A stretch of 64,000 bases of DNA from an uncultured Bacilli bacterium (lineage in GTDB: Bacteria; Bacillota_I; Bacilli_A; RF39; UBA660): positions 152,323 through 216,322 of the forward strand of contig CAJUQG010000001.1 of NCBI GenBank assembly GCA_910588025.1, in the 5' to 3' direction. The notes below the pieces were generated by a model. That model was not told where the DNA came from. It saw nothing but the letters and a program-made list of their open reading frames with translations, and ran no database searches. A program made the translations under genes and the position numbers. How positions within the stretch are numbered: the first letter of the stretch is position 1; every line of letters begins with the position of its first letter. Below, piece after piece: positions 1 through 64,000 of this stretch.

Positions 1-351
1 TTTAGCAAACTCACTAGGTTGTATTCCAAATCCGCCAAGACCAAACCAACTTCTAGAACCATTTCGAACTGTTCCAATTCCAGGAATTAAAACAAGTACT
101 AATAACAAAAAACAAATTCCCAAAATTTTATTGGCATGTTTTTGATAAACTGAATAATCAATTTTTAATAAAGCATTCATTAATACAATTCCTGCCAAAA
201 AGAAAATCCCTTGTGCTTTTACAAACTTAAAAGCATCATGAAACTTATACTCTGCCCAAATACTACTCGCCGAATAAATCATTATAATTCCGAAAAGACC
301 GATGATAAATACAGCGATCATCAAGAAAGTATCTACTCGTTTTGTTTTCAA
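1..351 (-). CDS. SEDS-family protein (FtsW/SpoVE/RodA-like), 5' part only; gene runs off the left edge
   Basis: Not in the ORF track because it leaves the window. My minus-strand translation starts at TTG (351), 7 nt after an AGGGGG SD. It reads LKTKRVDTFLMIAVFIIGLFGIIMIYSASS...RNGSRSWFGLGGFGIQPSEFAK, a typical SEDS N-terminus. The gene lies directly downstream of mraY. Confidence 0.75.
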   Translation of the reverse strand, partial: MKTKRVDTFLMIAVFIIGLFGIIMIYSASSIWAEYKFHDAFKFVKAQGIFFLAGIVLMNALLKIDYSVYQKHANKILGICFLLLVLVLIPGIGTVRNGSRSWFGLGGFGIQPSEFAK

Positions 352-405
352 GTTACATACCCCCTAAAGAATCATATGGCAAAGAAAAAGATTGTATGAA
401 ACAAT

Positions 406-1398
406 CTAAATCCAAACTCCATATGTAATTGCTGCCATGGCTAAAATCAAGCCGACAACCCAAAAGAATTTTACAATATCGCGCTCATCCCAACCAACTT
501 GTTCAAAATGATGATGAAGCGGTGCCATTTTAAAAATTTTACGATGAAATTTACGAATTGCTACAATTTGAATAAAACTAGTAATCGTTTCCACGGCAAA
601 GACGCCACCAACTAAAGCAAGTGATAATTCATGCCGTGTTAAAATAGCGATCGTTGCAAGAGCCCCCCCGAGTGCTAAACTTCCTAAATCACCCATAAAT
701 ATTTTAGCTGGATGCGTATTAAAGAGTAAAAATCCCAGTAAACTTCCTACTAAAATAAAACAGAAAATAGCAACTTCTTGATATCCTTCCATCCAACCAG
801 TATTCCACGAAATGACACCAAAAGCAAAAAAGGCAATGACACAAAGTCCTCCAGCTAAACCATCTAATCCATCCGTAATATTTACTGCATTACTAGTTCC
901 TACTAGCAAAAACAAAATAAACAAACCAAAGGTCCAACCCATCGGAATTACCAAACTTAAAGAAGTAATTCTTAAAATTGGCTCTCCCCCATTTTTCATA
1001 AAAATATAAAAGAAAACCAAAGCAATCACCATTTGAAATAGCAATTTGCTAGGAATTGATAATCCTGCATTATTTTTAAATCGCACTTTCAAAAAATCAT
1101 CAATAAATCCTAACGCAGCATAAGAAAGAAAAACAAAGACTAAAATAATTAAATTATGATTTAAATTAATACTTCCTTTAAAATACAATAAGAGAAGCGA
1201 AACCAACACTGGAATGATAAAGATAAGTCCTCCCATAGTTGGTACTCCATCCTTTTTTAAATGTCTTTCTCCAAGCGTTAAACTAACACTTTGACCCACA
1301 TGTAATTTTCTTAAAAAAGGAATCAAAACTACAGCACATAAAATAGAAAAGATAAATCCCAGCATCATAGCCATGGCTGCTTTTGCAAGTATTAACAC
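406..1398 (-). CDS. mraY: phospho-N-acetylmuramoyl-pentapeptide transferase
   Basis: ORF 406..1434 carries the MraY motifs NITDGLDGLAGG, FMGDLGSLALGG and APLHHHFE and is polytopic. The track start is TTG. GTG at 1398 follows a GAGGTGA SD, so I placed the start there; this is uncertain. Confidence 0.9.
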   Translation of the reverse strand: MLILAKAAMAMMLGFIFSILCAVVLIPFLRKLHVGQSVSLTLGERHLKKDGVPTMGGLIFIIPVLVSLLLLYFKGSINLNHNLIILVFVFLSYAALGFIDDFLKVRFKNNAGLSIPSKLLFQMVIALVFFYIFMKNGGEPILRITSLSLVIPMGWTFGLFILFLLVGTSNAVNITDGLDGLAGGLCVIAFFAFGVISWNTGWMEGYQEVAIFCFILVGSLLGFLLFNTHPAKIFMGDLGSLALGGALATIAILTRHELSLALVGGVFAVETITSFIQIVAIRKFHRKIFKMAPLHHHFEQVGWDERDIVKFFWVVGLILAMAAITYGVWI

Positions 1399-1507
1399 GC
1401 TTCTCACCTCATATCTTATTATACCATTACTCAATATGACAATCTTGTCAGAAACAACATTTTTGACATTTACTTAACAGTAATAGTATATGCCAAGCTC
1501 CTAAATT

Positions 1508-3424
1508 TTATGAACTAAGTAATAATTTAACAACGCCTCCTTCTTTGATGTAATATCCCGCTTTGGGACTTTGATAAGTAACCGTTTCTCCCTCTCCAGA
1601 ATATTCCAATTTAAAACCATTTAATATTTTTTTTGCTTCTTCTAAAGATTTTCCCATCACATCTGGTAACGTCACATATTTTTGATCTAACCAATTATAT
1701 TCCTTAGCCATTCCTTCTTTTGTCGGTTCAAGATTTAACACTTCAATTGCTGTTTGAAAAACACTTTTAGCAATTGGTGCTGACACTACCCCACCATACT
1801 GTGTAACTCCTACAGGATGATCCACAGCCACATAAACAACGATTTCTGGATCATCTGCTGGCATAAATCCCATAAAAGACAAAATATAATTTCCAGACAT
1901 ATATACTCCATTTTGAACTTTTTGGGCAGTTCCTGTTTTTCCTCCAATTCGATAATTTTCAATATAAGCATTTCTTCCTGAACCATTCGCTACTACACTT
2001 TCTAGAGCATGCCTTACCAAAGCACTCGATTCTTCACTAATTACTTGTCTAACGAATTTAGGACTATTCATTTGAATGACCGCATTTGTCTCAGGCTCTA
2101 ACATACTTCCTACAATAAAAGGGGTATAAAGTTTTCCGCCATTAATCGCCGCAGATACCGCCGTAACTTGTTGAATTGGAGTCACCGAAATTCCTTGACC
2201 AAAACTAGTTGTTGCAAGTTCAACAGGTCCCATTTTCTCTGGTTTAAACAAAATTCCATTACTTTCTCCATTTAAATCGATTCCGGTTTTAGCTCCAAAT
2301 CCAAATGACCGAATATATTTCATAAGTGTTTCAGTTCCCAGTTTCTGCCCCATCACCACAAATCCTGGGTTGCAAGAATTTTCCACCACATTTAAAAACT
2401 TTTGTGCTCCATGACCCCCATGTTTCCAACAGTGAATCGTTGCGCCCTCTACTTGTATAGACCCGCCATCAAAATAATCATCTTCAAATAAATTAATTGT
2501 TTTTTCTTGTACTGATGCTGCAAGCGTCATAATCTTAAACGTTGACCCTGGTTCATATGTCATCCAAATAGGCAAATTACGATTAATAACTTCAATCGAA
2601 GAAGACTTATAATCATTAGAATCAAAAGCTGGACGACTTGCCATGGCTAAAATTTCTCCAGTTTTAGGATTCATCGCCATAATAAGAGCATGTTCTGGTG
2701 TATATTTACTCATAACATTATCTAGTTCTCGTTCCGCTGCAAGTTGAATATCCAAATCAATCGTTAACTTTAAATTAATACCATTTTGTGGTTCTTCATA
2801 CACTTCTGTAAGTTCCAGACGATTTCCTTTTCCATCCGAAAAATACTTAATCGCCCCATTCTCACCCGTTAAATATTTATCATAATAAAGCTCTAAACCA
2901 GACAAACCTTGATTATCAATTCCCACATAGCCCAAAACATGCGATAACACCTGTCCATAAGGATAATAACGTTTACTTTCCTTAACCAAATAAACTCCAT
3001 CAAATCCTAATTCATCAATTTTCGATGCCACTTCATAAGAAAGTTGACGGCCCTCAGGATGAACTCGTTCAATACTAGTTTTCTTCGTCACATGTTTTAG
3101 CATATCCTCATAATCACTATTCAAAATTTCTGATAAAGATTTTGCCACTTCTTCGGCATTCGTAATTTGATTTGGAATGATAACCAAAGAAGTAGTTGTA
3201 ATATTGGTTGCTAATACTTTCCCATTTCGATCTAATATTTCTCCACGGTCCGCCGTAATCGGCAGTTCTCGACTCCATAAAGATTCCGCTAACGAATTTA
3301 ATTTATCATATTGGAATACTTGAATATAAAAAACACGAAGTACAATACATATCAAAATACAAAGAACTACTAAAAATACAAACCGAATTCTAGTATGAAC
3401 ATCATGAAAAAACATACGCCTCAC
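1508..3424 (-). CDS. class B penicillin-binding protein, SpoVD/PBP2B-type with one C-terminal PASTA domain
   Basis: N-terminal TM anchor. Transpeptidase motifs STFK (SxxK), SCN (SxN) and KTGTA (KTG). One PASTA-like repeat at the C-terminus. It occupies the spoVD slot upstream of mraY. Confidence 0.85.
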   Translation of the reverse strand: MRRMFFHDVHTRIRFVFLVVLCILICIVLRVFYIQVFQYDKLNSLAESLWSRELPITADRGEILDRNGKVLATNITTTSLVIIPNQITNAEEVAKSLSEILNSDYEDMLKHVTKKTSIERVHPEGRQLSYEVASKIDELGFDGVYLVKESKRYYPYGQVLSHVLGYVGIDNQGLSGLELYYDKYLTGENGAIKYFSDGKGNRLELTEVYEEPQNGINLKLTIDLDIQLAAERELDNVMSKYTPEHALIMAMNPKTGEILAMASRPAFDSNDYKSSSIEVINRNLPIWMTYEPGSTFKIMTLAASVQEKTINLFEDDYFDGGSIQVEGATIHCWKHGGHGAQKFLNVVENSCNPGFVVMGQKLGTETLMKYIRSFGFGAKTGIDLNGESNGILFKPEKMGPVELATTSFGQGISVTPIQQVTAVSAAINGGKLYTPFIVGSMLEPETNAVIQMNSPKFVRQVISEESSALVRHALESVVANGSGRNAYIENYRIGGKTGTAQKVQNGVYMSGNYILSFMGFMPADDPEIVVYVAVDHPVGVTQYGGVVSAPIAKSVFQTAIEVLNLEPTKEGMAKEYNWLDQKYVTLPDVMGKSLEEAKKILNGFKLEYSGEGETVTYQSPKAGYYIKEGGVVKLLLSS

Positions 3425-3473
3425 CTAATCCAATATATTAGTTAAGTTGTATGTTTTAGAACCAATTATAAAA

Positions 3474-4517
3474 TCATTCCTTCATCTTAAAATAAATGAT
3501 CCAGCTAATAAATCCCTCAATCATAAGATAAAACCAGAACAGAAGAAAAATAATAGGAGAAAAAAGCTGAAACGAAACGGCAAACAAAAAGAAAAAGAAA
3601 CCCAAAAATATCATACAAAACTTGATAAGAAAAAAGGGTGAAAAAAGTAAATATTCCAACAAAGATGGAAAAGAACGATAAAATCCGATCGTACTTGGCA
3701 TTATCGCAATAGCATCTTCCATTTCATGATCCCAACAATACTCATAAAAACGAGCCATAAAATGAGATATCGTTTCATCCTCTTGCAATCCGTTTAATGT
3801 AAAAATCATTTCTTTTTTGAGCAGCCACAAAGACTTTTCTCCTTCATCACGAACACGTTTCGAATAACTCATAACTGCTTTTCGATAATAGAAAAAATTA
3901 AAATAATCAAACGTACTCTCCTTTTTTTTCAAACTCATTCGCCCCCGACTGGCAACCATAGAAGAAGAACGAAGCATTTGATAAATCATTTGCGATAAAG
4001 CATCTTTTGTCATTTCAATATCTTCATCTAATAAGATTACATAAGGATATTTTGACAAATTAATTCCCGCATGATAAGCATCTCTTACACTACTTTTTTC
4101 TTTCTGTACTAAAGTAATTCCCACATGTTCGCTCATTCCCTCATAAATATTCAAAATTCGTTCAGTCGCAAAACGATTTCGATAAGGATGTTGCATTTTT
4201 TCAAGACCATACGTTTTTGTAATGTGACTTAACAACATTTCATCAGTTTCATCATACACTAACACAATTTCATAACTAGGATAAGTAAAAGACAATAACA
4301 TAGATAAGTAAGTTACTAATTCTTTTTCATCACTTTTGATAGGAACAATAATAGAAATAGGCACACAAGCACGATTTGTAAACACTGGAACATCATGACC
4401 TTTTGCTTGCGAAATCATAACGCGTTTTAATTGAATTGCCATCTTTAAAATTAAGAAAACAGAAAGTAAAACATAATAACTACTAAAAAAGAATACCATC
4501 CACTTTAATAACTCCAT
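3474..4517 (-). CDS. membrane-bound family 2 glycosyltransferase
   Basis: N-terminal TM helix, then the GT-A signature ISIIVPIKSDEKE...YEIVLVYDETDE and a DxD-like ILLDEDIE. Two to three C-terminal TM helices. I saw no QxxRW processivity motif. Confidence 0.75.
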   Translation of the reverse strand: MELLKWMVFFFSSYYVLLSVFLILKMAIQLKRVMISQAKGHDVPVFTNRACVPISIIVPIKSDEKELVTYLSMLLSFTYPSYEIVLVYDETDEMLLSHITKTYGLEKMQHPYRNRFATERILNIYEGMSEHVGITLVQKEKSSVRDAYHAGINLSKYPYVILLDEDIEMTKDALSQMIYQMLRSSSMVASRGRMSLKKKESTFDYFNFFYYRKAVMSYSKRVRDEGEKSLWLLKKEMIFTLNGLQEDETISHFMARFYEYCWDHEMEDAIAIMPSTIGFYRSFPSLLEYLLFSPFFLIKFCMIFLGFFFFLFAVSFQLFSPIIFLLFWFYLMIEGFISWIIYFKMKE

Positions 4518-4520
4518 ACT

Positions 4521-5576
4521 TTAGTTTCCTTTCTCAAATAATTGTAATTGATATTTTAATGCTTCATAAGCATATTTGTCATTGATTTGACGTAACATTT
4601 CCTTTACAACTTCTCTTCTATTATTTTTTACCAAACTACCAGCAGCATTATGTCTTACATACCAACTATAACTCCCCAAAGCTGCAAGTAAATGATTATT
4701 GGTTTCCTTAGATGGATAATTTCCCAAGGCCTTAGCAGCAATTGCTGCCTCCTCCCAAGAAAGAACATCATTTTTTATCATTTCATACAAAACTGGAACA
4801 GCTTTTTTATATACCACTTGCGCAAAATAGCGAATACATGCAATGTGTACTTCTTTATCTTTTTTATTATCTTGAAGAAAACTCAAAATCGCGGAACTAA
4901 TATCCAATTTTTGATATCCCAAATAATCAATACAAGCAATACAATAACAATCACGATATTTTTTGATATCTTTACCAATAAATTCCTTAAGTAATTTGGC
5001 ATCTCCTTGAAATTGTAATAGACTATTGGTAATTAATTTCGCATTGTGTTCCACTACGTGCTGATTCATCAAAAGCAATGTTTTTCGTAACAAAGTAGAA
5101 TTACCAAAACGATTGATTCCTAAAAATGCCCAATCTCGAATCGCAAAATGCGTAGAAATCGCACTCTCTGCCATATAAGAAAGCAAAGGATTATCCTTAC
5201 CTTCCATACATTTTGGATACTGAGTCAAAAATTTTAAAAATAATACTTGATAACGAATCGAAGCGGTTCTAACAAATGGTAATAGTTGCAACAAGAATTC
5301 TCCAACCACTTTCAAAAAACGCTCTTGGTCTTTTTTTGATAAACCATCGAACCAATGATAAAATTCTAAGAAAAAACACTCCTTTTTCAAATAAGACAAG
5401 AGAAATTCCAACTCTTGATTTTCTTGACTCAAAAAATAATTTTGTAAATATTTCTGAAAATCTTTACGTTTTTGTCCTATCCGACAAGCTCTCATCCATG
5501 AAATCAAAAAGAAAATCAAAAAAAATCCAAATACAAAACTCAAAAAAGTAACCATTTTTGGTACGATAAGTTCCAT
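4521..5576 (-). CDS. membrane-anchored HEAT-repeat protein, function unknown
   Basis: One N-terminal TM helix (VTFLSFVFGFFLIFFLISW). The rest is helical-repeat sequence, with HEAT/PBS-lyase-like repeats at the C-terminus (AAIAAKALGNYP, SWYVRHNAAGSLVKN). It lies 3 nt upstream of the GT2 gene. Confidence 0.6.
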   Translation of the reverse strand: MELIVPKMVTFLSFVFGFFLIFFLISWMRACRIGQKRKDFQKYLQNYFLSQENQELEFLLSYLKKECFFLEFYHWFDGLSKKDQERFLKVVGEFLLQLLPFVRTASIRYQVLFLKFLTQYPKCMEGKDNPLLSYMAESAISTHFAIRDWAFLGINRFGNSTLLRKTLLLMNQHVVEHNAKLITNSLLQFQGDAKLLKEFIGKDIKKYRDCYCIACIDYLGYQKLDISSAILSFLQDNKKDKEVHIACIRYFAQVVYKKAVPVLYEMIKNDVLSWEEAAIAAKALGNYPSKETNNHLLAALGSYSWYVRHNAAGSLVKNNRREVVKEMLRQINDKYAYEALKYQLQLFEKGN

Positions 5577-5588
5577 AAATAACCTCCT

Positions 5589-7061
5589 TTAAGACTTAGA
5601 AGAAAAAGTAGCATCTTCATCAAAAAATATAAAATACTTCCATACACTATTTTGATAAACTAACTCATAATCATAAGGAATTTTAAAATACTCCTTAAAC
5701 GTTCTAATATGATAATCCCCTGTTGGTGTAAGTCCCCACGCCAAATATTCTGGAGCCATATATACATTCACCGGATTCCCTTGTTCTAAATCACTTTGGA
5801 TACTTTGCTTCAAAACTTGAGAAAAACAATTTAAATTATAACAGGCAATTCCATAAATACCACAAGTAAGTAATAGAAGAAAGGATAAGAAAATCACCAA
5901 AAACTTAGGAACCACTATCACATCATCTAAAACAAACAGAAAACTAACCGAACTACAAAGTACCCATAAAAGTGAAGTTCGACTACTTATGCTAGGAGTT
6001 GCCATCATAACGATATTAGATAATAACCCTACTCCCAGTAAAATTCCATAAAACCATAATTTATCAAAATCATTTCGGTAAAAAGAAACAACTAGAAAGA
6101 GCAGATACAAAAACCAAACGATCCAACAAACAATATAGAGCCATGGAAAATGCCAAGCATGACTATAGCATAAAATAGGAAAAATGAAAACAATACCGAT
6201 AGAAATTATTTGCATCATGCGTTTAGAAAATACCCGAAATGTTAAAAAAAGACCTGATACTATCATAAGAAAAATTAAATAATAATTTTCTCCAAAAGTA
6301 TATTGTATAAAAGACGGAAAATTAAATTCAATTTGTTGCAAAAAAGATAATTCATAAAAAGCTGTCTCCATCATACTTCTTTTCAAAGATCCTGGACTCA
6401 TAAACATTAGAAAAGTTCCCAAGATAGAAAGAATAATATTAATGAGATATACTTTATTAAAACACTTTGTTTGATAATACTCTAAGAGTAATATTAGAAT
6501 ATGTAAGACAACAAAACTAATCGCAATATTTTCAACAAACATGGGCGATAAAAAGGAAAAACAAAAAGAACCTAATAAAAGCCATTTAGAAAAAACTTTT
6601 TTTCCTTTCAAAAAATAAAAATAGCAAAAAAAGTAACCAAGTAATAACATCGAAGGAAACAAATAAGTAATACTTCCGGCAACCCATAAAATAGTTTGTG
6701 TAAATAGTGGATTATCCAAAAACAAAAAAACACCAAAAAATAAGAGAAAAAAGATTTGTTTATGCCGTAGATTTCCAAAATGTTCTATAACAAACATTAC
6801 TCCAGCAATCAAAAGTCCTACCAAAATAGCAAACCAAAACTTATAATAAGTCAAAAAATTAATCAATAACCGACTAACAAAACGTCCTTCCCAATCAAAG
6901 TACATTCCAATCGCTTGCCCAACCATATGACGTAGTCCTTGACTTCCCACCATATAATTATGCCAATCATCCCCACAAATGGGTGCTAAAAAAGTAATCA
7001 ATGCAAAAAAGCCAAAAACAAAAATATACTTTGTACCTTGGAAACGCAATACCCTACTCAT
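5589..7061 (-). CDS. large polytopic membrane protein, probable GT-C-type glycosyltransferase (DUF6056-like)
   Basis: About 12 or more predicted TM helices. There is an early acidic loop motif, APICGDDWHNYM...DWEGRFVSR, of the kind seen in GT-C/DUF6056 membrane proteins. It sits between the LCP and HEAT genes. Confidence 0.55.
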   Translation of the reverse strand: MSRVLRFQGTKYIFVFGFFALITFLAPICGDDWHNYMVGSQGLRHMVGQAIGMYFDWEGRFVSRLLINFLTYYKFWFAILVGLLIAGVMFVIEHFGNLRHKQIFFLLFFGVFLFLDNPLFTQTILWVAGSITYLFPSMLLLGYFFCYFYFLKGKKVFSKWLLLGSFCFSFLSPMFVENIAISFVVLHILILLLEYYQTKCFNKVYLINIILSILGTFLMFMSPGSLKRSMMETAFYELSFLQQIEFNFPSFIQYTFGENYYLIFLMIVSGLFLTFRVFSKRMMQIISIGIVFIFPILCYSHAWHFPWLYIVCWIVWFLYLLFLVVSFYRNDFDKLWFYGILLGVGLLSNIVMMATPSISSRTSLLWVLCSSVSFLFVLDDVIVVPKFLVIFLSFLLLLTCGIYGIACYNLNCFSQVLKQSIQSDLEQGNPVNVYMAPEYLAWGLTPTGDYHIRTFKEYFKIPYDYELVYQNSVWKYFIFFDEDATFSSKS

Positions 7062-7129
7062 AAATAACGTAACTCCTCACTGCCAGTTTAACATGAATAT
7101 CTTTTCTTTTTCAAGATATCCTAAACCAG

Positions 7130-8581
7130 TTATTCCAACAAAGCTTTAATAGCTGCCACTGCTGCATTTACAGTATCCATATCTGGATTCATCACATAAC
7201 TACGTAAATTTGTTAAATGTACAAAATTCTCTCCATCCACACCATTTACAGACTGCTCTTTGATTTCCCAATTTGCTCCATCAATTGTCTCTTTAATCAA
7301 ATCAGTAATAACCTCTCTTGGAATATTCGTTTGATACAAATCATTTAAAGAATTCAAAATATTATTATAATTGGTAATCGTATTCGTAGTTAATAATTGT
7401 TTAAAAATAGCTTTTATGATTTGTTGACAATTCTTTTGACGTTGTCGGTCACCACCTGGAAAAGCTAATCTTTCACGGGCAACAGTCAATGTCTCAATTC
7501 CATTAAAATGATGACATCCCTTAGTAACATACATCTTTTCTCCATGTTTATCGTTATAATCATCTAATATCTTAGCGTGCGTTGTTTGAAAATTAACATC
7601 AGAGCAATACTCTATTCCTCCAATTTCATCGACAATACCAACTAAACTACGTGTTTGTATTTTAATATAATATCCTAAATCTATCCCTAAAAACTCTTCC
7701 AAAGATTTTCGATTGGTTTCAATTCCTCGAGCTCCCATAAAACTTAAAGTATCTCTCTGTCCTTGAAATCCAGAAACAGGAATATAATAATCTCTTGGAA
7801 AACTTGTCATCAAAATCTGATGAGTCGCCATATTGATAGTAACCACCATATTAAAATCCATCAAACTATTGGTAAAGTCATTCCCTCCAATATAAATATT
7901 AAATTTATTCGCCTTAGATAAAACTTCATTATCAACTTCAGTATCAAATTTTATTTCCTCTAAAACTTTAAACTGCTCCTGTTTCAAATCTTTATTAATA
8001 TCAAAAACCAAATTAAAATTAGTTTGCTCCACTAACATCACTGGAATTGCTTGAGCAAGAACATTTTGAAACATAGTAATGACATCATCATAAGGAGCAA
8101 AAGAATATTCCACTCCTCCTTTATTTCGTAAGCGATTCATCGCCTCATCCATCAAAGAAGATCCATGATAATACCCAATGGATGAAGTAATAGAAGAAAG
8201 ATCTTCTAAAGTACTTTCCTTTGCTGCGACTAAATAATAAACAGTAGTATAACTAGATTTTCGATTACGAAAAGATTGATTTAAAAAAGCATCTGTATGA
8301 TATAAATAATAGGTTCCAATTAAACTGAGACAGCCAAAAATTACCAATAAGAAAAAAGACATAATTTTAAGACCTTTTTTAAATTTAAAGATGGCAAACA
8401 CCGAAAAACTAGCAAGCAAACCAAAACTTATGACAATCATCAAATAATAAAAGCTTGGTAAAATATCTAGTTTACCTAAAAATACTAAAAAAATGCCCAT
8501 GAAAACAGTTGCTAAAATTCCCATTATTTTAAAAGCCAATAATAATTTAGTGTTCATTTTTTTCTTCTGTTTTTTTGCCAT
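7130..8581 (-). CDS. LytR-CpsA-Psr (LCP) family glycopolymer-peptidoglycan ligase
   Basis: TM region followed by an LCP core (FPRDYYIPVSG..RDTLSFMGARGIETNRKSLEEFLGIDLGYYIKIQ). The track start is GTG. ATG at 8581 follows an AAGAGGTGGA SD. Confidence 0.85.
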   Translation of the reverse strand: MAKKQKKKMNTKLLLAFKIMGILATVFMGIFLVFLGKLDILPSFYYLMIVISFGLLASFSVFAIFKFKKGLKIMSFFLLVIFGCLSLIGTYYLYHTDAFLNQSFRNRKSSYTTVYYLVAAKESTLEDLSSITSSIGYYHGSSLMDEAMNRLRNKGGVEYSFAPYDDVITMFQNVLAQAIPVMLVEQTNFNLVFDINKDLKQEQFKVLEEIKFDTEVDNEVLSKANKFNIYIGGNDFTNSLMDFNMVVTINMATHQILMTSFPRDYYIPVSGFQGQRDTLSFMGARGIETNRKSLEEFLGIDLGYYIKIQTRSLVGIVDEIGGIEYCSDVNFQTTHAKILDDYNDKHGEKMYVTKGCHHFNGIETLTVARERLAFPGGDRQRQKNCQQIIKAIFKQLLTTNTITNYNNILNSLNDLYQTNIPREVITDLIKETIDGANWEIKEQSVNGVDGENFVHLTNLRSYVMNPDMDTVNAAVAAIKALLE

Positions 8582-8676
8582 AATCCACCTCTTAAATCCC
8601 ACGACTCTTCATAAAAACTATATCAAAAAAAAAGAAGAAGCGCAAACATTCTTCTTCTAAAATTGACAAGCAGAAG

Positions 8677-9210
8677 TTAATCCAAATCAGAATATTTTCG
8701 AATGAGCGAACGCATGTAAGTATCATTTAAAATCTGCTCTTCTTCTAAAAACTTTTGAGCCAAAATAGGAGTTTCATATTTCAAGTCTTCTTCTTCCTTA
8801 TGTTGACTAATCGTTAAAGTCCCTTTCGTCAATTGAAAAAACTCATACCATTTCCGTAAATAAATTTTTTCTATTTCAGACAAAACGGCTGGACAATAAC
8901 AAATACCATAACCTGGAAAATAAGGTGCTATCGTTTTAATTTGCATAATCATATCTTGTCGCTTCACAAGCAAATGAGCTGCTCCATAAAATTTCAATTG
9001 ATTTAACATTTGATAAACGAAAGAATCCTGTAAAATAAGCCCTTCTTCCATCATATTTAATAAAATGATACTATGAAAATCAATAGATTCAGATGAAACA
9101 TGATAAACTGTTTTATGTGGTAAAGCAGTAAGATCTGAATAAACATAATCAAGTGTGATTGACTTCATTGCATTTAATTCTTTTTCATGAAATAAATTTG
9201 CCTTCATCAT
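8677..9210 (-). CDS. hypothetical protein
   Basis: Roughly 177-aa ORF with a GGTGAGGGGGA SD ahead of tandem ATGs at 9210 and 9207. No recognisable motif and no TM helix. Confidence 0.5.
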   Translation of the reverse strand: MMKANLFHEKELNAMKSITLDYVYSDLTALPHKTVYHVSSESIDFHSIILLNMMEEGLILQDSFVYQMLNQLKFYGAAHLLVKRQDMIMQIKTIAPYFPGYGICYCPAVLSEIEKIYLRKWYEFFQLTKGTLTISQHKEEEDLKYETPILAQKFLEEEQILNDTYMRSLIRKYSDLD

Positions 9211-9248
9211 AATCCCCCTCACCAGAGATTATAACATATTGCTTCAAT

Positions 9249-9371
9249 TTATAATATCTTTTTTCTTTCTTTTTGTTGCTCTTCCAATTTTGCAATTCGG
9301 GACGAAATAATACAGCAAGGAACACAAATCAAAAAAACCAAAAATAGCCATCCAAGAATAATCATAGCCAT
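9249..9371 (-). CDS. small membrane peptide (40 aa), hypothetical
   Basis: Below the ORF-track size cutoff. AAGGAGAG SD directly upstream of the ATG at 9371. Translation is MAMIILGWLFLVFLICVPCCIISSRIAKLEEQQKERKKIL: one TM helix plus a charged tail. It lies just downstream of a hairpin that follows vanZ. Confidence 0.45.
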   Translation of the reverse strand: MAMIILGWLFLVFLICVPCCIISSRIAKLEEQQKERKKIL

Positions 9372-9396
9372 CTCTCCTTAACGTAAATACTACAAA

Positions 9397-9414
9397 AAGC
9401 GACGAATATCGCTT
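9397..9414 (-). terminator. weak hairpin after the VanZ-like gene
   Basis: The minus strand reads AAGCGA-tattcg-TCGCTT followed by TTTGTAGTATTT. The stem is 6 bp and the T-tract is short. Confidence 0.3.
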
Positions 9415-9452
9415 AGTAATAATATAGACAATTAAAAAGAAATTATGCCAGT

Positions 9453-9914
9453 TTACCCTTTCTTTTTAAACCAACACGAAAGAAAAAAATACGGAATCAA
9501 ACTGAGTAAAGCTCCACAACTATCTAATAAAACATCAAGTGCTTTTCCATCACGATCAGCTACAAACACTTGATGTAATTCATCCATGCACGCATAAGTA
9601 ACACAAATGAAAAACGATAACAAAAACCGTTGCCAAAGCATCATTTTATATTCTCCTAAAAGCGTATAACAAATAATTCCTAAAACAAAGAAAATACTTA
9701 AATGAGCCCACTTACGAACGAAAAAAGACAAATTATAAGAGTACAAAAATGTATGGTCAAAAATATTTTTAAGCCAATCCACCACTCGATTTGACATTGC
9801 TAAACTTTGGTCTCCTTGTTTCGAAGAACAATAATAAATAAAAAGAAGCCATATAATTAATAATAGCCACTTAAAAAACTTCTTTTTATTAATCTTCGAT
9901 GTAATAGTTTCCAT
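9453..9914 (-). CDS. VanZ-like family membrane protein
   Basis: Four TM helices with VanZ-like blocks (RKWAHLSIFFVLG, DELHQVFVADRDG). It overlaps the cpsD-like gene by 26 nt. Confidence 0.7.
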   Translation of the reverse strand: METITSKINKKKFFKWLLLIIWLLFIYYCSSKQGDQSLAMSNRVVDWLKNIFDHTFLYSYNLSFFVRKWAHLSIFFVLGIICYTLLGEYKMMLWQRFLLSFFICVTYACMDELHQVFVADRDGKALDVLLDSCGALLSLIPYFFLSCWFKKKG

Positions 9915-10575
9915 AATAACTACTATGAACCTCTGGAACTTTATTTACAATAACTCCAGCAACATCCGCTTCGACATTTTGAAGGGTCTTTTTCGTATTC
10001 TCTAATTGGTCAATTTTCGTATAATTGACAGCACAAACCACCACTGTTTTATCTACATTTTTAGCCATAACAACAGAGTCAGTAAGTCCTCCAACTGGTG
10101 TACCATCACAAATAATATAATCATAATCACTACGTAAAATTTCTAATAAATTTTTATTCTTATTAGAATCTAGTAATTCACTAGGATTTGGAGGAACTAC
10201 ACCACTTGTAAGCAAATGTAAATTATGAATAAATGTTTTTTTAATATAATCTTTATATTCCTTTTCTACATCTCCAAGTAACAAATTAGATAATCCTTTA
10301 TCATTCGTAATATTAAATAATCGATGAAGTCTCCCTTTTCGTAAATCACAATCGATTAATAAAACTTTACTTCCATTTTGCGCAAATGCCGTTGCTAAAT
10401 TAGCACTTGTAAAACTTTTCCCTTCTCCTGGTACAGAAGAAGTAACTAAAATAATTTGTACTTTTTTATCAGCCGAAGAAAACTGTAAATTTGTTCTTAT
10501 AATACGTAACGCTTCGGCTACCGAAGATCTAGGATTTCTCTCGACAATTAATTCGTTATTAATCATATCACTCAT
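9889..10575 (-). CDS. BY-kinase catalytic subunit (CpsD/CapB-type tyrosine-protein kinase)
   Basis: Walker A VTSSVPGEGKS, Walker A' LLIDCDLRKG and Walker B YIICDGTP. C-terminal tyrosine cluster HSSYYGNYYIED. Confidence 0.88.
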   Translation of the reverse strand: MSDMINNELIVERNPRSSVAEALRIIRTNLQFSSADKKVQIILVTSSVPGEGKSFTSANLATAFAQNGSKVLLIDCDLRKGRLHRLFNITNDKGLSNLLLGDVEKEYKDYIKKTFIHNLHLLTSGVVPPNPSELLDSNKNKNLLEILRSDYDYIICDGTPVGGLTDSVVMAKNVDKTVVVCAVNYTKIDQLENTKKTLQNVEADVAGVIVNKVPEVHSSYYGNYYIED

Positions 10576-11273
10576 TACTTCTTCCCTCCTCGTTTACTAT
10601 TTTTACCTACGGTATTATAATCAGGAATAGCTCCCAAAATAACCATTTCCATTTTTGATTCTACTTGTTCGACACTTTTAATCGTATTATCTAAGAAGAA
10701 AACTAAAAATAATAATCCAAACGCTACAAACACTCCAGCAAAACCACTAATAAAAATCGATTTTATATAATTCATATTTGTAGGATTATCACTAACCACC
10801 GCTTTATCCAAAATAGTTACGTTTTTAATATTGTAAAGAGCTTGAATTTCTTTACTAAAAATATCGGCCACTTCATTGGCAATATCTTTGGCAATCACCC
10901 TATTAGAATCTGTTACTGTAATATTTAAAACCATAGAATCTGTAACTGCTTTAATTTTAATACTTCCAGCTAAACTATTAGCAGAACGATTTAATTTTAA
11001 ATTATTCACAACTTGTTCTAGTACACTTCGACTAGTAATTATTTCTTGATAAGTTGGAATCATCTTAGTATTTAATGTAATATCGTTCGTGGTAATCTTA
11101 CTATCTCCACTAGTACCTGTAAGCGTTAATGAAACCTCAGAAGTATAAACGGGTCTTTGCACCACAATAAAATAAAATAAACAAATGATTAAAACAAAAA
11201 ACATAACCAAAACAAAAAAGATTGCATGTTTTTTAATATAGCTCAAAAATTCAAATACATTAATATCTTCCAT
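10575..11273 (-). CDS. polysaccharide co-polymerase / BY-kinase transmembrane modulator (CpsC/Wzz-type)
   Basis: Two-TM topology around a periplasmic-type domain, roughly 230 aa. Its stop overlaps the start of the cpsD-like gene. Confidence 0.8.
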   Translation of the reverse strand: MEDINVFEFLSYIKKHAIFFVLVMFFVLIICLFYFIVVQRPVYTSEVSLTLTGTSGDSKITTNDITLNTKMIPTYQEIITSRSVLEQVVNNLKLNRSANSLAGSIKIKAVTDSMVLNITVTDSNRVIAKDIANEVADIFSKEIQALYNIKNVTILDKAVVSDNPTNMNYIKSIFISGFAGVFVAFGLLFLVFFLDNTIKSVEQVESKMEMVILGAIPDYNTVGKNSKRGGKK

Positions 11274-11363
11274 AAAATATCCTCCTTAATAAAATTATAT
11301 TAACACAATTTCCATTTTTTTTAGAAAAATTAGTAAAGTTCTATCAAAAGAATGTAAACTTTT

Positions 11364-12539
11364 TTAATCCCTATAAAACACATCTCGAGTATAAACTTTT
11401 TGTTCTACCTGTTTTAGCAGTTCTTCCATTCGATTAGCTAAAATGACATCCGCTAAAGATGCAAATTGCGAAAAATCTTGAATAACAGGATAACCCTGAA
11501 ATTCATTTGTTTGCAAAGTAGGTTCATAAATAATAATAGAAATCCCACTTTTTTGTAACTCTTTGATAATATCTTGAATTGCACTAGCTCTAAAATTATC
11601 CGAACCACTTTTCATCGTCAAACGATAAATTCCGACCGTTTGCGGATTTTTTTTAAGTACCATTTTAGCAATATGTTTTTTTCTTGTATCATTCGATTGA
11701 ACGATAGCACGAATTAAATTTTCTGGAATATCTCCATAATTCGCTAACAACTGTTTGGTATCCTTTGGTAAACAATACCCACCATATCCAAAAGAAGGAT
11801 TATTATAATGTCCCCCAATTCGCGTATCCAAAGATACACCATCAATAATATCTTTTGTATTTAATCCCTTTAATTCGGCATAAGTATCTAGTTCGTTAAA
11901 ATAAGCAACTCGTAATGCTAAGTAAGTATTCGCAAATAACTTTACCGCCTCAGCCTCAGTAGAATCCATAAATTTAACCACTACATCCTTTTTTAAAGAT
12001 GCCTCAACTAATAAATCGGCAAATTCCTTTGCTCGTGAAGATTTTTCACCCACAATAATGCGCGATGGATACAAATTATCATACAAAGCATGCCCTTCTC
12101 TTAAAAATTCTGGTGAAAACATAATATGATCGATAGAATATTTCTCTTTCATATTTTTGATAAACCCAACGGGCACAGTTGATTTTACCACTATGGTCGT
12201 ATCAATTCCCATCGAAATTACTTTTTTAATAATATCCTCAACACTAGAAGTATCAAAATAATTCTGTTCATCATCATAATTCGTTGGCGTACTAATAATA
12301 ACAAACTTCGCCCCTAGAAAAGCTTTTTGATAATCAAGCGTTGCCGTAAGATTTAAGTCCTTCGTTTTGAAATAGGTCTCAATTTCTTTATCTTCAATAG
12401 GAGACTTTCTTTGATTAATCATTTCAACTTTTTCTTCTATCACATCAAGTGCTACTACCTCATGTTTTTGACTTAATAAAGTTGCTAAAGATAACCCAAC
12501 ATATCCTGTCCCTGCTACAGCAATTTTCATTTTATTCAT
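11364..12539 (-). CDS. ugd: UDP-glucose 6-dehydrogenase
   Basis: N-terminal Rossmann motif AVAGTGYVGLS. Catalytic block GYGGYCLPKD. 391 aa. Confidence 0.9.
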   Translation of the reverse strand: MNKMKIAVAGTGYVGLSLATLLSQKHEVVALDVIEEKVEMINQRKSPIEDKEIETYFKTKDLNLTATLDYQKAFLGAKFVIISTPTNYDDEQNYFDTSSVEDIIKKVISMGIDTTIVVKSTVPVGFIKNMKEKYSIDHIMFSPEFLREGHALYDNLYPSRIIVGEKSSRAKEFADLLVEASLKKDVVVKFMDSTEAEAVKLFANTYLALRVAYFNELDTYAELKGLNTKDIIDGVSLDTRIGGHYNNPSFGYGGYCLPKDTKQLLANYGDIPENLIRAIVQSNDTRKKHIAKMVLKKNPQTVGIYRLTMKSGSDNFRASAIQDIIKELQKSGISIIIYEPTLQTNEFQGYPVIQDFSQFASLADVILANRMEELLKQVEQKVYTRDVFYRD

Positions 12540-13998
12540 CCTCTCTAATCTCTTTTTTCTTTCTCGTCATTTTCTTTCCAACACCGTTAGTTAACTCAAA
12601 CAAAAACTGATCTTTTAAAACAACTAAAGCTAGAAAATAAACACTACCAGAAACCCCAACTTGGATGACTATTGACCCAAAATGATCAGTTATCAAACTA
12701 CCTACCCAAATACTACAAACAAATAATAAGATAGATGCAATCAAATATTTATAAGTTAATTGAAATACTTCCTTGAAACGAATTTCTTTTCTTACTAAAA
12801 CAAATTGAGTAAAAGTAACAGAAAACTCCGCAATTACAGTTGCAATAGAAGCTCCAATGGAAGCAAAGTTTTTAATAAAAAGAAAATTAAGAACTAAATT
12901 AACAATGGCCCCAATACAAACCGATAAAGTATATTTATTCTGCTGTTTAGTAGGAAGTAAAAATTGAGTACCCATAATATTACTTAAACTAATGAACACA
13001 ATAATCGGACTAATAATACAAATGAGCGGAGCCACTTTATCATATCCCTCCCCATAAAAAAGAGGAACAAATTGATATGCAACACTCATGATGCCAAACA
13101 TCAAAGGAAATGCAATCATCATGATAAACTGAAATGAATGATTCAAATATTTTTTAATTTGTGTATGCTTTCCTTCTGCATAAGTTGCAGCAATCCTTGG
13201 TAACATCACCGTTCCAAAAGAAGTTGCAATCGTAAGTAACAATTTAATCATTTTTTGCGCTTGCTCATAATAACCGACTTCTGCTTTATCGTGAATAATA
13301 GCTCCAATCATTGTTTTATCTAACACTGTATAAATTTGCGTAGCAATTTGGGGAATAAAAAGAATCATCATCGGTTTCATATGTTTCACAAAATTTAATT
13401 CCTTAAACTTTACTCTTTTAATAACTCTAGGTAAATAAATCCACAACGACAAATTTCCCAAAAGATTTGCTAAAACATAAATTAATAAATAGTGATTTAA
13501 ATCATGTTCACTTCTCACAAAAAGAAAGATACAAATCACACTAATGATTTTAACTAACATATTTCGCATTACAGTCTTTTTAAATTCTTCTAACCCTTGA
13601 AAATACCAACTAATATCGATTGCACTAGCTAAAATTTCTAAAGTTAAAATCTTATAATAAATTTGATATTCCAAAGAAGAGCAAAACGTAAAATAAAACA
13701 CCAACATAGAAATCATCAAAGTAAAAAAACGTAACCAAAAAATTTCAAGAAAAGCTTTACTACGTTTTTCTATATTTTCTTGACAATAAGCAATCTCTCT
13801 TTGACCATACAAAGCAACTCCTAAAGAGCCAAACAAAATAAAATAAGTCGTAATAGACAATGTATAACTATATATTCCGATATTTTCTGCTCCAAGTACT
13901 CTTGACAAATATGGAGTAGTAATAAAAGGAATAAGAATTGCTAATATTTGATAAGATAAATGATAAATATAATTTTTCACAATACTTTTCTTTGCCAT
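12532..13998 (-). CDS. Wzx-type oligosaccharide flippase (MOP superfamily)
   Basis: About 14 TM helices and the typical polysaccharide-biosynthesis-protein N-terminus. ATG at 13998 follows an AAAGAGG SD; the track start is an upstream GTG. Confidence 0.8.
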   Translation of the reverse strand: MAKKSIVKNYIYHLSYQILAILIPFITTPYLSRVLGAENIGIYSYTLSITTYFILFGSLGVALYGQREIAYCQENIEKRSKAFLEIFWLRFFTLMISMLVFYFTFCSSLEYQIYYKILTLEILASAIDISWYFQGLEEFKKTVMRNMLVKIISVICIFLFVRSEHDLNHYLLIYVLANLLGNLSLWIYLPRVIKRVKFKELNFVKHMKPMMILFIPQIATQIYTVLDKTMIGAIIHDKAEVGYYEQAQKMIKLLLTIATSFGTVMLPRIAATYAEGKHTQIKKYLNHSFQFIMMIAFPLMFGIMSVAYQFVPLFYGEGYDKVAPLICIISPIIVFISLSNIMGTQFLLPTKQQNKYTLSVCIGAIVNLVLNFLFIKNFASIGASIATVIAEFSVTFTQFVLVRKEIRFKEVFQLTYKYLIASILLFVCSIWVGSLITDHFGSIVIQVGVSGSVYFLALVVLKDQFLFELTNGVGKKMTRKKKEIREDE

Positions 13999-14013
13999 AG
14001 AAACCTCTTTCAC

Positions 14014-15009
14014 TCACACTTTGATCATTTGATTTAATTTAGGAATTTTCGATATTACATAAGACACCAAAAAAGATAGAATAAGTACAATAATGACATG
14101 GATAACTCGCAAATAATTGTTAAGAAAAGGTAAGATTTTACACACAACTCTTAGAATACTATAATGAACGATATAAACACCCATTGTTAAATCAGATAAA
14201 TGTTGGAACAATTTATAATTGCTGACCAATTTACTTATGGAAAGAAAAATCAATATAGATGTAAAAATAATAATTGGGGAATCATAAAATGCTTCACAAT
14301 ACATAGTACCATAATTTTGATACGCAAAAAAGCATTGATACAAAACGGAACACACAATCATAAACAAAGTCAAAGAAAAAAGCTTTTTCTTGTCCAAATT
14401 GCTCACTTTATCATAATTTTTTCTAAGATATCCGCCTAAAAGGAAATACAAAAACCAAGTCCATAAACGAAACGTTTGAATGATATGATTCTTTAAAACA
14501 AATTGATAATTGTGATATAAAATAAGAAATAGAATATCTAAAATAACACACAATACCATCATGAAATACACCCAAAAAGAAAAAGACTGCTGTTGATATA
14601 GTTTTTGAAATAAAGGCAAAAGCAAATCGATTATAAGGATAGATCCTAAAAACCAAAAATGCGGAAAACCACCCTTTTGCAGAAAAGAGGCGAATATTTC
14701 ATAAAAAGGATTAGTAACTGTATCACCAATCACCCATTTCACCAAATATAAAAGACCTCCCCAAAACAGAACGATAATCATAATACGAAAAACTTTTTGA
14801 AAAACGTATCGATATTGATTTACTTTTCCTAATTGCAAATACCCATTTGTCATAAAAAACAAAGGTATAGCAAACACACCAAGATAATAAATCCATAATC
14901 CATTCGTATAAGTATGTTCGGATAACCCAATAGTAATAGAATGTAGAACAACGACCAAAAGACAAGCAATAATTTTTATAAAATCAATCCAAACGATTCT
15001 TTTTTTCAT
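14014..15009 (-). CDS. acyltransferase-3 family membrane O-acyltransferase
   Basis: Begins RIVWIDFIKIIACLLVVVLHS. About 10 TM helices, 331 aa, inside the polysaccharide locus. Confidence 0.75.
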   Translation of the reverse strand: MKKRIVWIDFIKIIACLLVVVLHSITIGLSEHTYTNGLWIYYLGVFAIPLFFMTNGYLQLGKVNQYRYVFQKVFRIMIIVLFWGGLLYLVKWVIGDTVTNPFYEIFASFLQKGGFPHFWFLGSILIIDLLLPLFQKLYQQQSFSFWVYFMMVLCVILDILFLILYHNYQFVLKNHIIQTFRLWTWFLYFLLGGYLRKNYDKVSNLDKKKLFSLTLFMIVCSVLYQCFFAYQNYGTMYCEAFYDSPIIIFTSILIFLSISKLVSNYKLFQHLSDLTMGVYIVHYSILRVVCKILPFLNNYLRVIHVIIVLILSFLVSYVISKIPKLNQMIKV

Positions 15010-16114
15010 TTACTTCCTCTTGATACTTAGAAAATGCTGATTCGATAACATCATCCATATCATAATATTTATATTCTGCTAGTCTTCCTCCAAAAATCAC
15101 ATTAGATTCCTTGGAAGCTAACTCTCGATATTGAAGCGCTAATTGATTATTCTTTTCATCATTAATCGTATAATATTTTTCCATACCTTCCTGATAATCC
15201 GTAGGATACTCAAAAGTTACCACTGTATTAGGACTTTCCGTATCAAATTCAAAATGCTTATGTTCAATAACTCTTGTATAATCTACTTCATGACCTGTAT
15301 AATTTACAACTGCATTACCTTGATAGTTACGTTCTGCCAAGATTTTTGTTTCAAATTTTAAACTTCTCCACTCCAAAACTCCTAAAGAATAATGAAAATA
15401 TTCATCAATGGGGCCAGTATAAACAATCTTCTCAGCAATTTCCTTGTAATAATCGACATTTTTAAAAAAATTAGTATTTAATTGAACATCTATCCCCGAA
15501 AGCATTTGAGCTACCATATTAGTATATCCTCCAACGGGAATACCTTGATACTTATCATTAAAATAATTATTATCATAGACAAATCGCACAGGTAAACGCT
15601 TAATAATAAAAGCAGGTAAATCTTTACAATCACGATTCCATTGCTTTTCTGTATAACCTTTAATTAACTTTTCATAAATAGTTCTTCCGATTAAACTAAT
15701 AGCTTGCTCCTCTAAATTACTAGGAACTTTTCCGTCCATTTCTTTTCGTTCTTCACTAATATGTCGCCAAGCATCTTCAGGAGAATAGACATCATCCCAA
15801 ATTTTAGCAAAAGTATTCATATTAAATGGCAAATTATAAATTTCGTTTCCAATACGCGCAACTGGACTATTGGTATAACGATTAAATTCGGCAAATTGAT
15901 TGACAAAATTCCAAACATTAGAATTATCTGTATGAAAGATATGAGCACCGTATTGATGAACTTGAATACCCTTAATATTTTCCGTATAAATATTACCAGC
16001 AATGTGTTCACGTTTATCAATCACCAAGACTTTTTTTCCATCCTTTTTGGCTAAATGAGCAAAAGTAGCGCCAAATAATCCTGCTCCTACTACTAAATAA
16101 TCATATTGTTTCAT
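14984..16114 (-). CDS. glf: UDP-galactopyranose mutase
   Basis: FAD-binding motif YDYLVVGAGLFG and the typical Glf length. ATG at 16114 is 8 nt after an AGGAGA SD. Confidence 0.9.
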   Translation of the reverse strand: MKQYDYLVVGAGLFGATFAHLAKKDGKKVLVIDKREHIAGNIYTENIKGIQVHQYGAHIFHTDNSNVWNFVNQFAEFNRYTNSPVARIGNEIYNLPFNMNTFAKIWDDVYSPEDAWRHISEERKEMDGKVPSNLEEQAISLIGRTIYEKLIKGYTEKQWNRDCKDLPAFIIKRLPVRFVYDNNYFNDKYQGIPVGGYTNMVAQMLSGIDVQLNTNFFKNVDYYKEIAEKIVYTGPIDEYFHYSLGVLEWRSLKFETKILAERNYQGNAVVNYTGHEVDYTRVIEHKHFEFDTESPNTVVTFEYPTDYQEGMEKYYTINDEKNNQLALQYRELASKESNVIFGGRLAEYKYYDMDDVIESAFSKYQEEVNEKKNRLD

Positions 16115-17354
16115 GTGATTCATCTCCTAAAAAGAAATTTTTTAATTCTTCATTTTTATTACTATAAAGAAGAAAATAATAATCAAACGCTAGAAGTACC
16201 ATCATAATCGAAGTATACTGATAAGCATTCATAAAAATCAAACTAAACTGAACAAGAAATAATTCCAACAAATATAAATTTTTTCCATGCAATAAATATT
16301 TCAAAAAACCTATCACAAAAGGAAACAAATAAAATAAAGCTAAGTAGATTCCGCCTTGTACTAACACGATTACAAGGGAACTAGACAATCCAGTATTATA
16401 ACTTCGAAAATCACTCATAAAGCTTACTGCTAATTCATTATTCATAAAGCCATTACCCATGATTTTGTGTTCCTTCCATGCCAAGTATCCAGCTCGGAAA
16501 TCATCGCTTCGAATATTATAAGAACGAGTTTCTGCTTTATCATAAAAGAGAAATAACCCAATAATTAATACAAAAAAGATAACCATAATCTTTAAAAATC
16601 TTATATTTTTATTCTTATTATAAAAAAGAAACCGATATAAAATTAAAAACAAGGAAATTAACATACCTGTTAAAGATAGAGAAGATATAATAGATAATCC
16701 AAAAACAATAGTATATTTATTAAACATATTTTTCTTATAAAAAAGGGCAAATCCCATTGCTAAAATTAAATGCAATGCAAACATAGGGCCCTCTACAAAA
16801 ATACTAGAATTTCTTAGTAAAACTTGGTCAAAAATAACTGTAGTTTGCGAATCAAAATGCAAATAATGATACCCATATATCGATTGTAACCCTCCCCAAT
16901 CGATATTCAAAGAAACATTTGGTTCTACAAGCTTTAACAAAGATCCTCCAATGTAAAAAACTAAAGAAACAAAAGCGATAACAAACATTACATTAATATA
17001 AGCCTTCAATAAATTTTGTATTTGTTCCTTATCAAAAACCGAAAACATTAAAAACATCAAAGGAAATATGACAAAAAAAGAACTCAAAAAACTCAAACGA
17101 CTATCTTGGACACCTAACAGAAAAAAAATACTAATATATATAAAATAAGCAAGCAAAAATAAAATGGTATTTTTTTTCAATTTTTTATTAAAATTTATAA
17201 TAAAAATTGCCAATAAATCAAGAATAATAAACACAGATAAGAATTTTCCCAAATTACTATCATAAATGTGAGCAAATACACTTCTACTATCAAGAATTAC
17301 GAAAAATACTAATAAATATTGTAAATAGATATTAATTCTATTTTTATGTCTCAT
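16101..17354 (-). CDS. Wzy-type oligosaccharide repeat-unit polymerase (O-antigen ligase-like)
   Basis: 417 aa, highly hydrophobic, 10 or more TM helices with a large loop. It lies between glf and the glycosyltransferases. Confidence 0.65.
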   Translation of the reverse strand: MRHKNRINIYLQYLLVFFVILDSRSVFAHIYDSNLGKFLSVFIILDLLAIFIINFNKKLKKNTILFLLAYFIYISIFFLLGVQDSRLSFLSSFFVIFPLMFLMFSVFDKEQIQNLLKAYINVMFVIAFVSLVFYIGGSLLKLVEPNVSLNIDWGGLQSIYGYHYLHFDSQTTVIFDQVLLRNSSIFVEGPMFALHLILAMGFALFYKKNMFNKYTIVFGLSIISSLSLTGMLISLFLILYRFLFYNKNKNIRFLKIMVIFFVLIIGLFLFYDKAETRSYNIRSDDFRAGYLAWKEHKIMGNGFMNNELAVSFMSDFRSYNTGLSSSLVIVLVQGGIYLALFYLFPFVIGFLKYLLHGKNLYLLELFLVQFSLIFMNAYQYTSIMMVLLAFDYYFLLYSNKNEELKNFFLGDESHETI

Positions 17355-17358
17355 AATG

Positions 17359-18108
17359 TTATATACTCCTTATAAGGATTTTAATCTTTTTCAGAAAATT
17401 AATCAATTTATTTTCTGTAAATAACATAGAATTAACATATTTTACCCGTTTTTGATGTTTTTCTACCCATACATTAATCAAAAACTCAGACATAAATCCA
17501 TAAATTCTTTGTTCCTGTTTTGTATAACCAGTCAAATCAACCATACTTTCATATTTTTCTAATAATTCAAACAACCAACTACAATATGATTGAAAATCTT
17601 CTCGCTTCATGACGGCCATATTACAAAAACTAGCTGAATTACTATGCATTACTTTCTCAAAAGCATCATAGTATTCTGAATATTCTCTTTGAATCAACTT
17701 TTCTAATGCAATTAAATCTTGTTCTCTCCCACTAATACTATTTGCAAAATATCCCCAAACATCTGGTTTTTCTTTCACCTTTTTAGGTAATACAACATCA
17801 TATTGTTTCATCCATTTTTCCATTTGATCTACTCGATATATTTTCGAAAAAAGACCATGAACAAAAAAGCGTCGATAATGACAGATGCCAACATAATCTG
17901 GCAACTCATAATTTTTCCACAACCAATAAATGGCTGTCAACTCACAGTAAAAAGGATTCTTAGAAGCAATATTATCTCCAACCGAATCTGCTAAAATCCG
18001 TCCATGATTTTTCTTTCCATACGAAGATACACCAATTACCTTATAATCATTCGGTACCTTTAAAAATAAATCCTTATGTGTGATTACAAACATTTCTATT
18101 TTTTTCAT
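17359..18108 (-). CDS. DUF4422-family putative glycosyltransferase
   Basis: N-terminus MFVITHKDL...YKVIGV and the block CELTAIYWLWKN...GICHYRRFF, characteristic of DUF4422 proteins in capsule loci. Confidence 0.65.
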   Translation of the reverse strand: MKKIEMFVITHKDLFLKVPNDYKVIGVSSYGKKNHGRILADSVGDNIASKNPFYCELTAIYWLWKNYELPDYVGICHYRRFFVHGLFSKIYRVDQMEKWMKQYDVVLPKKVKEKPDVWGYFANSISGREQDLIALEKLIQREYSEYYDAFEKVMHSNSASFCNMAVMKREDFQSYCSWLFELLEKYESMVDLTGYTKQEQRIYGFMSEFLINVWVEKHQKRVKYVNSMLFTENKLINFLKKIKILIRSI

Positions 18109-18114
18109 AATTCC

Positions 18115-19065
18115 TCACTTCACCAAACTAGTATTAATATCGTAATATTTACTTTTAAAAATTTTTTGCTTTAATTTAATCATCATAGCCAAAATTTGAA
18201 ACAACTTCTTTTTTTGATAATTACTCCACTTTGTTGCATAAATCGTAAACTCTTGTCGTTGAAACAATTCAAACAACAATTCTAATTGCATAATATGTAA
18301 ATCATGATAAGCTGGGCTAGCAATCGTCTTTTTTAAATCATAATTCGACCAAAAGCCTCTATCATATTTTGGTAAAAAACGACAAAGCGTATCAACAGAC
18401 TTCATTAAGATTTCTTGATATTTTTTATCTTCCGAAATTAAAGTAAAATCATATAAACCAAAAAGAGAAAAAATCCAGCCATTTAATACCGATAAATTAT
18501 GAGAAGAAACATATTCTTGAAAAATAACATCTTCTTGCTGATAAAGAGTCGTTCCCCCATTTTCAATATCTCGAAGCATAAAATCGAGCGCTAATTTAGC
18601 TTTCTCTAAAAATTGCCTTTCCTGCGTTTCAACATAAGCCCGTAACAAAACAGATACCCCTTCACTCTGACACATAGAAGATTGCGTAAAATGTGCTTGA
18701 TCATGTAAAGTTGCCATACAATTCCACATACCTTGTTCATCAAGATGGCTAATAGCCCACTTCGCGATATTCAAAAATTGACTCAATCGTTTCTTATCAT
18801 GAGTTTCTAAATATAAATCATACAACCCCAAACCATATTGAAAAATAGTAATAGGAAAATAAGCTTCAATTCCTGCAATAGTAGTATTAATAGGAATTCC
18901 CTGAGAATCTAATATCGTAGAATCACATACTTTATTGGTTAAATCGTTATAATATCCTTTGACACTCTGTTTCGAATAATATTTTCCAATTCCTTGCTTA
19001 ACATGAAAGGCACTTTTCCCACAAAGCATTCGAAACCAACGTTTTAATAACTTAAATATCTTCAT
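18115..19065 (-). CDS. D-glucuronyl C5-epimerase-like protein (GLCE C-terminal domain family)
   Basis: Conserved blocks SSMCQSEGVSVLLRAYVET, QEYVSSHNLSVLNGWIFSLFGLYDF, LPKYDRGFWSNYDL, AYHDLHIMQLELL and KWSNYQK. These match my recollection of the C-terminal blocks of animal GLCE. Confidence 0.7.
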   Translation of the reverse strand: MKIFKLLKRWFRMLCGKSAFHVKQGIGKYYSKQSVKGYYNDLTNKVCDSTILDSQGIPINTTIAGIEAYFPITIFQYGLGLYDLYLETHDKKRLSQFLNIAKWAISHLDEQGMWNCMATLHDQAHFTQSSMCQSEGVSVLLRAYVETQERQFLEKAKLALDFMLRDIENGGTTLYQQEDVIFQEYVSSHNLSVLNGWIFSLFGLYDFTLISEDKKYQEILMKSVDTLCRFLPKYDRGFWSNYDLKKTIASPAYHDLHIMQLELLFELFQRQEFTIYATKWSNYQKKKLFQILAMMIKLKQKIFKSKYYDINTSLVK

Positions 19066-19066
19066 G

Positions 19067-20083
19067 CTACTCCTCCGTAAGTTCCTTTTTAAAATCTTTT
19101 AATAACTCATCGATATCATATTTTTTAGATAGCTTCAAAGATTCTAACTTATATTCTTGCAAATGACCTTCTCTTATGAGCTCTATGGCTTTTTTATACA
19201 TATCTTCATAATTCTGATATTCAAAAATTTTACCATTTTGATTATCTAAAATATATTCGTGCGCATATTTCCAGTTAGAAGCTAAAACTGCCAGTCCAGC
19301 TATATAAGCATCAATTAAAGCTCCTGGTAAACATTCTCCTTTATATTCCGTTGGAAAAATAAAAATATCATATTGCGATAATATTTCATATTCATCTTTC
19401 CCATTTGGATTAATAACACCATGATATCGGATATTTTGATGAAAAGCTTTTTTGATTTCATTCAAATAATCTTCTTTCACTTGACCATAAATATCTAAAC
19501 TACATTCAATGTTCTCATGATTTAATCGTTCTACCAAAGAAATTGCTTCTTCTACGCCTTTTTCTTTAATCACGCGACCAAAATACACAAATCGCGTCTT
19601 TTTACTCTCTTGATACTTACTATGATAAGGTTCTATTTTTCGAAAATTATTTAAAACTTCAACATTATGAATATTTAGTTCATTCAAATCTTGCTTAAGC
19701 GTTTCGGCTTCCACATAAATACATTTTAAAGCCTGATAATCCTTCACATTCCATTGTTTTTGCTGAATATTTCTAGATAAAGAGCCACCTATCACAAAAT
19801 AATAAATCTTTTTCTTCGTCCGAATTTTTCGAAAAAAATTTAAAACAATATGTGCTCCTCTATCCGCTGAAGAAACAATAATATCATCACATTGAAAATA
19901 ATTGACCAGAATGAGAAATATTAATTTAAAAATATGCTTTTGCCAATGATCAGTATCTACAGATATCAATTGAATATTAGAAAGACCACAAAAATATTCT
20001 TTCAACAAACGACACTTAATCGTCTCACCATCAATTCGATTTCGAGAATCAGCAGTAGTAGCTATATACAAAACTTTTTTCAC
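19067..20083 (-). CDS. GT-B fold glycosyltransferase (family 4/1-like)
   Basis: C-terminal EX7E-type region FPTEYKGECLPGALIDAYIAGLAVLASN. 338 aa. Confidence 0.75.
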   Translation of the reverse strand: MKKVLYIATTADSRNRIDGETIKCRLLKEYFCGLSNIQLISVDTDHWQKHIFKLIFLILVNYFQCDDIIVSSADRGAHIVLNFFRKIRTKKKIYYFVIGGSLSRNIQQKQWNVKDYQALKCIYVEAETLKQDLNELNIHNVEVLNNFRKIEPYHSKYQESKKTRFVYFGRVIKEKGVEEAISLVERLNHENIECSLDIYGQVKEDYLNEIKKAFHQNIRYHGVINPNGKDEYEILSQYDIFIFPTEYKGECLPGALIDAYIAGLAVLASNWKYAHEYILDNQNGKIFEYQNYEDMYKKAIELIREGHLQEYKLESLKLSKKYDIDELLKDFKKELTEE

Positions 20084-20090
20084 GCTTCAC

Positions 20091-20924
20091 CTACTTCTTA
20101 TGATATATTCTTTTTTTCACAGCATGAAAAGCATAACCAACAAAACAATAACATGCTTTCCATAAAGGCAATTTTTCAATTTTACGATACCAATACCAAT
20201 TCATTTTAACCGCTTTCAATTTATTACTAGAAAGAGAATTCTTAACAACCCGGTAATAAGACAACGTTTCTGGAACTTCATAGCAATCATAGCCATTTTT
20301 TAATAATTGACACCAAGTGGCAGCATCTTGTCTTCTTCGAATATTTGGCATAACTAATAATTCTTTACCCGTAATTTGTGTATCCACCATCACACAAACC
20401 GTTTGAATAATGGTATTTCTCAAAAAGAGATTATAATTAACGCGAGCCGGAATTTTAACGATCTTTCCAAGACTATTACCCGCTTCATCTAATTTTTCAT
20501 AATCAGTACAAGTAAAAGCATAATGATGTTCTAACATGTACTTTACTTGCTTTTCTAGCTTTTCTTTTTTCCATAAATCATCTGCATCTAAATAAGCCAC
20601 AAAACGTCCCTTAGATTCTTCTAACGCTTTATTTCTTGCTACTGCCGCACCACTATTTTTTTCTAATTTAAAATACTTAACTCTAGAATCATTTTTCACA
20701 AATGATTGAATGACTTCTGCTGATGAATCCGTAGAACAATCATCTACCAAAAGTAATTCCCAATTTTGATAGGTTTGTGCTTGCACACATTGAATCGTTT
20801 CTGCAATTAATTTCTCACAATTATAGATAGGCGTAATAATAGAAACCAAGTTTACTCTACAATCTACTTCTCCACCTTTTAAATTTGCACCTTCATTTAC
20901 TACATCCTTCATTTTACTTTTCAT
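20091..20924 (-). CDS. family 2 glycosyltransferase
   Basis: VSIITPIYNCEKL...LLLVDDCSTDSS...YLDADD. ATG at 20924 is 7 nt after a GAGGTG SD; the track start is an upstream TTG. Confidence 0.85.
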   Translation of the reverse strand: MKSKMKDVVNEGANLKGGEVDCRVNLVSIITPIYNCEKLIAETIQCVQAQTYQNWELLLVDDCSTDSSAEVIQSFVKNDSRVKYFKLEKNSGAAVARNKALEESKGRFVAYLDADDLWKKEKLEKQVKYMLEHHYAFTCTDYEKLDEAGNSLGKIVKIPARVNYNLFLRNTIIQTVCVMVDTQITGKELLVMPNIRRRQDAATWCQLLKNGYDCYEVPETLSYYRVVKNSLSSNKLKAVKMNWYWYRKIEKLPLWKACYCFVGYAFHAVKKRIYHKK

Positions 20925-20996
20925 TACTTCACACCTCAATTCGACTCATAGTCTACTATACCTATAATATAGAAAAAAGAGCAATACGTCAAATTA

Positions 20997-21704
20997 TTAT
21001 ACTGCTCCATCTCTTTTTATAACTTTAACAATTGTAGAAAAAATAATCTTAATATCTAACCAAATAGAACAATGACCAACGTAATATAGTTCAAGTTGCT
21101 TTCTTTTTTTATAAGTAGTACAGCTTCTTCCATTCACTGCCCAATATCCAGTAAGCCCAGGTCTTAAACTCAAAAACTTCTTCGCTTCTGCACTATTATA
21201 ATTTTCAATTTCATCAGGAACAATTGGTCTTGGTCCAATCAAAGACATATCCCCTTTAAAAATATTGATAAATTGTGGAAATTCATCAAGGGAAGTCACG
21301 CGTAATAGTTTCCCTATTTTTGTAATTCTTGGATCATTTTCTAATTTTCGTGTTTGATAATACTCTTCACGAATATCTTCATTTTCCTCTAACCAACGCT
21401 TTAAAACATCTTCAGCATTAGGAACCATCGTTCTAAATTTATAAATATAAATAAATTGACCATATTTTCCCAAACGTTTTTGTTTAAAAAAGATAGAATG
21501 AAAATCACCACTACAAATCGTAATAATTTTTACGAATAAAGCAAGCGGAATCAAAAATAAAATACCGATGAATCCTACAAAAACATCAAAAGTCCTTTTA
21601 AAGACAAAATATAAATATCGAAAAGATACACTTTTACTACGTGTTTCTTCATATACTAACTCTTTATTATTCACAATCAAACCCCTCCAAACATACTTAT
21701 TCAT
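20997..21704 (-). CDS. undecaprenyl-phosphate sugar phosphotransferase (bacterial sugar transferase, WbaP/CpsE C-terminal type)
   Basis: One TM helix, then KRLGKYGQFIYIYKFRTM...LDEFPQFINIFKGDMSLIGPRP. It is the first gene of the locus. Confidence 0.88.
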   Translation of the reverse strand: MNKYVWRGLIVNNKELVYEETRSKSVSFRYLYFVFKRTFDVFVGFIGILFLIPLALFVKIITICSGDFHSIFFKQKRLGKYGQFIYIYKFRTMVPNAEDVLKRWLEENEDIREEYYQTRKLENDPRITKIGKLLRVTSLDEFPQFINIFKGDMSLIGPRPIVPDEIENYNSAEAKKFLSLRPGLTGYWAVNGRSCTTYKKRKQLELYYVGHCSIWLDIKIIFSTIVKVIKRDGAV

Positions 21705-21830
21705 AATTTTTTGGTTCAGTTTAGATTATTATAACAAACTACTCTGACCTTCTGGAAATTATAACACCAACTTAACAGAAAAACTGTCAAATTTTAGTTA
21801 AATCTTCATGAATAAATAAATTTAATGGCT

Positions 21831-21859
21831 ATTCTAACACATTTGTCGTATTTTGTCGA
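21831..21859 (-). promoter_or_regulatory. candidate sigmaA-type promoter of the polysaccharide operon
   Basis: The minus strand reads TCGACA, a 17-nt spacer, then TAGAAT with an upstream TGT (extended -10). It is about 125 nt upstream of the sugar-transferase ATG. Confidence 0.4.
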
Positions 21860-21888
21860 GTACTAATTGCTAGAAAGTATTACCATTT

Positions 21889-23919
21889 TTAAGAAATATC
21901 ACAATGCGTATAACCTACACCACCATGTATCATTTCTTGTAACACAACCTCCAAGCCTTTCTTAGGAATTTCCTTTAGTAAAAAGACATGCCCCCCATTA
22001 CATAATTCATGTAATTTGCCTTCCAATACAATTCGTTCTTCCAAACTTACTTTCCGATTCACTAAAAAAGTACTTCCATATTGACCATGGTTTTCGAAAC
22101 CTTTTAATTTACCATATATGACCTCATCAAGTTCTAAAAAATACGTTCCAACATCATCCAAATCCATAGCACATAAAGCAAAATTTAAATTATTTTCTTC
22201 TGAATAACGATCTAACACCTTTCTTATATATGTAACAATTTTAATCGCTTCTTCTTGAGCAAGTGTTTCATTCTCTCTTTTTCCAAGTAAAAGAAAGACT
22301 GTTTCCCAAAGTCCAACAAAATTAACTTGCAATACACCATGTTTAAAAATTTTCCGCAATCGGTCATTTTCTTTCACATTTTCTCCAAATTTCCAAACTC
22401 CCTTACCGATTAAATACGGAAAGTTATAATTATGTTTACTACATTGATACTCAAAACGTTCCAAAATTTCATTTTTCGCAAGTTCTAAAGTTTCTAAAAG
22501 TTCTTCATAAAAATGCTCTACATCTTCATGCTGATGCCTTAGAGCAAGACGTGGTAAATTAATGCTTGTAAAAGACACACTGCCCTTTTCTCCAACATAA
22601 ACACCATCTTGAGTTGTATTATCAAAAAAAGCTCGCTCGCCCCCTACCCCATAACATACATCTTCTTTGCTCTGATTGTATGAAACATCTAAAAATTCAA
22701 AATCTACAACCCCTTTAAAATATGCTTCTTCCGCTAACTTACGTACGTCACTCATCGCTTTATTATGAGAAAAATGCAAACACTCCTTTAACTTAAAAAT
22801 ACCAATTACTGCATCAGGATTTTGAAGTACTAATTCTTGGATGAAAACCTTATCAATCATAATGGCTGCCATACTTTGTTCTGTTCCAAAAGAGAAAGAA
22901 ACTTTTTGATGATTAAAATTTTGTTCATAAGAAAACTGTAATTCTCCTAAAAACCAATGAAGTGCTTTTTGTAAATTATGTTGTAGGGTCTCCAAACTTT
23001 CTCGGTAAGAATCCAAAAATAGCGTACGAATCGGATGAGAACTTTGATAAAAATACCGATAATCTTCCTCATTAATTTCTAAAGAAGAAAGTTCACTTAC
23101 CTTTTGACGAAATAAATCCATTGGCAAAATTTCTTGCAAACCAAAGGAAGACAATTTTAACTCCAAAGTCTCTTGCCATATCAAACCAAAATGACGAATT
23201 AAAATAGGTTCTAATTCCTTTTCAAAATAAGGTACCATGACATTCCCGTGTTGCTCTAACATAATACTACGAATCACTTTTGATAAAGACAATAACGCAT
23301 CAAAAACGTGATTCTGGGCTGACTCTTCTAAAAACTTAGAATAAAGAAGTTGAACACTACTTGGATTTCCCATTGCATAATATCCTAATTGATGAAAATA
23401 TAAAATTCCACTATCAATAGTTCGAACGGTTTTATGATCTAACAAAAAACTTTGTGCAAACTCTTCACTAATCACTTTCCCAAAATGATAAAACATATCC
23501 TGCGGTGGCAAAGAAGAACCAACCAACTTGGGATCCTCTTTTTCATTCAGCCCTAACTTCTCCATTGATTTCAAAAACTTATGTTGTTCTTTTTTGGTAA
23601 ATGATTCACGTGATAAAGCCCTTTGTTCACGGTATTTTCGATAATGATTATAAATATCTAGATATTGATGATTTTCTAAAACCTCTAAAATAATATCTTG
23701 AATATCCTCTATTTTTATTGTTTTTCGATCTTGATAATCCTTCGCGATTTTTGCTAAAACCGAACTATAAACACGATTCATATCTTTATTTTCATAAGCA
23801 TGTGTAACACTATCAAAGGCTTTTTTGATTGCAATCGCTATTTTTTCACCTTGAAATTCACAACGTTGTCCACTTCTCTTTACAACGATTAAACTGTCAA
23901 GTACATCATTTTTTTGCAT
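21889..23919 (-). CDS. ATP-cone protein homologous to class III ribonucleotide reductase NrdD but lacking the Zn-ribbon and glycyl-radical C-terminus
   Basis: N-terminal ATP-cone (VVKRSGQRCEFQGEKIAIAIKKAF). Collinear blocks with the neighbouring NrdD (FTSINLPRL, CNGGHVFLL). It ends at GGVGYTHCDIS with no CxxC or RVxG[FY] motif. Confidence 0.7.
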   Translation of the reverse strand: MQKNDVLDSLIVVKRSGQRCEFQGEKIAIAIKKAFDSVTHAYENKDMNRVYSSVLAKIAKDYQDRKTIKIEDIQDIILEVLENHQYLDIYNHYRKYREQRALSRESFTKKEQHKFLKSMEKLGLNEKEDPKLVGSSLPPQDMFYHFGKVISEEFAQSFLLDHKTVRTIDSGILYFHQLGYYAMGNPSSVQLLYSKFLEESAQNHVFDALLSLSKVIRSIMLEQHGNVMVPYFEKELEPILIRHFGLIWQETLELKLSSFGLQEILPMDLFRQKVSELSSLEINEEDYRYFYQSSHPIRTLFLDSYRESLETLQHNLQKALHWFLGELQFSYEQNFNHQKVSFSFGTEQSMAAIMIDKVFIQELVLQNPDAVIGIFKLKECLHFSHNKAMSDVRKLAEEAYFKGVVDFEFLDVSYNQSKEDVCYGVGGERAFFDNTTQDGVYVGEKGSVSFTSINLPRLALRHQHEDVEHFYEELLETLELAKNEILERFEYQCSKHNYNFPYLIGKGVWKFGENVKENDRLRKIFKHGVLQVNFVGLWETVFLLLGKRENETLAQEEAIKIVTYIRKVLDRYSEENNLNFALCAMDLDDVGTYFLELDEVIYGKLKGFENHGQYGSTFLVNRKVSLEERIVLEGKLHELCNGGHVFLLKEIPKKGLEVVLQEMIHGGVGYTHCDIS

Positions 23920-23946
23920 GTTTTCACCAACCTAAATCTTAATCAT

Positions 23947-23975
23947 ATTATAGAAGAAATTCACGATAAAATCAA
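23947..23975 (-). promoter_or_regulatory. candidate sigmaA-type promoter of the NrdD-like gene
   Basis: The minus strand reads TTGATT, a 17-nt spacer, then TATAAT. This is followed by an AGGTTGGTGA SD and the ATG at 23919. Confidence 0.5.
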
Positions 23976-24197
23976 CAAATTATTAAAAGAACATAAAAGT
24001 CAAGTCTTTTTGTCAAAAAAATATTTTTTATAAAAAAACATAAAATAAATTTTAAAGCAAAAATTATTTTTTTCTCCATTTTAAAAGAAAATTCAAACTT
24101 ATAACCCCCAAAATAACAAAATGTTTTTTTTGCCATTTTTTTCTTTTTGACAAGAAAATTATAACTTTACACAGAAAAAAATATTTAAAAATTAATG

Positions 24198-24227
24198 TTG
24201 CATTTTTAAAAAACTTCATAGTATAAT
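24198..24227 (+). promoter_or_regulatory. candidate sigmaA-type promoter of nrdDG
   Basis: TTGCAT, an 18-nt spacer, then TATAAT. The -10 box overlaps the ATG listed in the ORF track (24226), which argues for the downstream start at 24265. Confidence 0.5.
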
Positions 24228-24264
24228 GACCCTACAGACAATATCAAGAAAGGATTGTGATTAT

Positions 24265-26358
24265 ATGATAAAGTCTATCATTAAAAGAAATGGCAAAAAA
24301 CAAGATTTTGATGCAAAGAAAATTGAAGTTGCCATTCAAAAAGCTTTAATAGCAACCAACAAAGAAATTTCCAAAGAAGAAAGTGAACATAAAAGTCAAA
24401 TTATAACAAACAACGTTCTTTTAATATTAGAAGATTTAAACCGAGATACAGTATGTATAGAAGATGTACAAGACGCTGTCGAAAATGCTTTAATGAATAG
24501 TGGTTTAAACAATGTAGCCAAGAATTATATTCGCTATCGTTATCAAAGAGAAATATTAAGAAACGATAATCTTTCTAGTAAAGCTGTCGAAAAAATGGTA
24601 CTTACCTATACCGGCGGCGATGATATGGCCGTAAAAGAAAATTCCAATATGGGCTTCTCTTTACAAGGTTTAAATAACTTTTTAGTATCAGAATTCAGTA
24701 AAAACTTCTGGCTAAATCATATCTTTACTCCCGAACAAAAGAAAGCTCACGAAAATGGTGACATTCACATTCATGATTTAGGGCTTTTATCTGTTTACTG
24801 TTGTGGATGGGACTTAGAACAATTGCTAATCAAAGGATTTACTGGAGTAAAAAATAAAATTCAAAGTAAACCTCCAAAACATTTCCGAAGCGCTCTAGGT
24901 CAAGTTGTAAACTTTATCTATACTCTTCAAGGAGAAGCAGCTGGTGCTCAAGCTCTATCTAGTTTCGATACTTACTTAGCTCCTTTCATTCGTTATGATA
25001 ATTTAACATATAAAGAGGTAAAACAAGCAATGCAAGAATTTATCTTTAACATGGCTGTACCAACCAGAGTTGGTTTTCAAACTCCATTCTTTAACATTAC
25101 TCTAGATTTAGAAGTAAGTTCTTTATTCAAAGATAAACACATCATAATTGGTGGCGAATACAAAGAAGAAACCTATGGTGAATTTCAAGAAGAAATGGAT
25201 TTATTAAACAAAGCTTTCTGTGAAGTAATGACAGAAGGAGATGCGAGTGGCCGTGTATTCACATTCCCTATCCCTACTTACAATATCGGAAAAGACTTTA
25301 ATTGGGATCGTCCAATTGTAGATGATGTTATGAAAATGACAAGCAAATATGGAATTCCTTATTTTGCTAACTTTGTAAATAGTGATATGAATCCTGAAGA
25401 TGCTAGAAGTATGTGCTGTCGTCTTAGAATCGATAATCGCGTGTTAAGAAAACGTGGTGGTGGCTTATTTGGTGCTAACCCTATGACTGGAAGTATCGGT
25501 GTAACAACCATCAACCTTCCACGCTTAGGTTATTTATACAAAGATAAAACTGAACTAAAAAAACAATTACGAATTTTAATGGATTTGTGTCGCGATATCT
25601 TAAGTACTAAACGTAAATTTTTAGAAAAAAATACCGAAGGCGGACTTTACCCATATAGCAAATTTTATCTTGCTGACATTAAAGAACGTTTCGGAGAATA
25701 TTGGAAAAACCATTTCAATACGATTGGTATTGTTGGAATGAACGAATGTATTAGAAACTTTACTAACGATTCTGAAAATATAACTACACGTTATGGGCAA
25801 GAATTTGCCAAAGACATTCTAGATTATATGAACGAAGTCTTAACAGAATATCAAGAAAATGGCGACCTTTACAACTTAGAAGCAACTCCAGCCGAAGGAA
25901 CAGCACCACGTCTTGCTAAAATAGACAAAAACACTTACAAAGATATTATTACTGCTGGAGAAAAAGAAGCATGCTATACCAATAGTACTCAATTACCAGT
26001 TAATGCGACCGACGATTTATTTGAAGCCATCGAATTACAAGATGAACTACAATGTAAATATACAGGTGGAACTGTTCTTCATGCTTTCTTAGGAGAAAGA
26101 ATTCATGATCCGAAAGTTACCAAAACTTTACTACAAAATATTTTTGCCAATTATAAATTACCATATTTATCATTTACCCCTACTTTCAGTATTTGTAAAG
26201 AACATGGTTATTTAGATGGCGAACAATTTACTTGTCCGCATTGTGGTGGAGATTGTGAAGTATGGACAAGAGTGGTAGGATTCTATCGTCCAGTTCAAAA
26301 CTTTAATAATTCAAAACGAGAAGAATTCCATCAAAGAAAAGAATATATAGTAGAATGA
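24265..26358 (+). CDS. nrdD: anaerobic ribonucleoside-triphosphate reductase (class III)
   Basis: ATP-cone at the N-terminus (IIKRNGKKQDFDAKKIEVAIQKAL). Thiyl-Cys block SMCCRLR. C-terminal Zn-ribbon CPHCGGDCEVW and glycyl-radical motif TRVVGFYRP. AAAGGA SD before the ATG at 24265. Confidence 0.92.
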   Translation: MIKSIIKRNGKKQDFDAKKIEVAIQKALIATNKEISKEESEHKSQIITNNVLLILEDLNRDTVCIEDVQDAVENALMNSGLNNVAKNYIRYRYQREILRNDNLSSKAVEKMVLTYTGGDDMAVKENSNMGFSLQGLNNFLVSEFSKNFWLNHIFTPEQKKAHENGDIHIHDLGLLSVYCCGWDLEQLLIKGFTGVKNKIQSKPPKHFRSALGQVVNFIYTLQGEAAGAQALSSFDTYLAPFIRYDNLTYKEVKQAMQEFIFNMAVPTRVGFQTPFFNITLDLEVSSLFKDKHIIIGGEYKEETYGEFQEEMDLLNKAFCEVMTEGDASGRVFTFPIPTYNIGKDFNWDRPIVDDVMKMTSKYGIPYFANFVNSDMNPEDARSMCCRLRIDNRVLRKRGGGLFGANPMTGSIGVTTINLPRLGYLYKDKTELKKQLRILMDLCRDILSTKRKFLEKNTEGGLYPYSKFYLADIKERFGEYWKNHFNTIGIVGMNECIRNFTNDSENITTRYGQEFAKDILDYMNEVLTEYQENGDLYNLEATPAEGTAPRLAKIDKNTYKDIITAGEKEACYTNSTQLPVNATDDLFEAIELQDELQCKYTGGTVLHAFLGERIHDPKVTKTLLQNIFANYKLPYLSFTPTFSICKEHGYLDGEQFTCPHCGGDCEVWTRVVGFYRPVQNFNNSKREEFHQRKEYIVE

Positions 26359-27017
26359 TTTATGGAATTCAAAAACTATCTTTAGTGGATTACCCATCTT
26401 TACCGAGCTTTGTGATTTTTCTAGGAGGGTGTAACTTTCGTTGCCCCTTCTGCCACAATAGTTCGATTGTCAATAAAACTGAAACGACTTACGAAATCAA
26501 TGACGTCTTACTAGAAATTCAAAAAAGAAGTGCCTTTTTAAATGCTGTAGTCATAACTGGTGGAGAACCCACTTTATATGGTGAAAAATTAATTGAATTA
26601 TTAAAACAAATTAAAAAACTCCATTTACAAATTAAATTAGATACCAACGGAACCAATCCCAAACTTTTAAAAAAGATTTTGGACTTAAATTTAGTTGATT
26701 ACATTGCTATGGATATCAAAAACACTTGGGAAAAATATGAAGAAACAGTAGGATGCCCAGTAGATTTAGATAAAATAAAACAAAGCATAGAAATCATTGA
26801 AACTAGCAAAAAAGATTACGAATTTCGCATGACCATTAATAAAACAATGCACACGAAAGAAGATATTTTAAGTGTCCAAAATTATGTGAAAGAAAAAAAA
26901 CGTTTTTTCCTCCAACCTTACAAACAACAACCTACTCAAATAATCAAACAAGATTTTGGTGAATGGACAAAAGAAGAATTACAAGAACTAGAAGAAGCTT
27001 TTTCTATCAAAGCTTAA
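26355..27017 (+). CDS. nrdG: anaerobic ribonucleotide reductase activating protein (radical SAM)
   Basis: CNFRCPFCHN cluster motif and GGEPTL. Its start overlaps the nrdD stop (ATGA). Confidence 0.9.
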   Translation: MIYGIQKLSLVDYPSLPSFVIFLGGCNFRCPFCHNSSIVNKTETTYEINDVLLEIQKRSAFLNAVVITGGEPTLYGEKLIELLKQIKKLHLQIKLDTNGTNPKLLKKILDLNLVDYIAMDIKNTWEKYEETVGCPVDLDKIKQSIEIIETSKKDYEFRMTINKTMHTKEDILSVQNYVKEKKRFFLQPYKQQPTQIIKQDFGEWTKEELQELEEAFSIKA

Positions 27018-27092
27018 TTCTAGTTTTTTTATGCCTAAACTGACAAAATTGTAAGTTTAAAAAAAGCCAAAAGTGTTAAAATAATTCTGGAA

Positions 27093-28154
27093 GTGAAAAC
27101 GATGAATTATACAAATTGGATTATTCCCATTTTTCTTATCATTTTAATAAGCGGTTTTTATATCGGCATAAAATTAAAAACCTTTCTTTCTTACCAACAA
27201 AAAAAGTACAAAATTTTTTATTGGATTACAATTTATCTCATTACCACCAGTCTCTTCCTGTTTCGAACAATCTTTGTCGGCTTTTTTCTATATTTTATAC
27301 TCTTCAATCTTCTCTTTGACTTTATCAAAATAATTTTTCGTTTACTAAAATGTACTTATCTTCTAACTTTATTAAACAAAATATATTTTCGTGGAATTCC
27401 CATCATTATTCTTTGTAGTCTTATTTCTTTGTATGGACTATATAATATCAATCATCCCATCATCAAAGAATACAATATTAAAATATCGACCAAACTAAAA
27501 AATTCTATTACAATCGGCATGATTTCTGACTTACATCTAGGAATGATACATAGTGATAAATTTCTAAATGAAATCGTTGTCCATGCCAATGAATTAAACG
27601 CTGATATCTTTATCTTTGGAGGAGATATTTTCGACGAATACACCCAAGAAGATTTTAAAAACCAGGCAATATTAGCTTTTAGTAAAATAAAAACAAAATA
27701 CGGTATTTTTTACATAGAAGGAAACCATGATTTATTAAACAAGGATATCAAACAAAAACTAGAACAAAACAAGATTCAAGTATTAGATGATAAAGTGATT
27801 CAAATTGCTGATCTTATTAATTTAATTGGACGCAAAGATTATCGAAACAACAACTTAGGAAATCCCCGAAAAGATTTAACTGACTTAAAACAAGAAACCA
27901 AACCATCTCTTCCTACCCTGCTTTTAGATCATCAACCCAAAGACCAATTACTGGCCTCTTCTCTAAATATTGATTTACAATTATCTGGTCACACCCATGC
28001 GGGTCAAATATTCCCTGCTAATTTCTTCTTACAATATGGATATCACAAACAACAAAATTATCAAATTATTGTTTCATCTGGCTACGGAGTTTGGGGATTT
28101 CCAATTCGTACCGCTGGAAGAAGCGAAATGGTGAAAATAAACCTTACAAATTAA
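27093..28154 (+). CDS. membrane-anchored metallophosphoesterase (calcineurin-like)
   Basis: N-terminal TM helices followed by GMISDLHLG, GGDIFD, GNHD and GHTHAGQ. The start may be the ATG at 27102. Confidence 0.8.
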   Translation: MKTMNYTNWIIPIFLIILISGFYIGIKLKTFLSYQQKKYKIFYWITIYLITTSLFLFRTIFVGFFLYFILFNLLFDFIKIIFRLLKCTYLLTLLNKIYFRGIPIIILCSLISLYGLYNINHPIIKEYNIKISTKLKNSITIGMISDLHLGMIHSDKFLNEIVVHANELNADIFIFGGDIFDEYTQEDFKNQAILAFSKIKTKYGIFYIEGNHDLLNKDIKQKLEQNKIQVLDDKVIQIADLINLIGRKDYRNNNLGNPRKDLTDLKQETKPSLPTLLLDHQPKDQLLASSLNIDLQLSGHTHAGQIFPANFFLQYGYHKQQNYQIIVSSGYGVWGFPIRTAGRSEMVKINLTN

Positions 28155-28167
28155 CTCACAAAAGAAA

Positions 28168-28190
28168 AAAAGAAGTATTACAACCTTCTT
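28168..28190. terminator. weak AT-rich bidirectional hairpin between convergent genes
   Basis: AAAGAAG, a 9-nt loop, then CTTCTTT. The minus-strand reading is followed by TTTTCTTTTG. Confidence 0.3.
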
Positions 28191-28218
28191 TCTAAAGAAT
28201 TTGGGTTCACTTCTTTAA

Positions 28219-30345
28219 CTATGTAACATGTAATTGTATTTCTAAAACGGTATCAAACTGGATTACACTATCGGTAGGAACATTTGTACTTTCCACAACT
28301 CCATAACCATTCAATCGATAAGAAATACCTAATAAATTACAAAAACGAATGATTTCATTGGTACTCCATCCCACCACATCTGGCATTTTAAACTCTGTAC
28401 CATTAGTTAATAAAAATAATTTCGATCCTTCCAAAACCGTCGTATTTTGTAGTGGATATTGATTTACAATATAATTACCATTCCCAAGTACTACAGGTTT
28501 CACTTTTACTTTTTCTAAATCAACTAAAGTTTGATCCACCTGTTTCGAAATAAAATTAGAAATCGTAACGATCTTGCTCACATCAGCATCTTGCTTAGAT
28601 TCTGTTAAATTTAAGACTTTAGCAATTTCTCCAACCGCAGAGGAAACAGCTTTCATAAGAGCCGAAGAATTACTTACTAAACGTTTGGTAGAAAAATAAA
28701 AGACATATTGCGGATTTTCATAAGGAAAGAAACCTGCAAAACTTTTAACATAATCATATTCTCCTGTTAAATATCCTCCACTATTAGAAGCGATTTGAGC
28801 GGTACCAGTTTTTCCAGCAATCGTCACATTATCCGGCGCATATGCTTTATTATAAGAAAAACCGTTGTAAACCACATCATACATCATCTTTTTCATTTGC
28901 TCTATAGTAGTAACATTAGCAACTCTTCCTAATTCTTCTCGTTGCCCTTCACTCGTAACATTTCCATGAGCATCTACTATTTTAGAAATAATATATGGTT
29001 TTATCATAACCCCATCATTAGCAAATACCGATAAAGCTTGTAACATCTGAATTGGTGTAATCGTCATTCCTTGCCCAAAACTAGCATTAGCAAGTTCACT
29101 TTCATAACTAAAATCGACGATTCCTTCACTCTCCGAAGGTAAAGTAATTCCCGTTTTCTTACCAAAACCAAACTTTTCATAGAAATCCTTTAAAGCCCCT
29201 GCCCCCATTTCAAGAGCTAATTTTGTCGCTGCTACATTAGAAGAATAAGAAAAACCTGTATTGTAATTAATCGTTCCCCAACCAACATTATTAAAATCTT
29301 TAATTCTTGTTCCATCCTTTAACGTAATCGTTCCAGAAGAAAACATAGCATTTCCATCATAAATCCCTGCTTCTATCGCAGCCATAAAAGAAAAAATTTT
29401 CATGGTAGATCCAGGTTCATATTGATAGCTCGTCAAAGGATTTAAATAAGAAGTAATGCCATTTAATGTATTCAAATCAAAATTTGGAACCGTTGCACTA
29501 CCAATAATAGCTCCCGATTTTGCATCCATAACAGCAAATTGCGCCCAATCTAAACTATGCTCATTTTTTAATTTAGTCAAAACATTTTCCAAAATAAATT
29601 GAACATTATTATCAATCGACAAATAAATATCTGCGCCACTTTCCGCTTCTTCTGTAATCTGGGTATTTGGTAGTGGATATCCATACGCATCCTGTTGATA
29701 TTCCGTATAACCATCAACACCTTTTAACTGTTCATTAAAATAGGATTCGATTCCCATTTCCCCTTGAATTTCCCCTTGTTCATTTCGTCTTGCATAACCA
29801 ATTAAATAGGACGCATAACTCTTATTTTTATAAAAGCGTTTCGTACTAGAAATAAAACTAATCCCCGGTAACTCTAACTTTTGAATCGTTTTTTTAGTAT
29901 CTTCAGTGATTCCTCTTCCACCAGGTCCCAATTCTACTTGATACAAATCTTGATTCAATAACTTTAAAATTTGCTCTTCACTCATATGAATAATAGGTGC
30001 AAGCGCTCTTGCTGTCCCTTCTTTATCAACCACATGCTGTGGCTTTTTTTCATTTTTAGTTCGAGAAGAAGATAAATAAGCAATAACAGTATATGACTTA
30101 ACCGTTTTCGCCAGTTCATCCCCATTAACATCATAAATAGACCCACGCGAAGCATAAATTGGTTGCTTAGTAGTATTTCGATTATCGGCAAATTCTCGTA
30201 AATTAATCCCATCCACATCATTACTTAAAGAAACATAAGCCAACTTAGCTAAAATCAGCACAAAGAAAAAAGAAAAGACAAGCACTGTTATCTTTAAATT
30301 AATATTCATCGATAATCGTTGACGTTCTTTCCTCACTTTTTTCAT
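28219..30345 (-). CDS. class B penicillin-binding protein, FtsI/PBP2B-type with two PASTA domains
   Basis: TM anchor. Motifs STMK (SxxK), SSN (SxN) and KTGTA. Two C-terminal PASTA-like repeats. It lies downstream of ftsL. Confidence 0.88.
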   Translation of the reverse strand: MKKVRKERQRLSMNINLKITVLVFSFFFVLILAKLAYVSLSNDVDGINLREFADNRNTTKQPIYASRGSIYDVNGDELAKTVKSYTVIAYLSSSRTKNEKKPQHVVDKEGTARALAPIIHMSEEQILKLLNQDLYQVELGPGGRGITEDTKKTIQKLELPGISFISSTKRFYKNKSYASYLIGYARRNEQGEIQGEMGIESYFNEQLKGVDGYTEYQQDAYGYPLPNTQITEEAESGADIYLSIDNNVQFILENVLTKLKNEHSLDWAQFAVMDAKSGAIIGSATVPNFDLNTLNGITSYLNPLTSYQYEPGSTMKIFSFMAAIEAGIYDGNAMFSSGTITLKDGTRIKDFNNVGWGTINYNTGFSYSSNVAATKLALEMGAGALKDFYEKFGFGKKTGITLPSESEGIVDFSYESELANASFGQGMTITPIQMLQALSVFANDGVMIKPYIISKIVDAHGNVTSEGQREELGRVANVTTIEQMKKMMYDVVYNGFSYNKAYAPDNVTIAGKTGTAQIASNSGGYLTGEYDYVKSFAGFFPYENPQYVFYFSTKRLVSNSSALMKAVSSAVGEIAKVLNLTESKQDADVSKIVTISNFISKQVDQTLVDLEKVKVKPVVLGNGNYIVNQYPLQNTTVLEGSKLFLLTNGTEFKMPDVVGWSTNEIIRFCNLLGISYRLNGYGVVESTNVPTDSVIQFDTVLEIQLHVT

Positions 30346-30359
30346 AACTTCCTCTTTAC

Positions 30360-30653
30360 TTATTCATTTATTACTTTAATATTTTCATTATTATAACTCA
30401 AGCCTTTTTCTGTAGCAACTTGTTGAATCTTATCAAGACTTGCTAGCTCATCAATCTGCATGCTAAGCGAATCATTTACATCTTTTTGACGTTCAATCTT
30501 AGCTTTCATTTGCTCCACTTCAATATTACTTTCTGACAAAAGAGCTTTCGTAAGTACAGTACAAAGTGGCATCGTTACAATTAAGAAAAAAATCATCCAA
30601 TAAATTATTTTTTCTCCACGTACTATTTTAATTTTCTTTTTAGTCTTTTTCAT
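30360..30653 (-). CDS. ftsL: cell division protein FtsL-like
   Basis: 97 aa with one TM helix and a coiled-coil region. It sits between rsmH and the PBP gene and overlaps rsmH by 14 nt. Confidence 0.7.
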   Translation of the reverse strand: MKKTKKKIKIVRGEKIIYWMIFFLIVTMPLCTVLTKALLSESNIEVEQMKAKIERQKDVNDSLSMQIDELASLDKIQQVATEKGLSYNNENIKVINE

Positions 30654-31581
30654 CCTCTTTTATCCTTTCTATAACTCGTAGTTTAGCACTGCGACTTCTA
30701 CTATTTTCTTTCAATTCTTCCTCACTTGGAACAATTGGCTTTTTCGTTAATATTTGTATTTCAGGTTGATATTCCAATGGAATCTCTGGTAACCCTTTCA
30801 CCATTTCATCAACATTCGCATACGACTTAAAAATATTCTTCGTAATTCGATCTTCTAAGGAATGGAAAGTAATTACACAAATTCTTCCTCCTTTTTTTAA
30901 TAAAGAAATAGCATCTGGTAATACTTGCTCTAACACAGCTAACTCACGATTTACTTCAATTCGAATTGCTTGAAAAATATTTCGTTCTGGATGCTTTTTA
31001 TAAAAATAATTTGCTCCAACAGCTTCTTCGATAATATGTACTAATTCCGTCGTTGTTTTAATGGGCTTTATTTTTCGCACTTGCTCAATCTTTTTAGCAA
31101 TTTGTTTACTTCGACTTTCCTCACCATATCGAAAAAAAAGCTCACATAATTTTTCATAAGAATATGTCTCAAGTAAAGTCCTTGCTGTAAAATCCTTTGT
31201 TTGGTCCATTCGCATATCCAAGGTTTCTTCTCGCATAAAAGAAAAACCTCGCGATTCACTATCTATTTGTGGACTAGAAACACCTAAGTCAAACAAAATT
31301 CCATCTACTTTATCAATTCCTCTTCGATGCAATTCTTCTTTCATTTGTACAAAATTACAATGAATGAGTTCAAAATTCGTACCAATTTTTGTCAAACAAT
31401 CTTGCGAATATAAAATTGCTTCTTCATCTTGATCAAAAGCATATAGCATCCCATGTGGAATTGCTTTTAAAATCTCACTAGAGTGTCCTGCATACCCAAG
31501 CGTTGCATCAACATAAACGCCATTTTCTTTTAAATCTAAAAAACGAAGAGCTTCACTTTTTAAAACTGAATAATGTTTCAT
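30640..31581 (-). CDS. rsmH: 16S rRNA (cytosine1402-N4)-methyltransferase
   Basis: HYSVLKSEAL...YVDATLGYAGHS...FDLGVSSPQID...SLEDRI. Confidence 0.92.
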   Translation of the reverse strand: MKHYSVLKSEALRFLDLKENGVYVDATLGYAGHSSEILKAIPHGMLYAFDQDEEAILYSQDCLTKIGTNFELIHCNFVQMKEELHRRGIDKVDGILFDLGVSSPQIDSESRGFSFMREETLDMRMDQTKDFTARTLLETYSYEKLCELFFRYGEESRSKQIAKKIEQVRKIKPIKTTTELVHIIEEAVGANYFYKKHPERNIFQAIRIEVNRELAVLEQVLPDAISLLKKGGRICVITFHSLEDRITKNIFKSYANVDEMVKGLPEIPLEYQPEIQILTKKPIVPSEEELKENSRSRSAKLRVIERIKEDEKD

Positions 31582-32012
31582 AAATTCACATCCATAAATA
31601 AGTTTTCAGCGATATCCGACATATTCTCTTCACTATCTTCTAATACACTTTCCCATGCACTCTTATCCCATATTTCAATACGGTCGTTAGCGCCGATTAT
31701 GACACATTCTCGTGTTAAACCGGCATAACTAACGAGTGGGGAGGTTATGCAAGTTCTACCTTGACTGTCGAACTCGCAGAAAGTAGCACCTGAGAAGAAA
31801 GAACGAGTAAAAGTTCTGGCATCTTTTTTTGTAAAAGGTAGAGTATTTAACTTGCTAACCAGTTTATTCCAATCGTCTAGAGAATAAACATACAAGCATT
31901 TTTCAAGACCGCGAGCAATAATGAATTTGTCCTTTAATTCCGTCCGAAACTTGGAAGGAAGTACAATCCGGCCTTTTTCATCAATATTATGATGATATTC
32001 GCCTAAGAACAT
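31578..32012 (-). CDS. mraZ: transcriptional regulator MraZ
   Basis: MFLGEYHHNIDEKGRIVLPSKFR and a second SpoVT/AbrB-like half. ATG at 32012 is 5 nt after a GGGGGA SD; the track start at 32045 lies inside the operator repeats. Confidence 0.9.
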   Translation of the reverse strand: MFLGEYHHNIDEKGRIVLPSKFRTELKDKFIIARGLEKCLYVYSLDDWNKLVSKLNTLPFTKKDARTFTRSFFSGATFCEFDSQGRTCITSPLVSYAGLTRECVIIGANDRIEIWDKSAWESVLEDSEENMSDIAENLFMDVNL

Positions 32013-32021
32013 TTTCATCCC

Positions 32022-32066
32022 CCACTTTCTTCCACCTTGTACCACTATCTACCACTATATTACACT
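32022..32066 (-). promoter_or_regulatory. array of five 10-bp-phased (A/G)GTG(G/T) repeats, candidate MraZ operator
   Basis: The minus strand reads AGTGT-aatat-AGTGG-tagat-AGTGG-tacaa-GGTGG-aagaa-AGTGG. On the plus strand the motifs start at 32022, 32032, 32042, 32052 and 32062. Confidence 0.6.
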
Positions 32067-32144
32067 AACCCCTAAAAAAAGTAAAGAACTTCTCCCTACT
32101 TTCCAATATTTTTTGTAAATATTTTACTGTTAGAAAGAGAAAAC

Positions 32145-32173
32145 TTTACGTTTATTTTCACATAAGCTATAAT
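32145..32173 (+). promoter_or_regulatory. candidate sigmaA-type promoter of murC
   Basis: TTTACG, a 17-nt spacer, then TATAAT. A GGAGGA SD and the ATG at 32195 follow. Confidence 0.45.
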
Positions 32174-32194
32174 AAAACAAATGGAGGAAAAAAT

Positions 32195-33574
32195 ATGACG
32201 AATTTAGAAACGATACAAAAATACAAAAAAATTCATATGATTGGCATTGGTGGCGTAAGCATGAGTGGCCTTGCCGAACACTTAACACATTACGGTTTTA
32301 TAATTACCGGAAGTGATGCTCATGAAAGTGATAATACCAAACACTTAAAAGCTCTTGGCATTAACGTTCAAATTGGTCATCATCCCGAAATGATTTCAGA
32401 TGCCGACTTAATTGTTTACACAGCAGCTATTCAAGAAAATGACTTAGAACGCCAAAAAGCTCTAGAACTAAAAAAAGAACATATGGAACGCTCTGAATTT
32501 TTAGGTTTAATTACCAAATGCTACAAAGAATGTATTTGTATTAGTGGAACTCATGGAAAAACAACAACAACGTCAATGATTGCTACTTGTTTTTTAGAAG
32601 CAGAATATGACCCTACTATTGAAGTTGGAGCTTACTTAAAAAATATTAAAGGCAATAACAAAACCGGAAATAGTGATTATTTCATATTAGAAGCTTGCGA
32701 ATATGTCGATTCTTTTTTACATTTTTATCCCAAAACAGAAATTATTTTAAATATCGATAACGACCATTTAGATTATTTTAAAACAATAGATAATATCAAA
32801 CATTCTTTTCAAAAATTTATTCAAAGATTAGATAACAATGGTTTAGTAATTGCTAATTATGATGATGAAAATACGGTGGAAGTAACCAAAGATATACAAA
32901 GTTCACTAATTACTTATGCAATAGACCATAAAGCCGACTATCAAGCTAAAAATATTATTCTAGACTCCTATGGCTACCCTACTTTTGAATGTTTCAAAAA
33001 CGATAATTACTTCTTTACGTTTACTCTGAGTGTTCGTGGATTTCATAATATATTAAATGCCTTAGCTTGTATTGCCACTTGTGATTACTATCAAATTGAT
33101 GCAAAAATCATACAAAAAGGACTACAAAATTTTACTGGAGCCAATCGTCGCTTTGAAAAAATTGGAGAATATCAATCCATTCCTGTCTTCGATGATTACG
33201 CCCATCACCCTACCGAAATAAAAACAACACTAAATACAAGCAAAGAAATACCGCATCATGAAACATGGGCCATTTTTGAACCCCATACTTACACAAGAAC
33301 CGAAGAACATTTAAAAGAATTTGCCAAAATTCTCGCAGAGTTTGATCACATTATTTTAAGTGAAATCTACGCTGCTCGTGAAACAAATACTACTGGCATT
33401 TCTTCTAAAGATTTATTAAAATTAATTCAAGAAAAAAATCCTAATTCTATCTATTTGGACTCTTACGATAAAATCATCCTGTATCTAAAAGAACACGTCA
33501 GAAAAGATGACATCATTGTAACGATTGGAGCAGGTCCCATCAACCAAGTAGGATATCAATTAATTCAAAAATAA
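32195..33574 (+). CDS. murC: UDP-N-acetylmuramate--L-alanine ligase
   Basis: HMIGIGGVSMSGLAE, the GTHGKTTTTSM P-loop and DDYAHHPTEI. Confidence 0.92.
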   Translation: MTNLETIQKYKKIHMIGIGGVSMSGLAEHLTHYGFIITGSDAHESDNTKHLKALGINVQIGHHPEMISDADLIVYTAAIQENDLERQKALELKKEHMERSEFLGLITKCYKECICISGTHGKTTTTSMIATCFLEAEYDPTIEVGAYLKNIKGNNKTGNSDYFILEACEYVDSFLHFYPKTEIILNIDNDHLDYFKTIDNIKHSFQKFIQRLDNNGLVIANYDDENTVEVTKDIQSSLITYAIDHKADYQAKNIILDSYGYPTFECFKNDNYFFTFTLSVRGFHNILNALACIATCDYYQIDAKIIQKGLQNFTGANRRFEKIGEYQSIPVFDDYAHHPTEIKTTLNTSKEIPHHETWAIFEPHTYTRTEEHLKEFAKILAEFDHIILSEIYAARETNTTGISSKDLLKLIQEKNPNSIYLDSYDKIILYLKEHVRKDDIIVTIGAGPINQVGYQLIQK

Positions 33575-33578
33575 ATAT

Positions 33579-33627
33579 AAAGTACCTTTTAAATTAGCAC
33601 CAAAAAGCTATGAGAAAAAGGTACTTT
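33579..33627 (+). terminator. long-loop hairpin downstream of murC
   Basis: AAAGTACCTTTT pairs with AAAAGGTACTTT (12 bp) across a 25-nt loop and is followed by TCTTAT. The structure is atypical for an intrinsic terminator. Confidence 0.3.
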
Positions 33628-33643
33628 TCTTATGAAAAAAGAC

Positions 33644-33676
33644 ACATACCCTTTTTATATGTGTCTCCAAAATTTA
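33644..33676 (-). terminator. rho-independent terminator of the CDF transporter gene
   Basis: The minus strand reads AGACACATA, a 9-nt loop, then TATGTGTCT, followed by TTTTTTCAT. Confidence 0.6.
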
Positions 33677-33690
33677 CATAAACTACTTTT

Positions 33691-34557
33691 TTATAAGTCA
33701 ATCGGATTTACATGAATAGTAACCGTTAATAACTCAGGATACTTCTTTAATAGCTTTTTTTCTAAAAGATCTGCAATTTCATGACTTTCAAAAGTCGATA
33801 AATTTCCATCCACTAAAATAGATAAAATCAAAATATATTGATACCCCACAGGTGTTGTTTCAAATTTACTAATTCCCTCTATCTTTGGATTTCGTAAAAT
33901 ATACTTTTTAATCACCTTTACACGGTACTCATCCATCGCATGATCCATTAAAATAGCATAACTATCAAAGAAAATTTTAATTCCAGAATAAGCAATCCAA
34001 AAAGCGATTCCCATACTAGTTATACTATCAAAAAAAGCAAATGGTAATTGAGATAAAAGAATTGATATTAATGTAAAAGAAGTAACAATCATATCATTAC
34101 GATGGTCTAACATATTTGACTCTACCAAAATACTTTTCGTTTCTTGAAAAATCTTTTTTGAATAAAAATACAAAATTCCCTTCACTAAAATCGTAATAAG
34201 ACAGACCGCAATCAATAACCCTGAAAACTCTAACTCATGACCTGTAAACAGACCTTTTAATGCTTCAATAAAAATAAAAAGAGCACCAAAAACCATCGAC
34301 AAACTAACAAAAAGAGAAAATAAAAATTCAGCTTTGCCATGTCCAAAATGATGGTCACAATCGCGAGGCTTTTCGGCAATTTTTCCTCCTAATAATGTCA
34401 TAAAAGAAGCAAAAATATCCATAGTACTATTTATACCATCAGCAATCATTGCTTGACTAGAAAAAACAATTCCACTACTAAGCTTAATAAGCATCAAAAA
34501 AAGATTTCCCAAAATCCCGAAAAATCCAACTCGACTGACTTGTTTCATGCGTTTCAT
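33691..34557 (-). CDS. cation diffusion facilitator family transporter
   Basis: Six TM helices with HFGHGKAEF and a C-terminal cytoplasmic domain. 288 aa. Confidence 0.8.
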   Translation of the reverse strand: MKRMKQVSRVGFFGILGNLFLMLIKLSSGIVFSSQAMIADGINSTMDIFASFMTLLGGKIAEKPRDCDHHFGHGKAEFLFSLFVSLSMVFGALFIFIEALKGLFTGHELEFSGLLIAVCLITILVKGILYFYSKKIFQETKSILVESNMLDHRNDMIVTSFTLISILLSQLPFAFFDSITSMGIAFWIAYSGIKIFFDSYAILMDHAMDEYRVKVIKKYILRNPKIEGISKFETTPVGYQYILILSILVDGNLSTFESHEIADLLEKKLLKKYPELLTVTIHVNPIDL

Positions 34558-34676
34558 AATACACCTCTTAGAATCTTAAGAATAACATAATTTTAGCGAG
34601 CTTGCAAACCAAGATATCAAAAAAAAGAAAGTTAGATATATCTTTCCTTTTTGAAAAACAAAGATTATTGAAAGAA

Positions 34677-36332
34677 CTATTTTTGTAAATGAACTCGACC
34701 ACGTTCTACTTCAAAAATACTATCTGCAATATCCGAAATATCATCATTTGCCGAAAACAAAAGAATCGTTTTCTTCTCATGAAATTTAGTTAAAATACTC
34801 TTAATTTCCCTTTTATCCTCAGCACTCAAATAATTAGGAAATTCATATAAAATTAAAATTTCATTTTTCATAAGTAATAAACGTGCTAAACTTAACAAAT
34901 ATAATTCTCGTTTTGGTAAAGCATTCGCTTCATATCTTAACCCCTTAGGTAAACTAAGAATATAATCATAAATTCCAACTTGTTTTAAAACATCTATAAT
35001 ATGCTCTTTATTCCCATCTATCAACTTCATATTTCGTAGAATCGATCCATGGAAAAAGAAAGGTTTCGTGGTCAAATAATTAACATTTTGACGATAATTC
35101 TTTTCATCATAATCACAGATTTTAAATTGATCTACATAAATTTCTCCTTCTGTTGCCGTAATCATACGACGTAACAAATAAAAAATGGTTCGTTTTCCAC
35201 TATTCTTTGCTCCATGAAACAAAACCGTTTGATTAGATTTAATATGAATATTGACATCTTTTAAATCATTCAATTCAAAATCATCAACTTGTGAAGCATC
35301 ATAAGAAACATGAATAAAATCTATTTCTCCTTTTACATCATCTTTTTGAAGAGTTCCAAAATCAATTCTCTGCTTTTCATCAAAATTTAAAATAATATTG
35401 ACACGATTACAAGTAACATAAGCATTTTTTAACTCCGTTAATACTCCCATAAAGTCTTTACTATTTGTTACACTATCCGTTAAATAAGAAACTACGATTA
35501 AATAAACTGTAAGTGTCAAATTACCAGATGACAATAAATAAATTAAAACCAAAGTAATCAAATAAATAACACTTTTATAATATCCAAAAAAATTATTTTC
35601 TAACATAGAATTTGCCATAATCTTTTTGTGTTGTGCTTTCATAAATTGCTCATTTTTTCGTGAAAACTCTTGTTCCATTTTTTGCGTCAAAGCATAAGAA
35701 TCAATCATATTTTTAGAAGATAAAATTTCAGAAAAAGTTTCAAATTCTGAATCTACTTTTTCTTTTACATTCTTGATTGCCATACTAATTCTTGTATTAA
35801 TCCAATTTAAAACTTTATAATTTAAAAGAACCACAAATAACACCACAAAACCAATAGGAATAGATACTGTAAATACATATCCTAACGTTAACAAGGTTGA
35901 CAAAAGATAGCGAAAACGCGAACAGATTTGGTCACTAAATTTAGCAGTATCGTAAGCATCACTATGAAAAATATTAATCAACTTTTCTTTAGAAATATGT
36001 ACAAAGTTTTTTTCTTTTCCATGAATAATTTTATAAAAAATTCTTTTTTGAAGTCTTTTATAAATATCGCCAATTAGGTTATAAGTATTTTGATAATTTA
36101 AGATCCAAGAAAACTGACGCAATAACACAAAACATAATCCTAATGTCAAACAAAAAATTGCCATTTTAAAATTACCTTCTGCTAAACTAGTTGTTACTTT
36201 AGCAACATACATCGACTCACAAACCAAACAAATACTAACTACGATTACCGTTGCAAATTGAAAAAACCAATAAGTTTTCTTCGGCTTACATAATTGGTAC
36301 CATTCCTTAAACATTTGAATATTTTCTTTCAC
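34677..36332 (-). CDS. ABC exporter-type half-transporter (TMD-NBD) with degenerate nucleotide-binding motifs
   Basis: N-terminal six-TM exporter-like domain. In the NBD, Walker A is GAKNSGKR, the Q-loop Q is missing (YLTTKPFFF), the signature is LPKRE in place of LSGGQ, Walker B is ILILYE, and the H-loop reads FSANDD. Confidence 0.7.
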   Translation of the reverse strand: MKENIQMFKEWYQLCKPKKTYWFFQFATVIVVSICLVCESMYVAKVTTSLAEGNFKMAIFCLTLGLCFVLLRQFSWILNYQNTYNLIGDIYKRLQKRIFYKIIHGKEKNFVHISKEKLINIFHSDAYDTAKFSDQICSRFRYLLSTLLTLGYVFTVSIPIGFVVLFVVLLNYKVLNWINTRISMAIKNVKEKVDSEFETFSEILSSKNMIDSYALTQKMEQEFSRKNEQFMKAQHKKIMANSMLENNFFGYYKSVIYLITLVLIYLLSSGNLTLTVYLIVVSYLTDSVTNSKDFMGVLTELKNAYVTCNRVNIILNFDEKQRIDFGTLQKDDVKGEIDFIHVSYDASQVDDFELNDLKDVNIHIKSNQTVLFHGAKNSGKRTIFYLLRRMITATEGEIYVDQFKICDYDEKNYRQNVNYLTTKPFFFHGSILRNMKLIDGNKEHIIDVLKQVGIYDYILSLPKGLRYEANALPKRELYLLSLARLLLMKNEILILYEFPNYLSAEDKREIKSILTKFHEKKTILLFSANDDISDIADSIFEVERGRVHLQK

Positions 36333-36391
36333 AACTACACACCCTTTATGATAAAAAAATTATACCAAAAATAAAAGCAAAAAAAAAGAGT

Positions 36392-36952
36392 CTAAGCTCT
36401 TCCAGAATATTTTCCATCACTAGTAGAAATAATGATTTTTTCTCCTTGATTAATAAACAAAGGAACTTTTACTACATAACCAGTCTCAATAGTTGCATCT
36501 TTCATAGCATTATTTGTAGTATTACCTTTTACAGCTGGTTCTGTTTCCACAATTTCATATTCTACTTTTTCAGGTAAAGTAACTCCTAAAATTTCTCCTT
36601 CAAAAGAATCAATTTGAATTTCCATACTTTCTTTCAAAAACTTTGCTTCATTCTCTAATTTAGTAGCAGGAATCTCTAATTGTTCATATGTCTCAGTATT
36701 CATAAAAACATAATTTGCTCCATCAGCATATAAAAACTGCATTGGCATTTTATCAACATGAGCTCTCTCAATTTTAATATTAGTATTGTAAGTATTTTCT
36801 ACAATGCTTCCAGTTCTTAAATTTTTTAATTTAATTTTAATAAACGGACTACCTTTTCCTGGTTTTACATGTTGAAACTCTTGAATTAAACAAAGATTAC
36901 CATCAACAATTACTGTCATACCATTTTTAATGTCATTAATATTGATAAGCAT
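36392..36952 (-). CDS. efp: elongation factor P
   Basis: VKPGKGSPFIKIKLKNLRTG. 186 aa with typical EF-P organisation. Confidence 0.93.
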   Translation of the reverse strand: MLININDIKNGMTVIVDGNLCLIQEFQHVKPGKGSPFIKIKLKNLRTGSIVENTYNTNIKIERAHVDKMPMQFLYADGANYVFMNTETYEQLEIPATKLENEAKFLKESMEIQIDSFEGEILGVTLPEKVEYEIVETEPAVKGNTTNNAMKDATIETGYVVKVPLFINQGEKIIISTSDGKYSGRA

Positions 36953-36970
36953 TTTTTATCACTCACTCTC

Positions 36971-37144
36971 TTATTTTCCTATTTTAGTTTCTTTAAATGC
37001 AGTTACTTGCTTACAAGTAGGACAATATTTATTTAATTCTAATTTATCAGTTGTATTTTTTTTATTTTTTACAGTAGGACGAAGATGTTTTCCACATCTA
37101 CTACATTTTAAACCAACAAATTGTCTGTTTTCATTTTTTGCCAT
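36971..37144 (-). CDS. rpmG: 50S ribosomal protein L33 (Zn-ribbon type)
   Basis: Not in the ORF track (57 aa). An AAAGGAGG SD precedes the ATG at 37144. Translation is MAKNENRQFVGLKCSRCGKHLRPTVKNKKNTTDKLELNKYCPTCKQVTAFKETKIGK. Confidence 0.88.
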   Translation of the reverse strand: MAKNENRQFVGLKCSRCGKHLRPTVKNKKNTTDKLELNKYCPTCKQVTAFKETKIGK

Positions 37145-37197
37145 TTTGCTTGCCTCCTTTTAAAATTCATATGTATTATATCAAATAATCATTAATT

Positions 37198-37233
37198 TTC
37201 AAAGAAAAATAGAAAGAATACCCTTTCTATTTT
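37198..37233 (-). terminator. rho-independent terminator of the repeat-protein gene
   Basis: An 11-bp stem, AAAATAGAAAG pairing with CTTTCTATTTT, around a 6-nt loop. The minus-strand reading is followed by TCTTTG and more T-rich sequence. Confidence 0.55.
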
Positions 37234-37242
37234 AAAGCAAGA

Positions 37243-39168
37243 CTAACAAAGTTTTCTTTCTAATATTTTTCCACCTAAATTCTGACTATGTTGAGCCATT
37301 AATTCATCACGTAATTGTAATAAACATTCTCTTCTTTCCTTGGTTACGTCAGAAGAGATATATTGGTCAAAATCAAATTGATTTTTCACACTCTCAACAA
37401 TATTATCTGAAACATTAAGAGTGGCATCATATACTTCTTTTGATACAACATCTTCTTTTCTAAAATATCCCTCTAAGGCTTTAATATTACCGCACTTATC
37501 ATAGGAATATTGATTTTTCACTAAATACCCATCAAAATGATATCCTAAAAGTTGAAGTTCTATTACTGTATCATAATCATCAACAAAGAATGGGACACCA
37601 TCTTGAGAAAGTACATATTGATGGATACTTTTTACAGTACCAGCTTTATAAGATGGCGATAGAGAATTAGTAACATTTACTAAATCTTTTGGACTACTAT
37701 AAATTCTTGCATTAGGTAATATTGTTAAATCAACATCTTTAGAATAAACATTTTTAGATACTTCAGCTATTTCACTATCTGTAGCTTGAATTTTATCTTT
37801 TTGATAAATACTTTCTGGTAAAACATAATACTTAGAATCTAATTCGTAAGCACTAATTTGTTCGTTATTATTTAATAAATCTACTAATTCATTCGCATTA
37901 GATGTATGAAAAACATTTTCATTTACTACTATTCCTGTAATAATTTTTGGACTTTCATTAGGAGAAATCTCTTTTACTTTCTTACATCCAACCAAATCTT
38001 TAACATTTTGAAATAACGCATGAAATGGTTTCATGAATACCGATTCATTAATTCGATAAATAGAAGCATTACTTGGTGTTGCGTTACTTGGTGTAGCATC
38101 ACTTGGCGTTGCATCACTTGGCGTTGCATCACTTGGCGTTGCATCACTTGGTGTAGCATTACTTGGCGTTGCATCACTTGGTGTAGCATTACTTGGCGTT
38201 GCATTACTTGGCGTTGCATCACTTGGTGTAGCATTACTTGGCGTTGCATTACTTGGTGTAGCATTACTTGGAGTAGCATCACTTGGCGTTGCATTACTTG
38301 GTGAAGCTAATTCACCTTCTAGATTTTGAATTGTCAATTCCTCTAAGCTTTCAACTCCTAAAAGTTGCAAAATTTCTTCATCTTCATACCATGCTTCTTG
38401 CGTTTCTATCGTCTCTTCGGCTTTTAAGATTTCCATATTTACTTGTTCTTCAAATAATTGAGTCTCTTCTTCACTTGACGCCGCATTACTCGGTGTTGCT
38501 TGTTCAACTTCTAAAATCTCAGTAGTTACTTGTTCTTCTACAACTGGTTCTGTTTCACTTTCTAAAACTTCTTCTAATACTTCCATAGAATCTGTATCAG
38601 TTTGTGATGAATCAATTATCGCTTCCACATCTTTTTGATAAACATCCTCTACTCTTAAAAAGCCTTCATTATCATTTACCAAATAACCAATTAATTCATA
38701 TTCATTTTGATATAACAAAGCTTGGTTTTCCAGGGTAACTGTTTTTGGGTACCCATCTACTAAAAAAACCATTCCTGTAATTTCTTTTACAGTTTCTGGA
38801 TAACGCATTCTTAAAGAATTTTCTTGGTTGTAAAGTTGGTTTTCATTTCGATAAATTCTTGTACCAGATTGAGCATATACATGATCTCCTAAAAAATAAG
38901 GAGCATGATTCACTTCTTCTGTTTCTACACTAACTCCATTTGATGCTAAAATATCTTCTAAAACATATTCATTATCCAAAATGTCTTGAGTAGTCATTGG
39001 TAAAGATGATGACTTAACTGGTTGAGTCATCGCATAAGATTTACTGCCAAACAGCGGACTAAAAGTAGCTCCTAAAAATGCTGATGCTAAAAAAGTATTT
39101 CTTAAACTTTTTTTAAAATTTAGTTTATCTTTCGCATATTGAACAAATTGTTCACAAAATTGTTTCAT
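37243..39168 (-). CDS. secreted protein with an acidic linker, an ATPS(N/D) pentapeptide repeat tract and repeated SH3-like modules; function unknown
   Basis: ATG at 39168 follows an AAAGGGGA SD. Signal-peptide-like N-terminus (FLASAFLGATFSPLFGSKSYA). 15 perfect ATPS[ND] units plus one variant. No LPXTG motif. Confidence 0.7.
   Translation of the reverse strand: MKQFCEQFVQYAKDKLNFKKSLRNTFLASAFLGATFSPLFGSKSYAMTQPVKSSSLPMTTQDILDNEYVLEDILASNGVSVETEEVNHAPYFLGDHVYAQSGTRIYRNENQLYNQENSLRMRYPETVKEITGMVFLVDGYPKTVTLENQALLYQNEYELIGYLVNDNEGFLRVEDVYQKDVEAIIDSSQTDTDSMEVLEEVLESETEPVVEEQVTTEILEVEQATPSNAASSEEETQLFEEQVNMEILKAEETIETQEAWYEDEEILQLLGVESLEELTIQNLEGELASPSNATPSDATPSNATPSNATPSNATPSDATPSNATPSNATPSDATPSNATPSDATPSDATPSDATPSDATPSNATPSNASIYRINESVFMKPFHALFQNVKDLVGCKKVKEISPNESPKIITGIVVNENVFHTSNANELVDLLNNNEQISAYELDSKYYVLPESIYQKDKIQATDSEIAEVSKNVYSKDVDLTILPNARIYSSPKDLVNVTNSLSPSYKAGTVKSIHQYVLSQDGVPFFVDDYDTVIELQLLGYHFDGYLVKNQYSYDKCGNIKALEGYFRKEDVVSKEVYDATLNVSDNIVESVKNQFDFDQYISSDVTKERRECLLQLRDELMAQHSQNLGGKILERKLC
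38068..38307 (-). repeat. 15-bp tandem repeat: 15 units plus one degenerate unit, coding ATPS(N/D)
   Basis: Plus-strand units are of the form (a/g)tt/atc-act-tgg-(t/c)gt-(a/t)gc. They run from 38068 to 38292 (225 bp), with an ASPSN variant at 38293..38307. The units differ mainly by AAT versus GAT and by synonymous third positions. Confidence 0.95.
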
Positions 39169-39204
39169 TATAAAATCCCCTTTCAATAAAACGGATTTAT
39201 AATA

Positions 39205-39235
39205 ATCAAAATTAACAATTTTTGCTTGTTGTTAA
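39205..39235 (-). terminator. weak hairpin after the PBP2 gene
   Basis: TTAACAA, a 10-nt loop, then TTGTTAA. The minus-strand reading is followed by TTTTGATT. Confidence 0.3.
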
Positions 39236-39253
39236 CACTTTTTTATAATTTTT

Positions 39254-41227
39254 CTAAACAATTTCGTAATTTAAAAGATATTCACTAATTTGATTGCTAA
39301 TATAACGATTAAAAGGAGCGGTATAATCTTTTACACCATCATAATGACTTAAATTAGGGGTTACAATGGCTAAACTATAAGAATTATTCTTAGCTGGACC
39401 AATCATAGCAAATGTTGAACTAATTGTTTTTGTATCCACACGTCCATCAGAATTAGCATCATAAAAAGACTCACTTGTTCCAGTTTTACCATAAGCCGAA
39501 ATCTCCCTACTTACATAACCAGAGCCTGTTCCATTATAAAGAACTTGACGAAAACCTTCGCGAATTCGATTATAATAAGAACCATCTAATGGTATTTCTG
39601 ACAATAAAGAAGGCTCATAAGTATGAATAACCTCATTTTGATTATTTCGAATTTCTTTCATAAAAGATAAAGAATATCTTTTACCATTACTAGAAATAGT
39701 ATTCATATATTGCAGTAGCTGAACTGGCGTATAGGTATCATATTGACCAATAGTTAAATTAAGAAGCAAATCATCACTAAGCGTCTTGCCAATCATTCCA
39801 TTTTTTTCGTTAGGTAAATCAATACCAGTTAAACTTCCCAAACCATACATGGCAAAAACAGAACGATATTTTTGAAAAACATCTTCGGAAGCCTCTAATT
39901 TCATATTATAAGAGTACTTTTTTCCCGCTAACTTAATCGCTGTCAAAAACTGATAATAATTACTGGACCATTTTAATGCCGTAATATCATCCAAATATCC
40001 CAATTCTTTATAAGAACATTTTTCGGGATTCAAATACAATTTTACACAAGAATCTTTAATCTTTTTATCTAACTCTATTACCCCATTTAAATAACCAACA
40101 GTATGACTAGCCCCTTTCACAATACTTCCAACAGTAAACGATGAAAGTATCGTATTAACAGAAACTTCTTGAAAGGTATTAATTTGTCCTGCCAAAATCC
40201 TCTCCCCAGCAATCGCTAAAATAGCGCCTGTACTCGGATTCCCAATCACTGCATAACTCTCTTTTAGAAACTCCGTATTTGGCATTTTTTTAACTCGTAA
40301 TAGCGTTTCTTTGATCGTATTTTCTAATAACAACTGTAAATCGATATCAATAGATAAAACCAAATCATTTCCTCGCTTTGCCTCTTGATGTAACGATAAA
40401 GACTTATCAGCATTAACAAAATAAACCGCCTTTTCTCCTTTCAAATAATCCTCATACTGCTGTTCTAAATAACTAATCCCTACCGTATCATTTAAAGCAT
40501 ATCCCTTTTCCAAAAATTCCTCTTTCTTTTCTAGGGGAATTCCTACTTGAACTGAACCAAAAAAACTTTTTAATGTTTCACCATAAGGATAAATTCTTTT
40601 CCAGCTTTCATGTACAAACACACCCGTTATATTCTTCTCAAAAACCTCAGCCACAATTTTCTCATCCGCTTCTTTAAGCAAAATTTTATTTTGATAAGCA
40701 TAACCTTCATTCATTCGTGCGTAAAGCTCTGCTAACATTTTTTCGTGATGAGATAGATCATTAAGCACATCCGTCGAGATTCGTTCCCTCTTATATTTCT
40801 CTAAAGTTTCCAAAGATAACTTTCGCTCTTCATATAACTGCCGTTCTTCATTTGTAATATATTCCTCTACAAGTTTTTTATTTTTTTGAACATAGTATTC
40901 TCTTAAACGACTTTCACTTGCTTCTTCTACCTCAAAAATAGTAAGTAACGTCTCCGCAATTTTCATTTCTTCTTCAAACCCAAAAGAAGAAATTTTATGA
41001 TACGCAATTTGATTAATCAAAGTATTATCTACAAGTACTCTCCCTTTAGTATCTAAAATTCGTCCTCTCGGCGCACTACTTCCTAAAACATACACCTCAG
41101 TTTGGGCTTTTAACAAATTTTGATAATGCTCATGCTTCGATTGATTTAAATAAATGATTCGCGAAAAAAGAATCCCAAAAATAACGATAAGAAGAAAATA
41201 ATAACCAAAATTGGAACGTTTTTTCAT
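39254..41227 (-). CDS. class B penicillin-binding protein, PBP2/elongation-type without PASTA domains
   Basis: TM anchor. SIVK (SxxK-like GSIVKGAS), a SxN-type block and KTGTSE. ATG at 41227 follows an AAGGGTGAG SD. Confidence 0.8.
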   Translation of the reverse strand: MKKRSNFGYYFLLIVIFGILFSRIIYLNQSKHEHYQNLLKAQTEVYVLGSSAPRGRILDTKGRVLVDNTLINQIAYHKISSFGFEEEMKIAETLLTIFEVEEASESRLREYYVQKNKKLVEEYITNEERQLYEERKLSLETLEKYKRERISTDVLNDLSHHEKMLAELYARMNEGYAYQNKILLKEADEKIVAEVFEKNITGVFVHESWKRIYPYGETLKSFFGSVQVGIPLEKKEEFLEKGYALNDTVGISYLEQQYEDYLKGEKAVYFVNADKSLSLHQEAKRGNDLVLSIDIDLQLLLENTIKETLLRVKKMPNTEFLKESYAVIGNPSTGAILAIAGERILAGQINTFQEVSVNTILSSFTVGSIVKGASHTVGYLNGVIELDKKIKDSCVKLYLNPEKCSYKELGYLDDITALKWSSNYYQFLTAIKLAGKKYSYNMKLEASEDVFQKYRSVFAMYGLGSLTGIDLPNEKNGMIGKTLSDDLLLNLTIGQYDTYTPVQLLQYMNTISSNGKRYSLSFMKEIRNNQNEVIHTYEPSLLSEIPLDGSYYNRIREGFRQVLYNGTGSGYVSREISAYGKTGTSESFYDANSDGRVDTKTISSTFAMIGPAKNNSYSLAIVTPNLSHYDGVKDYTAPFNRYISNQISEYLLNYEIV

Positions 41228-41289
41228 TTTTCTCACCCTTACTAGTATTCTTTTTTATTCTTAAAACATACAATAAGTTAGGTGATACA

Positions 41290-41550
41290 ATGTTTAACTT
41301 AATCGATAGATACATGTCTAGATTAGAAAAAGAAGATGTGCAAAATTTTGCCATCAAAAATAACGTTTCTTTAAATGAAGAAGAATTAAATTTTACCTAT
41401 GACTTTGTCAAAAAAAATTGGCGTATAATCTTAAGTAATCCGAATGCTTTTCAATTTGAAAAATATCGCAATCAATTTACAGAAGAAAACTTTGCCAAAA
41501 TCAATTATTTAATAAAAGAATATATCAAAAAATATCAAGCATTTTTATAA
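41290..41550 (+). CDS. small helical hypothetical protein (possibly DUF2624-like)
   Basis: 86 aa, starting MFNLIDRYMSRLEKEDVQNFAIKNNVSLNEEELNFTYDFVKKNW. The resemblance to small Bacillus DUF2624 proteins is from memory only. Confidence 0.45.
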   Translation: MFNLIDRYMSRLEKEDVQNFAIKNNVSLNEEELNFTYDFVKKNWRIILSNPNAFQFEKYRNQFTEENFAKINYLIKEYIKKYQAFL

Positions 41551-42443
41551 TATTTGCGAATTTGATCTATTAAAGCTGGATTAAATTCTTTTTGCTTTAA
41601 CATCTCAATTTCAAAACGATAAGGAGGATATTCCCTCTTTTGTTCGTCATTCGTTTTACTTACAAAAGGAGTTTCTAAAATTTTAGGAACTTCTTTTAAT
41701 TTTTCATGATATAAAATAGCTAAAAGTGCATCAAAAGAAAGAGAACCAAAACCAATATTTTCATGACGATCTTTATGACTTCCTCGTTCATTCTTACTAT
41801 CATTTAAATGAACACACAAAATTTTATCGATACCAATCAATTGATCAAACTCTTCCAAAAAAACATCAAACTCTTTCATATCATAACCTGCATCGTTTAA
41901 ATGACAAGTATCCAAACAAACCCCAAATTTATGAATATCTTCCACACCATCTAAAAGCATTTTTACTTCTTCTAAAGTAGAAGCACATTCCGTCCCTTTG
42001 CCAGCCATCGTCTCAAAAAGGATAACAATATCTTTATCTCTTACCACTTCATTTATCGCTGAAATAATATGTTTAATTCCTTCTTCATGGGAAATTCCTA
42101 CAGCACTCCCTGGATGAATAACCATTTTTTTAATTCCCATTTGTAAACATCGGTCAATCTCTTGACGTAAAAAAGCAATACTAAAATTCCATTTTTGCAT
42201 ATCTGATTGATTGGCTAAATTAATAATATATGGCGCATGACAAATCACCGTATTAATATCAATACCATGCTCTTTCATAAATTGCTTTGCTAATAAAATA
42301 TATTTCTCATCAAGTGGTTTACGTAGCGTATTTTGAGGAGCTCCCGTATAAAACATAAACGTATTTGCTCCATATTCATAAGCTTGTTTTGCACTACCTA
42401 AAAGTCCATCAAAAGAAAATGACACATGACACCCTAATAACAT
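41535..42443 (-). CDS. nfo: deoxyribonuclease IV (endonuclease IV)
   Basis: GCHVS...HAPYIINL...HPGS...CLDTCH...HLNDSK. TIM-barrel AP endonuclease 2 motifs. Confidence 0.9.
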   Translation of the reverse strand: MLLGCHVSFSFDGLLGSAKQAYEYGANTFMFYTGAPQNTLRKPLDEKYILLAKQFMKEHGIDINTVICHAPYIINLANQSDMQKWNFSIAFLRQEIDRCLQMGIKKMVIHPGSAVGISHEEGIKHIISAINEVVRDKDIVILFETMAGKGTECASTLEEVKMLLDGVEDIHKFGVCLDTCHLNDAGYDMKEFDVFLEEFDQLIGIDKILCVHLNDSKNERGSHKDRHENIGFGSLSFDALLAILYHEKLKEVPKILETPFVSKTNDEQKREYPPYRFEIEMLKQKEFNPALIDQIRKYYKNA

Positions 42444-42454
42444 AAAACTCCTCC

Positions 42455-42484
42455 TTCAAAAAGAAAAAAAGACGCAAGACGTCT
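42455..42484 (-). terminator. short hairpin terminator overlapping the pilin stop codon
   Basis: The minus strand reads AGACG-tcttg-CGTCT followed by TTTTTTTCTTTTT. Confidence 0.4.
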
Positions 42485-42941
42485 ATTTTGTTACAACCGT
42501 TCCTTTTCCATCACAAGTAGTAGAAGCATTCGCTGCAAAATCTACAGTCTGTGCTTCAATTTTAGAATATTCGGCTCCCTCAACTTGAAATTTTCCATTA
42601 GAAAGCCATAAAGTATACGTAGCGATTCCTCCAGAAATATTAATTTCAACACTACCAGTATAACTAGCACCTATTTTATCGACATATTTTCCCTTTAAAT
42701 AATCAAGTGGCATGCAAAAGTGCGTTCCCGTTGTACTTCCATTTAATAAAGAATCTGTATAAGCAATCTTGGCATTTTCCACAACACTTTGCGCATCAAT
42801 CACAAATGCTTTTTTAGAAGAACTCGCAATAATGGATGTAACACTACTCGTTGCAAGTAACATCAAAATGGCTAGAATAGAGATAACAGCCAATAACTCA
42901 ATTAAAGTAAAACCCTTCTGATTCCATTTTTGCATTCTCAT
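42483..42941 (-). CDS. type IV pilin / pseudopilin with prepilin-type N-terminal cleavage-methylation motif
   Basis: KG|FTLIELLAVISILAILMLLA (G-1, F+1, E+5). 152 aa with two Cys in the C-terminal half. Confidence 0.85.
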   Translation of the reverse strand: MRMQKWNQKGFTLIELLAVISILAILMLLATSSVTSIIASSSKKAFVIDAQSVVENAKIAYTDSLLNGSTTGTHFCMPLDYLKGKYVDKIGASYTGSVEINISGGIATYTLWLSNGKFQVEGAEYSKIEAQTVDFAANASTTCDGKGTVVTK

Positions 42942-42969
42942 ACCCTAACCTCTTTCTACTATTATAAGT

Positions 42970-42999
42970 ATTATATCTCATTTACGAAAACGAAGTCAA
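42970..42999 (-). promoter_or_regulatory. candidate sigmaA-type promoter of the stand-alone pilin gene
   Basis: The minus strand reads TTGACT, an 18-nt spacer, then TATAAT. An AGAGGT SD and the ATG at 42941 follow. Confidence 0.5.
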
Positions 43000-43031
43000 T
43001 AAAGATTTCAGGAATTCATCAAAAAGGAAAA

Positions 43032-43256
43032 TTAAGATTTAAAAGCTCCTAAGAAACTACTAATTAAATCAATATTATCAATGGCATCGCTTATTTTATC
43101 CGTTGTTCTAAGTCGGTATAAGTCTTTCATAGCATTTAAATATGCTTCATAATTTTTACCACTACGGTTCAAATCTTTAATCCAATAAGAATTTTCTTTC
43201 AAGTATTGATACATATTTTTTTCTTGTTTTAATTTTATTTGTATATCAAGTTCCAT
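43032..43256 (-). CDS. YlbE-like small protein
   Basis: YLKENSYWIKDLNRSGKNYEAYLNAMKDLY resembles the Bacillus YlbE family. It lies directly after the ylbD-like gene, as in B. subtilis. Confidence 0.6.
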   Translation of the reverse strand: MELDIQIKLKQEKNMYQYLKENSYWIKDLNRSGKNYEAYLNAMKDLYRLRTTDKISDAIDNIDLISSFLGAFKS

Positions 43257-43258
43257 AA

Positions 43259-43621
43259 TTAATCCTCAAAAAATTTATTAAGTGGTCTAGGAGTAACAGG
43301 TCCTTTAAACGAACTTACATTCTCAGCCCCTTTAGAAGTTAATTCAGAAACTAAATTAAGAGCTTTTTGAGCTGTTTTAATATGCTCTTGTATAGAATTC
43401 ATATCAATACCTTTTAATTTATCGGTAAAACTTGAAAAGTCTCCCGAGGAAGATGGGGTATCATCATTATGAGAAAAATAATCGCGCCAAGCCTCATCAT
43501 TTTCACCATAAATATCATAGATTTCATAAAACTTCTGCCAACTCATCTCGCCCGTTTTCACATGATGAACAAGTTCAGGATGTCGTGATGCAAAATTCTT
43601 AAATTCCTCTTTCTTATTCAT
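43259..43621 (-). CDS. YlbD-like protein (putative spore-coat associated)
   Basis: EFKNFASRHPELVHHVKTGEMSWQKFYEIYDIYGENDEAWRDY parallels the B. subtilis YlbD N-terminus. Confidence 0.6.
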   Translation of the reverse strand: MNKKEEFKNFASRHPELVHHVKTGEMSWQKFYEIYDIYGENDEAWRDYFSHNDDTPSSSGDFSSFTDKLKGIDMNSIQEHIKTAQKALNLVSELTSKGAENVSSFKGPVTPRPLNKFFED

Positions 43622-43668
43622 AAAAAAATCACCTATTACATTGTAGTTGTAATCAGTGACTTTTATTC

Positions 43669-46170
43669 TTAAAGTTTAAAATCATCCAAAAAATCTTCCA
43701 TCGTAATTTCTTTCATAGAGGACACGGCTTTTTCTTCATCTTTAGAATTATTTTCCAAAACCTCTACTTTTTTAAACGCCGCATCAATCGGATATTTCGA
43801 TATATTAGATCCAGTACTAGCTAAATCCATAATTGCTATTTCACTATTTTTGATTTCTCTTAATTCACTATCTGATTTTATCATTAAAATATCTCTTGAA
43901 TTCATTGGAATAACAGTTAAAATTTCATAAGGAACAGATTTCACTTTTTTCATTAAAGTGTTTCCTCGTTTTGCTCGTCCTGTTAAAACAAATTCATCTA
44001 ATTTCACACGCTTTGCTGTTTTTTGATTAGTAATAACATCCAGATAATCTTCATCAGAAAGTCCAAAAGCACAAGCTACCACATCATCCTTTAAGTTAAT
44101 TCCTTTTACTCCACTTCCGCGTACGCCAACCAAAGGAACCTCACTTGGAGCAAAGCTTACATAATAACCTAATTTAGATATCAAGAATAACTGTCTTTGT
44201 TCTTCAAAAACGGTTACCACTTCATCTTCATCTTTTAATTTCATAGCAAGCATCGCTTTTGAAGTTCTGGTAACTTCATACTCACTCATTAAAGTTCGTT
44301 TCATCATTCCATTCTTAGTAACAGTTACTAATTTTTTCTTAGAATCATACAAACAACTTGCAACGACTTTTTCATCAGTTTGAAGCATTACCACATGATT
44401 AATATGCTTTCCAAGTTCTTTCCATTTCACTTCTGGAATTTTATGAATTGGAATAAACAAATAATTACCAAGATTCGTAAAAAGCATTAAAGAATCGATT
44501 GTGGTCGTTTGATATAATCCTGTCACATAATCTCCCGGCTTCAAAGTCGTTTCTTCTCCATTACTTGAAGCATAACTCTTAAGACTTACCCGTTTTACAT
44601 AACCTTCATTGGTTACAACAACCATCACATTTTCTTTCGGAATCATACTCTTCATATCAAGTTTAATTTCCGTTACTTCATCACGAATTTCCGTTCTTCT
44701 TGGATTTCCATATTCACGCTTTATCACTTTTAACTCGGTTTTCATCACATGTTTTAAAGCTTCTTCATTATTAAGAATTTGAGTCCACAAATAAATATTT
44801 TTTTCTAATTTTTTCATTTCCTCTTCAATTTCAACAATGTCTGTATTCGTTAAACGATAAAGTTGTAATTCGACAATGGCTTTTGCTTGATCAAACGTGA
44901 ATTCAAATTCTTTCACTAAATTGTCAATCGCATCACTTTTATTTTTACTTGCTCGTATCACGCGAATTACTTCATCTAAAATACTAATTGCTTTTACTAA
45001 ACCTTCTAAAATATGATAGCGAACCTTAGCATGGTCAAGATCAAACTGAGTTCTTCTTCGTACAACTTCCCTTTGATGCGTAATAAAAGCATCTAAAATA
45101 TCTAAAACACCGACAAGTTTTGGCCGACGATTAACAATCGCTACCATATTAAAATTATAATTAATTTGCAAATCAGTATTTTTAAGTAAATAATTTAAAA
45201 CAAGTTCTGAATTTGCTCCACTTTTTAAATCAATGACAATCCGTGCTAAATTCTCGTGGTCTGATTCATCAATAACTTCATTAATTCCTTCCACTTTTTT
45301 ATCAATTCGAATTTCATTGATTTTTTTGATTAACTGTTCTTTTACCACTTCATAAGGAATGGATGATACAATAATTTGCTCATGATTTCCCGATTTTACC
45401 ACTTCAGTTTTCGCTTTTAAAACAACTTTACCTTTACCAGTTCGATAAGCATCAATAAGACCCATTTTACCTTCTAATACTCCATAAGTTGGATAATCAG
45501 GACCTTTTAAAACTTCCATAATGGTTTCTAATTTACAATTTGGACTTTCAATTCGCTTTACCGTTGCATCAATGACTTCTCCTAAATTATGTGGCGGAAT
45601 ATTGGTCGCATACCCTGCACTAATTCCCGTTGAACCATTAACGAGCAAATTTGGAAAACCTGCTGGTAATACCGTTGGTTCTAACTCTGTATCATCAAAA
45701 TTATAAGTCATCTCGACTGTATTTTTATTAATCGAAGTAAGCATGACCTCGGCAAATTTAGAAAGACGAGACTCTGTATAACGCATCGCTGCTGGTCCAT
45801 CACCATCAATACTTCCATTATTTCCATGAATATCAATAAATACTTCGCGCATTTTCCAAGGTTGACTCATTCTGATTAACGCATCATAAATAGAAGAATC
45901 TCCATGTGGATGATATTTTCCCATAATATCTCCAACTGCACGAGCACTTTTTCGATATGGTTTATCGTAAGTAAAATGAGAAGCATACATCCCATATAAA
46001 ATACGACGTTGTACTGGTTTTAATCCATCTCGAACATCAGGAAGGGCACGCTCTTGAATAATCTCTTTGGCATATCTTCCAAAACCTGTTCCCATAATTT
46101 CTTCAAGACTATAATCAAATATTTTTTCTACAATTGTTTTTTCTTCTTTTTTCCGTGCCATATTTTTCAC
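43669..46170 (-). CDS. parC: DNA topoisomerase IV subunit A
   Basis: GyrA/ParC N-terminus (RALPDVRDGLKPVQRRILY, AAMRYTESRL with the catalytic Tyr). I saw no GyrA-box (QRRGGKG) in the CTD. It follows parE and is not in a dnaA-gyrB context. Confidence 0.85.
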   Translation of the reverse strand: MKNMARKKEEKTIVEKIFDYSLEEIMGTGFGRYAKEIIQERALPDVRDGLKPVQRRILYGMYASHFTYDKPYRKSARAVGDIMGKYHPHGDSSIYDALIRMSQPWKMREVFIDIHGNNGSIDGDGPAAMRYTESRLSKFAEVMLTSINKNTVEMTYNFDDTELEPTVLPAGFPNLLVNGSTGISAGYATNIPPHNLGEVIDATVKRIESPNCKLETIMEVLKGPDYPTYGVLEGKMGLIDAYRTGKGKVVLKAKTEVVKSGNHEQIIVSSIPYEVVKEQLIKKINEIRIDKKVEGINEVIDESDHENLARIVIDLKSGANSELVLNYLLKNTDLQINYNFNMVAIVNRRPKLVGVLDILDAFITHQREVVRRRTQFDLDHAKVRYHILEGLVKAISILDEVIRVIRASKNKSDAIDNLVKEFEFTFDQAKAIVELQLYRLTNTDIVEIEEEMKKLEKNIYLWTQILNNEEALKHVMKTELKVIKREYGNPRRTEIRDEVTEIKLDMKSMIPKENVMVVVTNEGYVKRVSLKSYASSNGEETTLKPGDYVTGLYQTTTIDSLMLFTNLGNYLFIPIHKIPEVKWKELGKHINHVVMLQTDEKVVASCLYDSKKKLVTVTKNGMMKRTLMSEYEVTRTSKAMLAMKLKDEDEVVTVFEEQRQLFLISKLGYYVSFAPSEVPLVGVRGSGVKGINLKDDVVACAFGLSDEDYLDVITNQKTAKRVKLDEFVLTGRAKRGNTLMKKVKSVPYEILTVIPMNSRDILMIKSDSELREIKNSEIAIMDLASTGSNISKYPIDAAFKKVEVLENNSKDEEKAVSSMKEITMEDFLDDFKL

Positions 46171-48068
46171 TTCCTAAAATCGTCTTCTAAGGTAAAGTCC
46201 ACATTTTCATTAATCCATTCTTTTCTGGGTTCTACATGATCTCCCATTAATACATGAATACGCTTCTCAGCTAAAGCGGCATCCGTAAGATTTACACGCA
46301 TTAATCTTCGATTTTCTTTATCCATTGTTGTTTTATAAAGTTCATCGGCATTCATTTCACCTAGTCCTTTAAATCGTTGAATTTTATAATTACCACGCAT
46401 TTTCTTCTTCGCTATCTCTAACTCTTCATCATCTGCAATATAAATTGTTTCTTTACTATTACTGATAGAATATAAAGGTGGTGTTGCAATATAAAGCATT
46501 CCTTCTTCAATTAATGGTCTCATGAATCGGTAAAAGAAAGTAATTAATAAAATTTGAATATGACTACCATCTACATCGGCATCGGTCATAATAATTACTT
46601 TGCCATAGTTAGAATCTCTGTAATCAAAATCTGCTCCAAGCCCTGCCCCAATCGCATACTCAATTTGTTTTAACTCTGCATTGGATGCAATATCATTTTG
46701 ACTTGCTTTCTCACAGTTTAATACTTTTCCTCGAAGTGGTAATATCGCTTGCGTCTCACGATTTCGATATAATTTCGCAGACCCTCCTGCACTATCCCCT
46801 TCGACTAAGAAAAGTTCATTTTTTTCATAATTCTTACCTGTGGCTTTTGCAAGTTTCTCACTTAATACTCTCTCTTTATTACTTTTTCCTGTTCCCTTAC
46901 GAACTTGTTCACGAGCTTTTCTTGCGGCCTCTCTTGCTGTTTTACTTTGAATTGCTTTATTTAAAACCATTAACGCTGCTTCTTTATTTTCTTCTAAAAA
47001 GAATTTTAAATTCTCATAAGTAACACTTTCTGTTACACTTCTAGCTTCTGGAGTACCAAGTTTTCCTTTTGTTTGTCCTTCAAACTGTAATAAAGCCTCT
47101 GGTATCTTTAATGAAATTACCGCCGACAACCCTTCTCTAACATCTCCACCTTCTAAACTTTGGTCTTTTTTTAAAATCCCATTACTTTTCGCATAATCAT
47201 TAAAAGCTTTCGTAATTCCTGTTTTAAAACCTACTTCATGCGATCCACCATCACCTGTTTTAACATTATTAACAAATGATTCGATACTTTCGTTATAAGA
47301 ATCTGTATATTGCATAGCAATTTCGACTTCAATTCCATTTTTTGTTCCATCAAAATGAATCACTTTATGAAGCGTATTTTTTCCCTCATTAATATATTCA
47401 ACAAAATTAATTAACCCATTTTCATAATGAAACTTCGCTTCTTTTTTATCTTCTTCATCAACAACTTCTATAGTGACTCCCGAAAGTAAAAAAGCACTTT
47501 CTTGCATTCTTTCACAAATTGTTGTATAGGAAAAACTACAATTTTTAAAAATTTCTCCATCTGGTTTAAAAGTAACACTAGTTCCTGTTTTTTTCGTTTC
47601 TCCAATCACTTTTAGAGGAATCTCTACATGTCCTCCATTAGAAAAACGAATATTACAAATCTTACCTTCTTTATAAATCGTAACATCCATCCAAGTAGAT
47701 AAAGCATTTACGACACTTGCTCCAACTCCATGAAGTCCTCCGCTTACCTTATATCCGCCACTTTCAAATTTTCCCCCAGCATGTAAAATCGTATAAATAA
47801 CTTCTGGAGTACTTTTTCCACTCGCATGTTTTCCAATAGGAACTCCACGACCATTATCAGTTACCGTTATACTTCCATCTTTATGAAGAGCAATTTTGAT
47901 AGTATCTCCATAACCATTGATAATTTCGTCAATCGCATTATCGACAATTTCCCAAACCAAATGGTGCATTCCACGTTTATCGGTAGAACCAATATACATA
48001 CCAGGTCTTTTTCGAACTGCTTCTAAGCCTTCTAAAATTTTTATCGATGATTCATCATATTTTGTCAT
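46167..48068 (-). CDS. parE: DNA topoisomerase IV subunit B
   Basis: GHKL ATPase and Toprim motifs (LEGLEAVRKRPGMYIGS, LVEGDSAGGSA, IMTDADVDGSHI). ATG at 48068 follows an AAGGTGAAGG SD. Confidence 0.88.
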   Translation of the reverse strand: MTKYDESSIKILEGLEAVRKRPGMYIGSTDKRGMHHLVWEIVDNAIDEIINGYGDTIKIALHKDGSITVTDNGRGVPIGKHASGKSTPEVIYTILHAGGKFESGGYKVSGGLHGVGASVVNALSTWMDVTIYKEGKICNIRFSNGGHVEIPLKVIGETKKTGTSVTFKPDGEIFKNCSFSYTTICERMQESAFLLSGVTIEVVDEEDKKEAKFHYENGLINFVEYINEGKNTLHKVIHFDGTKNGIEVEIAMQYTDSYNESIESFVNNVKTGDGGSHEVGFKTGITKAFNDYAKSNGILKKDQSLEGGDVREGLSAVISLKIPEALLQFEGQTKGKLGTPEARSVTESVTYENLKFFLEENKEAALMVLNKAIQSKTAREAARKAREQVRKGTGKSNKERVLSEKLAKATGKNYEKNELFLVEGDSAGGSAKLYRNRETQAILPLRGKVLNCEKASQNDIASNAELKQIEYAIGAGLGADFDYRDSNYGKVIIMTDADVDGSHIQILLITFFYRFMRPLIEEGMLYIATPPLYSISNSKETIYIADDEELEIAKKKMRGNYKIQRFKGLGEMNADELYKTTMDKENRRLMRVNLTDAALAEKRIHVLMGDHVEPRKEWINENVDFTLEDDFRK

Positions 48069-48410
48069 AGCCTTCACCTTAAAAAAGTATATCATGTTAA
48101 AGAATGTTTAGCAAAATGAATTGTCAAACAATTGCCAAAACAGACCTTATTTTGAAGTAATTTTCTCTTCTTTTCCTGTTACTACTAAAAAAATTACCAA
48201 ACTCACTTTTTATGCCTTTCTTATAATAACTCACAATATTATTTACTTAAACGAATAAAATGACCTTATCATAAAAGTAAAATTCCTGCAAATGAATCAT
48301 TTTTCAAATAAAATAAAAAAAGAAAAAGAATTGATAAAATCTCCTAAATCAAAAATCCTTTTCTTGTTAAAAAAAGCAACTAATTTTTAAATTGTATAAA
48401 AACAATACTT

Positions 48411-49418
48411 TTATAACTTTGCTAAAGCGGCAATTGCTTCTTCTAAACTACTAACAGCAATAACTCGAATATCTAAATCGTTTTCATTTTTCACTTGAAT
48501 AGCTTCTTCATAATTCTTAGTAGGAACCAAAAAAACATCAGCTTTCTTCTTTGCAGCTCCCAAAAGTTTATATTTTACTCCGCCAATTTCCCCAACAACG
48601 CCATTTTTATCAATTGTCCCAGTTCCAATAATCTTTTTCCCCATCGTAATATCTTCACTCACCAAAGCATTATAAATTGCCAAAGCATTCATAAGTCCAC
48701 CACTTGGCCCTGATTCACTACTTTTTGAGACAAAAGACACCTTAGGATTCGTTTCATACTCATAAGTAGTAGTAATACTAACGCCCACTTTTGGTCCTTC
48801 ACTCGTTTCATAAACCGTTGCTTTCTTCGTCATTTTTTTACCACGACGAATGATTTCAAAACTTACTTCATCCCCAGCATGTAAACTCCCCACCATTTCG
48901 CGGACAGTATCTAAATTTTTTATCTCTTGACCATTCATCGTTAAAATTTCATCAAACAGTTCCAAGTCTGTATCGGCTTCATTACTCATATAAACCAAAT
49001 GATTGGTTTGCGATAAAACCTTTACTTCCTTATTTGCTAAGGAAAAAGCAGCATACAACGCATTATTCTGTGCTTGAATAAGAGAAATTTGATCTGCTAA
49101 AATCATCTCTTCCAAAGACTCGTTATCTGGCTTAATATCCTTGGTAGAAACAATATCCCAATTAGGAATAAGATAACTAAACAATAAAAATGGAATACTT
49201 CCCTTAATCATCGAAACATATGCCATAGATAAGGAACCTTGCGTCTCATACCCATCCTCTACTTCAATTCGATTGGCAAGATCAATAGAACCACCAGGAG
49301 TATAAACAACGTAAGGAAGCTCAAATGTAAAAAGACAAACAATAACCAAAAGGGAAACAAAAAATTTCCAATTTTCACGCATGAAACCCTTTAATTTCTC
49401 ATAAAATTTGTTAAACAT
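48411..49418 (-). CDS. YlbL/SepM-type membrane-anchored PDZ plus Lon-like serine protease
   Basis: N-terminal TM helix, a PDZ segment (DEILTMNGQEI...GDEVSFEIIR) and a Lon-like C-terminus (ESGPSGGLMNALAIYN...GTGTIDKNGVVGEIGGVKYKL). Confidence 0.8.
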   Translation of the reverse strand: MFNKFYEKLKGFMRENWKFFVSLLVIVCLFTFELPYVVYTPGGSIDLANRIEVEDGYETQGSLSMAYVSMIKGSIPFLLFSYLIPNWDIVSTKDIKPDNESLEEMILADQISLIQAQNNALYAAFSLANKEVKVLSQTNHLVYMSNEADTDLELFDEILTMNGQEIKNLDTVREMVGSLHAGDEVSFEIIRRGKKMTKKATVYETSEGPKVGVSITTTYEYETNPKVSFVSKSSESGPSGGLMNALAIYNALVSEDITMGKKIIGTGTIDKNGVVGEIGGVKYKLLGAAKKKADVFLVPTKNYEEAIQVKNENDLDIRVIAVSSLEEAIAALAKL

Positions 49419-49462
49419 GACACATCATCACCTAAAATATTATATCAAAAAAAGAGGCAATT

Positions 49463-50398
49463 ATGAATCCAAAGAAAAAAAACCTATGTATTCTCGTACT
49501 TTTACTCATTCTCTTATTTTTAATCCTTCAAAAAAATAGCGAAGTCAAAACCAGCATCATTTTTGGAGCAGAACTATGGCTTACTAAAGTATTTCCATCA
49601 TTATTTCCTATGTTCATCTTAAGTGACTTATTAATGTCTTACCACTTACCAGAATATCTTTCTAACCTTTTTGGACCCTTTTTCACCAAATTATTTAAAA
49701 CCAGTCCATATGGCGTATTTACCCTTTTTATGTCACTCATTGCTGGTACTCCATCGAGTGCTTATATTTTAAAAAACTTAAGTGCCGAACAAAAAATTAC
49801 CGAACAAGAAGCCAGTCATTTATTACAATTCACATTTTTCTCTAATCCCCTTTTTCTTCTTACCATGTTAAATGTTATTTTTCCAAATCAACCGCATCTT
49901 ATTATTTCTATTATCTTAATTCATTATAGTTCCAATCTACTTATTGGTTTATTACTAAGACCAAAAACGACTCCTACTTGGACAAAAATAACTTTTGTCA
50001 AAACAAAGCTAAATCTTGGAACAATCTTGTCAAATTCCATCAAAAAAGCCATGAATACCTTACTTCTTATCTTAGGAACCATTTGTTTTTATCTAATGCT
50101 AAGCACTATTTTTACTTTAAAAAATCCTCACTTAAATCTTTTGATGAAAGGATTTTTAGAACTAACTCAAGGTCTTAATAGCTTAATGACAAATAACTAT
50201 TCCATTACCTTCAAAAGTATTTTATCACTATTTTTCATTTGCTTTGGTGGCTTAAGTATTCACACCCAAATAAAAAGTATCATTGAAGATACTTCGATTT
50301 CTTACCTTTCCTTTTTAAAAGGACGCATTTTACACGTTATCATTTCTTTCTTATTACTATTTCTTTTAAGCTTCACAAGTATTGCTTTCATATCCTAA
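49463..50398 (+). CDS. YlbJ-like sporulation integral membrane protein (nucleoside-recognition-domain family)
   Basis: GAELWLTKVFPSLFPMFILSDLL, polytopic. At 311 aa it is shorter than my memory of B. subtilis YlbJ. Confidence 0.6.
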   Translation: MNPKKKNLCILVLLLILLFLILQKNSEVKTSIIFGAELWLTKVFPSLFPMFILSDLLMSYHLPEYLSNLFGPFFTKLFKTSPYGVFTLFMSLIAGTPSSAYILKNLSAEQKITEQEASHLLQFTFFSNPLFLLTMLNVIFPNQPHLIISIILIHYSSNLLIGLLLRPKTTPTWTKITFVKTKLNLGTILSNSIKKAMNTLLLILGTICFYLMLSTIFTLKNPHLNLLMKGFLELTQGLNSLMTNNYSITFKSILSLFFICFGGLSIHTQIKSIIEDTSISYLSFLKGRILHVIISFLLLFLLSFTSIAFIS

Positions 50399-50962
50399 AA
50401 AAGCTTTAGAAGGAAAACTACTGGCATTAATATCACTAGATTTTCCGACATAAAACAATTCCAAATCATCAATGGCATTCGCATCACTCTCACCAATTAC
50501 CACCGGAATACGTATATGAACATAAAAATAATCAGAACAAACCGCTGATTCACAGTTTGCTCCCGTACAACATGGAGCATTTTCAAAATGATAATAAACA
50601 CATCGTTTTTGATAAGAAGTCCGATTATTTCCTGCTTTCATACTCCAACGTTCATCATGATAACTCACCGACTTATCACTTACTGTTAACGCCCGACTAC
50701 TACCATCTTGAAACTGAAACGTTAAACGTAATTCCCCATAAGTACTAGAATCAGTCATCCCAACTAACCCAAGTGATGTAAAATCATCCATAATCGTTCT
50801 AATAATACTTGCACGATTCAATTGATTATCACTAGCAAAGGTCCCATTTTTACTCGTATATTGAATATCTACTAATAAATTAAACAAAAAAATCATTACA
50901 ACTGCTACTAAAGCAATACTGACAATAAACTCAATCAAAGTAATTCCTTTTTGGTTTTTCAT
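50366..50962 (-). CDS. prepilin-type N-terminal cleavage/methylation domain protein (Cys-rich pseudopilin)
   Basis: KG|ITLIEFIVSIALVAVVMIF. Cys cluster RCVYYHFENAPCCTGANCESAVC. Confidence 0.75.
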   Translation of the reverse strand: MKNQKGITLIEFIVSIALVAVVMIFLFNLLVDIQYTSKNGTFASDNQLNRASIIRTIMDDFTSLGLVGMTDSSTYGELRLTFQFQDGSSRALTVSDKSVSYHDERWSMKAGNNRTSYQKRCVYYHFENAPCCTGANCESAVCSDYFYVHIRIPVVIGESDANAIDDLELFYVGKSSDINASSFPSKAFLGYESNTCEA

Positions 50963-51543
50963 AAATCACCTACTTTTAATGTCGCATAATAATACCTACA
51001 ATGTTCTTCATCGACACAAGCACCACCCGCTCCATCTTCACGATACTCAACAATCATTCGATATCCATCTTCGCCTTTTCCTCCGATGGTACGTAAATAA
51101 TTTCCTAAATTGGCATTAACTCTTGAAAATACAGAACAAATTCCTTCATAATTCGTACAAGTTTGCAATTGTGATAAATCCCGATAAGTGACATAAACAT
51201 TTGCAATATGAAGTTCTCCACTCAAAAGTTCACAAAAGCCTCCTTCTTTATCTACATCATCAAAAATATCACCAGAACCACAGCCAAAAGAAAGTAAAAA
51301 ATTAACATTATCATTCGTATTTTCGTTACTTAAATTACCTATAATACGGTCAATTCGCTGACTACTAAAATATTTTTTTACATAATAAGTTCGATAAAGA
51401 TAACTCACATCATCATATAAAAGACGTGCTTTCTCATTATTAGAAAGTGCAATATAAGTAGAATATAAATACAACAAAGAAGTGATTAAAACTGCTATAA
51501 CAATAATCGTTTCAACAAAAACAAAGCCCTTTTTATTTCTCAT
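50959..51543 (-). CDS. prepilin-like protein with non-canonical G|FVFVE N-terminus (Cys-rich pseudopilin)
   Basis: KKG|FVFVETIIVIAVLITSLLYLY with E+5 retained. It has 7 Cys. A 4-nt overlap links it to the downstream pilin-like gene. Confidence 0.65.
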   Translation of the reverse strand: MRNKKGFVFVETIIVIAVLITSLLYLYSTYIALSNNEKARLLYDDVSYLYRTYYVKKYFSSQRIDRIIGNLSNENTNDNVNFLLSFGCGSGDIFDDVDKEGGFCELLSGELHIANVYVTYRDLSQLQTCTNYEGICSVFSRVNANLGNYLRTIGGKGEDGYRMIVEYREDGAGGACVDEEHCRYYYATLKVGDL

Positions 51544-51656
51544 TATGATTCATCCTTTATTATTCATTATAAAAGATTACCCCTTTTTTTTCAAATCATT
51601 TTAAGAACCCACGCCAAAGAAAAAAAATAGCATACGCTATCAATAGGTGATGTATT

Positions 51657-51857
51657 ATGCAACCAGGTTGTAGAAGACCATGTGGAAAAGGACCAAACGG
51701 CTTTTTTACTGTAATAGCCATTTTGATCCTTAGTTGTCTTATTTTTTATCAAGTAATTATTACTTTAATTCTACCATTTCGTTTTAATATTTTTATCTTA
51801 TTTATTGAAATAGTACTGCTTTTATTTTTGCTCTACCGTATAGTATGGCCTTACTAA
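51657..51857 (+). CDS. small hydrophobic protein (66 aa), hypothetical
   Basis: An AGGTGA SD lies 7 nt before the ATG. MQPGCRRPCGKGPNGFF is followed by two TM helices. The 3' end overlaps the convergent ysxE-like gene by 36 nt. Confidence 0.4.
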   Translation: MQPGCRRPCGKGPNGFFTVIAILILSCLIFYQVIITLILPFRFNIFILFIEIVLLLFLLYRIVWPY

Positions 51858-52712
51858 CTCTTCCGTTTTAAACAAATAATCTAAACCTTCTCGAACCATT
51901 TTACAATTTTGAAACTCTTCCTCAGTAAAGGTCATTTTCATCGGTAAAGAAATTAAAATAAAAAACAATTTTTTTTCTGCTTCTTGAAGCGGAAATTTCT
52001 CTTGATATTTTTGAAATAGCGTTATAAACTCTACATCAAAATAATCCGTTTGATAAAAGTGAACCAAATCTAACACTGGACTATCAATTTTACTCTTTTC
52101 CCAACTAATAAAATAATCTCGGTCACCTTTCAAATAATGTTCCAAACTCATATTATTATGAATAAAACTAACTCGTTGGCGACTTTCTTGTTTCACAAGC
52201 TCAAACCAATCATCTAACTCTCTTTTGGCAAAATCTAAACTAGAAAGAATTTTAGAACTATTTCGCATAAAAAGATAATGACTTGGAGACATATAATTTT
52301 CTAAAAAACAAGTATCAAACAAAGTATCATAGTACTGTTTTAAATATTGAATATTAGAATCTATGTTTTCATAAATTTCTTGATAAGTATCCAAACTAAC
52401 CGTTTTAAAATAAGCGGTTTTTTGATGTAATGAAGCAAGTACTCCAATTAAATCTTGAGCTTTTTGTTCCGTTGGCATTGGAGTATCTTCTACATAAGAA
52501 AACATATTTACATCAGCTCTACTAAAATCAACCAATTCTGGAAACTCATGAAAATTGCGAGATTGTAAATAACGATAAACCTTAGCAACATCATTTTCTT
52601 TTGGTTTTACAACAAAATTACCACTTGTCGTTTCTAAAATCGTAATTTTTCCTCGCTTCGTATAACGAATAGGTTTATAAATATCTTTTAATACTTCAAT
52701 ACTTTTATTCAT
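51822..52712 (-). CDS. CotS/YsxE-family spore-coat kinase-like protein
   Basis: Aminoglycoside-phosphotransferase-like fold pattern (IHNNMSLEHYL...YFISWEKSKIDSPVLDLVHFY). It lies immediately downstream of the spoVID-like gene, as in the B. subtilis spoVID-ysxE operon. Confidence 0.65.
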   Translation of the reverse strand: MNKSIEVLKDIYKPIRYTKRGKITILETTSGNFVVKPKENDVAKVYRYLQSRNFHEFPELVDFSRADVNMFSYVEDTPMPTEQKAQDLIGVLASLHQKTAYFKTVSLDTYQEIYENIDSNIQYLKQYYDTLFDTCFLENYMSPSHYLFMRNSSKILSSLDFAKRELDDWFELVKQESRQRVSFIHNNMSLEHYLKGDRDYFISWEKSKIDSPVLDLVHFYQTDYFDVEFITLFQKYQEKFPLQEAEKKLFFILISLPMKMTFTEEEFQNCKMVREGLDYLFKTEELVRPYYTVEQK

Positions 52713-53460
52713 CTTCTTTAGGAATAATAATTTTATCTCCTACTGCCACTTGACTCATATCATTATATTCACTTAACAAACCTAAATTGGAATGATACAT
52801 CGTACAAATAGTTTCCACAGTTTCTCCAGAATTTACAATATGAATGTGGTAAGTAGCATAGCTATCATCCATCGGATTCACATTTTGAATAATTGTTTCT
52901 TCACTTTCTTTCATATCTTCTTTTACAACTTTAGTTTCTGTCATCATAGTCTTTGTTTCAACTCTTTCTTGTTCTGGTTCTTCTACGTCTTCCGTCATAA
53001 GTATTTGTGTTAAAATTCCTTCTTCTTCTGGTGTTTCAATTAATCTTGATAAATCTGGTTCTTCTACTTCTTCTTCACGTTCTTCTTTTATAACGTCTTC
53101 AACTGAAACTACTGGAACTTCCATCACTTCTTCTTCCACCAGTTCTTCCGCCGAAATAGCAAATTCAATATCTACTTCCACCGTATCATCATTTAAGACA
53201 TCATAAGAAAAATCGGTAATCTCAAATTGAAATGTATCTAAATCAACATGATCTGTTATTTCAATCGAAAATGGTAATTTATATAAAAATGGTTCACGAT
53301 TGACACTCACCTCATGACTTTTATAATCTCCTGATATAATAAAATTACCATGAACTTCTTCTGGAGTTAAATCGATTTCATGTTCTAATGACATACTAGT
53401 AATCTCAGCAATTTTAGACCCAAAAGAAATCTCTTTTTTATAAGGAACTATACTTTTCAC
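52705..53460 (-). CDS. SpoVID-like spore morphogenetic protein (N-terminal SpoVID domain, acidic linker, C-terminal LysM)
   Basis: GTG at 53460 follows a GAGGGTGAG SD. N-domain KEISFGSKIAEITSMSLEHEIDL...LPFSIEITDHV. Glu-rich middle. LysM YHIHIVNSGETVETICTMY...VGDKIIIP. Confidence 0.7.
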   Translation of the reverse strand: MKSIVPYKKEISFGSKIAEITSMSLEHEIDLTPEEVHGNFIISGDYKSHEVSVNREPFLYKLPFSIEITDHVDLDTFQFEITDFSYDVLNDDTVEVDIEFAISAEELVEEEVMEVPVVSVEDVIKEEREEEVEEPDLSRLIETPEEEGILTQILMTEDVEEPEQERVETKTMMTETKVVKEDMKESEETIIQNVNPMDDSYATYHIHIVNSGETVETICTMYHSNLGLLSEYNDMSQVAVGDKIIIPKEDE

Positions 53461-53597
53461 ATTCTCACCCTCTCCCCACAATGTATGCAAAATTTCATCA
53501 TTTAGAACAAAACAAAATGAAATTCTGTCAAACAAAATATTTTTCCACAAAAAGGCCAAAAAAATATGATAAAATGTATCATAGAAAGAAGGATATT

Positions 53598-54956
53598 ATG
53601 AATACATCAATCTTTAAAGAATATGACATTCGTGCGTCTTATCCAAATGAAATCAATGAAGAAATTGCTTACCTAATCGGACGTAGTTATGGTTCTTACT
53701 TACAAGAAATATTAGACCAACAAAAATGTGTTGTTGGTCATGATAACCGTTTATCATCAAAAAGTTTATATGAGAATATGATTGCTGGTATTTTAGATAG
53801 TGGTTGTAATGTAATCGATTATGGTCTTATCACAACTCCTATGCACTATTACACTAGATATTTAAACAAATGTTTTGGCATAATGGTAACTGCCAGCCAC
53901 AACCCAAAAGATGATAATGGATTTAAGTTTTCGTTTGATCACTTAGCCAATGCACGTGGCAAAATGATATACGACTTTCGAGATTATACCTTAAAAAAAG
54001 TATTTTTAGATGGACAAGGAATTCGGGAAAAACGCGAAATCAAAGACTTATATTTACAATATATGAAAGACAATGTTCATATGGGCTCAAGAAAATTAAA
54101 AGTGGTCATCGATTCTGGAAATGGCGTTACAAGTACCATTGCCAAAGATTGTCATGATATATTTTCTAATCTTGATGTAACTTATATTTGTAACGAAAAC
54201 GACGGAACTTTCCCAAATCATCATCCAGACCCTGCTGTTGAAGAAAATTTAAGTATGTTAAAACAAAAAGTGATAGAAACTCACGCAGATATAGGAATTG
54301 CCTATGACGGAGATGGCGACCGTGTTGGTGTCGTAGATGAACAAGGAAGATTCTTAGAAGCAGATAAACTTTTAATTATTGGAGTACGTGCTTTAATAAA
54401 CGAGGTCACAAACAAAACTTTTTTATATGATGTTAAATGTACCAAAGCTTTAGAAGATGAGATTATTAAATTAGGTGGAACTCCTTACATGGAACGTACA
54501 GGTACTAGCTACACCGAAGCTTCCACCAAAGAAAGAAACATCCCTCTAGGTGGGGAACTTTCGGGACATATTTTCTTTAATGATCGTGGTCCGGAGGTTT
54601 GTAGTGGAATATATGATGGACTAAGAATACTAGAAATTCTTTCTAAAAGTGATAAAAGTTTATCAGAATTATTAGAAGGAATAAATCTTTATCATTCTAC
54701 CCCAGAAATCAAAATCAATTGCGACAATGAGAAAAAATTTGAAGTGGTAGAAAAAGTTAAACAATATGTTAAAGACAAAAAGTATAATGCAAGTTTTATC
54801 GATGGTGCTCGCATTTCTTTTGAGAAAGGATGGGCACTAATTCGTGCAAGCAACACTGGACCAAACATCACCTTAAGATTTGAAGCACAAAATAACGAAT
54901 TCTTAGAACAAATAAAAGAAGAATTTACTACTTTAGTGAATCAGCTAAACAAGTAA
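53598..54956 (+). CDS. phosphomannomutase/phosphoglucomutase (alpha-D-phosphohexomutase)
   Basis: FKEYDIRASYP, active-site TASHNPKDDNGFKF, Mg loop AYDGDGDRVG and GGELSGH. ATG at 53598 follows an AGAAGGA SD; the longer track ORF (53481) overlaps spoVID. Confidence 0.88.
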   Translation: MNTSIFKEYDIRASYPNEINEEIAYLIGRSYGSYLQEILDQQKCVVGHDNRLSSKSLYENMIAGILDSGCNVIDYGLITTPMHYYTRYLNKCFGIMVTASHNPKDDNGFKFSFDHLANARGKMIYDFRDYTLKKVFLDGQGIREKREIKDLYLQYMKDNVHMGSRKLKVVIDSGNGVTSTIAKDCHDIFSNLDVTYICNENDGTFPNHHPDPAVEENLSMLKQKVIETHADIGIAYDGDGDRVGVVDEQGRFLEADKLLIIGVRALINEVTNKTFLYDVKCTKALEDEIIKLGGTPYMERTGTSYTEASTKERNIPLGGELSGHIFFNDRGPEVCSGIYDGLRILEILSKSDKSLSELLEGINLYHSTPEIKINCDNEKKFEVVEKVKQYVKDKKYNASFIDGARISFEKGWALIRASNTGPNITLRFEAQNNEFLEQIKEEFTTLVNQLNK

Positions 54957-55024
54957 ATTCTTTTTTTTACTACATGTTAGATGAGAATATACAAAAAAAG
55001 AAGCGATTTCTCACTTCTAAAATT

Positions 55025-55768
55025 TTAACGAATAATTGCATCCAAAGCTAAAACAATCATATCATCTAAAGAACGTTCACGTTCTTCAATACTCATGAAA
55101 GTCTCTTTAAACTTCGAATCCACGACCGTTAAAAGACAAGCTGCTTCTTTTTGAAAACTCGAAGCAATATGGAAAAGTGCAAATGATTCCATTTCCTCAC
55201 CAATAATTTGTGTGTCACTTGGAACACGTGCAAGCACATGTTCATTATCAGAATAAAACCCAAATTGTTCTGTAGTCATTACGGTACCTAAAAATAATTT
55301 TTTACCCTTTTCTTGTGCAACAGATTGAATCCTATCATTTAAACTTTTACTTGGATACGCAAAATGCGTTGGATCTCCATTATAAGAATAAGCAAAATTT
55401 CCTTCATTATAACTTTCTGTCGCTAAAATAATATCTGGGACATTCATTTCTTCTAGTAAACCTCCGCATGTTCCCACACGAATAATTCGTTCTACTCCAA
55501 AGAAATAAAATAATTCAAAAGCATAAATACTCATAGAAGGCATTCCCATGCCAGATCCCATCACACTAACCCTTTTTCCTTTATAAGTACCAGTATAAGC
55601 ATACATATTACGTGCACTACTAACTAGTTTTACATCACTTAAATACTTCTCAGCAATATACTTTGCTCGTAGTGGATCACCAGGCATAATCACAGAAGAT
55701 GCTAAATCTTCTTTTGCACAGTTAATATGTGCCGACTTAATATGGTCCATAACAACAGGTGGTTTCAT
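55025..55768 (-). CDS. deoD: purine nucleoside phosphorylase, DeoD type
   Basis: IMPGDPLRAKYIAEKYL, VSVMGSGMGMPS, GTCGG and GEEMES. A GGAGGGA SD lies upstream. Confidence 0.9.
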   Translation of the reverse strand: MKPPVVMDHIKSAHINCAKEDLASSVIMPGDPLRAKYIAEKYLSDVKLVSSARNMYAYTGTYKGKRVSVMGSGMGMPSMSIYAFELFYFFGVERIIRVGTCGGLLEEMNVPDIILATESYNEGNFAYSYNGDPTHFAYPSKSLNDRIQSVAQEKGKKLFLGTVMTTEQFGFYSDNEHVLARVPSDTQIIGEEMESFALFHIASSFQKEAACLLTVVDSKFKETFMSIEERERSLDDMIVLALDAIIR

Positions 55769-55802
55769 TTATACATCCCTCCCTAGGATAATTATAGCAT
55801 TG

Positions 55803-55831
55803 AAAAAAAGAATGGTTTACATTCTTTTTTA
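55803..55831 (-). terminator. AT-rich hairpin downstream of the U32 gene
   Basis: AAAAAAGAATG, loop gttta, then CATTCTTTTTT. T-runs follow on either strand. Confidence 0.45.
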
Positions 55832-55853
55832 GTATTGACACAAAATTAACATT

Positions 55854-58079
55854 TTATACATGCAAACTGTTTTTTAATTCAGTAACAATTTTTTTAATCT
55901 CTTCTGCCGACTCATCATAAAATTCCAATCGAAATTTACGAATTCCCATATGAAAGTAAGCATCTATCTTTTGTAATAAATTTAACCTTTTATAATGCAT
56001 AATGTGCGTACGATGAAACTCATCCATATGAAGAGGATAAATTTTACCATTTCGATCTTTCAAAGAATAAATATCTTTTCCTTTACAGACTTTACATACT
56101 TTTTCTTGATTTACATTCATATGTAATAAACAATGATTTAACACCATTACTTCCAAGCGTCCATAAACAATTAATTCAAAAGGATTCCCATTTGGATACT
56201 TTTTTAATAACTCTTCTAATTCATAATCTGTAATCTCTGGTGTTAAACACATTTGCTTTACCCCACAAGATGTCCAAAATTTCTCTGTTGCATGGTTAGA
56301 AATGTTAAGAAAATAATCCAAATAAGCTTCTTCTTTATCTAAAAGTGCTCCACTTTCACAAGCAAGTACTTTCTTACTATCATAATAAGTAGAATGCATA
56401 ACTCTGTTTGTGCGATAAATCACATTTTTTTCATACCTTTGAGCTAATTTATAATCAGAAACATAAATTTTAGAAACACCAAGTTCTAATAATGTTTTAA
56501 CATGCTCTTCACTCATAGCATTTGCTGTAATACAAATAGAGTCATCATATGAATATTCTTCTTCATGAGCTTTCCTAATAGCTACCTCACTACGATTTAC
56601 CCTTTTCTTAATTAACTCATCAACTGCTCTTCTTCGTATCTCATTCATATCACGCACATTCATATAAAGATTATCTTCCAAAGATATTTCGATATTTTGA
56701 AGAAGAAATGGTGTATTTCCAAGTTTACTAAATTGCTTTTTTACTACTTCTTTGGTAATTGGACAATGATCTGATTTCTCTACACAATCTTCCTTTATAA
56801 TAACCGAGAAAACTCCATCACTCATTTGAAATTCTATATGATTTAAAGATATAGATAATCTCATTGTAACCAATACTTTTTTCTCAGATCTTGCTAAAAT
56901 ACTTTCCTCTAACTTTTTATCAAGGGTTTTCATAACACTACCAAAATGACTTATACCAACTTTATTATCTACAAAAATAAGATCTCCATTTTTGGCACCA
57001 GAAATAAGATCACCATTTTTATGATATAAAAAATTAACAATCATTCCCTTGTTTTCTTCTACAAAACGTATACCATCTTCTTGATTTAAATCATCATCAA
57101 GTCGAATGCCAATTTTTTTCTTATCTATAACTTCAATATTCCCTAAAAAGCTTCCTTGATGATTACTTGTTTTTTGATTCATAAACTCATCATCTTGAGC
57201 ATGAAAAATCTTACCACTTGTAAATCCTCTTCCAAATAAAGTTTCTGCTTTTTTAATATCTTCTTCGCTTACCTTCATACTTTCTTTTAAAAAATACCGA
57301 TCAATTAAACTACGATAAGTCTGTGTCATAAATCCTACATAAGCTGGACTTTTCATTCTTCCTTCTATTTTAAAACTTTGAATATTAGAATCTAAAAGTT
57401 CACTAAAACGAGAAGATGTATTTAAATCTCTTGTAGATAATAAAAATTCACCATTTGTTTTATAAGGTACATTATTTTTTAACAACTGCCATGGCAATCT
57501 ACAAATTTGAGCGCATTCTCCTCTATTCCCACTACGATTCATTAACAAACTTGAAAATAAACATTGCCCAGAATAAGAAATACATAAAGCACCATGAATA
57601 AATACTTCAATTTCAATATCATCAGGAAACCTCTTTATTTCTTCTAAAGATAATTCTCGAGCTAAAACGACACGCTTTACACCTAATTTTCTTAAAAATT
57701 CAATTTGTGAAATATTATGAATATGAACCTGTGTTGAAGCATGAATTTCTAAATCAGGATACTTTTCATGACAAAGTTTCATTAAACCAATATCTGCCAT
57801 AATAACTGCATCAACATGATTAAGATATAGAAATTCAATATAAGATAATACTTCATCAAGCTCTGATTCATAAATCATTGTATTAACAGTAACATAAATT
57901 TTTACTCCATACAAATGACAGAAAAAAATAGCGGATAACATTTCACTTTCCGAAAAGTTTGATGCAAAAGCTCTAGCACCAAATTTCTTCCCCCCTAAAT
58001 ACACCGCATCTGCTCCATGATATACAGCCATTTTTAAAGACTCCATATTCCCAGCTGGACTAAGCAATTCTTTTTTCAT
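55854..58079 (-). CDS. peptidase U32 family protein with two U32-like modules
   Basis: N-terminal module with the U32 signature EVFIHGALCISYSGQCLFS...GECAQICR. The C-terminal second module (ELIVYGRLEVMVLNHCLL...CKVCKG) is more divergent. Confidence 0.8.
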   Translation of the reverse strand: MKKELLSPAGNMESLKMAVYHGADAVYLGGKKFGARAFASNFSESEMLSAIFFCHLYGVKIYVTVNTMIYESELDEVLSYIEFLYLNHVDAVIMADIGLMKLCHEKYPDLEIHASTQVHIHNISQIEFLRKLGVKRVVLARELSLEEIKRFPDDIEIEVFIHGALCISYSGQCLFSSLLMNRSGNRGECAQICRLPWQLLKNNVPYKTNGEFLLSTRDLNTSSRFSELLDSNIQSFKIEGRMKSPAYVGFMTQTYRSLIDRYFLKESMKVSEEDIKKAETLFGRGFTSGKIFHAQDDEFMNQKTSNHQGSFLGNIEVIDKKKIGIRLDDDLNQEDGIRFVEENKGMIVNFLYHKNGDLISGAKNGDLIFVDNKVGISHFGSVMKTLDKKLEESILARSEKKVLVTMRLSISLNHIEFQMSDGVFSVIIKEDCVEKSDHCPITKEVVKKQFSKLGNTPFLLQNIEISLEDNLYMNVRDMNEIRRRAVDELIKKRVNRSEVAIRKAHEEEYSYDDSICITANAMSEEHVKTLLELGVSKIYVSDYKLAQRYEKNVIYRTNRVMHSTYYDSKKVLACESGALLDKEEAYLDYFLNISNHATEKFWTSCGVKQMCLTPEITDYELEELLKKYPNGNPFELIVYGRLEVMVLNHCLLHMNVNQEKVCKVCKGKDIYSLKDRNGKIYPLHMDEFHRTHIMHYKRLNLLQKIDAYFHMGIRKFRLEFYDESAEEIKKIVTELKNSLHV

Positions 58080-58095
58080 AACTTTTCACCAAACC

Positions 58096-58124
58096 TTGTA
58101 ATAATTCTAAAAATCTGTTATTAT
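58096..58124 (+). promoter_or_regulatory. possible promoter of the two-gene cassette
   Basis: TTGTAA, a 17-nt spacer, then TATTAT. An AGAAAGGA SD and the ATG at 58160 follow. Confidence 0.3.
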
Positions 58125-58159
58125 AACACCAATTTTTAACTAGAAAGGACTAATTACAT

Positions 58160-59122
58160 ATGAGTTTTGAAAATGCAAGATACTTAATAGAAAAAAATAA
58201 AGATACTTACAAAAAAGATCCTATCAATCAAGTAACACCAATAACAGAAACAGAAAATCCTTTACTACAACAGTATAAAAGACAACTGCAAAGATATCAA
58301 GAAATAATAAAAGAATTAGAAATATGGCAAAAAATCATTAAAAATAAAAACCGAAATCAAAAGGAAGATAAAGAAGGTTTAGAAAAAGAAACGAAAACTC
58401 CACTTTCAAAAACACAAGCAATAAAACTACCTACCACAAAACAAGATATTATTGAGTTTTTAAATAACGCACCACTAATTCATGAAGCAAAAAAACAAAT
58501 CATCACTTATTTATACCAAGAAGCATGTACATATAATGAAATAGCCAAAAATAGCACGAATGAAGAAGATAAAGAAGAATGTAAAAAAGAAATTGAAGCC
58601 ATATTATCTCAGATAGAATGGATTCAAAACTATCAAAAAATAGAAGAAAAAGAAGTAAGCGAAACAACTCACAACAATATGATCTTTCTAACCTCTAATT
58701 CTGGACGTATTATTCCTTTAGAAGAAATAAGTAAAAATATTCCAATGGAATTTTATGACTCATTAAAAGAAGCCTTAATATCTATTGAAAATGGAACTTT
58801 TATTGGTTTTAAACCACTAACTAAAAGAAAATACAATGAATTAAGAAAGCCAAAAGTAAGAGTTTTATTTAGTCAAATAAATAAAAATACCTTTTTAGTT
58901 TTATCTTGCTTTTTCAAAAACTACGATACCAACTTAAAATATAAAGAAAATCTAGACAACCTAAGCTATATCTTAATGCAAAAAGAATCAGAATATAAAA
59001 CATTAGCACAAGATCCTAACTATTTAGAAGAACAAGAAAAAACAAAAAATACTATTTATAATATTTTAACAACGAAAAGAGATGAATTTAATGGAAAATC
59101 TTTGGACCGAAAAAGAATCTGA
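58160..59122 (+). CDS. hypothetical protein; Lys/Glu-rich N-terminal half and RelE/HigB/Gp49-like C-terminal module
   Basis: C-terminal block NNMIFLTSNSGRIIPLEEI...GTFIGFKPLTKRKYNELRKPKVRVLFSQINKNTFLVLSCFFKN. It follows the pattern of Gp49/HigB-type toxins (…kL…ElR…yRvlf……vlL..F.KK). Confidence 0.55.
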   Translation: MSFENARYLIEKNKDTYKKDPINQVTPITETENPLLQQYKRQLQRYQEIIKELEIWQKIIKNKNRNQKEDKEGLEKETKTPLSKTQAIKLPTTKQDIIEFLNNAPLIHEAKKQIITYLYQEACTYNEIAKNSTNEEDKEECKKEIEAILSQIEWIQNYQKIEEKEVSETTHNNMIFLTSNSGRIIPLEEISKNIPMEFYDSLKEALISIENGTFIGFKPLTKRKYNELRKPKVRVLFSQINKNTFLVLSCFFKNYDTNLKYKENLDNLSYILMQKESEYKTLAQDPNYLEEQEKTKNTIYNILTTKRDEFNGKSLDRKRI

Positions 59123-60830
59123 ATTAACAAAACTATTAGCTTTGAAAGAAAAGCTTTTAAGTAACTTTGATACCACTACATTAGCTAATTATCTAATTAC
59201 AATAGCTGATTTAGAAGGATTAGAATTACAAGAAGAAGAAAAAGTATTTATTTTAGACTTTTTTGAAAAAAATAATAACGCCGAACTACAATTATATTTG
59301 TTTGCAATTTTTGAATATGGAAAAGCATTTAATTATTTAAATACCTTAAGATATGGATTATTTAGAGTTTTATCAATTAAAGACTTATTACGAAAAAGAG
59401 AATTTGAAAAAAATGAATTAGATTTAATAAGAGCAGAAAAAATATTAGACAAAAATGAATTAAAACAATTTAAAACATTTTGCAAATATTTTTCCAGGGT
59501 TTGGAGAAACACAACAGAAAAAAAGAATACAAATAATCCTTTAATTAAATTAATGGAAAAATTATCAGAAAAAGGATTTTATTATTATCAAAATTATCTT
59601 GAATATATTTTTAATATTAAATTAACAAAAACGGAGCAAGATACCAATATTACTACAAGAATAAAATTTAAAAATAGAACAAATAAAATAAAAAATAAAA
59701 CTTTTTTAACTCCAATTGAAGAAAGAATTTTAAACTTAAAAATGGAACAAAAACAAAAAGAAAAAAAGGGAAAAAATTTAGAGCAAAAACAGGAACAAGC
59801 CTTCAAAATTATTGATTCCTTTATTCAAAATAATGCGAAAAGATTTATTGAATTGTCTCCACAAATAACAAAATATTTCTCTTCTCCTGAAATAGAAACT
59901 TATGCATTAAATAAAATCATAAATCACAATGAAAAAGTAATAAAGCAATTACAAATAGAAAAAGATTTGCTAGAAAAACAATTAGATGACTCTTATGAAT
60001 TAGTTTTCTTAGAATCTGACTATGACTTACCAGAAGAAAACGTAATGAAACAAATAAAAGAAAGCTTAACAAAAGAAAATTTAGCAAAATTATTAAAAGC
60101 TTTAAATAAAAAAGAATTTTCCTTTTTAAACTCTAAACATCCAAATTTTTTAGAAATATTACAAAATACAAATGAACTTACTTTAAAAGAAATTTCAAAA
60201 GAAATAAGTGATAAGATATTACCCACCACTTACCTAATTTCTTATCCTAAAATATTAACGACTTCTACTTTCTTACTTTATAAGAAAAATAAAGAACTAG
60301 TACTTCAAAATAACTTAAATATAGATTTCTTTCACAATTCTAATATTTTATTATTAGATAGTGACACATTACAAAAAGTAGTTAATTTAATAAAAACTTA
60401 TCATTGTGAAACTTTAATTTGTTATGGCCTAAACTATTTTGATCAGGTAGATGCTTTAATTGAGCAAAGATTTAATTTACTTCCAGATACATTGGAAGTT
60501 GAAGATTTTACTACTACAAAAGTTCAAGAATTACTAAATAAACAAATTCCTTTAACAATGACTTCTGAAAATGAAAATGAAATTGCATGGTTAGATGAAG
60601 AATTTAAAGTAGATTCTCTAAGATATTGTATCAATGGATTTATCATTTCTAGAATAAAAGTTCTTCGTTATTTTACTTCTTTAAATCAATGCAAAGAAGA
60701 TAGAAACCAAAATTTAATAGATGCCATTTTTTATAACACTCATTTTTTTGAATTTGAAAAGCAAATGATTATGGATGCGTTAAAAAGAAATCAAACAAGA
60801 AAAAAGATTATTTCTCAGTATCAAGAATAA
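59082..60830 (+). CDS. hypothetical 582-aa helical, Lys/Glu/Asn-rich protein
   Basis: A long uninterrupted ORF that overlaps the upstream gene by 41 nt (32 nt if the ATG at 59091 is used). No motif recognised. Confidence 0.55.
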   Translation: MNLMENLWTEKESELTKLLALKEKLLSNFDTTTLANYLITIADLEGLELQEEEKVFILDFFEKNNNAELQLYLFAIFEYGKAFNYLNTLRYGLFRVLSIKDLLRKREFEKNELDLIRAEKILDKNELKQFKTFCKYFSRVWRNTTEKKNTNNPLIKLMEKLSEKGFYYYQNYLEYIFNIKLTKTEQDTNITTRIKFKNRTNKIKNKTFLTPIEERILNLKMEQKQKEKKGKNLEQKQEQAFKIIDSFIQNNAKRFIELSPQITKYFSSPEIETYALNKIINHNEKVIKQLQIEKDLLEKQLDDSYELVFLESDYDLPEENVMKQIKESLTKENLAKLLKALNKKEFSFLNSKHPNFLEILQNTNELTLKEISKEISDKILPTTYLISYPKILTTSTFLLYKKNKELVLQNNLNIDFFHNSNILLLDSDTLQKVVNLIKTYHCETLICYGLNYFDQVDALIEQRFNLLPDTLEVEDFTTTKVQELLNKQIPLTMTSENENEIAWLDEEFKVDSLRYCINGFIISRIKVLRYFTSLNQCKEDRNQNLIDAIFYNTHFFEFEKQMIMDALKRNQTRKKIISQYQE

Positions 60831-61233
60831 TCTTTTTTATTTGATCTAATGTTTCTTCATAATAATGATCTAATTCACTACGTTTATAAACCCATATATA
60901 AGATGGATGATATATTTTTAAAACCTTACAAAAAGAAAAATTATGTCGTTTTAGTTCCTTAAAAACTAGGTTCCCACACACCACTAATAAATCAGGTTTA
61001 AGCGTCTTTATATGACAAATAAAACTTTGATATTAATCATGTAATTCCTCTTTCGTAGGATAGCGTAATTTTCCTGATAAATCGGTAGGTGCATAAGAAA
61101 CATAATTGATTTTTTCACACACACAATTTAAATGCTTTATAATATGATCTATTATTTTCCCAGATGCGGTAGAACTATCAAACGCTTTCTTATCACACTT
61201 ATTACTTATTCCTACAAATACAACCTTTTTCAT
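60808..61233 (-). pseudogene. uracil-DNA-glycosylase-superfamily-like gene interrupted by an in-frame TAA
   Basis: ORF 61033..61233 ends ...PTKEELHD at TAA (61033..61035). The same frame continues for 74 more codons, YQSFICHIKTLKPDLLVVCGNLVFKELKRHNFSFCKVLKIYHPSYIWVYKRSELDHYYEETLDQIKKIILDTEK, to a TAA at 60808..60810. Confidence 0.6.
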
Positions 61234-61850
61234 TTCGTAAGTTCTACAATTTTTTCTAATACTTTTCCATACTTAGAATAAGCTGTTTCATGAGCATTTA
61301 CTAAAAAATCAGAAAACAAAATTTCTCTTTTTTCTTGACATATTCTACCATGATCTAAAAACAATACAAGCCCATTTATACTTCCTTTTTCTTCTTGAAA
61401 TAAGTTTAAAACTTCATGAGCATTTACTAAAACAATACCAGAAACCTCATTTGGATCTAATTCAAAATCATCATAATTTCCTTCATACAAATCTACATAA
61501 ACATGTGCAAATGCACGGTCACGAAAAAGAGTTCCATCCTTTTTTTCACGGTCCATAACAAATGGAACCATCTCTACAAATACAGCATCATGTGAATCAA
61601 TAGAAATACCAATTTCTTCTTCTATCTCTCTACGAAAGCCCTCTTCTAAAGATTCACCAGCTTGTAAATGACCAGATGCCGTTGTATATAAAGTTCCCTC
61701 ATCCTTTCTTATTTGAAAGAAAGCATTTCCGTTTTTATCGTATAACCAACAATGAATCGTTTTATGCCACAAAGCATCACGATGTACGATACTTCTCTCT
61801 TCCTTACCTAAAAAATTTCCTTGTTCATCATATATATCTAAATATTCCAT
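61230..61850 (-). CDS. NUDIX hydrolase
   Basis: Nudix box GHLQAGESLEEGFRREIEEEIGI. Its stop overlaps the start of the UDG-like gene (ATGA). Confidence 0.88.
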   Translation of the reverse strand: MEYLDIYDEQGNFLGKEERSIVHRDALWHKTIHCWLYDKNGNAFFQIRKDEGTLYTTASGHLQAGESLEEGFRREIEEEIGISIDSHDAVFVEMVPFVMDREKKDGTLFRDRAFAHVYVDLYEGNYDDFELDPNEVSGIVLVNAHEVLNLFQEEKGSINGLVLFLDHGRICQEKREILFSDFLVNAHETAYSKYGKVLEKIVELTK

Positions 61851-61858
61851 AATAACCT

Positions 61859-62416
61859 CTAATCTAAATAATTTACAATTTCTAAAAAACTGTTGTATCC
61901 ACTCTCTGAATTAATATGCCCTCCATCTGGTAAATTAACTTTAAAAGATGAAATAGTACAAGCAAATTCATAAGAAGCCTCATACGTAACATAAGGATCA
62001 TTTTCTGTATAAAAACAAACAATTTCCTTACAATAATCCTTTACTTCTTTTAGATTTTGAAAATACATTGTTTTATTAACAGTATCATATTCTTCATTAA
62101 TACCAAAATAATTATTAAAACCACACACTGAAATTAATTTTTTTATCTTTTGTTGATGTTCTACTAAAAACTTACAGACAAAAACAGGACCAATACTATG
62201 AGCAATAATCGTAGTATGTTCGTGAATTAAACCAAGTTTCCAATAGTATTCCAATAATTGATTCCAATTAGAATAATTTTGTAAATTTACTCCAACTGGA
62301 AAATCTGGAACATAAACCTCTTTCCCATCTTTTAAAAGAAATTCTGCTAACCAAGGAAACCAATTAGAATATGGACTTCCAAAAGATCCATGAATAATAA
62401 AATAATTTTCTTTCAT
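61859..62416 (-). CDS. alpha/beta hydrolase, YdeN/RBBP9-like serine hydrolase
   Basis: IIHGSFGSPYSNWFPWL, the nucleophile elbow AHSIGP and a C-terminal GGHIN. 185 aa. Confidence 0.7.
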   Translation of the reverse strand: MKENYFIIHGSFGSPYSNWFPWLAEFLLKDGKEVYVPDFPVGVNLQNYSNWNQLLEYYWKLGLIHEHTTIIAHSIGPVFVCKFLVEHQQKIKKLISVCGFNNYFGINEEYDTVNKTMYFQNLKEVKDYCKEIVCFYTENDPYVTYEASYEFACTISSFKVNLPDGGHINSESGYNSFLEIVNYLD

Positions 62417-62451
62417 ATCTTACTTCCTTTTAATTTTAACACAAATGAAAA

Positions 62452-62859
62452 TCACTGATCTATAATTTCAAGATAATCATGAAAAGACAAAGAAACAAAA
62501 GATTCTTGAACTTCTATAAATGCTTTAATTTTACTTCCTTCTCTTTGACCAAATTGAACTTTCATAACTTCAGAAAATTCTCCTACATCATAAAACTTTG
62601 AAGTATCAAATATTTCCAAATAACTAATCTCTGTTATATCATCTATAGGAACACAATAATAAGATTGATTCTCATAATAAGAAACTTTAGGTGCTACTAT
62701 GTAATTTAAATAAAAATCAAAATAACCTTTTTTACCATTTAATAAAAAAGAAACACAAACAAAACCTTGATATCCAGTTAACAAACCATTTTCTATATAT
62801 TTTGAAAACTTAAATTCTGTCTCTAATATTTCTGCTTTACTACCGTTAACCACTAACAT
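62452..62859 (-). CDS. hypothetical protein
   Basis: ATG at 62859 is 4 nt after a GGAGGA SD; the track start is a TTG inside the SD. No motif recognised and no TM helix. Confidence 0.55.
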   Translation of the reverse strand: MLVVNGSKAEILETEFKFSKYIENGLLTGYQGFVCVSFLLNGKKGYFDFYLNYIVAPKVSYYENQSYYCVPIDDITEISYLEIFDTSKFYDVGEFSEVMKVQFGQREGSKIKAFIEVQESFVSLSFHDYLEIIDQ

Positions 62860-62877
62860 ATAATCCTCCAAAATATA

Positions 62878-64000
62878 TTATAAATATTGTTTAATTGCCT
62901 GTGCAGTGTAAGTATCTGCATCTAAAATATCACTTAACAATCCCTGATAAACAATTTTACCACCCTTTGCCCCTGAATCAGGTCCCATATCAATGATATA
63001 ATCTGCATCCACGATAAAATCTAAATTATGTTCCACTACGATAATTGTATTACCACGTTCTAACATATTTCTCATCACAAGTTTAAGTGCTTCAATATCT
63101 TTTAAGTGTAGTCCTTGTGTTGGTTCATCAAAAATATAAATATGACCTTTCTTAATTAAGTATTTTGACATATTAACTCTTTGAACTTCTCCACCAGACA
63201 AAGTATCCATTGTTTGCCCTAACTTTAAATACTCTAAGCCTACACTTTTTAATATCTCTAATCTTTCTTTTATTTCTAAGTTTTCAAAGAAATCAATTGC
63301 TTCTTCAATCGTCATTTCTAAAACATCATTAATACTTTTTCCTTTATATAAATAATTTAAAACTTCTTGTTTGTATCTCTTACCATAGCAAATTTCACAA
63401 ACTTGTTTCACATCATCTAAAAAATGCATATCCATTTTAATAATTCCTGATCCACCACAATTTTCACATGCTCCAAGAGAATTAAAACTAAATAAACTAG
63501 CAGATACCTTATTTTCTTTTGCAAATATTTCTCTAATAATATCAAAAGTATTAGTATATGTTGCCACATTACTTCTACTATTTAAGCCTATATTTTCTTT
63601 ACCTATTTTAATAAGACTATCATCATGTTGTAATAAATACTGAATTAAAGAAGACTTCCCACTTCCAGAAACCCCCGTAATACAGGTTAAAACATTTAAT
63701 GGGATTTTAACGTTTAAATCTTTAATATTATGAATACAAATGTCATTTACTTCATAAAAATCTTTTATCTTATCAGATATATTTTTAATTCTTTTTTTCT
63801 TTTTTAAATAATTACCTGTAAGTGAATTAGAACATTCAAAAATTCCTTTTATATCTCCATTATAAACAACTTTACCCCCATTGAGCCCTGATTCAGGTCC
63901 CATATCAATTATACGATCAGCACTACATATTACTTGTCTATTATGTTCTACAACTATAGCAGTATTATGATTTGCCACAATGTTTTTAATAGATCGAATA
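62878..64000 (-). CDS. UvrA-family ABC ATPase (UvrA or UvrA paralog), C-terminal part; gene runs off the right edge
   Basis: The frame stays open to the window edge. It contains the end of NBD-I (VVEHNRQVICSADRIIDMGPESG), the NBD-II Walker A GVSGSGKSS, the Zn module CENCGGSG...CEICYGKRY, and LSGGEVQR, IFDEPTQGLH and VVEHNLDF. Confidence 0.85.
   Translation of the reverse strand, partial: IRSIKNIVANHNTAIVVEHNRQVICSADRIIDMGPESGLNGGKVVYNGDIKGIFECSNSLTGNYLKKKKRIKNISDKIKDFYEVNDICIHNIKDLNVKIPLNVLTCITGVSGSGKSSLIQYLLQHDDSLIKIGKENIGLNSRSNVATYTNTFDIIREIFAKENKVSASLFSFNSLGACENCGGSGIIKMDMHFLDDVKQVCEICYGKRYKQEVLNYLYKGKSINDVLEMTIEEAIDFFENLEIKERLEILKSVGLEYLKLGQTMDTLSGGEVQRVNMSKYLIKKGHIYIFDEPTQGLHLKDIEALKLVMRNMLERGNTIIVVEHNLDFIVDADYIIDMGPDSGAKGGKIVYQGLLSDILDADTYTAQAIKQYL

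Follow-up and report, generated by a model that had tools for sequence, protein, structure and literature searches.

The gene at positions 18115..19065 (minus strand) of the window, the stretch of 64,000 nucleotides from an uncultured Bacilli bacterium that we analyzed, encodes a true homolog of the animal D-glucuronyl C5-epimerase (GLCE), in which the catalytic Glu and Tyr set is intact and for which epimerase activity is predicted from the sequence. It lies in a complete Wzx/Wzy-type surface-polysaccharide cluster, between the genes for a GT4 and a GT111 glycosyltransferase. The explanation that we favor, with moderate confidence, is that the protein is a cytoplasmic D-glucuronyl C5-epimerase at the inner face of the membrane, acting on the Und-PP-linked repeat unit. 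We infer GlcA as its substrate, IdoA as its product and a lipid-linked oligosaccharide as the level at which it acts.

A single-domain relative of animal GLCE

The original prediction described a 316-aa protein without naming its strand; the ATG-started ORF is real, and the five sequence blocks that were quoted from it are all present (at aa 129, 183, 231, 252, and 279). The proposed homology to GLCE is equally clear. In Pfam, the protein matches PF06662 (D-glucuronyl C5-epimerase C-terminus, C5-epim_C) far beyond chance, with E = 7.3e-40 and a score of 136.9 bits (cutoff 23.3), over profile positions 4-187 of 188, and this is its sole match at E <= 1. A phmmer search of the PDB retrieves human GLCE (6hzz, E = 7e-22) and zebrafish GLCE (4pw2, E = 2e-19), and the GLCE structures match a profile built on the epimerase family with E = 1.7e-33. 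NCBIfam has no model for this family and gave only chance-level matches (lanthionine synthetase, E = 0.006). The name "thioredoxin" in one NCBI record for the epimerase was rejected, as a thioredoxin domain was not detected.

The AlphaFold (AF2) model of the protein (pLDDT 93.5, pTM 0.92) is closest to GLCE when compared to the PDB with Foldseek. The top eight matches are all GLCE, with the human and zebrafish structures closest (E ~1e-11; rmsd 2.3-3.5 A across ~210 columns), and the next matches are generic (alpha/alpha)6 barrels, the best of which (1.6e-4) lies seven orders of magnitude below GLCE. The model covers ~210 of the ~515 target residues of GLCE, which corresponds to a TM-score of 0.35 when normalized to the target.

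The protein shares with animal GLCE a homologous (alpha/alpha) barrel (27% identity over ~210 residues) and the YHxxHxxQLxLL block, but it has 316 aa where GLCE has 617 aa, and it lacks the N-terminal domains, a beta-hairpin and a beta-sandwich, from which the GLCE dimer is built. N-terminal to the barrel there is a weak match of aa 36-89 to human chain residues 88-139 (i-E 0.34), which places Y82 opposite Tyr222. Domains of other C5-epimerase types, the beta-helix of the mannuronan epimerases (AlgG/AlgE) and the domain of the dermatan-sulfate epimerases, are absent according to Pfam. Within the GLCE/PF06662 family, the protein is a minimal form that consists of the catalytic domain only.

The alignment with human GLCE places the block AYHDLHIMQLELL against human D-Y578-H-T-T-H-I-N-Q-L-Q-L-L, and it identifies E184, Y185, Y242, and Y253 as the counterparts of human Glu499, Tyr500, Tyr560, and Tyr578; the catalytic tyrosines that the original prediction expected are thus kept. 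H254 and H257 join these catalytic counterparts. The numbering was checked with structure 6i01, which equals 6hzz with a Y-to-F change, the F of 6i01 lying opposite Y253; an offset of 90 between human chain and protein numbering gives 578 and 560 for the aligned tyrosines and 499/500 for the EY pair. Catalytic roles of Tyr578 and Glu499 have been described for GLCE (PMC12834895). Among the query and 80 relatives (median length 316 aa), down to 39% identity, Y242, Y253, H257, R142, Q133, and N195 are invariant (81/81). E184 is kept in 78 and Y185 in 62 of these 81 sequences, the Tyr500 equivalent being F, C, S, or H in the other 19.

As for the label "animal-type", the protein is indeed a homolog of GLCE, but the rarity that the label implied was overstated: PF06662 comprises 3,274 representative clusters at 50% identity, from many bacterial phyla, and short prokaryotic members were already listed in 2011 as predicted type-specific C5-epimerases (PMC3068255). 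The Firmicutes proteins on that list, from Bacillus cereus R309803 (307 aa), Ruminococcus sp. 18P13 (302 aa), and Thermoanaerobacter tengcongensis (312 aa), share with the query the size class, the phylum and the context of a polysaccharide locus (PMC3068255). The epimerase is a fairly ordinary addition to an enzyme type catalogued in bacteria since then, and its function is predicted. Among the bacterial PF06662 enzymes, activity has been demonstrated for one alone, RED65_08024 of Bermanella marisrubri, which epimerizes GlcA and IdoA in glycan-bound residues (PMC12624080, PMC13308652). Although a PF06662 protein like the query, it is longer (448 aa) and comes from a marine gammaproteobacterium, and it has been assayed only on animal-derived O-desulfated heparin.

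The surface-polysaccharide locus

All genes of the locus discussed here are on the minus strand. The first gene of the operon encodes a short WbaP/RfbP-like polyprenyl-phosphate hexose-1-phosphate transferase (Bac_transf; 20997..21704), the predicted role of which is to start the Und-PP-linked repeat unit. Next to it lies a GT2 glycosyltransferase gene (20091..20939), the product of which best matches TuaG of teichuronic acid synthesis, with 338 bits under a 400-bit cutoff, and is 62-80% identical across the loci of the close clade (relatives with at least 57% identity in the epimerase). The GT4 glycosyltransferase gene (Glycos_transf_1; 19067..20083) directly precedes the epimerase gene and is its conserved partner: the GT4 stop codon lies 1 nt ahead of the epimerase ATG, the GGAGG ribosome-binding site of the epimerase is situated within the 3' end of the GT4 gene, and the epimerase is translationally coupled to GT4.

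On the other side of the epimerase gene are genes for a DUF4422 (GT111-type) protein, a predicted UDP-galactofuranose transferase (17359..18108; PMC12269835), a multi-spanning Wzy-type repeat-unit polymerase (16101..17354; weak Wzy_C match, under the Pfam cutoff), the UDP-galactopyranose mutase Glf (14984..16123) and an Acyl_transf_3 membrane O-acyltransferase (14014..15009), the last of which is mostly deleted (14084..14956) in one strain variant. These are followed by a Wzx flippase of the Polysacc_synt/MOP type (12532..14013) and by Ugd, the UDP-glucose 6-dehydrogenase that supplies UDP-GlcA (11364..12539). The Wzx/Wzy assignment and the dehydrogenase of the original prediction are therefore both borne out; the best NCBIfam match of Ugd is UDP-glucose 6-dehydrogenase (553 bits), with UDP-ManNAc and UDP-GlcNAc dehydrogenases at <= 111 bits. 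Genes for a CpsC-like Wzz chain-length protein (10575..11273), a CpsD-like tyrosine kinase/ATPase (9889..10575) and a VanZ-like protein (9453..9914) complete the series. The operon probably ends at a terminator-like hairpin (9414..9397) past vanZ, the only good one in the region, which is a weak indication. A LytR-CpsA-Psr ligase encoded further on (7130..8602) is the probable polymer attachment enzyme. A promoter scan found 89 candidates where 91.6 are expected, which is not above chance. The only sequencing run labeled metatranscriptomic (X11) was rejected as evidence of transcription, as its contigs of up to 99 kb and its flat depth over divergent genes are DNA-like.

It had also been suggested that the polymer mimics host glycosaminoglycans. 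We reject this reading, which has no supporting gene: the locus encodes Glf, a DUF4422/GT111 galactofuranosyltransferase and an O-acetyltransferase in a Wzy-type heteropolymer route, and a sulfotransferase was not found among the window genes scanned. The heteropolymer with Galf and O-acetyl groups contrasts with the heparosan chain on which animal GLCE works, as does a locus in which no sulfotransferase was found that could pull the equilibrium. The epimerase by itself is no indication of such mimicry.

The source of the DNA is mouse gut, the GC content of the window is 30.4%, and the organism is known from MAGs only. In agreement with this GC content, the attribution to a Firmicute holds, since the same protein cluster occurs in NCBI MAGs labeled "Bacilli bacterium".

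Relatives and the identity of the uronic acid

An exact-peptide scan of the GTDB species representatives found no copy of the protein, which means that the representative genome of the species, if present, does not carry the epimerase gene. A profile-based scan of the same collection yielded 80 loci of relatives, with Bac_transf in 61 and a Wzx-like gene in 45 of them. A plasmid search for the epimerase gave three distant matches (Deinococcus and Priestia) and none on Lactococcus EPS plasmids. Among cultured organisms, relatives occur in Sporomusa ovata DSM 2662, Eubacterium aggregans SR12, Bifidobacterium saguini DSM 23967 and Hallella faecis, and also in Sporanaerobacter acetigenes and in strains of Lactococcus lactis, the gene of which is 68% identical.

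The dehydrogenases near the epimerase bear on the question of its substrate. All seven loci of the close clade that have enough flank to be informative include a UDP-Glc dehydrogenase gene. Taken together, the homology to GLCE, the catalytic residues, the presence of Ugd in the operon and these seven loci make the conversion of GlcA to L-IdoA the best reading. In the wider family the picture is more varied. A nucleotide-sugar dehydrogenase is present within 10 kb of the epimerase in 36 of the 80 related loci, 11 of which have the WecC or TviB type only, and distant relatives (~40-45% identity) adjoin WecC-type UDP-ManNAc dehydrogenases, others TviB-type UDP-GlcNAc dehydrogenases; in two Sporomusa loci (L032 and L033) the WecC-type gene is directly adjacent to that of the epimerase. 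GlcA is therefore not a universal substrate of the wider family. One could argue from these neighborhoods, from the 44 of 80 loci with no dehydrogenase within reach, and from the occurrence of lyases and hydrolases among (alpha/alpha)6 barrels, that the protein uses the same fold and chemistry for another reaction, as a C5-epimerase of GalA, ManNAcA or GlcNAcA, or as a lyase or trimming enzyme that abstracts the C5 proton. For the protein studied here we consider this improbable. The window and the close clade always have the UDP-Glc type of dehydrogenase, we found neither a UDP-GlcA 4-epimerase nor a UDP-GlcNAc 2-epimerase encoded in the window, and a scan of ~45 window ORFs for PF01370 sugar 4-epimerases was likewise negative. 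Moreover, the protein keeps the catalytic residues of GLCE, it resembles GLCE in structure far more closely than it does any hydrolase or lyase, and a cytoplasmic enzyme encoded amid biosynthetic genes would be an odd candidate for a degradative role.

The level of epimerization and the partnership with GT4

The original prediction placed epimerization after incorporation of GlcA into the polymer. The 316-aa protein has neither a signal peptide nor a lipobox, and it has no TM segment (maximum KD19 = 1.29), whereas Wzy polymerization takes place outside the membrane; epimerization must therefore be cytoplasmic, with the Und-PP-linked repeat unit or UDP-GlcA as its substrate. Thus the finished polymer drops out of the original proposal, while incorporation into the Und-PP-linked repeat unit survives as a cytoplasmic option. 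The N-terminal helix (aa 2-14) is basic and amphipathic, with a hydrophobic moment of 0.94 and a net charge of +5, and it is conserved, W10 and M13 being present in at least 90% of the sequences. This helix may mediate association of the epimerase with the membrane.

Modification of an extracellular polymer, as by animal GLCE or the alginate enzymes AlgG/AlgE, would agree with the assays of animal GLCE and Bermanella RED65 on polymers and with the signal peptides predicted for many prokaryotic homologs (Raedts et al.), but the subfamily of ~316 aa to which the query belongs is uniform in length and its conserved N-terminus is basic rather than hydrophobic. Animal GLCE resides in the Golgi lumen; the query is cytoplasmic and lacks a membrane anchor. 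Fusion proteins point the same way, for their partners, GT4 and the Wzx C-terminus, are cytoplasmic; the termini of Wzx are placed in the cytoplasm by established topology mapping. Together with the features of the 316-aa protein itself, this makes an extracellular site of action very improbable.

The association with GT4 recurs among the relatives. A GT4 gene lies directly upstream of the epimerase gene in 55/78 loci, against a background of 10.4% (P = 2.5e-36), and on either side of it in 70/80, many loci having GT4 genes on both sides. Four proteins fuse GT4 and the epimerase, in both domain orders. One further protein fuses Wzx and the epimerase; it is known from one contig of 6.6 kb only, so that misassembly or a frameshift may have produced it, and a hydropathy count was too crude for it, as helices were missed or split. 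Neither this coupling, nor the fusions, nor the split by dehydrogenase type is described in the 2011 paper (PMC3068255).

The linkage and fusion to GT4 fit equally well with the main alternative, in which the epimerase would form UDP-beta-L-IdoA from UDP-alpha-D-GlcA in the cytosol, and GT4, as its neighbor or fusion partner, would be an iduronosyltransferase dedicated to consuming the unfavored epimer. A soluble, cytoplasmic epimerase agrees with such a route, and tight coupling to GT4, with occasional fusion, would suit substrate channeling. If the N-terminal domains of GLCE, which are missing from the short form, help to bind long chains, their loss would favor a smaller substrate. For the E. 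coli O-antigens, a review proposes a UDP-L-IdoA pathway via the "Gae" protein of O112ab and states that there is no experimental basis for it (PMC7685785). On the other hand, the PF06662 enzymes for which there are assays, animal GLCE and Bermanella RED65, all act on glycan-bound GlcA (PMC12624080, PMC13308652), and we know of none that works on a nucleotide sugar. The Wzx fusion would be hard to explain for a nucleotide-sugar enzyme, and the GT4 genes on both sides suit an internal GlcA, as GLCE and Agl32 require. We regard epimerization of the nucleotide sugar as rather unlikely, though clearly the strongest competitor of the repeat-unit explanation.

Two known systems are informative here. 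The IdoA-containing O-antigen of E. coli O112ab and S. boydii 15 is accompanied by a gene for a 323-aa PF06662 protein (PMC3068255), and this Gae is the only bacterial case in which IdoA product chemistry and gene coincide, its function being putative (PMC3068255, PMC7685785). Set beside the query by description, Gae is likewise a short single-domain PF06662 protein (size class ~300-325 aa) in a Wzx/Wzy-type cluster, and the locus in the window also encodes the UDP-GlcA supply; Gae differs in its origin from a Gram-negative O-antigen. The best functional analog is Agl32 of archaeal N-glycosylation in Halobacterium salinarum, a soluble, alpha-helical, single-domain protein that converts an internal GlcA to IdoA before flipping; its substrate is GlcA on a dolichol-P-linked tetrasaccharide, although its authors state that action on UDP-GlcA cannot be excluded. 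Unlike the query, Agl32 has no recognizable sequence homology to GLCE; its resemblance is to the AGE superfamily, and its active site is apparently different. Structural matches of the query to AGE, YihS and cellobiose 2-epimerase have E ~2e-4 to 2e-3, compared to 1e-11 for GLCE.

For the repeat-unit explanation, the following sequence of events can be envisaged. Ugd would provide UDP-GlcA, and the WbaP-like transferase, the TuaG-like GT2, GT4 and the GT111 galactofuranosyltransferase would assemble the repeat unit on undecaprenyl phosphate. The epimerase, made together with GT4 and probably its working partner, would strip the C5 proton from GlcA within the Und-PP-linked oligosaccharide; if it works as GLCE does, Y253 (Tyr578) would be the base and E184 (Glu499) would reprotonate the opposite face, yielding L-IdoA. 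O-acetylation, flipping by Wzx, polymerization by Wzy and LCP-mediated attachment would follow. Und-PP-linked repeat units are the cargo of Wzx in Wzx/Wzy pathways. To our knowledge, C5 epimerization on the Und-PP-linked repeat unit before flipping has never been shown biochemically in bacteria.

The pairing with GT4 and the fusions offer a concrete handle on the question of whether epimerization occurs at the level of the oligosaccharide or of the UDP-sugar, a question shared with O112ab Gae and Agl32. A small soluble enzyme could also serve as a GlcA/IdoA biocatalyst; human GLCE is hard to produce and the sole tested bacterial enzyme is inefficient.

Looking beyond this locus, we tentatively propose, as a plausible but less secure generalization, that the cytoplasmic PF06662 proteins of ~316 aa could form a distinct class with an obligate GT4 pair, which C5-epimerizes Und-PP-linked uronic acids before flipping, and that the subfamilies flanked by WecC or TviB could do likewise with N-acetylated hexuronic acids (e.g., ManNAcA to L-GulNAcA). 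If so, these subfamilies would explain where several of the rare L-uronic acids of bacterial glycans come from. We know of L-iduronic acid from only a handful of bacterial glycans. If the function proposed here is true, an abundant uncultured lineage of mouse-gut Bacilli and many gut Clostridia, Bacteroidota, and Negativicutes bear L-iduronic acid on their surface, and structural chemistry may greatly underestimate how common this sugar is among gut commensals.

Homology to the animal enzyme

The 316-aa ORF at 18115..19065 (minus strand, ATG start) matches PF06662 (C5-epim_C) over nearly the whole profile with E = 7.3e-40, and no other Pfam domain was matched. Human (6hzz, E = 7e-22) and zebrafish (4pw2, 2e-19) heparan-sulfate glucuronyl C5-epimerase (GLCE) were the only significant matches in a phmmer search of all PDB sequences, and a profile of 52 family members improved the GLCE match to 1.7e-33. 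An AlphaFold2 model built on the 52-member family alignment is confident (pLDDT 93.5, pTM 0.92). In a Foldseek search of the PDB, its top eight matches are GLCE chains only (E ~1e-11, rmsd 2.3-3.5 A, about 210 columns, 27% identity); after these, starting at 1.6e-4, come GH76 mannanases, YihS/AGE isomerases and rhamnosidases. By every test run the epimerase is a GLCE homologue, so that profile search and structure comparison both bear out the original prediction, whose five quoted sequence blocks were all found (residues 129, 183, 231, 252 and 279).

In human GLCE, the C5 proton is removed by Tyr578, and Glu499 then delivers a proton on the opposite face (2026 review, PMC12834895). HMMER aligned QEY (E184, Y185) of the query on human E-E-Y, NYDL (Y242) on I-Y-D-L, and AYHDLH (Y253, H254, H257) on D-Y-H-T-T-H. 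As an independent numbering check, adding the offset of 90 that separates the chain index from protein numbering places the three anchors at 499/500, 560 and 578; the PDB sequence of 6i01/6i02 carries a Y->F change relative to 6hzz, and this F stands opposite Y253. The query was also aligned with 80 relatives, all from named genomes and 39-69% identical to it; Y242 and Y253, the equivalents of Tyr560 and Tyr578, were invariant (81/81), as were H257, R142, Q133 and N195. E184 is retained in 78/81 and Y185, the Tyr500 equivalent, in 62/81; the other sequences have F, C, S or H at the Y185 position. Near the N-terminus, aa 36-89 align weakly with human chain 88-139 (i-E 0.34), which puts the nearly invariant Y82 opposite human Tyr222.

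A GT4 gene (19067..20083) precedes the epimerase, and its stop codon ends 1 nt ahead of the epimerase ATG; the GGAGG ribosome-binding site, 6 nt 5' of that ATG, falls within the GT4 3' end, so that the two genes are translationally coupled. Many database gene calls give a 304-aa version starting at M13. W10 and M13 are kept in at least 90% of 52 homologues, supporting the longer start. Residues 2-14 (KIFKLLKRWFRML) are predicted to be helical; this helix has a hydrophobic moment of 0.94, the maximum for the protein (mean 0.28), and a net charge of +5, and may lie at the membrane interface. The M13 starts truncate this conserved basic amphipathic helix and look like annotation errors. Close relatives are named 'D-glucuronyl C5-epimerase family protein' by NCBI. 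At least one NCBI MAG record of the epimerase's protein cluster is named 'thioredoxin' (entry MCI8467519.1 (P0122), P0064; P-handles denote homologous protein representatives), which also looks like an annotation error.

Operon, predicted polysaccharide and chromosomal setting

From 21704 down to 9453 every gene is on the minus strand, tightly spaced or overlapping. The order is a short WbaP/RfbP-like initiating phosphotransferase, a GT2 with TuaG (teichuronic-acid synthesis) as best match, the GT4, the epimerase, a DUF4422 protein (17359..18108; a GT111 UDP-galactofuranose transferase fold, PMC12269835), Wzy (16101..17354), UDP-galactopyranose mutase (Glf), an Acyl_transf_3 O-acyltransferase, Wzx, Ugd, CpsC-like and CpsD-like regulators and finally VanZ. 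A terminator-like hairpin lies 3' of VanZ, with an LCP ligase just past it. The presence of Ugd in the same operon is upheld: profile scores clearly identify the dehydrogenase as a UDP-glucose enzyme, with 553 bits to NF011631 vs at most 111 bits to the UDP-ManNAc and UDP-GlcNAc dehydrogenase models. No PF01370-type sugar epimerase occurs among the ~45 window ORFs scanned, and thus no route from UDP-GlcA to UDP-GalA is seen. The gene content of the locus predicts a repeat unit of about four sugars, O-acetylated and with Galf and a GlcA-derived uronic acid. Such a predicted unit is not a glycosaminoglycan-like backbone and no sulfotransferase was found in the locus, so the proposed mimicry of host glycosaminoglycans is not borne out.

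In a strain variant from one public sequencing run (X11), 871 bp of the O-acyltransferase gene (window 14084..14956) are replaced by 36 nt and the wzy region (about 16592..17352) is diverged; 17352..23706, with the GT111, epimerase, GT4, GT2 and initiating transferase genes, is ~99% identical. This points to strain-level variation limited to the variable half of the locus.

Several NCBI MAGs and one JGI metagenome have contigs with the identical epimerase and the same locus, and members of the epimerase's protein cluster carry the label 'Bacilli bacterium'. The window has a GC content of 30.4%, and the public runs with the sequence are almost all mouse-gut metagenomes. Flanking genes for MraW, PBPs, an MraY-like protein, a Mur ligase, gyrase/topoisomerase IV subunits and NrdD/NrdG place the locus on the chromosome. 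Directly upstream of the operon, a second, divergent NrdD-like ORF (21889..23919, minus strand, 676 aa, PF13597 E = 2e-45) stands back-to-back with canonical nrdD (710 aa, E = 9e-195) and nrdG (24226..27017, plus strand); the divergent ORF may encode a paralogous anaerobic ribonucleotide reductase or a different glycyl-radical enzyme. Together, the polysaccharide and nrd genes form a block that sits between dcw-like cell-division/cell-wall pieces (406..8602 and 28219..31581), with MraW and PBP2B on one side and a PBP and the MraY-like gene on the other, and from this placement it could have been inserted into a dcw-like region. Extra envelope genes between these pieces encode a GT2 (3474..4517), a HEAT-repeat protein (4521..5576) and a DUF6056 protein (5589..7061). 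ORFs of 181, 647, 296, 284 and 320 aa (8677..9222, 37243..39186 and 51822..53559, minus strand; 58160..59122, plus strand) had no Pfam match at the thresholds used.

Relatives, dehydrogenase types and glycosyltransferase linkage

The epimerase has 612 matches at E <= 1e-5 in a 90%-identity database, mostly of 304-320 aa; clustering at 50% identity gave 3,274 representative clusters at E <= 1e-3, 178 of them at E <= 1e-30. Guided by a profile, a scan of the GTDB species representatives gave 147 loci, and the 80 kept span Clostridia, Bacilli, Negativicutes, Bacteroidota, Bifidobacterium, Elusimicrobiota and others. Among these representative genomes none holds an identical or near-identical gene, and the nearest relatives are at most 69% identical and belong to other genera, which fits capsule loci that are type-specific and exchanged horizontally. 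Of the 80 loci, 61 have Bac_transf and 45 a Wzx-like flippase (34 of the 52 with full flanks), so lipid-linked assembly is the usual context.

Nine close-clade loci (L006-L014, at least 57% identity) conserve the module of initiating transferase, TuaG-like GT2 (62-80% identity), GT4 and epimerase, and in Clostridium sp. CAG:389 (L006) synteny extends over the whole operon. A UDP-Glc dehydrogenase (E. coli Ugd type or TuaD type) occurs in 7/7 of those with enough downstream sequence, and with the UDP-glucose-type enzyme of the operon the predicted conversion of GlcA to L-iduronic acid (IdoA) holds. Across the 80 loci, 36 have a nucleotide-sugar 6-dehydrogenase within 10 kb of the epimerase: 25 a UDP-Glc dehydrogenase and 11 only a WecC (UDP-ManNAc) or TviB (UDP-GlcNAc) type. 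This split suggests that the wider family probably consists of hexuronyl C5-epimerases with several substrates, that the WecC/TviB-linked subfamilies C5-epimerise N-acetylated hexuronic acids (e.g., ManNAcA to L-GulNAcA), and that the GlcA assignment is specific to the subfamily of the query. The WecC type is seen at L025, L031, L032, L033 and L055 and the TviB type at L029, with members ~40-45% identical to the query; L053 resembles L029 by tblastn alone. In Sporomusa (L032 and L033) the WecC-type gene is directly downstream of the epimerase.

Of 78 loci, 55 have a GT4-family ORF that ends directly upstream of the epimerase (binomial P = 2.5e-36, with GT4-like ORFs making up 10.4% of ORFs of at least 180 aa in the same loci); such an ORF starts directly downstream in 40/80 and is found on at least one side in 70/80. 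Five long proteins among the best 150 of the 3,274 representatives are fusions by Pfam: GT4 then C5-epimerase in P0277, P0298 and P0263, the reverse order in P0206, and in P0273 (L089, 2380..4623) a Wzx/Polysacc_synt flippase joined at its C-terminus to the epimerase. Occurring in both orders, the GT4 fusions add weight to the gene-pair statistics, and the Tyr560 and Tyr578 equivalents are kept in the three fusions read (P0273, P0277, P0206). In one MAG (L003 1427..2451, GCA_948933355.1) the GT4 partner is split into 258- and 44-aa ORFs next to an intact epimerase, which reflects either an assembly error or a frameshift that would make the locus phase-variable or inactive.

Level of action and relation to known members

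The epimerase is half the size of animal GLCE and has no signal peptide and no transmembrane segment (maximum 19-residue Kyte-Doolittle mean 1.29). Since polymerisation by Wzy takes place at the membrane's outer face and the epimerase has no export signal, action on the finished polymer as in animals is very unlikely, and this part of the original prediction does not stand. A cytoplasmic epimerase would instead act on the undecaprenyl-PP-linked oligosaccharide, a reading that we moderately favour over UDP-GlcA as substrate because all assayed PF06662 enzymes act on glycan-bound GlcA, archaeal Agl32 works on a dolichol-P-linked tetrasaccharide, and GT4 genes often lie on both sides of the epimerase, as would suit an internal GlcA. 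The P0273 fusion, known from a single 6.6-kb contig, also argues for it, as it would put the epimerase at the membrane beside the handler of the lipid-linked repeat unit. Wzx termini are cytoplasmic in mapped examples, so that the fused domain would be on the cytoplasmic side. Conversion of UDP-GlcA to UDP-L-IdoA for a dedicated GT4 fits the GT4 coupling equally well and is the route assumed for gae of O112ab in the literature on E. coli O-antigens, there stated as being without experimental data (PMC7685785); given the precedents for glycan-bound GlcA, we regard this route as rather unlikely.

Raedts et al. (2011) screened prokaryotes for GLCE homologues, and their list already includes Firmicute proteins of the short kind (302-312 aa) as well as those of E. 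coli O112ab and S. boydii 15 (323 aa), bacteria which have an O-antigen with L-IdoA; the listed genes sit in type-specific polysaccharide loci (PMC3068255). By mid-2026 the Bermanella RED65 enzyme was the sole bacterial member with demonstrated activity (PMC13308652), and a full-text literature search turned up no functional work on short members associated with Wzx/Wzy loci. The epimerase is a correctly identified addition to this already known, predicted type. What is added here, the quantitative GT4 coupling, the fusions and the dehydrogenase-type split, makes the mechanistic question of whether the short PF06662 enzymes act on an oligosaccharide or on a UDP-sugar testable.

Follow-up and report, generated by a model that had tools for sequence, protein, structure and literature searches.

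A catalytically dead NrdD paralog with a strongly constrained ATP-cone beside the anaerobic ribonucleotide reductase genes of uncultured gut Bacilli

The 64-kb stretch of DNA analysed here (the window) encodes, next to a genuine anaerobic ribonucleotide reductase (RNR) and its activase, a full-length protein that is a catalytically dead copy of the class III RNR large subunit, NrdD. The first-pass annotation had described it as an intact 676-aa ORF without stating its strand; the ORF is present, on the minus strand (Table 1), and judging from comparative sequence analysis it is a maintained gene under purifying selection and a member of a large family (the pseudo family) from uncultured gut Bacilli/Mollicutes-like bacteria. 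This family is apparently undescribed, as within the searchable full texts no description was found either of an NrdD paralog lacking the glycyl radical or of a split NrdD.

Table 1. Coordinates of the paralog, its neighbours and the intergenic elements in the window
Feature	Coordinates	Strand	Remarks
NrdD paralog, complete ORF	21889..23919	-	676 aa plus stop, ATG start; ORF list
C-terminal end of paralog (residues 648-676, ...IGYTHCDIS, plus stop)	21889..21978	-	
NrdD alpha/beta barrel (residues 140-647), degenerate and devoid of motifs for catalysis or substrate binding	21979..23502	-	Pfam NRDD
Finger-loop remnant of paralog (residues 421-447)	22579..22659	-	thiyl Cys position = G426, Asn435-equivalent = S447
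Connector helix that follows the ATP-cone (residues 102-125; F..K.QHKFLK..E.LG)	23545..23616	-	
ATP-cone domain of paralog (residues 11-101)	23617..23889	-	Pfam PF03477, 51.4 bits
SD-like AGGTTGGTGA of paralog	23924-23933	-	
Promoter-like TTGATT-17-TATAAT of paralog	23947..23975	-	pattern scan
AAAAAAACAT element (ATGTTTTTTT on minus strand)	24032..24041	+	about 56 bp upstream of paralog -35
ATGTTTTTTT element	24121..24130	+	68 bp upstream of nrdD -35 (TTGCAT, 24198-24203)
Genuine catalytic nrdD	24265..26358	+	697 aa from ATG 24265; ORF list start 24226
nrdG activase	26355..27017	+	TIGR02495 NrdG2, 212.6 bits vs cutoff 131

Domain architecture and loss of the catalytic apparatus

The ORF opens, as had been proposed, with an ATP-cone that exceeds the gathering threshold of the Pfam model (25.8 bits), and continues into an NRDD match which covers profile positions 10-474 of 562 alone; since the match stops there, the C-terminal ~88 profile positions are missing from the paralog. 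The neighbouring NrdD, on the other hand, covers the full NRDD profile (1-562), scores 1017 bits against the NCBIfam model PRK08270, carries the CCRLR, CPHCGG..C and TRVVGFYRP motifs, and has orthologs of 697 aa. All NCBIfam NrdD models score the paralog under their equivalog cutoffs, the best being PRK07111 with 264.6 bits against 764, a third of the cutoff, while TIGR02487 reaches 148.9 against 326. The two neighbours exhibit 24-26% overall identity in BLASTP, which recovers the shared blocks pointed out earlier (SVSFTSINLPRLAL against SIGVTTINLPRLG and LHELCNGGHVFLL against LQCKYTGGTVLHAFL) and whose last block leaves 23 residues of the paralog and 80 of NrdD, so that the former estimate of an end about 50 residues early was a fair one. 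A PHROGs search of the paralog returned NrdD-like families alone, and none of the PADLOC defence-protein models matched it at E <= 0.01.

In an AF2 model (pLDDT 79.6, pTM 0.73, with low pLDDT at residues 433-443) the ten-stranded alpha/beta barrel fold of RNRs and GREs is retained as a scaffold. The top Foldseek matches are structures of Prevotella copri NrdD (PcNrdD; 8p2c, 8p28 and 8p23, E 1e-27 to 1e-30), and NrdD structures overall are matched with E values of 1e-30 to 1e-18, 8p2c, 8p28 and 1h79 with 1e-30 to 1e-19; TM-scores are 0.66-0.82 (target-normalised up to 0.82). A profile alignment to 8p23 has an E value of 1e-96. The chain of the paralog stops directly after the last barrel strand, whereas NrdD runs on into the Zn-ribbon and the glycyl-radical domain, the latter of which follows that strand in PcNrdD and begins with residue 676 (PMC11226230). 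The definitions of NrdD motifs used below were taken from the same structures (PMC11226230).

C-terminal tails were compared across 120, then 144 homologs. In agreement with the first reading, the tail of the paralog contains neither a CxxC pair (within the last 120 residues) nor an R-x-x-G-Y/F motif, the three columns checked for cysteines of the Zn-ribbon (a structural four-Cys site) are gaps, and alignment revealed no glycyl-radical motif that could have been misplaced. Provision of the glycyl-radical domain in trans by a downstream mini-ORF, as in split NrdDs, was considered and rejected, since there is none in the window and no such mini-ORF in any frame within 184 bp downstream of the paralog.

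The losses extend far beyond the C-terminus. The remark that the Cys-Cys pair is not in register was correct and understated: the thiyl-radical Cys (Cys416 in PcNrdD; MGCRTR), invariant in 44 catalytic relatives and missing in 98 pseudo members, has its counterpart in G426 within the loop YGVGGER of the paralog. The finger loop M-G-C-R-T is invariant in the catalytic group, while the pseudo group has none of these residues, and the Arg that follows the thiyl Cys is replaced by Gly427. The radical Cys of the first strand (Cys171 in PcNrdD; GTTTC), 100% Cys in the catalytic group, is S188 in the paralog. The pseudo group has neither Asn of the NxN flap (Asn114 and Asn116 in PcNrdD), residues that each reach 98% conservation in the catalytic group, whose ENANVDG is aligned to a gap and V133 of the paralog. 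The triphosphate-binding HxHD motif (HIHD) is replaced by Y174-F175-H176-Q177, and the TPAEG loop by MDLDD, with D588 at the position of the Glu (Glu581 in PcNrdD). The specificity-site beta-hairpin (PcNrdD 178-204, at the dimer interface) has lost its conserved G/F/T/G/R throughout the pseudo group, and nine of its residues are deleted in the clade of the paralog (FLEES---------AQNHV vs FKNGFSTGHGFLRTPNSI). Altogether, the pseudo group has lost 57 positions with a conservation of at least 90% among catalytic relatives, including both NxN Asn, the finger-loop M-G-C-x-T, P-A-E and the Zn cysteines. A radical Cys at either position, the Zn-ribbon and the Gly motif are absent from the window protein and from ~98 of the best 150 representative clusters. 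The earlier conclusion that class III chemistry is impossible is thus strengthened by loss of the Cys pair, NxN, HxHD, TPAEG and part of the hairpin; because these and the glycyl-radical domain and Zn-ribbon are gone, the paralog cannot act as a reductase.

Maintenance of the gene and shift of constraint

It had been suggested that the gene is maintained rather than decaying. Comparison with orthologs over the whole length gives dN/dS of 0.12-0.25, with 0.13-0.28 for the barrel region (residue 126 to end) and values well under 1 in every region; these are approximate, because dS (about 1) is near saturation. For the neighbouring NrdD dN/dS is 0.025, compared to 0.124 for the paralog, which evolves ~five times faster. 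A check for frameshifted relatives found the ORF intact throughout 43 species-level loci and in ~98 of the best 150 representative clusters (at 50% identity), the clusters sharing both the losses and the architecture of the paralog. All family sequences come from metagenome-assembled genomes.

The most constrained part of the family is the N-terminus, comprising the connector helix and an ATP-cone that is predicted to be of the two-nucleotide type found in P. copri NrdD. Profile alignment to 8p23 equates K14, R15, Y96, R100 and R104 of the paralog, which are invariant in 20 pseudo members, with Lys7, Arg8, Tyr83, Arg87 and Arg91 of PcNrdD. In the latter, Lys7 and Arg8 of the roof, Tyr83 for the outer nucleotide, and Arg87 and Arg91 on the last helix contact ATP/dATP, and the cone has been shown to bind two nucleotides (PMC11226230). 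Every nucleotide-contacting cone residue compared is invariant in the pseudo group, and so are F107, K110, Q112, H113, K114, F115, L116, K117, E120, L122 and G123 of the connector helix (20 pseudo members). The mean pairwise identity among 98 pseudo members is 53% in the cone, 48% in the linker and 22-32% in the barrel, the reverse of the catalytic relatives (35%, 22% and 49-56%, respectively). Likewise, 28 of the 32 positions conserved specifically in the pseudo group lie within residues 13-120, and only K245, G427, K482 and K523 lie in the barrel. The pseudo group is also less acidic, with a mean net charge of -1.2 vs -8.2 in catalytic relatives.

Genomic neighbourhood, origin and intergenic elements

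A survey of the distribution beside nrdDG found nrdD and/or nrdG adjoining the pseudo gene in 40 of the 42 informative species loci (95%), 25 of them divergent and 15 co-directional. In the remaining two (L042 and L067) nrd genes are absent from the ~4 kb on either side. One locus (L088) has a pseudo-nrdG-nrdD operon, and at its junction of the pseudo gene with nrdG, the one junction checked, stop and start overlap as TGATG. The partner NrdDs, which carry their own apparently intact ATP-cones, are of four types (PRK08270-type, E. coli-like, redoxin-fused and PRK07111-type), and they are accompanied by two kinds of NrdG. The window contains neither a second ATP-cone protein nor NrdR.

The idea that the paralog is a diverged copy of its neighbour was rejected, as by NCBIfam scores the former derives from the PRK07111 type and the latter is of the PRK08270 type. 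In an outgroup-rooted NJ tree all pseudo sequences group with catalytic sequences of the PRK07111 type, the lineage from which the paralog descends, whether by one origin or by several; a midpoint-rooted NJ tree was uninformative because the distances are saturated.

Most of the catalytic relatives turned out to be split NrdDs, in which the glycyl-radical domain resides on a separate ~53-aa peptide. These proteins of the sister lineages (a 765-aa core plus the peptide) share with the paralog the PRK07111-type lineage, the promoter architecture and a large protein that ends before the glycyl-radical loop. However, their cores keep the Zn-ribbon, both Cys, NxN, HxHD and TPAEG, none of which the paralog has, and the gene of the peptide lies 13-36 nt downstream, whereas the paralog has no such gene. 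Conceptually the arrangement resembles GrcA/YfiD for pyruvate formate-lyase, and it is of interest for glycyl-radical enzymology.

The distance of 345 bp to nrdD given previously holds for a start of nrdD at ATG 24265 (MIKSIIKRNG). This is the likely start, since the alternative ATG 24226, leaving a gap of 306 bp, sits inside a TATAAT -10 box. The TTGATT-17-TATAAT promoter of the paralog is present as described, though sites of this type are not above chance in AT-rich DNA (13 found vs 14.1 expected in the window), and its support therefore comes from conservation between loci: at equivalent positions of the window, L004, L007, L009 and L011 a TTGAT(T/A)-17-TATAAT can be read, and TATAAT is invariant in the alignment of the first four of these loci. 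A promoter/terminator scan predicted no terminator. The window yielded no Rfam family at gathering thresholds, and therefore no riboswitch in the intergenic region, nor any match with <=3 mismatches to the NrdR box ACACWATATATWGTGT.

The intergenic region also contains a pair of elements, AAAAAAACAT and ATGTTTTTTT (A7CAT/ATGT7), which is unique in the window (0 expected) and recurs with conserved spacing in almost every divergent locus; ATGTTTTTTT is found ~67 bp upstream of the -35 box in unidirectional nrd operons, too. A metagenome scan for AAAAAAACAT-N76-84-ATGTTTTTTT recovered 2 pseudo/nrdD loci among the at least 120 matches listed, so that the pair is no independent locator, because chance matches in AT-rich DNA dominate. 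As a motif specific to the pseudo gene it was rejected, since it is also present upstream of split catalytic nrdD operons without a pseudo gene nearby. Pseudo genes without nrd neighbours (two cases) have no such elements, which therefore track nrd operons and not the pseudo protein. The conserved element is a feature of nrd promoters, and the pseudo gene shares their promoter architecture.

Possible functions and relation to known systems

Compared with NrdD (nearest subtype PRK07111; nearest structure P. copri NrdD, PDB 8P23/8P28), the paralog has the same contact residues of the N-terminal ATP-cone, the same connector helix and barrel fold, and a position beside nrdG, but lacks the glycyl-radical domain, Zn-ribbon, thiyl and first-strand Cys, NxN, HxHD and TPAEG, has a degenerate hairpin, and is constrained in the cone rather than in the barrel. 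In class III RNRs the pairing of cones, a shift between dimer and tetramer and the repositioning of the flap are driven by ATP and dATP (PMC11226230, PMC12662201). In a catalytic NrdD the cone senses the ATP/dATP ratio and signals it by moving the flap over the enzyme's own active site and by pairing or oligomerising. Since the flap and the active site of the paralog are gone, a nucleotide-dependent change of association would be the sole output left for its cone, which leads to the role proposed here: a sensor of ATP/dATP, itself non-catalytic, that would tune the module of the anaerobic RNR at the protein level, binding nucleotides and contacting NrdD and/or NrdG, the presumed targets, through cone-driven self- or hetero-oligomerisation. 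We assign this reading a probability of about one half. It agrees with the earlier suggestion of a dATP/ATP-sensing regulator or accessory subunit, and both fit the invariant cone, the shift of constraint and the near-obligate linkage to nrd genes. Against it count the ATP-cones that the partner NrdDs already own and the two loci without nrd neighbours, while four partner subtypes and two kinds of NrdG argue against a tightly co-evolved protein interface.

A broader possibility, which we regard as speculative, is that the family constitutes an unrecognised class of RNR regulators built from a dead RNR, in which a cone loaded with ATP or dATP on an inert NrdD scaffold turns the anaerobic reductase system on or off, and either captures NrdD/NrdG in nucleotide-dependent hetero-oligomers or acts on A7CAT/ATGT7 as a substitute for NrdR where the latter may be lacking. 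Such a class could have arisen when an nrdD of the PRK07111 type was duplicated in tandem, an arrangement that persists in L058, and have outlived the exchange of its catalytic partner for NrdDs of three or more other types.

Action at the level of DNA would make the paralog an analogue of NrdR, whose cone works via nucleotide-dependent oligomerisation and sets the precedent for an ATP-cone that controls DNA binding in this way. Both proteins are non-catalytic, have the ATP-cone as their conserved module and are genetically tied to RNR genes. However, the paralog does not exhibit the architecture of NrdR (~150 aa, an N-terminal DNA-binding Zn-ribbon followed by the ATP-cone): it consists of an ATP-cone and NRDD alone, with a 550-aa dead barrel and no Zn-ribbon, and the window is free of NrdR boxes. 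Here the cone would sense dATP/ATP and the protein, alone or with a partner, would target the shared promoter region of the nrd genes, autoregulating its own gene and controlling nrdDG. The position of the gene is classic for a regulator (divergent in 25 species loci, and in 15 preceding nrdG/nrdD or a catalytic nrdD in the same direction), the elements stand at fixed distances from both promoters, and the absence of an NrdR box from the window, the reduced acidity of the pseudo group and its independence of partner type, easier to explain for a regulator acting on DNA, point the same way. Nevertheless, this alternative is rather unlikely. Domain scans of 11 family members, namely the window protein and 10 of the best matches chosen as outliers in length or motifs, detected no DNA-binding domain. 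All of them comprise the ATP-cone and NRDD alone, except for the NrdG-type domains of one fusion protein (P0231); no domain fusion hinting at function was found among the 10 outliers. The promoter elements, moreover, occur upstream of split catalytic nrdD operons without the pseudo gene and are missing where the pseudo gene has no nrd neighbours, and A7CAT, which abuts the -35 box, resembles a proximal UP-element and may be no operator.

Somewhat less probable still is an obligate structural role, in which the paralog would pair with catalytic NrdD via the barrel dimer interface as a permanently inactive monomer. Yeast Rnr4, a catalytically inactive class I beta-prime protein that heterodimerises with its close paralog Rnr2, is likewise an RNR-derived pseudoenzyme without radical-generating residues, retained since it serves the active enzyme; however, Rnr4 is a paralog of the small (beta) subunit, while the window protein is a paralog of the large subunit, of a subtype unlike that of its neighbour. 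Half-of-sites behaviour could be exploited in this manner, as activity in the dimer of P. copri NrdD is confined to one monomer at a time (PMC11226230), and the tight linkage to nrdD and the preserved barrel fold, with low dN/dS from residue 126 onwards, would be in line with it. On the other hand, the low identity to a neighbour of another subtype, the four NrdD types that serve as partners and the degenerate, shortened hairpin at the dimer interface speak against such pairing, as does the barrel being the least conserved part of the paralog.

It is improbable that the protein has acquired a job unrelated to RNR control, e.g. as an enzyme without radical chemistry or as a protein for nucleotide binding or storage that uses the old barrel. 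Several barrel residues are invariant (G345-T346, K376, N415, Y423, G427, R429, D433, GxKG 443-446, N454, DRLRK 519-523, KHG 526-528, NLN 577-579 and GGH 642-644), and two loci lack nrd neighbours; yet all known active-site nucleotide-binding motifs are lost, 95% of the informative loci are linked to nrdD/nrdG, defence-system models do not match, and no new barrel motif stands out, because only four of the 32 pseudo-specific positions fall there. Finally, a relic decaying slowly after a foreign nrdDG cassette took over would account for the loss of all catalytic features and the fivefold faster evolution, but this reading is close to refuted by the 2-kb ORF that is intact here and in the 43 species-level loci, the ~98 clusters of the same architecture, the dN/dS far below 1 in each region, a cone conserved more than that of catalytic relatives, and retention of the gene in probably small-genome gut lineages.

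Where pseudo proteins have public names, two are called (anaerobic) ribonucleoside-triphosphate reductase and one hypothetical protein; because of such names, metabolic reconstructions in which every NRDD-domain protein passes for a reductase could over-count functional NrdD. Allostery of RNR via the ATP-cone has long been studied, while cone signalling in class III enzymes has been resolved structurally only since about 2023. The pseudo family amounts to a natural experiment, in which the cone and connector are preserved, even more than in the enzymes, and the catalytic machinery that they control has been deleted. The partner of the cone, once found, would reveal an output of the ATP-cone independent of the enzyme's own active site, and could bring to light a further level at which anaerobic dNTP synthesis is controlled in these abundant, uncultured Bacilli of the gut.

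Loss of catalytic features in the paralog

The first-pass annotation described an intact NrdD-like ORF with an ATP-cone, which is borne out by the ORF list and by Pfam. Its product is collinear, as proposed, with the complete NrdD encoded on the other strand, with BLASTP blocks at 24-26% identity that include both blocks quoted originally; according to NCBIfam/Pfam profile searches, this NrdD is followed by NrdG (TIGR02495). The gap of 345 bp reported between the paralog and nrdD, spanning 23920-24264, is correct if the latter starts at ATG 24265. This start, preceded by AAAGGA and giving a protein of 697 aa (MIKSIIKRNG at the N-terminus), is most likely the true one judging from the sequence, because the mechanically called start, ATG 24226, falls within the likely -10 element of the candidate promoter TTGCAT-18-TATAAT and because orthologous NrdDs are also 697 aa long.

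Coordinates of the features discussed (L numbers denote loci from genomes of relatives)
Feature	Location	Strand	Basis or remark
Paralog ORF, 676 aa, intact	window 21889-23919	-	ORF list
ATP-cone of paralog	residues 11-101		Pfam
NRDD domain of paralog	residues 140-647		Pfam; profile positions 10-474 of 562 only
Paralog promoter, TTGATT-17-TATAAT	window 23975-23947		
Complete NrdD	window, ORF from 24226, probable start ATG 24265	opposite to paralog	full NRDD profile; PRK08270 1017 bits
Probable nrdD -10 box, TATAAT	window 24222-24227		
AAAAAAACAT/ATGTTTTTTT elements	window 24032-24041 and 24121-24130		same positions in L004-L012 and most of L013-L092
Polysaccharide-type cluster	window 5589-21704	-	co-directional with paralog
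Bac_transf sugar transferase	window 20997-21704		within the cluster
Split NrdD core and peptide	L001 5001-7298 and 7311-7469		also L002, L003, L016, L024-L056 and others
Redoxin-fused NrdD and TrxB-like FAD-reductase ORF	L088 6646-8994 and 8939-9877		
Pseudo-NrdD, fused NrdD, nrdG	L058 1911-3953, 3953-6322, 6326-6880		one promoter
Thymidine kinase, two ORFs	L004 3135-3344 and 3357-3770		69 and 137 aa

NrdD motif definitions were taken from the cryo-EM work on Prevotella copri NrdD (PcNrdD; PMC11226230), and the paralog was compared with fused and split catalytic relatives (the latter carrying the glycyl-radical domain on a separate peptide), and then with 144 further representative sequences.

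State of NrdD motifs in catalytic relatives and in the paralog
Motif	Catalytic relatives	Paralog
NxN flap	ENANVDG	lost, gap plus V133
HxHD triphosphate motif	HIHD	Y174-F175-H176-Q177
First-strand cysteine	Cys in 100%	S188
Thiyl cysteine, finger loop	MGCRTR	G426 in YGVGGER
Asn435 equivalent (PcNrdD numbering)	Asn	S447
TPAEG loop with Glu581	TPAEG	MDLDD
Specificity-site hairpin	FKNGFSTGHGFLR	9-residue deletion
Zn-ribbon and glycyl-radical domain	present	absent, protein ends after last barrel strand

The lack of a Zn-ribbon and a glycyl-radical motif noticed in the first pass is confirmed, in that the paralog contains neither a CxxC pair nor an R-x-x-G-Y/F motif, and no mini-ORF supplying either of them was found in the 184 bp downstream. 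Altogether, the group of non-catalytic relatives to which the paralog belongs (hereafter pseudo-NrdDs) has lost 57 positions that are at least 90% conserved among 44 catalytic relatives. The paralog reaches 264.6 bits against the NCBIfam subtype model PRK07111, whose cutoff is 764, and falls below the cutoff of every other NCBIfam NrdD model as well. Nonetheless, it is predicted to keep the NrdD fold though the catalytic features are gone: the AF2 model (pLDDT 79.6, pTM 0.73) finds P. copri, S. thermophilus and T4 NrdD as its best Foldseek matches, and a profile search of solved structures matches PcNrdD (8p23) with an E-value of 1e-96.

Extent, origin and constraint of the pseudo-NrdD family

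Homology searches revealed a first tier of proteins with identical architecture (674-680 aa, 65-99% identity) and a second tier of 665-715 aa (33-39% identity), both without the same NrdD elements as the paralog. With a profile built from 20 of these proteins, 4754 matches were obtained among 1.84 billion cluster representatives; of the best 150, 98 match end to end (580-715 aligned residues, in sequences of up to 758 aa) and lack the catalytic Cys, the Zn-ribbon and the Gly. Of the loci in 80 species-representative genomes, 43 are of the pseudo type and 37 of the catalytic PRK07111 type. The hosts are nearly all uncultured gut Bacilli, 'Mollicutes' or 'Tenericutes' MAGs from mouse, rabbit, goat, chicken and human. 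In public databases two family proteins are named (anaerobic) ribonucleoside-triphosphate reductase and one hypothetical protein, while most are unnamed.

A neighbor-joining tree with a P. copri-like sequence as outgroup, which cannot separate one origin of the pseudo type from several, joins all 98 pseudo-NrdDs with only the seven PRK07111-type catalytic sequences. One locus, L058, carries a pseudo-NrdD gene in tandem with a fused, full-length catalytic PRK07111-type nrdD and nrdG, and from the gene order it is likely a snapshot of the ancestral duplication behind the family.

The paralog is under purifying selection: compared with three orthologs, its full-length dN/dS is 0.12-0.25 (cone and linker 0.09-0.18, remainder 0.13-0.28), these values being approximate because dS is about 1; in the same pair of genomes, the value for the neighboring NrdD is 0.025. 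In comparison with the enzymes, the pattern of constraint in the aligned sequences is inverted, since the 98 pseudo members are 53% identical in the ATP-cone, 48% in the linker and 22-32% in the barrel, whereas the 44 catalytic relatives are 35%, 22% and 49-56% identical, respectively. Of the 32 conserved positions specific to the pseudo type, 28 fall within residues 13-120, and K14, R15, Y96, R100 and R104, the equivalents of PcNrdD residues that contact two bound ATP/dATP molecules (PMC11226230), are invariant across 20 pseudo members. The paralog combines a dead barrel with a cone and connector that are intact and under strong constraint.

Genomic context and nrd promoters

The proximity to nrdDG seen in the window extends to the family, as nrdD and/or nrdG adjoin the pseudo gene in 40 of 42 informative species loci (the exceptions are L042 and L067). 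Five arrangements have been identified. The pseudo gene is divergent from a PRK08270-type nrdD-nrdG pair in arrangement A (the window, L004, L007, L012, L014, L015), from an E. coli-like nrdD (reading frames of 729-777 aa) followed by nrdG in B, and from nrdG-nrdD in C. Arrangement D is an operon in which the pseudo gene lies directly upstream of nrdG, followed by a redoxin-fused nrdD; in L088, where the overlap was checked, the junction is an overlapping TGATG stop/start. Arrangement E is the L058 tandem. Two annotated loci of arrangement B (L009, L011) have dut after nrdG, and the L009 nrdD ends in RMNGYL.

Downstream neighbors of the pseudo gene vary, with polysaccharide genes in the window and L004 and unrelated genes elsewhere. 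The window cluster, directly downstream of the paralog, includes glycosyltransferases and a Wzy-like polymerase, and its L004 equivalent differs in gene content; we judge it not functionally linked, because the downstream genes in the more distant L007, L009 and L011 are unrelated to polysaccharide synthesis. Between its PBP and metallophosphoesterase genes, L004, from an 80%-identical relative, also has a thymidine kinase gene called as two ORFs, which may reflect a frameshift or an assembly error; there is none at the corresponding place in the window (28155-28218).

Among 35 scored PRK07111-type catalytic species loci (3 others were left out), 32 have a split NrdD and 3 a fused gene. The split core (757-770 aa) keeps the Zn-ribbon and both cysteines and ends in a Cys-rich tail, while the glycyl-radical loop is encoded 13-36 nt downstream as a separate ORF of 50-67 aa with FERIRRITGYLVG, preceding nrdG and, in the locus read (L001), having its own Shine-Dalgarno sequence. 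No description of a split NrdD was found in the searchable literature. The partner NrdDs of arrangements C and D (779-802 aa, stop to stop) have a C-terminal thioredoxin/glutaredoxin-like extension (...GVKQAPTLVVIKNGE...), seen also in L038, L065 and L073-L092, and in L088 the TrxB-like FAD-reductase ORF comes next; this suggests a redoxin-fused, thiol-dependent class III RNR. Among the cluster representatives, P0231 (904 aa) is an NrdD-NrdG fusion in one polypeptide, in which a complete NRDD domain stands between an ATP-cone and a C-terminal radical-SAM/Fer4_12 (NrdG-like) domain, with unusual residues, possibly misaligned, at both Cys positions. Many catalytic relatives (P0179, P0192, P0199, P0202, P0212-P0252; 900-1440 aa) are considerably longer, and their profile matches break up into 2-4 separate stretches, compatible with inteins or other insertions in nrdD.

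The promoter TTGATT-17-TATAAT assigned earlier to the paralog is present, its bare pattern being not above chance; TTGAT(T/A)-17-TATAAT can, however, be recognized at the equivalent position in five loci that encode proteins sharing only 33-80% identity, and TATAAT is invariant in a four-locus alignment. In the six loci examined first, the shared intergenic region contains AAAAAAACAT and, 88-91 bp further, ATGTTTTTTT (GTGTTTTTTT in L004), a pair unique in the 64-kb window (0 expected). As a metagenome-wide locator the pair was rejected, since chance matches dominate (2 nrd loci among 120 matches listed). In divergent loci, where the two elements are 88-91 bp apart, each gene has, on its own sense strand, an ATGT7 some 56-68 bp upstream of its -35. 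Unidirectional operons, namely L058, type D and those with a split catalytic nrdD, show the order ATGT7-N57-A7CAT; relative to the start codon, ATGT7 is located near -133 and A7CAT near -66, with a weaker A-tract 13 bp upstream; A7CAT abuts the -35 (TTTACA or TTGCAT), and we take it to resemble a proximal UP-element (AAAAAARNR). The element is present at nrd operons with or without a pseudo gene and missing at two pseudo genes without nrd neighbors; therefore, it marks nrd promoters rather than the paralog, and the pseudo gene is located inside the nrd regulatory unit.

Possible role of the paralog

In class III RNRs, ATP or dATP bound to the cone changes cone pairing and the oligomeric state, and positions or withdraws the active-site flap (PMC11226230; PMC12662201). 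As the flap, the active site and the glycyl-radical domain of the paralog are gone, the remaining output of its cone would be an association that changes with the nucleotide. We consider it about an even chance (probability approximately 0.5) that the paralog is a non-catalytic ATP/dATP sensor, whose target, at the protein level, would be the anaerobic RNR module, although the partner NrdDs carry cones of their own and are of four types.

A regulator acting at the DNA level like NrdR would fit the gene placement, but it is unlikely, given that no DNA-binding domain was detected in the 11 family members scanned and that the promoter element also occurs without the pseudo gene. An obligate heterodimer partner analogous to Rnr4 is slightly less probable still, in view of the subtype mismatch with the neighboring NrdD and of the degenerate dimer-interface hairpin, and a new function unrelated to RNR control we regard as doubtful to a somewhat greater degree. 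Decay, raised at the outset as the sign of a pseudogene, is essentially excluded by the same architecture across the family and by purifying selection.

The full-text literature searched, including recent phylogenetic and structural RNR papers, yielded no description of an NrdD paralog that lacks the glycyl radical. The paralog is an NrdD-derived pseudoenzyme, and it may also, more tentatively, represent a new type of RNR regulator.

Follow-up and report, generated by a model that had tools for sequence, protein, structure and literature searches.

A conserved two-gene operon of uncultured gut Bacilli pairs a protein with a putative, divergent HigB-type domain with a member of a new all-alpha family

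Results

Organization of the locus

The two genes investigated in this study are located in a stretch of 64,000 nt from an uncultured mouse-gut bacterium, here termed the window. Both reside on the plus strand, which carries 8 of the 53 open reading frames (ORFs) of at least 120 aa in this window, in agreement with its description as mostly minus-stranded in an earlier note on the same DNA. The first ORF (gene 1, 58160..59122, +) encodes a protein of 320 aa with a K/E-rich N-terminus, a helical domain, a Gp49/HigB-like domain and a helical tail. The longest version of the second (59082..60830, +) would encode 582 aa, and the pair is thus present with the lengths and the overlap (32 or 41 nt) that the note had claimed. 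The ATG at 59091 is the better start of the second gene, as judged from the Shine-Dalgarno-like run GAAAAGAG located 9 nt upstream (59074-59081, +) and the conservation of its Met in relatives. With this start, gene 2 (59091..60830, +) encodes an all-alpha partner of 579 aa from an unnamed family and overlaps with gene 1 by 32 nt (59091..59122, +), a value that would increase to 41 nt if translation began at 59082.

The pair has, as previously perceived by eye, a lower GC content than its surroundings (25.5% for gene 1 and 22.4% for gene 2 compared to 30.4% in the whole window) and its proteins are rich in Lys, Glu and Asn, which together account for 34% and 31% of residues in the respective proteins compared to 17–24% in neighbours. 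Since the GC content at third codon positions (GC3) equals that of neighbouring genes, we rejected a foreign origin and ascribe the low GC to the amino-acid composition of the proteins. Comparison with the allele of a related lineage (L001) revealed purifying selection on both genes (dN/dS of 0.32 for gene 1 and 0.48 for gene 2), which together with their conservation in relatives identifies both ORFs as real genes. RNA libraries from the mouse gut contain short cDNA contigs that map within either of them. The neighbours proposed in the note were also found, with a divergently transcribed U32 peptidase (PF01136 in relatives) located upstream and an ABC_tran/UvrA-like gene located downstream, the latter following genes for a UDG-family protein, a NUDIX protein, a Ser-hydrolase and an unknown protein. 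The UDG-family gene downstream of gene 2 is broken in the window.

The U32 gene and gene 1 share a divergent intergenic region of 80 nt, which contains a candidate promoter-like site (TTGTAA-17-TATTAT with a TG extension, 58096..58124, +). Its match in 9 of 12 positions does not exceed the expectation from shuffled sequences in such AT-rich DNA, and a scan of the 80-nt leader for promoters, terminators and small palindromes found none above chance. A Shine-Dalgarno-like AAAGGA (58144..58149, +) can be read 10 nt upstream of the ATG of gene 1.

A divergent Gp49/HigB-type domain in gene 1

When searched directly against Pfam, PADLOC, NCBIfam and PHROGs, neither window protein had a significant match, and alignments of their close relatives used as profiles did not match any PDB sequence. 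An NCBIfam match termed 'BSAP-5i immunity' was discarded as low-complexity noise (23.5 bits compared to a cut-off of 150). The relationship of gene 1 emerges at the level of its family, which in an exhaustive profile search comprises at least 330 clusters with full-length matches at E<=1e-3 and a size of about 300–350 aa. Among 62 members of this family, Gp49 was the sole Pfam family that was matched repeatedly, in 11 cases at E<0.01 with a best value of 6.9e-7. A consensus of the family domain reaches 27.2 bits against PF05973 (gathering score 23.9, E 4e-6) in a match that spans positions 4–89 of the 90 positions of the profile, whereas natural family members score at 17–23 bits and thus below the gathering score. 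In a search of the domain profile against the PDB, the first match was HigB of S. pneumoniae (6AF3, E 0.011). The earlier assignment of a Gp49/HigB-type toxin module consequently holds for the family, with HigB residues retained, but not for the window protein alone, which does not match Gp49 or RelE in Pfam at E<=10. Similarly, of the Gp49-like stretch that had been placed in the last ~130 aa, the stretch itself is found at aa ~170–265 (58667..58954, +), but it does not form the C-terminal end since it is followed by a helical tail of ~55 aa. Taken together, a divergent Gp49/HigB-type (RelE/BECR) domain at this position is supported by family-level profile matches, although with modest scores.

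The predicted domain appears to preserve the functional residues of HigB. In the profile alignment to 6AF3, R229, R234, F251 and K253 of gene 1 (codons 58844-46, 58859-61, 58910-12 and 58916-18 within 58844..58918, +) align with R68, R73, F90 and K92 of S. pneumoniae HigB, whose importance for RNase activity and toxicity was demonstrated by mutagenesis (PMC7984235). In 40 members of the family, R234 and K253 are invariant, while position 229 is R or K in 37 and F251 is present in 35 proteins. By this alignment, the domain keeps four functional HigB residues that are invariant or nearly so in the family.

The module is, as described in the note, joined to a long N-terminal extension of ~165 aa (noted as ~170 aa), which consists of a K/E-rich segment followed by a helical domain, and both the N- and C-terminal extensions are conserved across the family. 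The helical domain (aa ~95–160, 58442..58639, +) does not resemble a known family and is the sole part of the protein predicted by AF2 with a pLDDT of 72–81. The AF2 model was based on a shallow alignment and has a mean pLDDT of 52, with values below 50 in the Gp49-like region, which is drawn as helices. A Foldseek search of the PDB with this poor model gave no RelE-like match (best E 0.22, TM<=0.2) and its results were regarded as noise. Marginal phmmer matches of the artificial domain consensus to annexins in the PDB (E 0.004–0.5) were rejected, since annexins are absent from the profile search, where HigB is found first, and Pfam Annexin is not matched.

Gene 2 defines a new family of helical proteins

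In line with the note, which had seen no HTH or HigA-type antitoxin in gene 2, we found no Pfam HTH and no recognizable DNA-binding or antitoxin domain, with a fragment of 15 residues of HTH_8 (E 0.04–0.08) being the sole trace. Gene 2 did not match any entry in Pfam, the PDB, PADLOC or PHROG, and its family is likewise without a match in Pfam or the PDB. Proteins of this family contain about 580–630 aa, are predicted to be all-alpha and are as conserved as those of gene 1. A comparison by hhalign of the family of the window protein with the partners found in other species resulted in a probability of 98.7% (E 2.6e-16, 346 columns). The alignable region (aa 206–569 as numbered from 59082; 59697..60788, +) harbours leucine-rich helical repeats and a conserved C-terminal motif 'Y.ING..IS+.KV.R'. 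Gene 2 also contains a weak internal repeat of ~90 aa (E 0.027). A resemblance to mTERF, suggested by repeats seen by eye, was rejected, as mTERF of Pfam was not matched even by the family consensus and clear repeats of ~30 aa were not found. The AF2 model, again obtained from a shallow alignment, has a pLDDT of 38.6. Gene 2 is thus a member of a new protein family of predicted all-alpha structure.

Conservation and genomic context of the pair

At least 41 further species, all of them uncultured low-GC gut Bacilli, keep the two genes side by side; their MAG labels include Bacilli, Tenericutes, Mollicutes, Erysipelotrichaceae and Candidatus Faecimonas. The pair was found in every species locus that was recovered, comprising 41 species representatives and the genus of the window, usually once per genome. 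In 38 of the 40 species loci that could be evaluated, gene 1 is immediately followed by a homologue of gene 2 (32 of 34 anchored on gene 1 and all 6 new loci anchored on gene 2), with overlap or direct adjacency as the rule. The two exceptions, L029 and L032, contain gene 1 with its catalytic residues kept but without gene 2, which implies that gene 2 is not an indispensable antitoxin in these organisms. Conversely, 3 of the 41 species (L019, L059 and L060) carry the whole pair in duplicate, and the cognate copies diverge. Our results show that the two ORFs form a real and tightly coupled operon, which is kept as a unit across uncultured low-GC gut Bacilli.

All close relatives share the order U32-pair-UDG/NUDIX, whereas elsewhere the order is often addB/addA-pair-rplU, with addA upstream in 10 and rplU downstream in 11 of 35 loci. 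In these 11 loci the pair directly precedes rplU-ysxB-rpmA, and in 4 of another 6 loci the sizes of the ORFs fit this arrangement. Other neighbours across about 40 loci are tRNA synthetases and RNase R, and the genomic position of the pair varies between lineages.

Neither in the window nor in about 40 other loci did we find defence genes, integrases or prophage genes beside the pair, and relatives of the pair were not detected in IMG/VR and GenBank phages at the sensitivity used. PADLOC models did not match either window protein, and the consensus of the gene 1 family matched a single one, the C-terminal BECR domain of the Menshen effector NsnC, weakly with 21.6 bits. In the literature we found no paper tying RF39 to toxin-antitoxin systems. 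The note had considered a mobile toxin-antitoxin or abortive-infection island, and had itself named conservation of the pair at this locus in all relatives as an observation contradicting it; the pair is conserved and syntenic in all of them, and this proposal is not supported. The survey of co-occurrence and of association with defence islands or prophages that the note had asked for found housekeeping neighbours and adjacency of the two genes in the other species. The pair is thus most likely fixed in the chromosome and inherited vertically, rather than being part of a mobile defence island.

Mosaic structure and divergence

Compared to L001, a block of 4.7 kb shows low identity (55760..60490, unstranded). 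It includes the U32 gene, gene 1 and the N-terminal four fifths of gene 2, and corresponds to an 'L012/MGBC162267' type within 'L001'-type flanks. Since the sequence of the block agrees with that of L012, a second species-level lineage, we interpret it as a mosaic or recombination tract. Hypervariability of the cassette was rejected as its cause because the U32 gene is also contained in the block, and other genes differ to the same extent between both lineages. A functional constraint or an overlapping element as the reason why the last 110 aa of gene 2 are perfectly conserved was equally rejected, as these residues are located past the recombination breakpoint and do not match Rfam. Within one lineage, the pair diverges about 3–4 times faster than its neighbours (4.7–6.9% compared to 1.6–2.7% at the amino-acid level).

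Discussion

Our analysis has revealed an operon whose first protein carries a predicted HigB-type domain in an unusual context. As a tentative interpretation, which we favour while regarding it as somewhat less than an even bet, the pair would constitute a HigBA-like module fixed in the chromosome, in which a regulated endoribonuclease is combined with a novel partner. The product of gene 1 would act as HigB-type endoribonuclease that probably cuts ribosome-bound mRNA and whose activity would be restrained and released via protein-protein contacts, with its own helical N-terminal domain, the product of gene 2, or both as candidate restrainers. Gene 2 would occupy the position of HigA in a translationally coupled arrangement, where the toxin comes first and its partner second, without being an HTH antitoxin, and the module would derive from a higBA-like pair and have been inherited vertically. 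Candidate roles include the control of growth or translation under stress and an abortive response to phages. It is unusual for a toxin-antitoxin module to be conserved vertically across a clade and among housekeeping genes, which speaks against this HigBA-like reading.

The same conservation leads to an alternative that we consider unlikely, although to be taken seriously, where the HigB-like domain has become a domesticated housekeeping factor with a core, non-toxic role on RNA or the ribosome and gene 2 serves as scaffold or adaptor, both being part of the core genome of the clade. Such roles could, for example, concern the processing of mRNA or rRNA or the rescue of ribosomes. The presence of the usually single pair in every recovered species locus, its co-directional embedding among housekeeping genes, its synteny with rplU-ysxB-rpmA and the purifying selection on both genes would all be expected from such a factor, as would the lack of a detected link to phages or mobile elements and the persistence of gene 1 on its own in two species. 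These features have to be weighed against the duplication of the pair as a unit, its accelerated evolution relative to neighbours and its different genomic positions between lineages. In addition, Gp49-type domains are not known to us from any housekeeping protein, which counts against this reading.

Duplication and rapid evolution would instead be accounted for by a new anti-phage system of the abortive-infection type, in which gene 2 would act as large sensor that frees the RNase effector of gene 1 upon infection. By analogy, this is consistent with the Menshen system, where a BECR/Gp49 nuclease domain forms the C-terminal effector of the adaptor protein NsnC (PMC12065111), the protein that is weakly matched by our family consensus. 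However, neither protein alone matches a PADLOC model, the flanking genes encode AddBA, RplU, tRNA synthetases and RNase R instead of defence, integrase or prophage functions, the distribution is not patchy but follows vertical, syntenic inheritance, and GC3 is native, which renders a defence system improbable. It is more doubtful still that the likeness to Gp49 reflects chance or a fossil, with the domain being inert or of a non-RelE fold in a lineage-specific structural or scaffolding pair, since this reading, despite a window protein without significant match on its own, low-confidence helices predicted by AF2, the largely helical and charged character of both proteins and marginal annexin matches illustrating how easily K/L/E-rich sequences find helical proteins, would have to account for Gp49 as the sole repeated family match over the whole length of its profile, for a profile search that ranks HigB first with annexins absent there and unmatched in Pfam, and for the coincidence, not predicted by chance, that the four functional HigB residues are the most invariant columns of the family.

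The most far-reaching interpretation, which in its entirety we regard as rather unlikely, would be the permanent domestication of a HigB/Gp49 domain in a large clade of uncultured gut Bacilli with reduced genomes, where a regulated, ribosome-linked RNase would have been joined by a new family of all-alpha partners of ~600 aa, and where the vertically inherited pair would ancestrally have been located just upstream of rplU-ysxB-rpmA. An equally new alternative would be a self-inhibited 'fused' toxin with the large partner as sensor. If gene 1 encodes an active HigB-type RNase, its Gp49 domain, preceded by a helical domain and followed by a helical tail, would represent an undescribed architecture, paired with an unnamed family of ~600-aa partners and fixed throughout an entire radiation of gut Bacilli that are uncultured, lack genetics and have few annotated regulators. 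Such a pair would offer a test case for the conversion of selfish toxin modules into stable cellular components, provide names for two families with hundreds of members each that are now listed as 'hypothetical protein' in gut metagenomes and, if domesticated, reveal that a fold otherwise known from selfish toxin-antitoxin and defence modules can serve a core cellular function. In the case of an inert domain, the two genes would be no more than a lineage-specific conserved operon.

Among known systems, gene 1 shares with HigB (PF05973; S. pneumoniae HigB, PDB 6AF3/6AF4) the core pattern K.L...[EV][RK]....R[IV].F......Y.[IL]L..F.KK including the equivalents of R68, R73, F90 and K92, a predicted helix after the last strand, as in the pneumococcal protein, and, as in higBA, the location of the toxin-like gene upstream of an overlapping partner. 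In contrast to the stand-alone toxin of ~100–120 aa, it extends over 320 aa with ~165 additional residues at the N-terminus and a tail of ~55 residues at the C-terminus, while the all-alpha gene 2 of 579 aa lacks the HTH of the ~100-aa HTH/Xre-type HigA, and the pair shows clade-wide, vertical and syntenic instead of patchy inheritance.

With NsnC of Menshen, gene 1 shares a size of ~300 aa, the arrangement of an N-terminal non-catalytic domain followed by a predicted BECR-type RNase domain and, presumably, the control by a larger partner. Unlike in Menshen, neither NsnA (ParB-DUF262) nor NsnB (ABC ATPase/DUF3696) is found beside the pair, which is instead preceded by U32 and elsewhere by addA/addB or tRNA synthetases; its N-terminal domain is helical without a PIN-like match, and its context is one of housekeeping rather than of a defence island.

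Chromosomally fixed toxin-antitoxin modules in conserved operons exist, as exemplified by mazEF of staphylococci, which precedes the sigB operon. Although the fold family of the toxin and the partner differ, both cases have in common a toxin-type RNase pair, here a putative one, that is present throughout a lineage at a fixed position beside housekeeping or regulatory genes.

Results

The first gene of the pair (g1, 58160–59122, plus strand) encodes a protein of 320 residues. An exhaustive HMM search of 1.84 billion representatives with the g1 alignment retrieved 330 clusters at E≤1e-3, of which 104 also pass E≤1e-10; with few exceptions these are 300–350 residues long and match along their whole length. 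Conservation is found in a helical domain (residues ~95–160 of the window protein) and in a C-terminal domain with the consensus N.LIFL.T..GN......L..IP.EYY..F..LL.SI.NGTFK..K.......G..EV[RK]....R[IV].F.RL..N.Y.IL..F.KK.D....Y...L.NR. The earlier note had by eye assigned this C-terminal part to the Gp49/HigB-type toxins. We accept this predicted assignment at the level of the family, since its profiles match Gp49 and HigB and residues of functional importance are conserved, whereas the window protein alone matched no Pfam model. Gp49 (PF05973) is the sole Pfam family found repeatedly among 62 family members (E<0.01 for 11 of them, with 6.9e-7 as the lowest value). With 27.2 bits (E 4e-6, profile positions 4–89 of 90), the HMM consensus of the domain exceeds the Gp49 gathering score of 23.9, and natural members score 17–23 bits over the same span. 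In a comparison of a profile of 40 domain sequences with all PDB sequences, the top match was HigB of S. pneumoniae (6AF3/6AF4, E 0.011), whose Arg 68, Arg 73, Phe 90 and Lys 92 (numbered 88, 93, 110 and 112 in the chain due to a 20-residue tag offset) underlie RNase activity and toxicity as defined by mutagenesis (PMC7984235). These residues align with Arg 229, Arg 234, Phe 251 and Lys 253 of g1. Arg 234 and Lys 253 are conserved in all of 40 family members, Phe 251 is kept in 35, and the position of Arg 229 holds R or K in 37. An AF2 model of g1 obtained from a shallow alignment of six sequences had a pLDDT of 52, with values below 50 in the Gp49-like domain, and Foldseek returned noise for this model. 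A likeness of the domain to annexins appeared solely in marginal phmmer matches of an artificial consensus; neither the profile search nor Pfam shows it, and it is regarded as compositional.

The second gene (g2, 59082–60830, plus strand) would encode 582 residues from its first start. Its product most likely comprises 579 residues with a 32-nt overlap with g1, as the second start, the ATG at 59091, is preceded by a GAAAAGAG run 9 nt upstream and provides the Met that is kept among relatives. When one genome per GTDB species was scanned with patterns, 41 further species loci emerged: 21 at first, another 14 subsequently and six new ones in a g2-anchored scan. All are in MAGs of uncultured gut bacteria (mouse, human, rabbit, goat, rumen and chicken), labelled as Bacilli, Tenericutes, Mollicutes, Erysipelotrichaceae, Mycoplasma sp. 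or Candidatus Faecimonas (Bacilli incertae sedis). An ORF of 535–700 residues directly follows g1, either overlapping or adjacent, in 32 of the 34 evaluable g1-anchored loci, and g1 precedes g2 in all six new g2-anchored ones. The partners are homologous to one another and to g2 of the window (hhalign probability 98.7%, E 2.6e-16, 346 columns). They define an all-alpha family with a weak internal repeat of ~90 residues, for which searches of Pfam, PDB, PADLOC and PHROGs, including the consensus, returned no match; neither protein is named in any source. In three species the whole pair occurs twice in tandem, and the copies have diverged strongly (L019 7980–13697, L059 149–5619 and L060 1137–7249). 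In two related species, g1 is found without g2 (L029 107–1093 and L032 7836–8441) with the Gp49-like core intact and the R/K-R-F-K catalytic residues kept; in both, the next gene encodes a class II tRNA synthetase, and the ORF in L032 is shortened to 201 residues.

The arrangement of two overlapping plus-strand ORFs in a mostly minus-strand window was confirmed (the plus strand carries only 8 of the 53 ORFs with 120 residues or more), as was their bias in composition, with a GC content of 25.5% in g1 and 22.4% in g2 compared to 30.4% in the window, and Lys, Glu and Asn together accounting for 34% and 31% of residues compared to 17–24% in neighbours. Since their GC3 (0.16 and 0.13) equals that of neighbouring genes (0.13–0.16), the AT-richness stems from amino acid composition and does not mark the DNA as foreign. 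Purifying selection acts on both genes, with a dN/dS of 0.32 for g1 and 0.48 for g2. Short cDNA contigs within each of them in mouse-gut RNA libraries offer weak evidence of expression, and may also reflect DNA carry-over.

Word-indexed searches of 5.8 billion proteins identified only five homologues of g1 (50–95% identity) and two of g2, all from MAGs of uncultured mouse-gut 'Bacilli bacterium'. In every relative contig, a U32 peptidase (minus) is followed by g1 and g2 (plus) and by UDG, NUDIX and Ser-hydrolase genes (minus), a retention at this locus in all relatives that the earlier note had itself named as a refuting observation and that counts against a mobile defence cassette. Across species, the pair is embedded among housekeeping genes, with addB/addA upstream and rplU-ysxB-rpmA downstream; other neighbours encode a LeuRS, RNase R, GH31 and a class II tRNA synthetase (tRNA-synt_2). 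Of 35 loci compared by homology, 11 have rplU immediately after g2 and 10 have addA upstream, and four of the six g2-anchored loci share the same 100/100/96-aa ORF pattern. The placement between addB/addA and rplU-ysxB-rpmA, which accounts for about a third of species loci (L017, L018, L026, L028, L030, L040, L042, L043, L046, L047 and L048), is probably ancestral, and in the genus of the window the pair has moved beside U32. Synteny common to species whose g1 proteins are only ~25–35% identical indicates vertical descent. No relatives of the pair were found in IMG/VR, searched with a motif, or in GenBank phages, searched by tblastn. As a separate observation, a leucyl-tRNA synthetase ORF in L021 (3579–6395) shows an unusual domain combination, with a NUDIX match inserted at residues 376–500 (Pfam E 6.7e-12).

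The UDG-family gene downstream of g2 (60810–61233, minus strand) contains an in-frame TAA (61033–61035) where the related locus L001 has TCA for Ser 67 and an intact protein of 145 residues, and is thus either a nonsense pseudogene or a strain variant; the contig of one run reads G at 61034, the intact allele. Where the 3' ends of the convergent g2 and UDG genes overlap, L001 (~12,600–12,650) carries a 25-bp tandem duplication (ctcagtatcaagaataatctttttt) missing from the window (60,810–60,830). A series of small minus-strand genes lies immediately upstream of this region (50,366–53,559; 2203–5300 in L001). One of them encodes an N_methyl (pseudopilin/ComG-like) protein, suggesting that the organism has a competence-type pilus operon.

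At the DNA level, the window is 97–100% identical to L001 on both sides of a block (~55,760–60,490) where identity drops to 51–87%. Hypervariability of the cassette was rejected as cause, as the block includes U32 (66% amino acid identity) and its proteins are 93–98% identical to those of a second lineage, L012 (MGBC162267). Within ~48,400–62,700, proteins encoded left of 55 kb are 98–100% identical to L001 and only 68–83% to L012 (a difference of 17–32%), U32, g1 and most of g2 are 93–98% identical to L012 and 57–66% to L001, and 60.5–62.7 kb is ~97–99% identical to both. By these identities the window is a mosaic of two species-level lineages with breakpoints near 55,760 and 60,490, originating either from natural recombination or chimeric assembly; all sampled words of 57000–61500 are present in several independent mouse-gut runs. 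The right breakpoint falls within g2, which explains the perfect conservation of its last 110 residues. Within the L012-type block, g1 and g2 diverge by 4.7% and 6.9% at the protein level and U32, NUDIX and hydrolase by 1.6–2.7%. The evolution of the pair is thus several-fold faster than that of the genes around it, even though purifying selection continues to act.

Discussion

The pair is a real and conserved lineage-wide operon and not a mobile defence cassette, and at the family level its toxin-like assignment appears correct as judged from sequence. We tentatively favour, at somewhat less than even odds, a chromosomally fixed higBA-like module, where a predicted HigB-type endoribonuclease domain carried on the multidomain g1 protein would be regulated or neutralized by the translationally coupled novel partner g2, possibly assisted by the helical domain of g1 itself. 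Such a module is suggested by the preserved active-site residues, the toxin-first order, the duplication of pairs as units and their faster evolution. In contrast, the vertical, syntenic and housekeeping-embedded distribution, the native codon composition, the absence from defence and phage libraries and the species with g1 only argue against a classical toxin–antitoxin system or defence island. The main alternative, to which we give a somewhat lower probability, is full domestication into a housekeeping RNA or ribosome factor, which would fit the clade-wide conservation beside a ribosomal operon. A new dedicated anti-phage system appears improbable: there is precedent for it in NsnC of the Menshen defence system, but the partners of that protein are absent. 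Chance resemblance or an inert domain is the least probable reading, since the functional residues of HigB coincide with invariant columns of the g1 family.

The pair would constitute a new architecture of a known toxin fold combined with a new partner family. In Menshen, NsnC similarly carries C-terminal BECR/Gp49 effectors on adaptor domains (PMC12065111), whereas the pair described here occurs without NsnA and NsnB.
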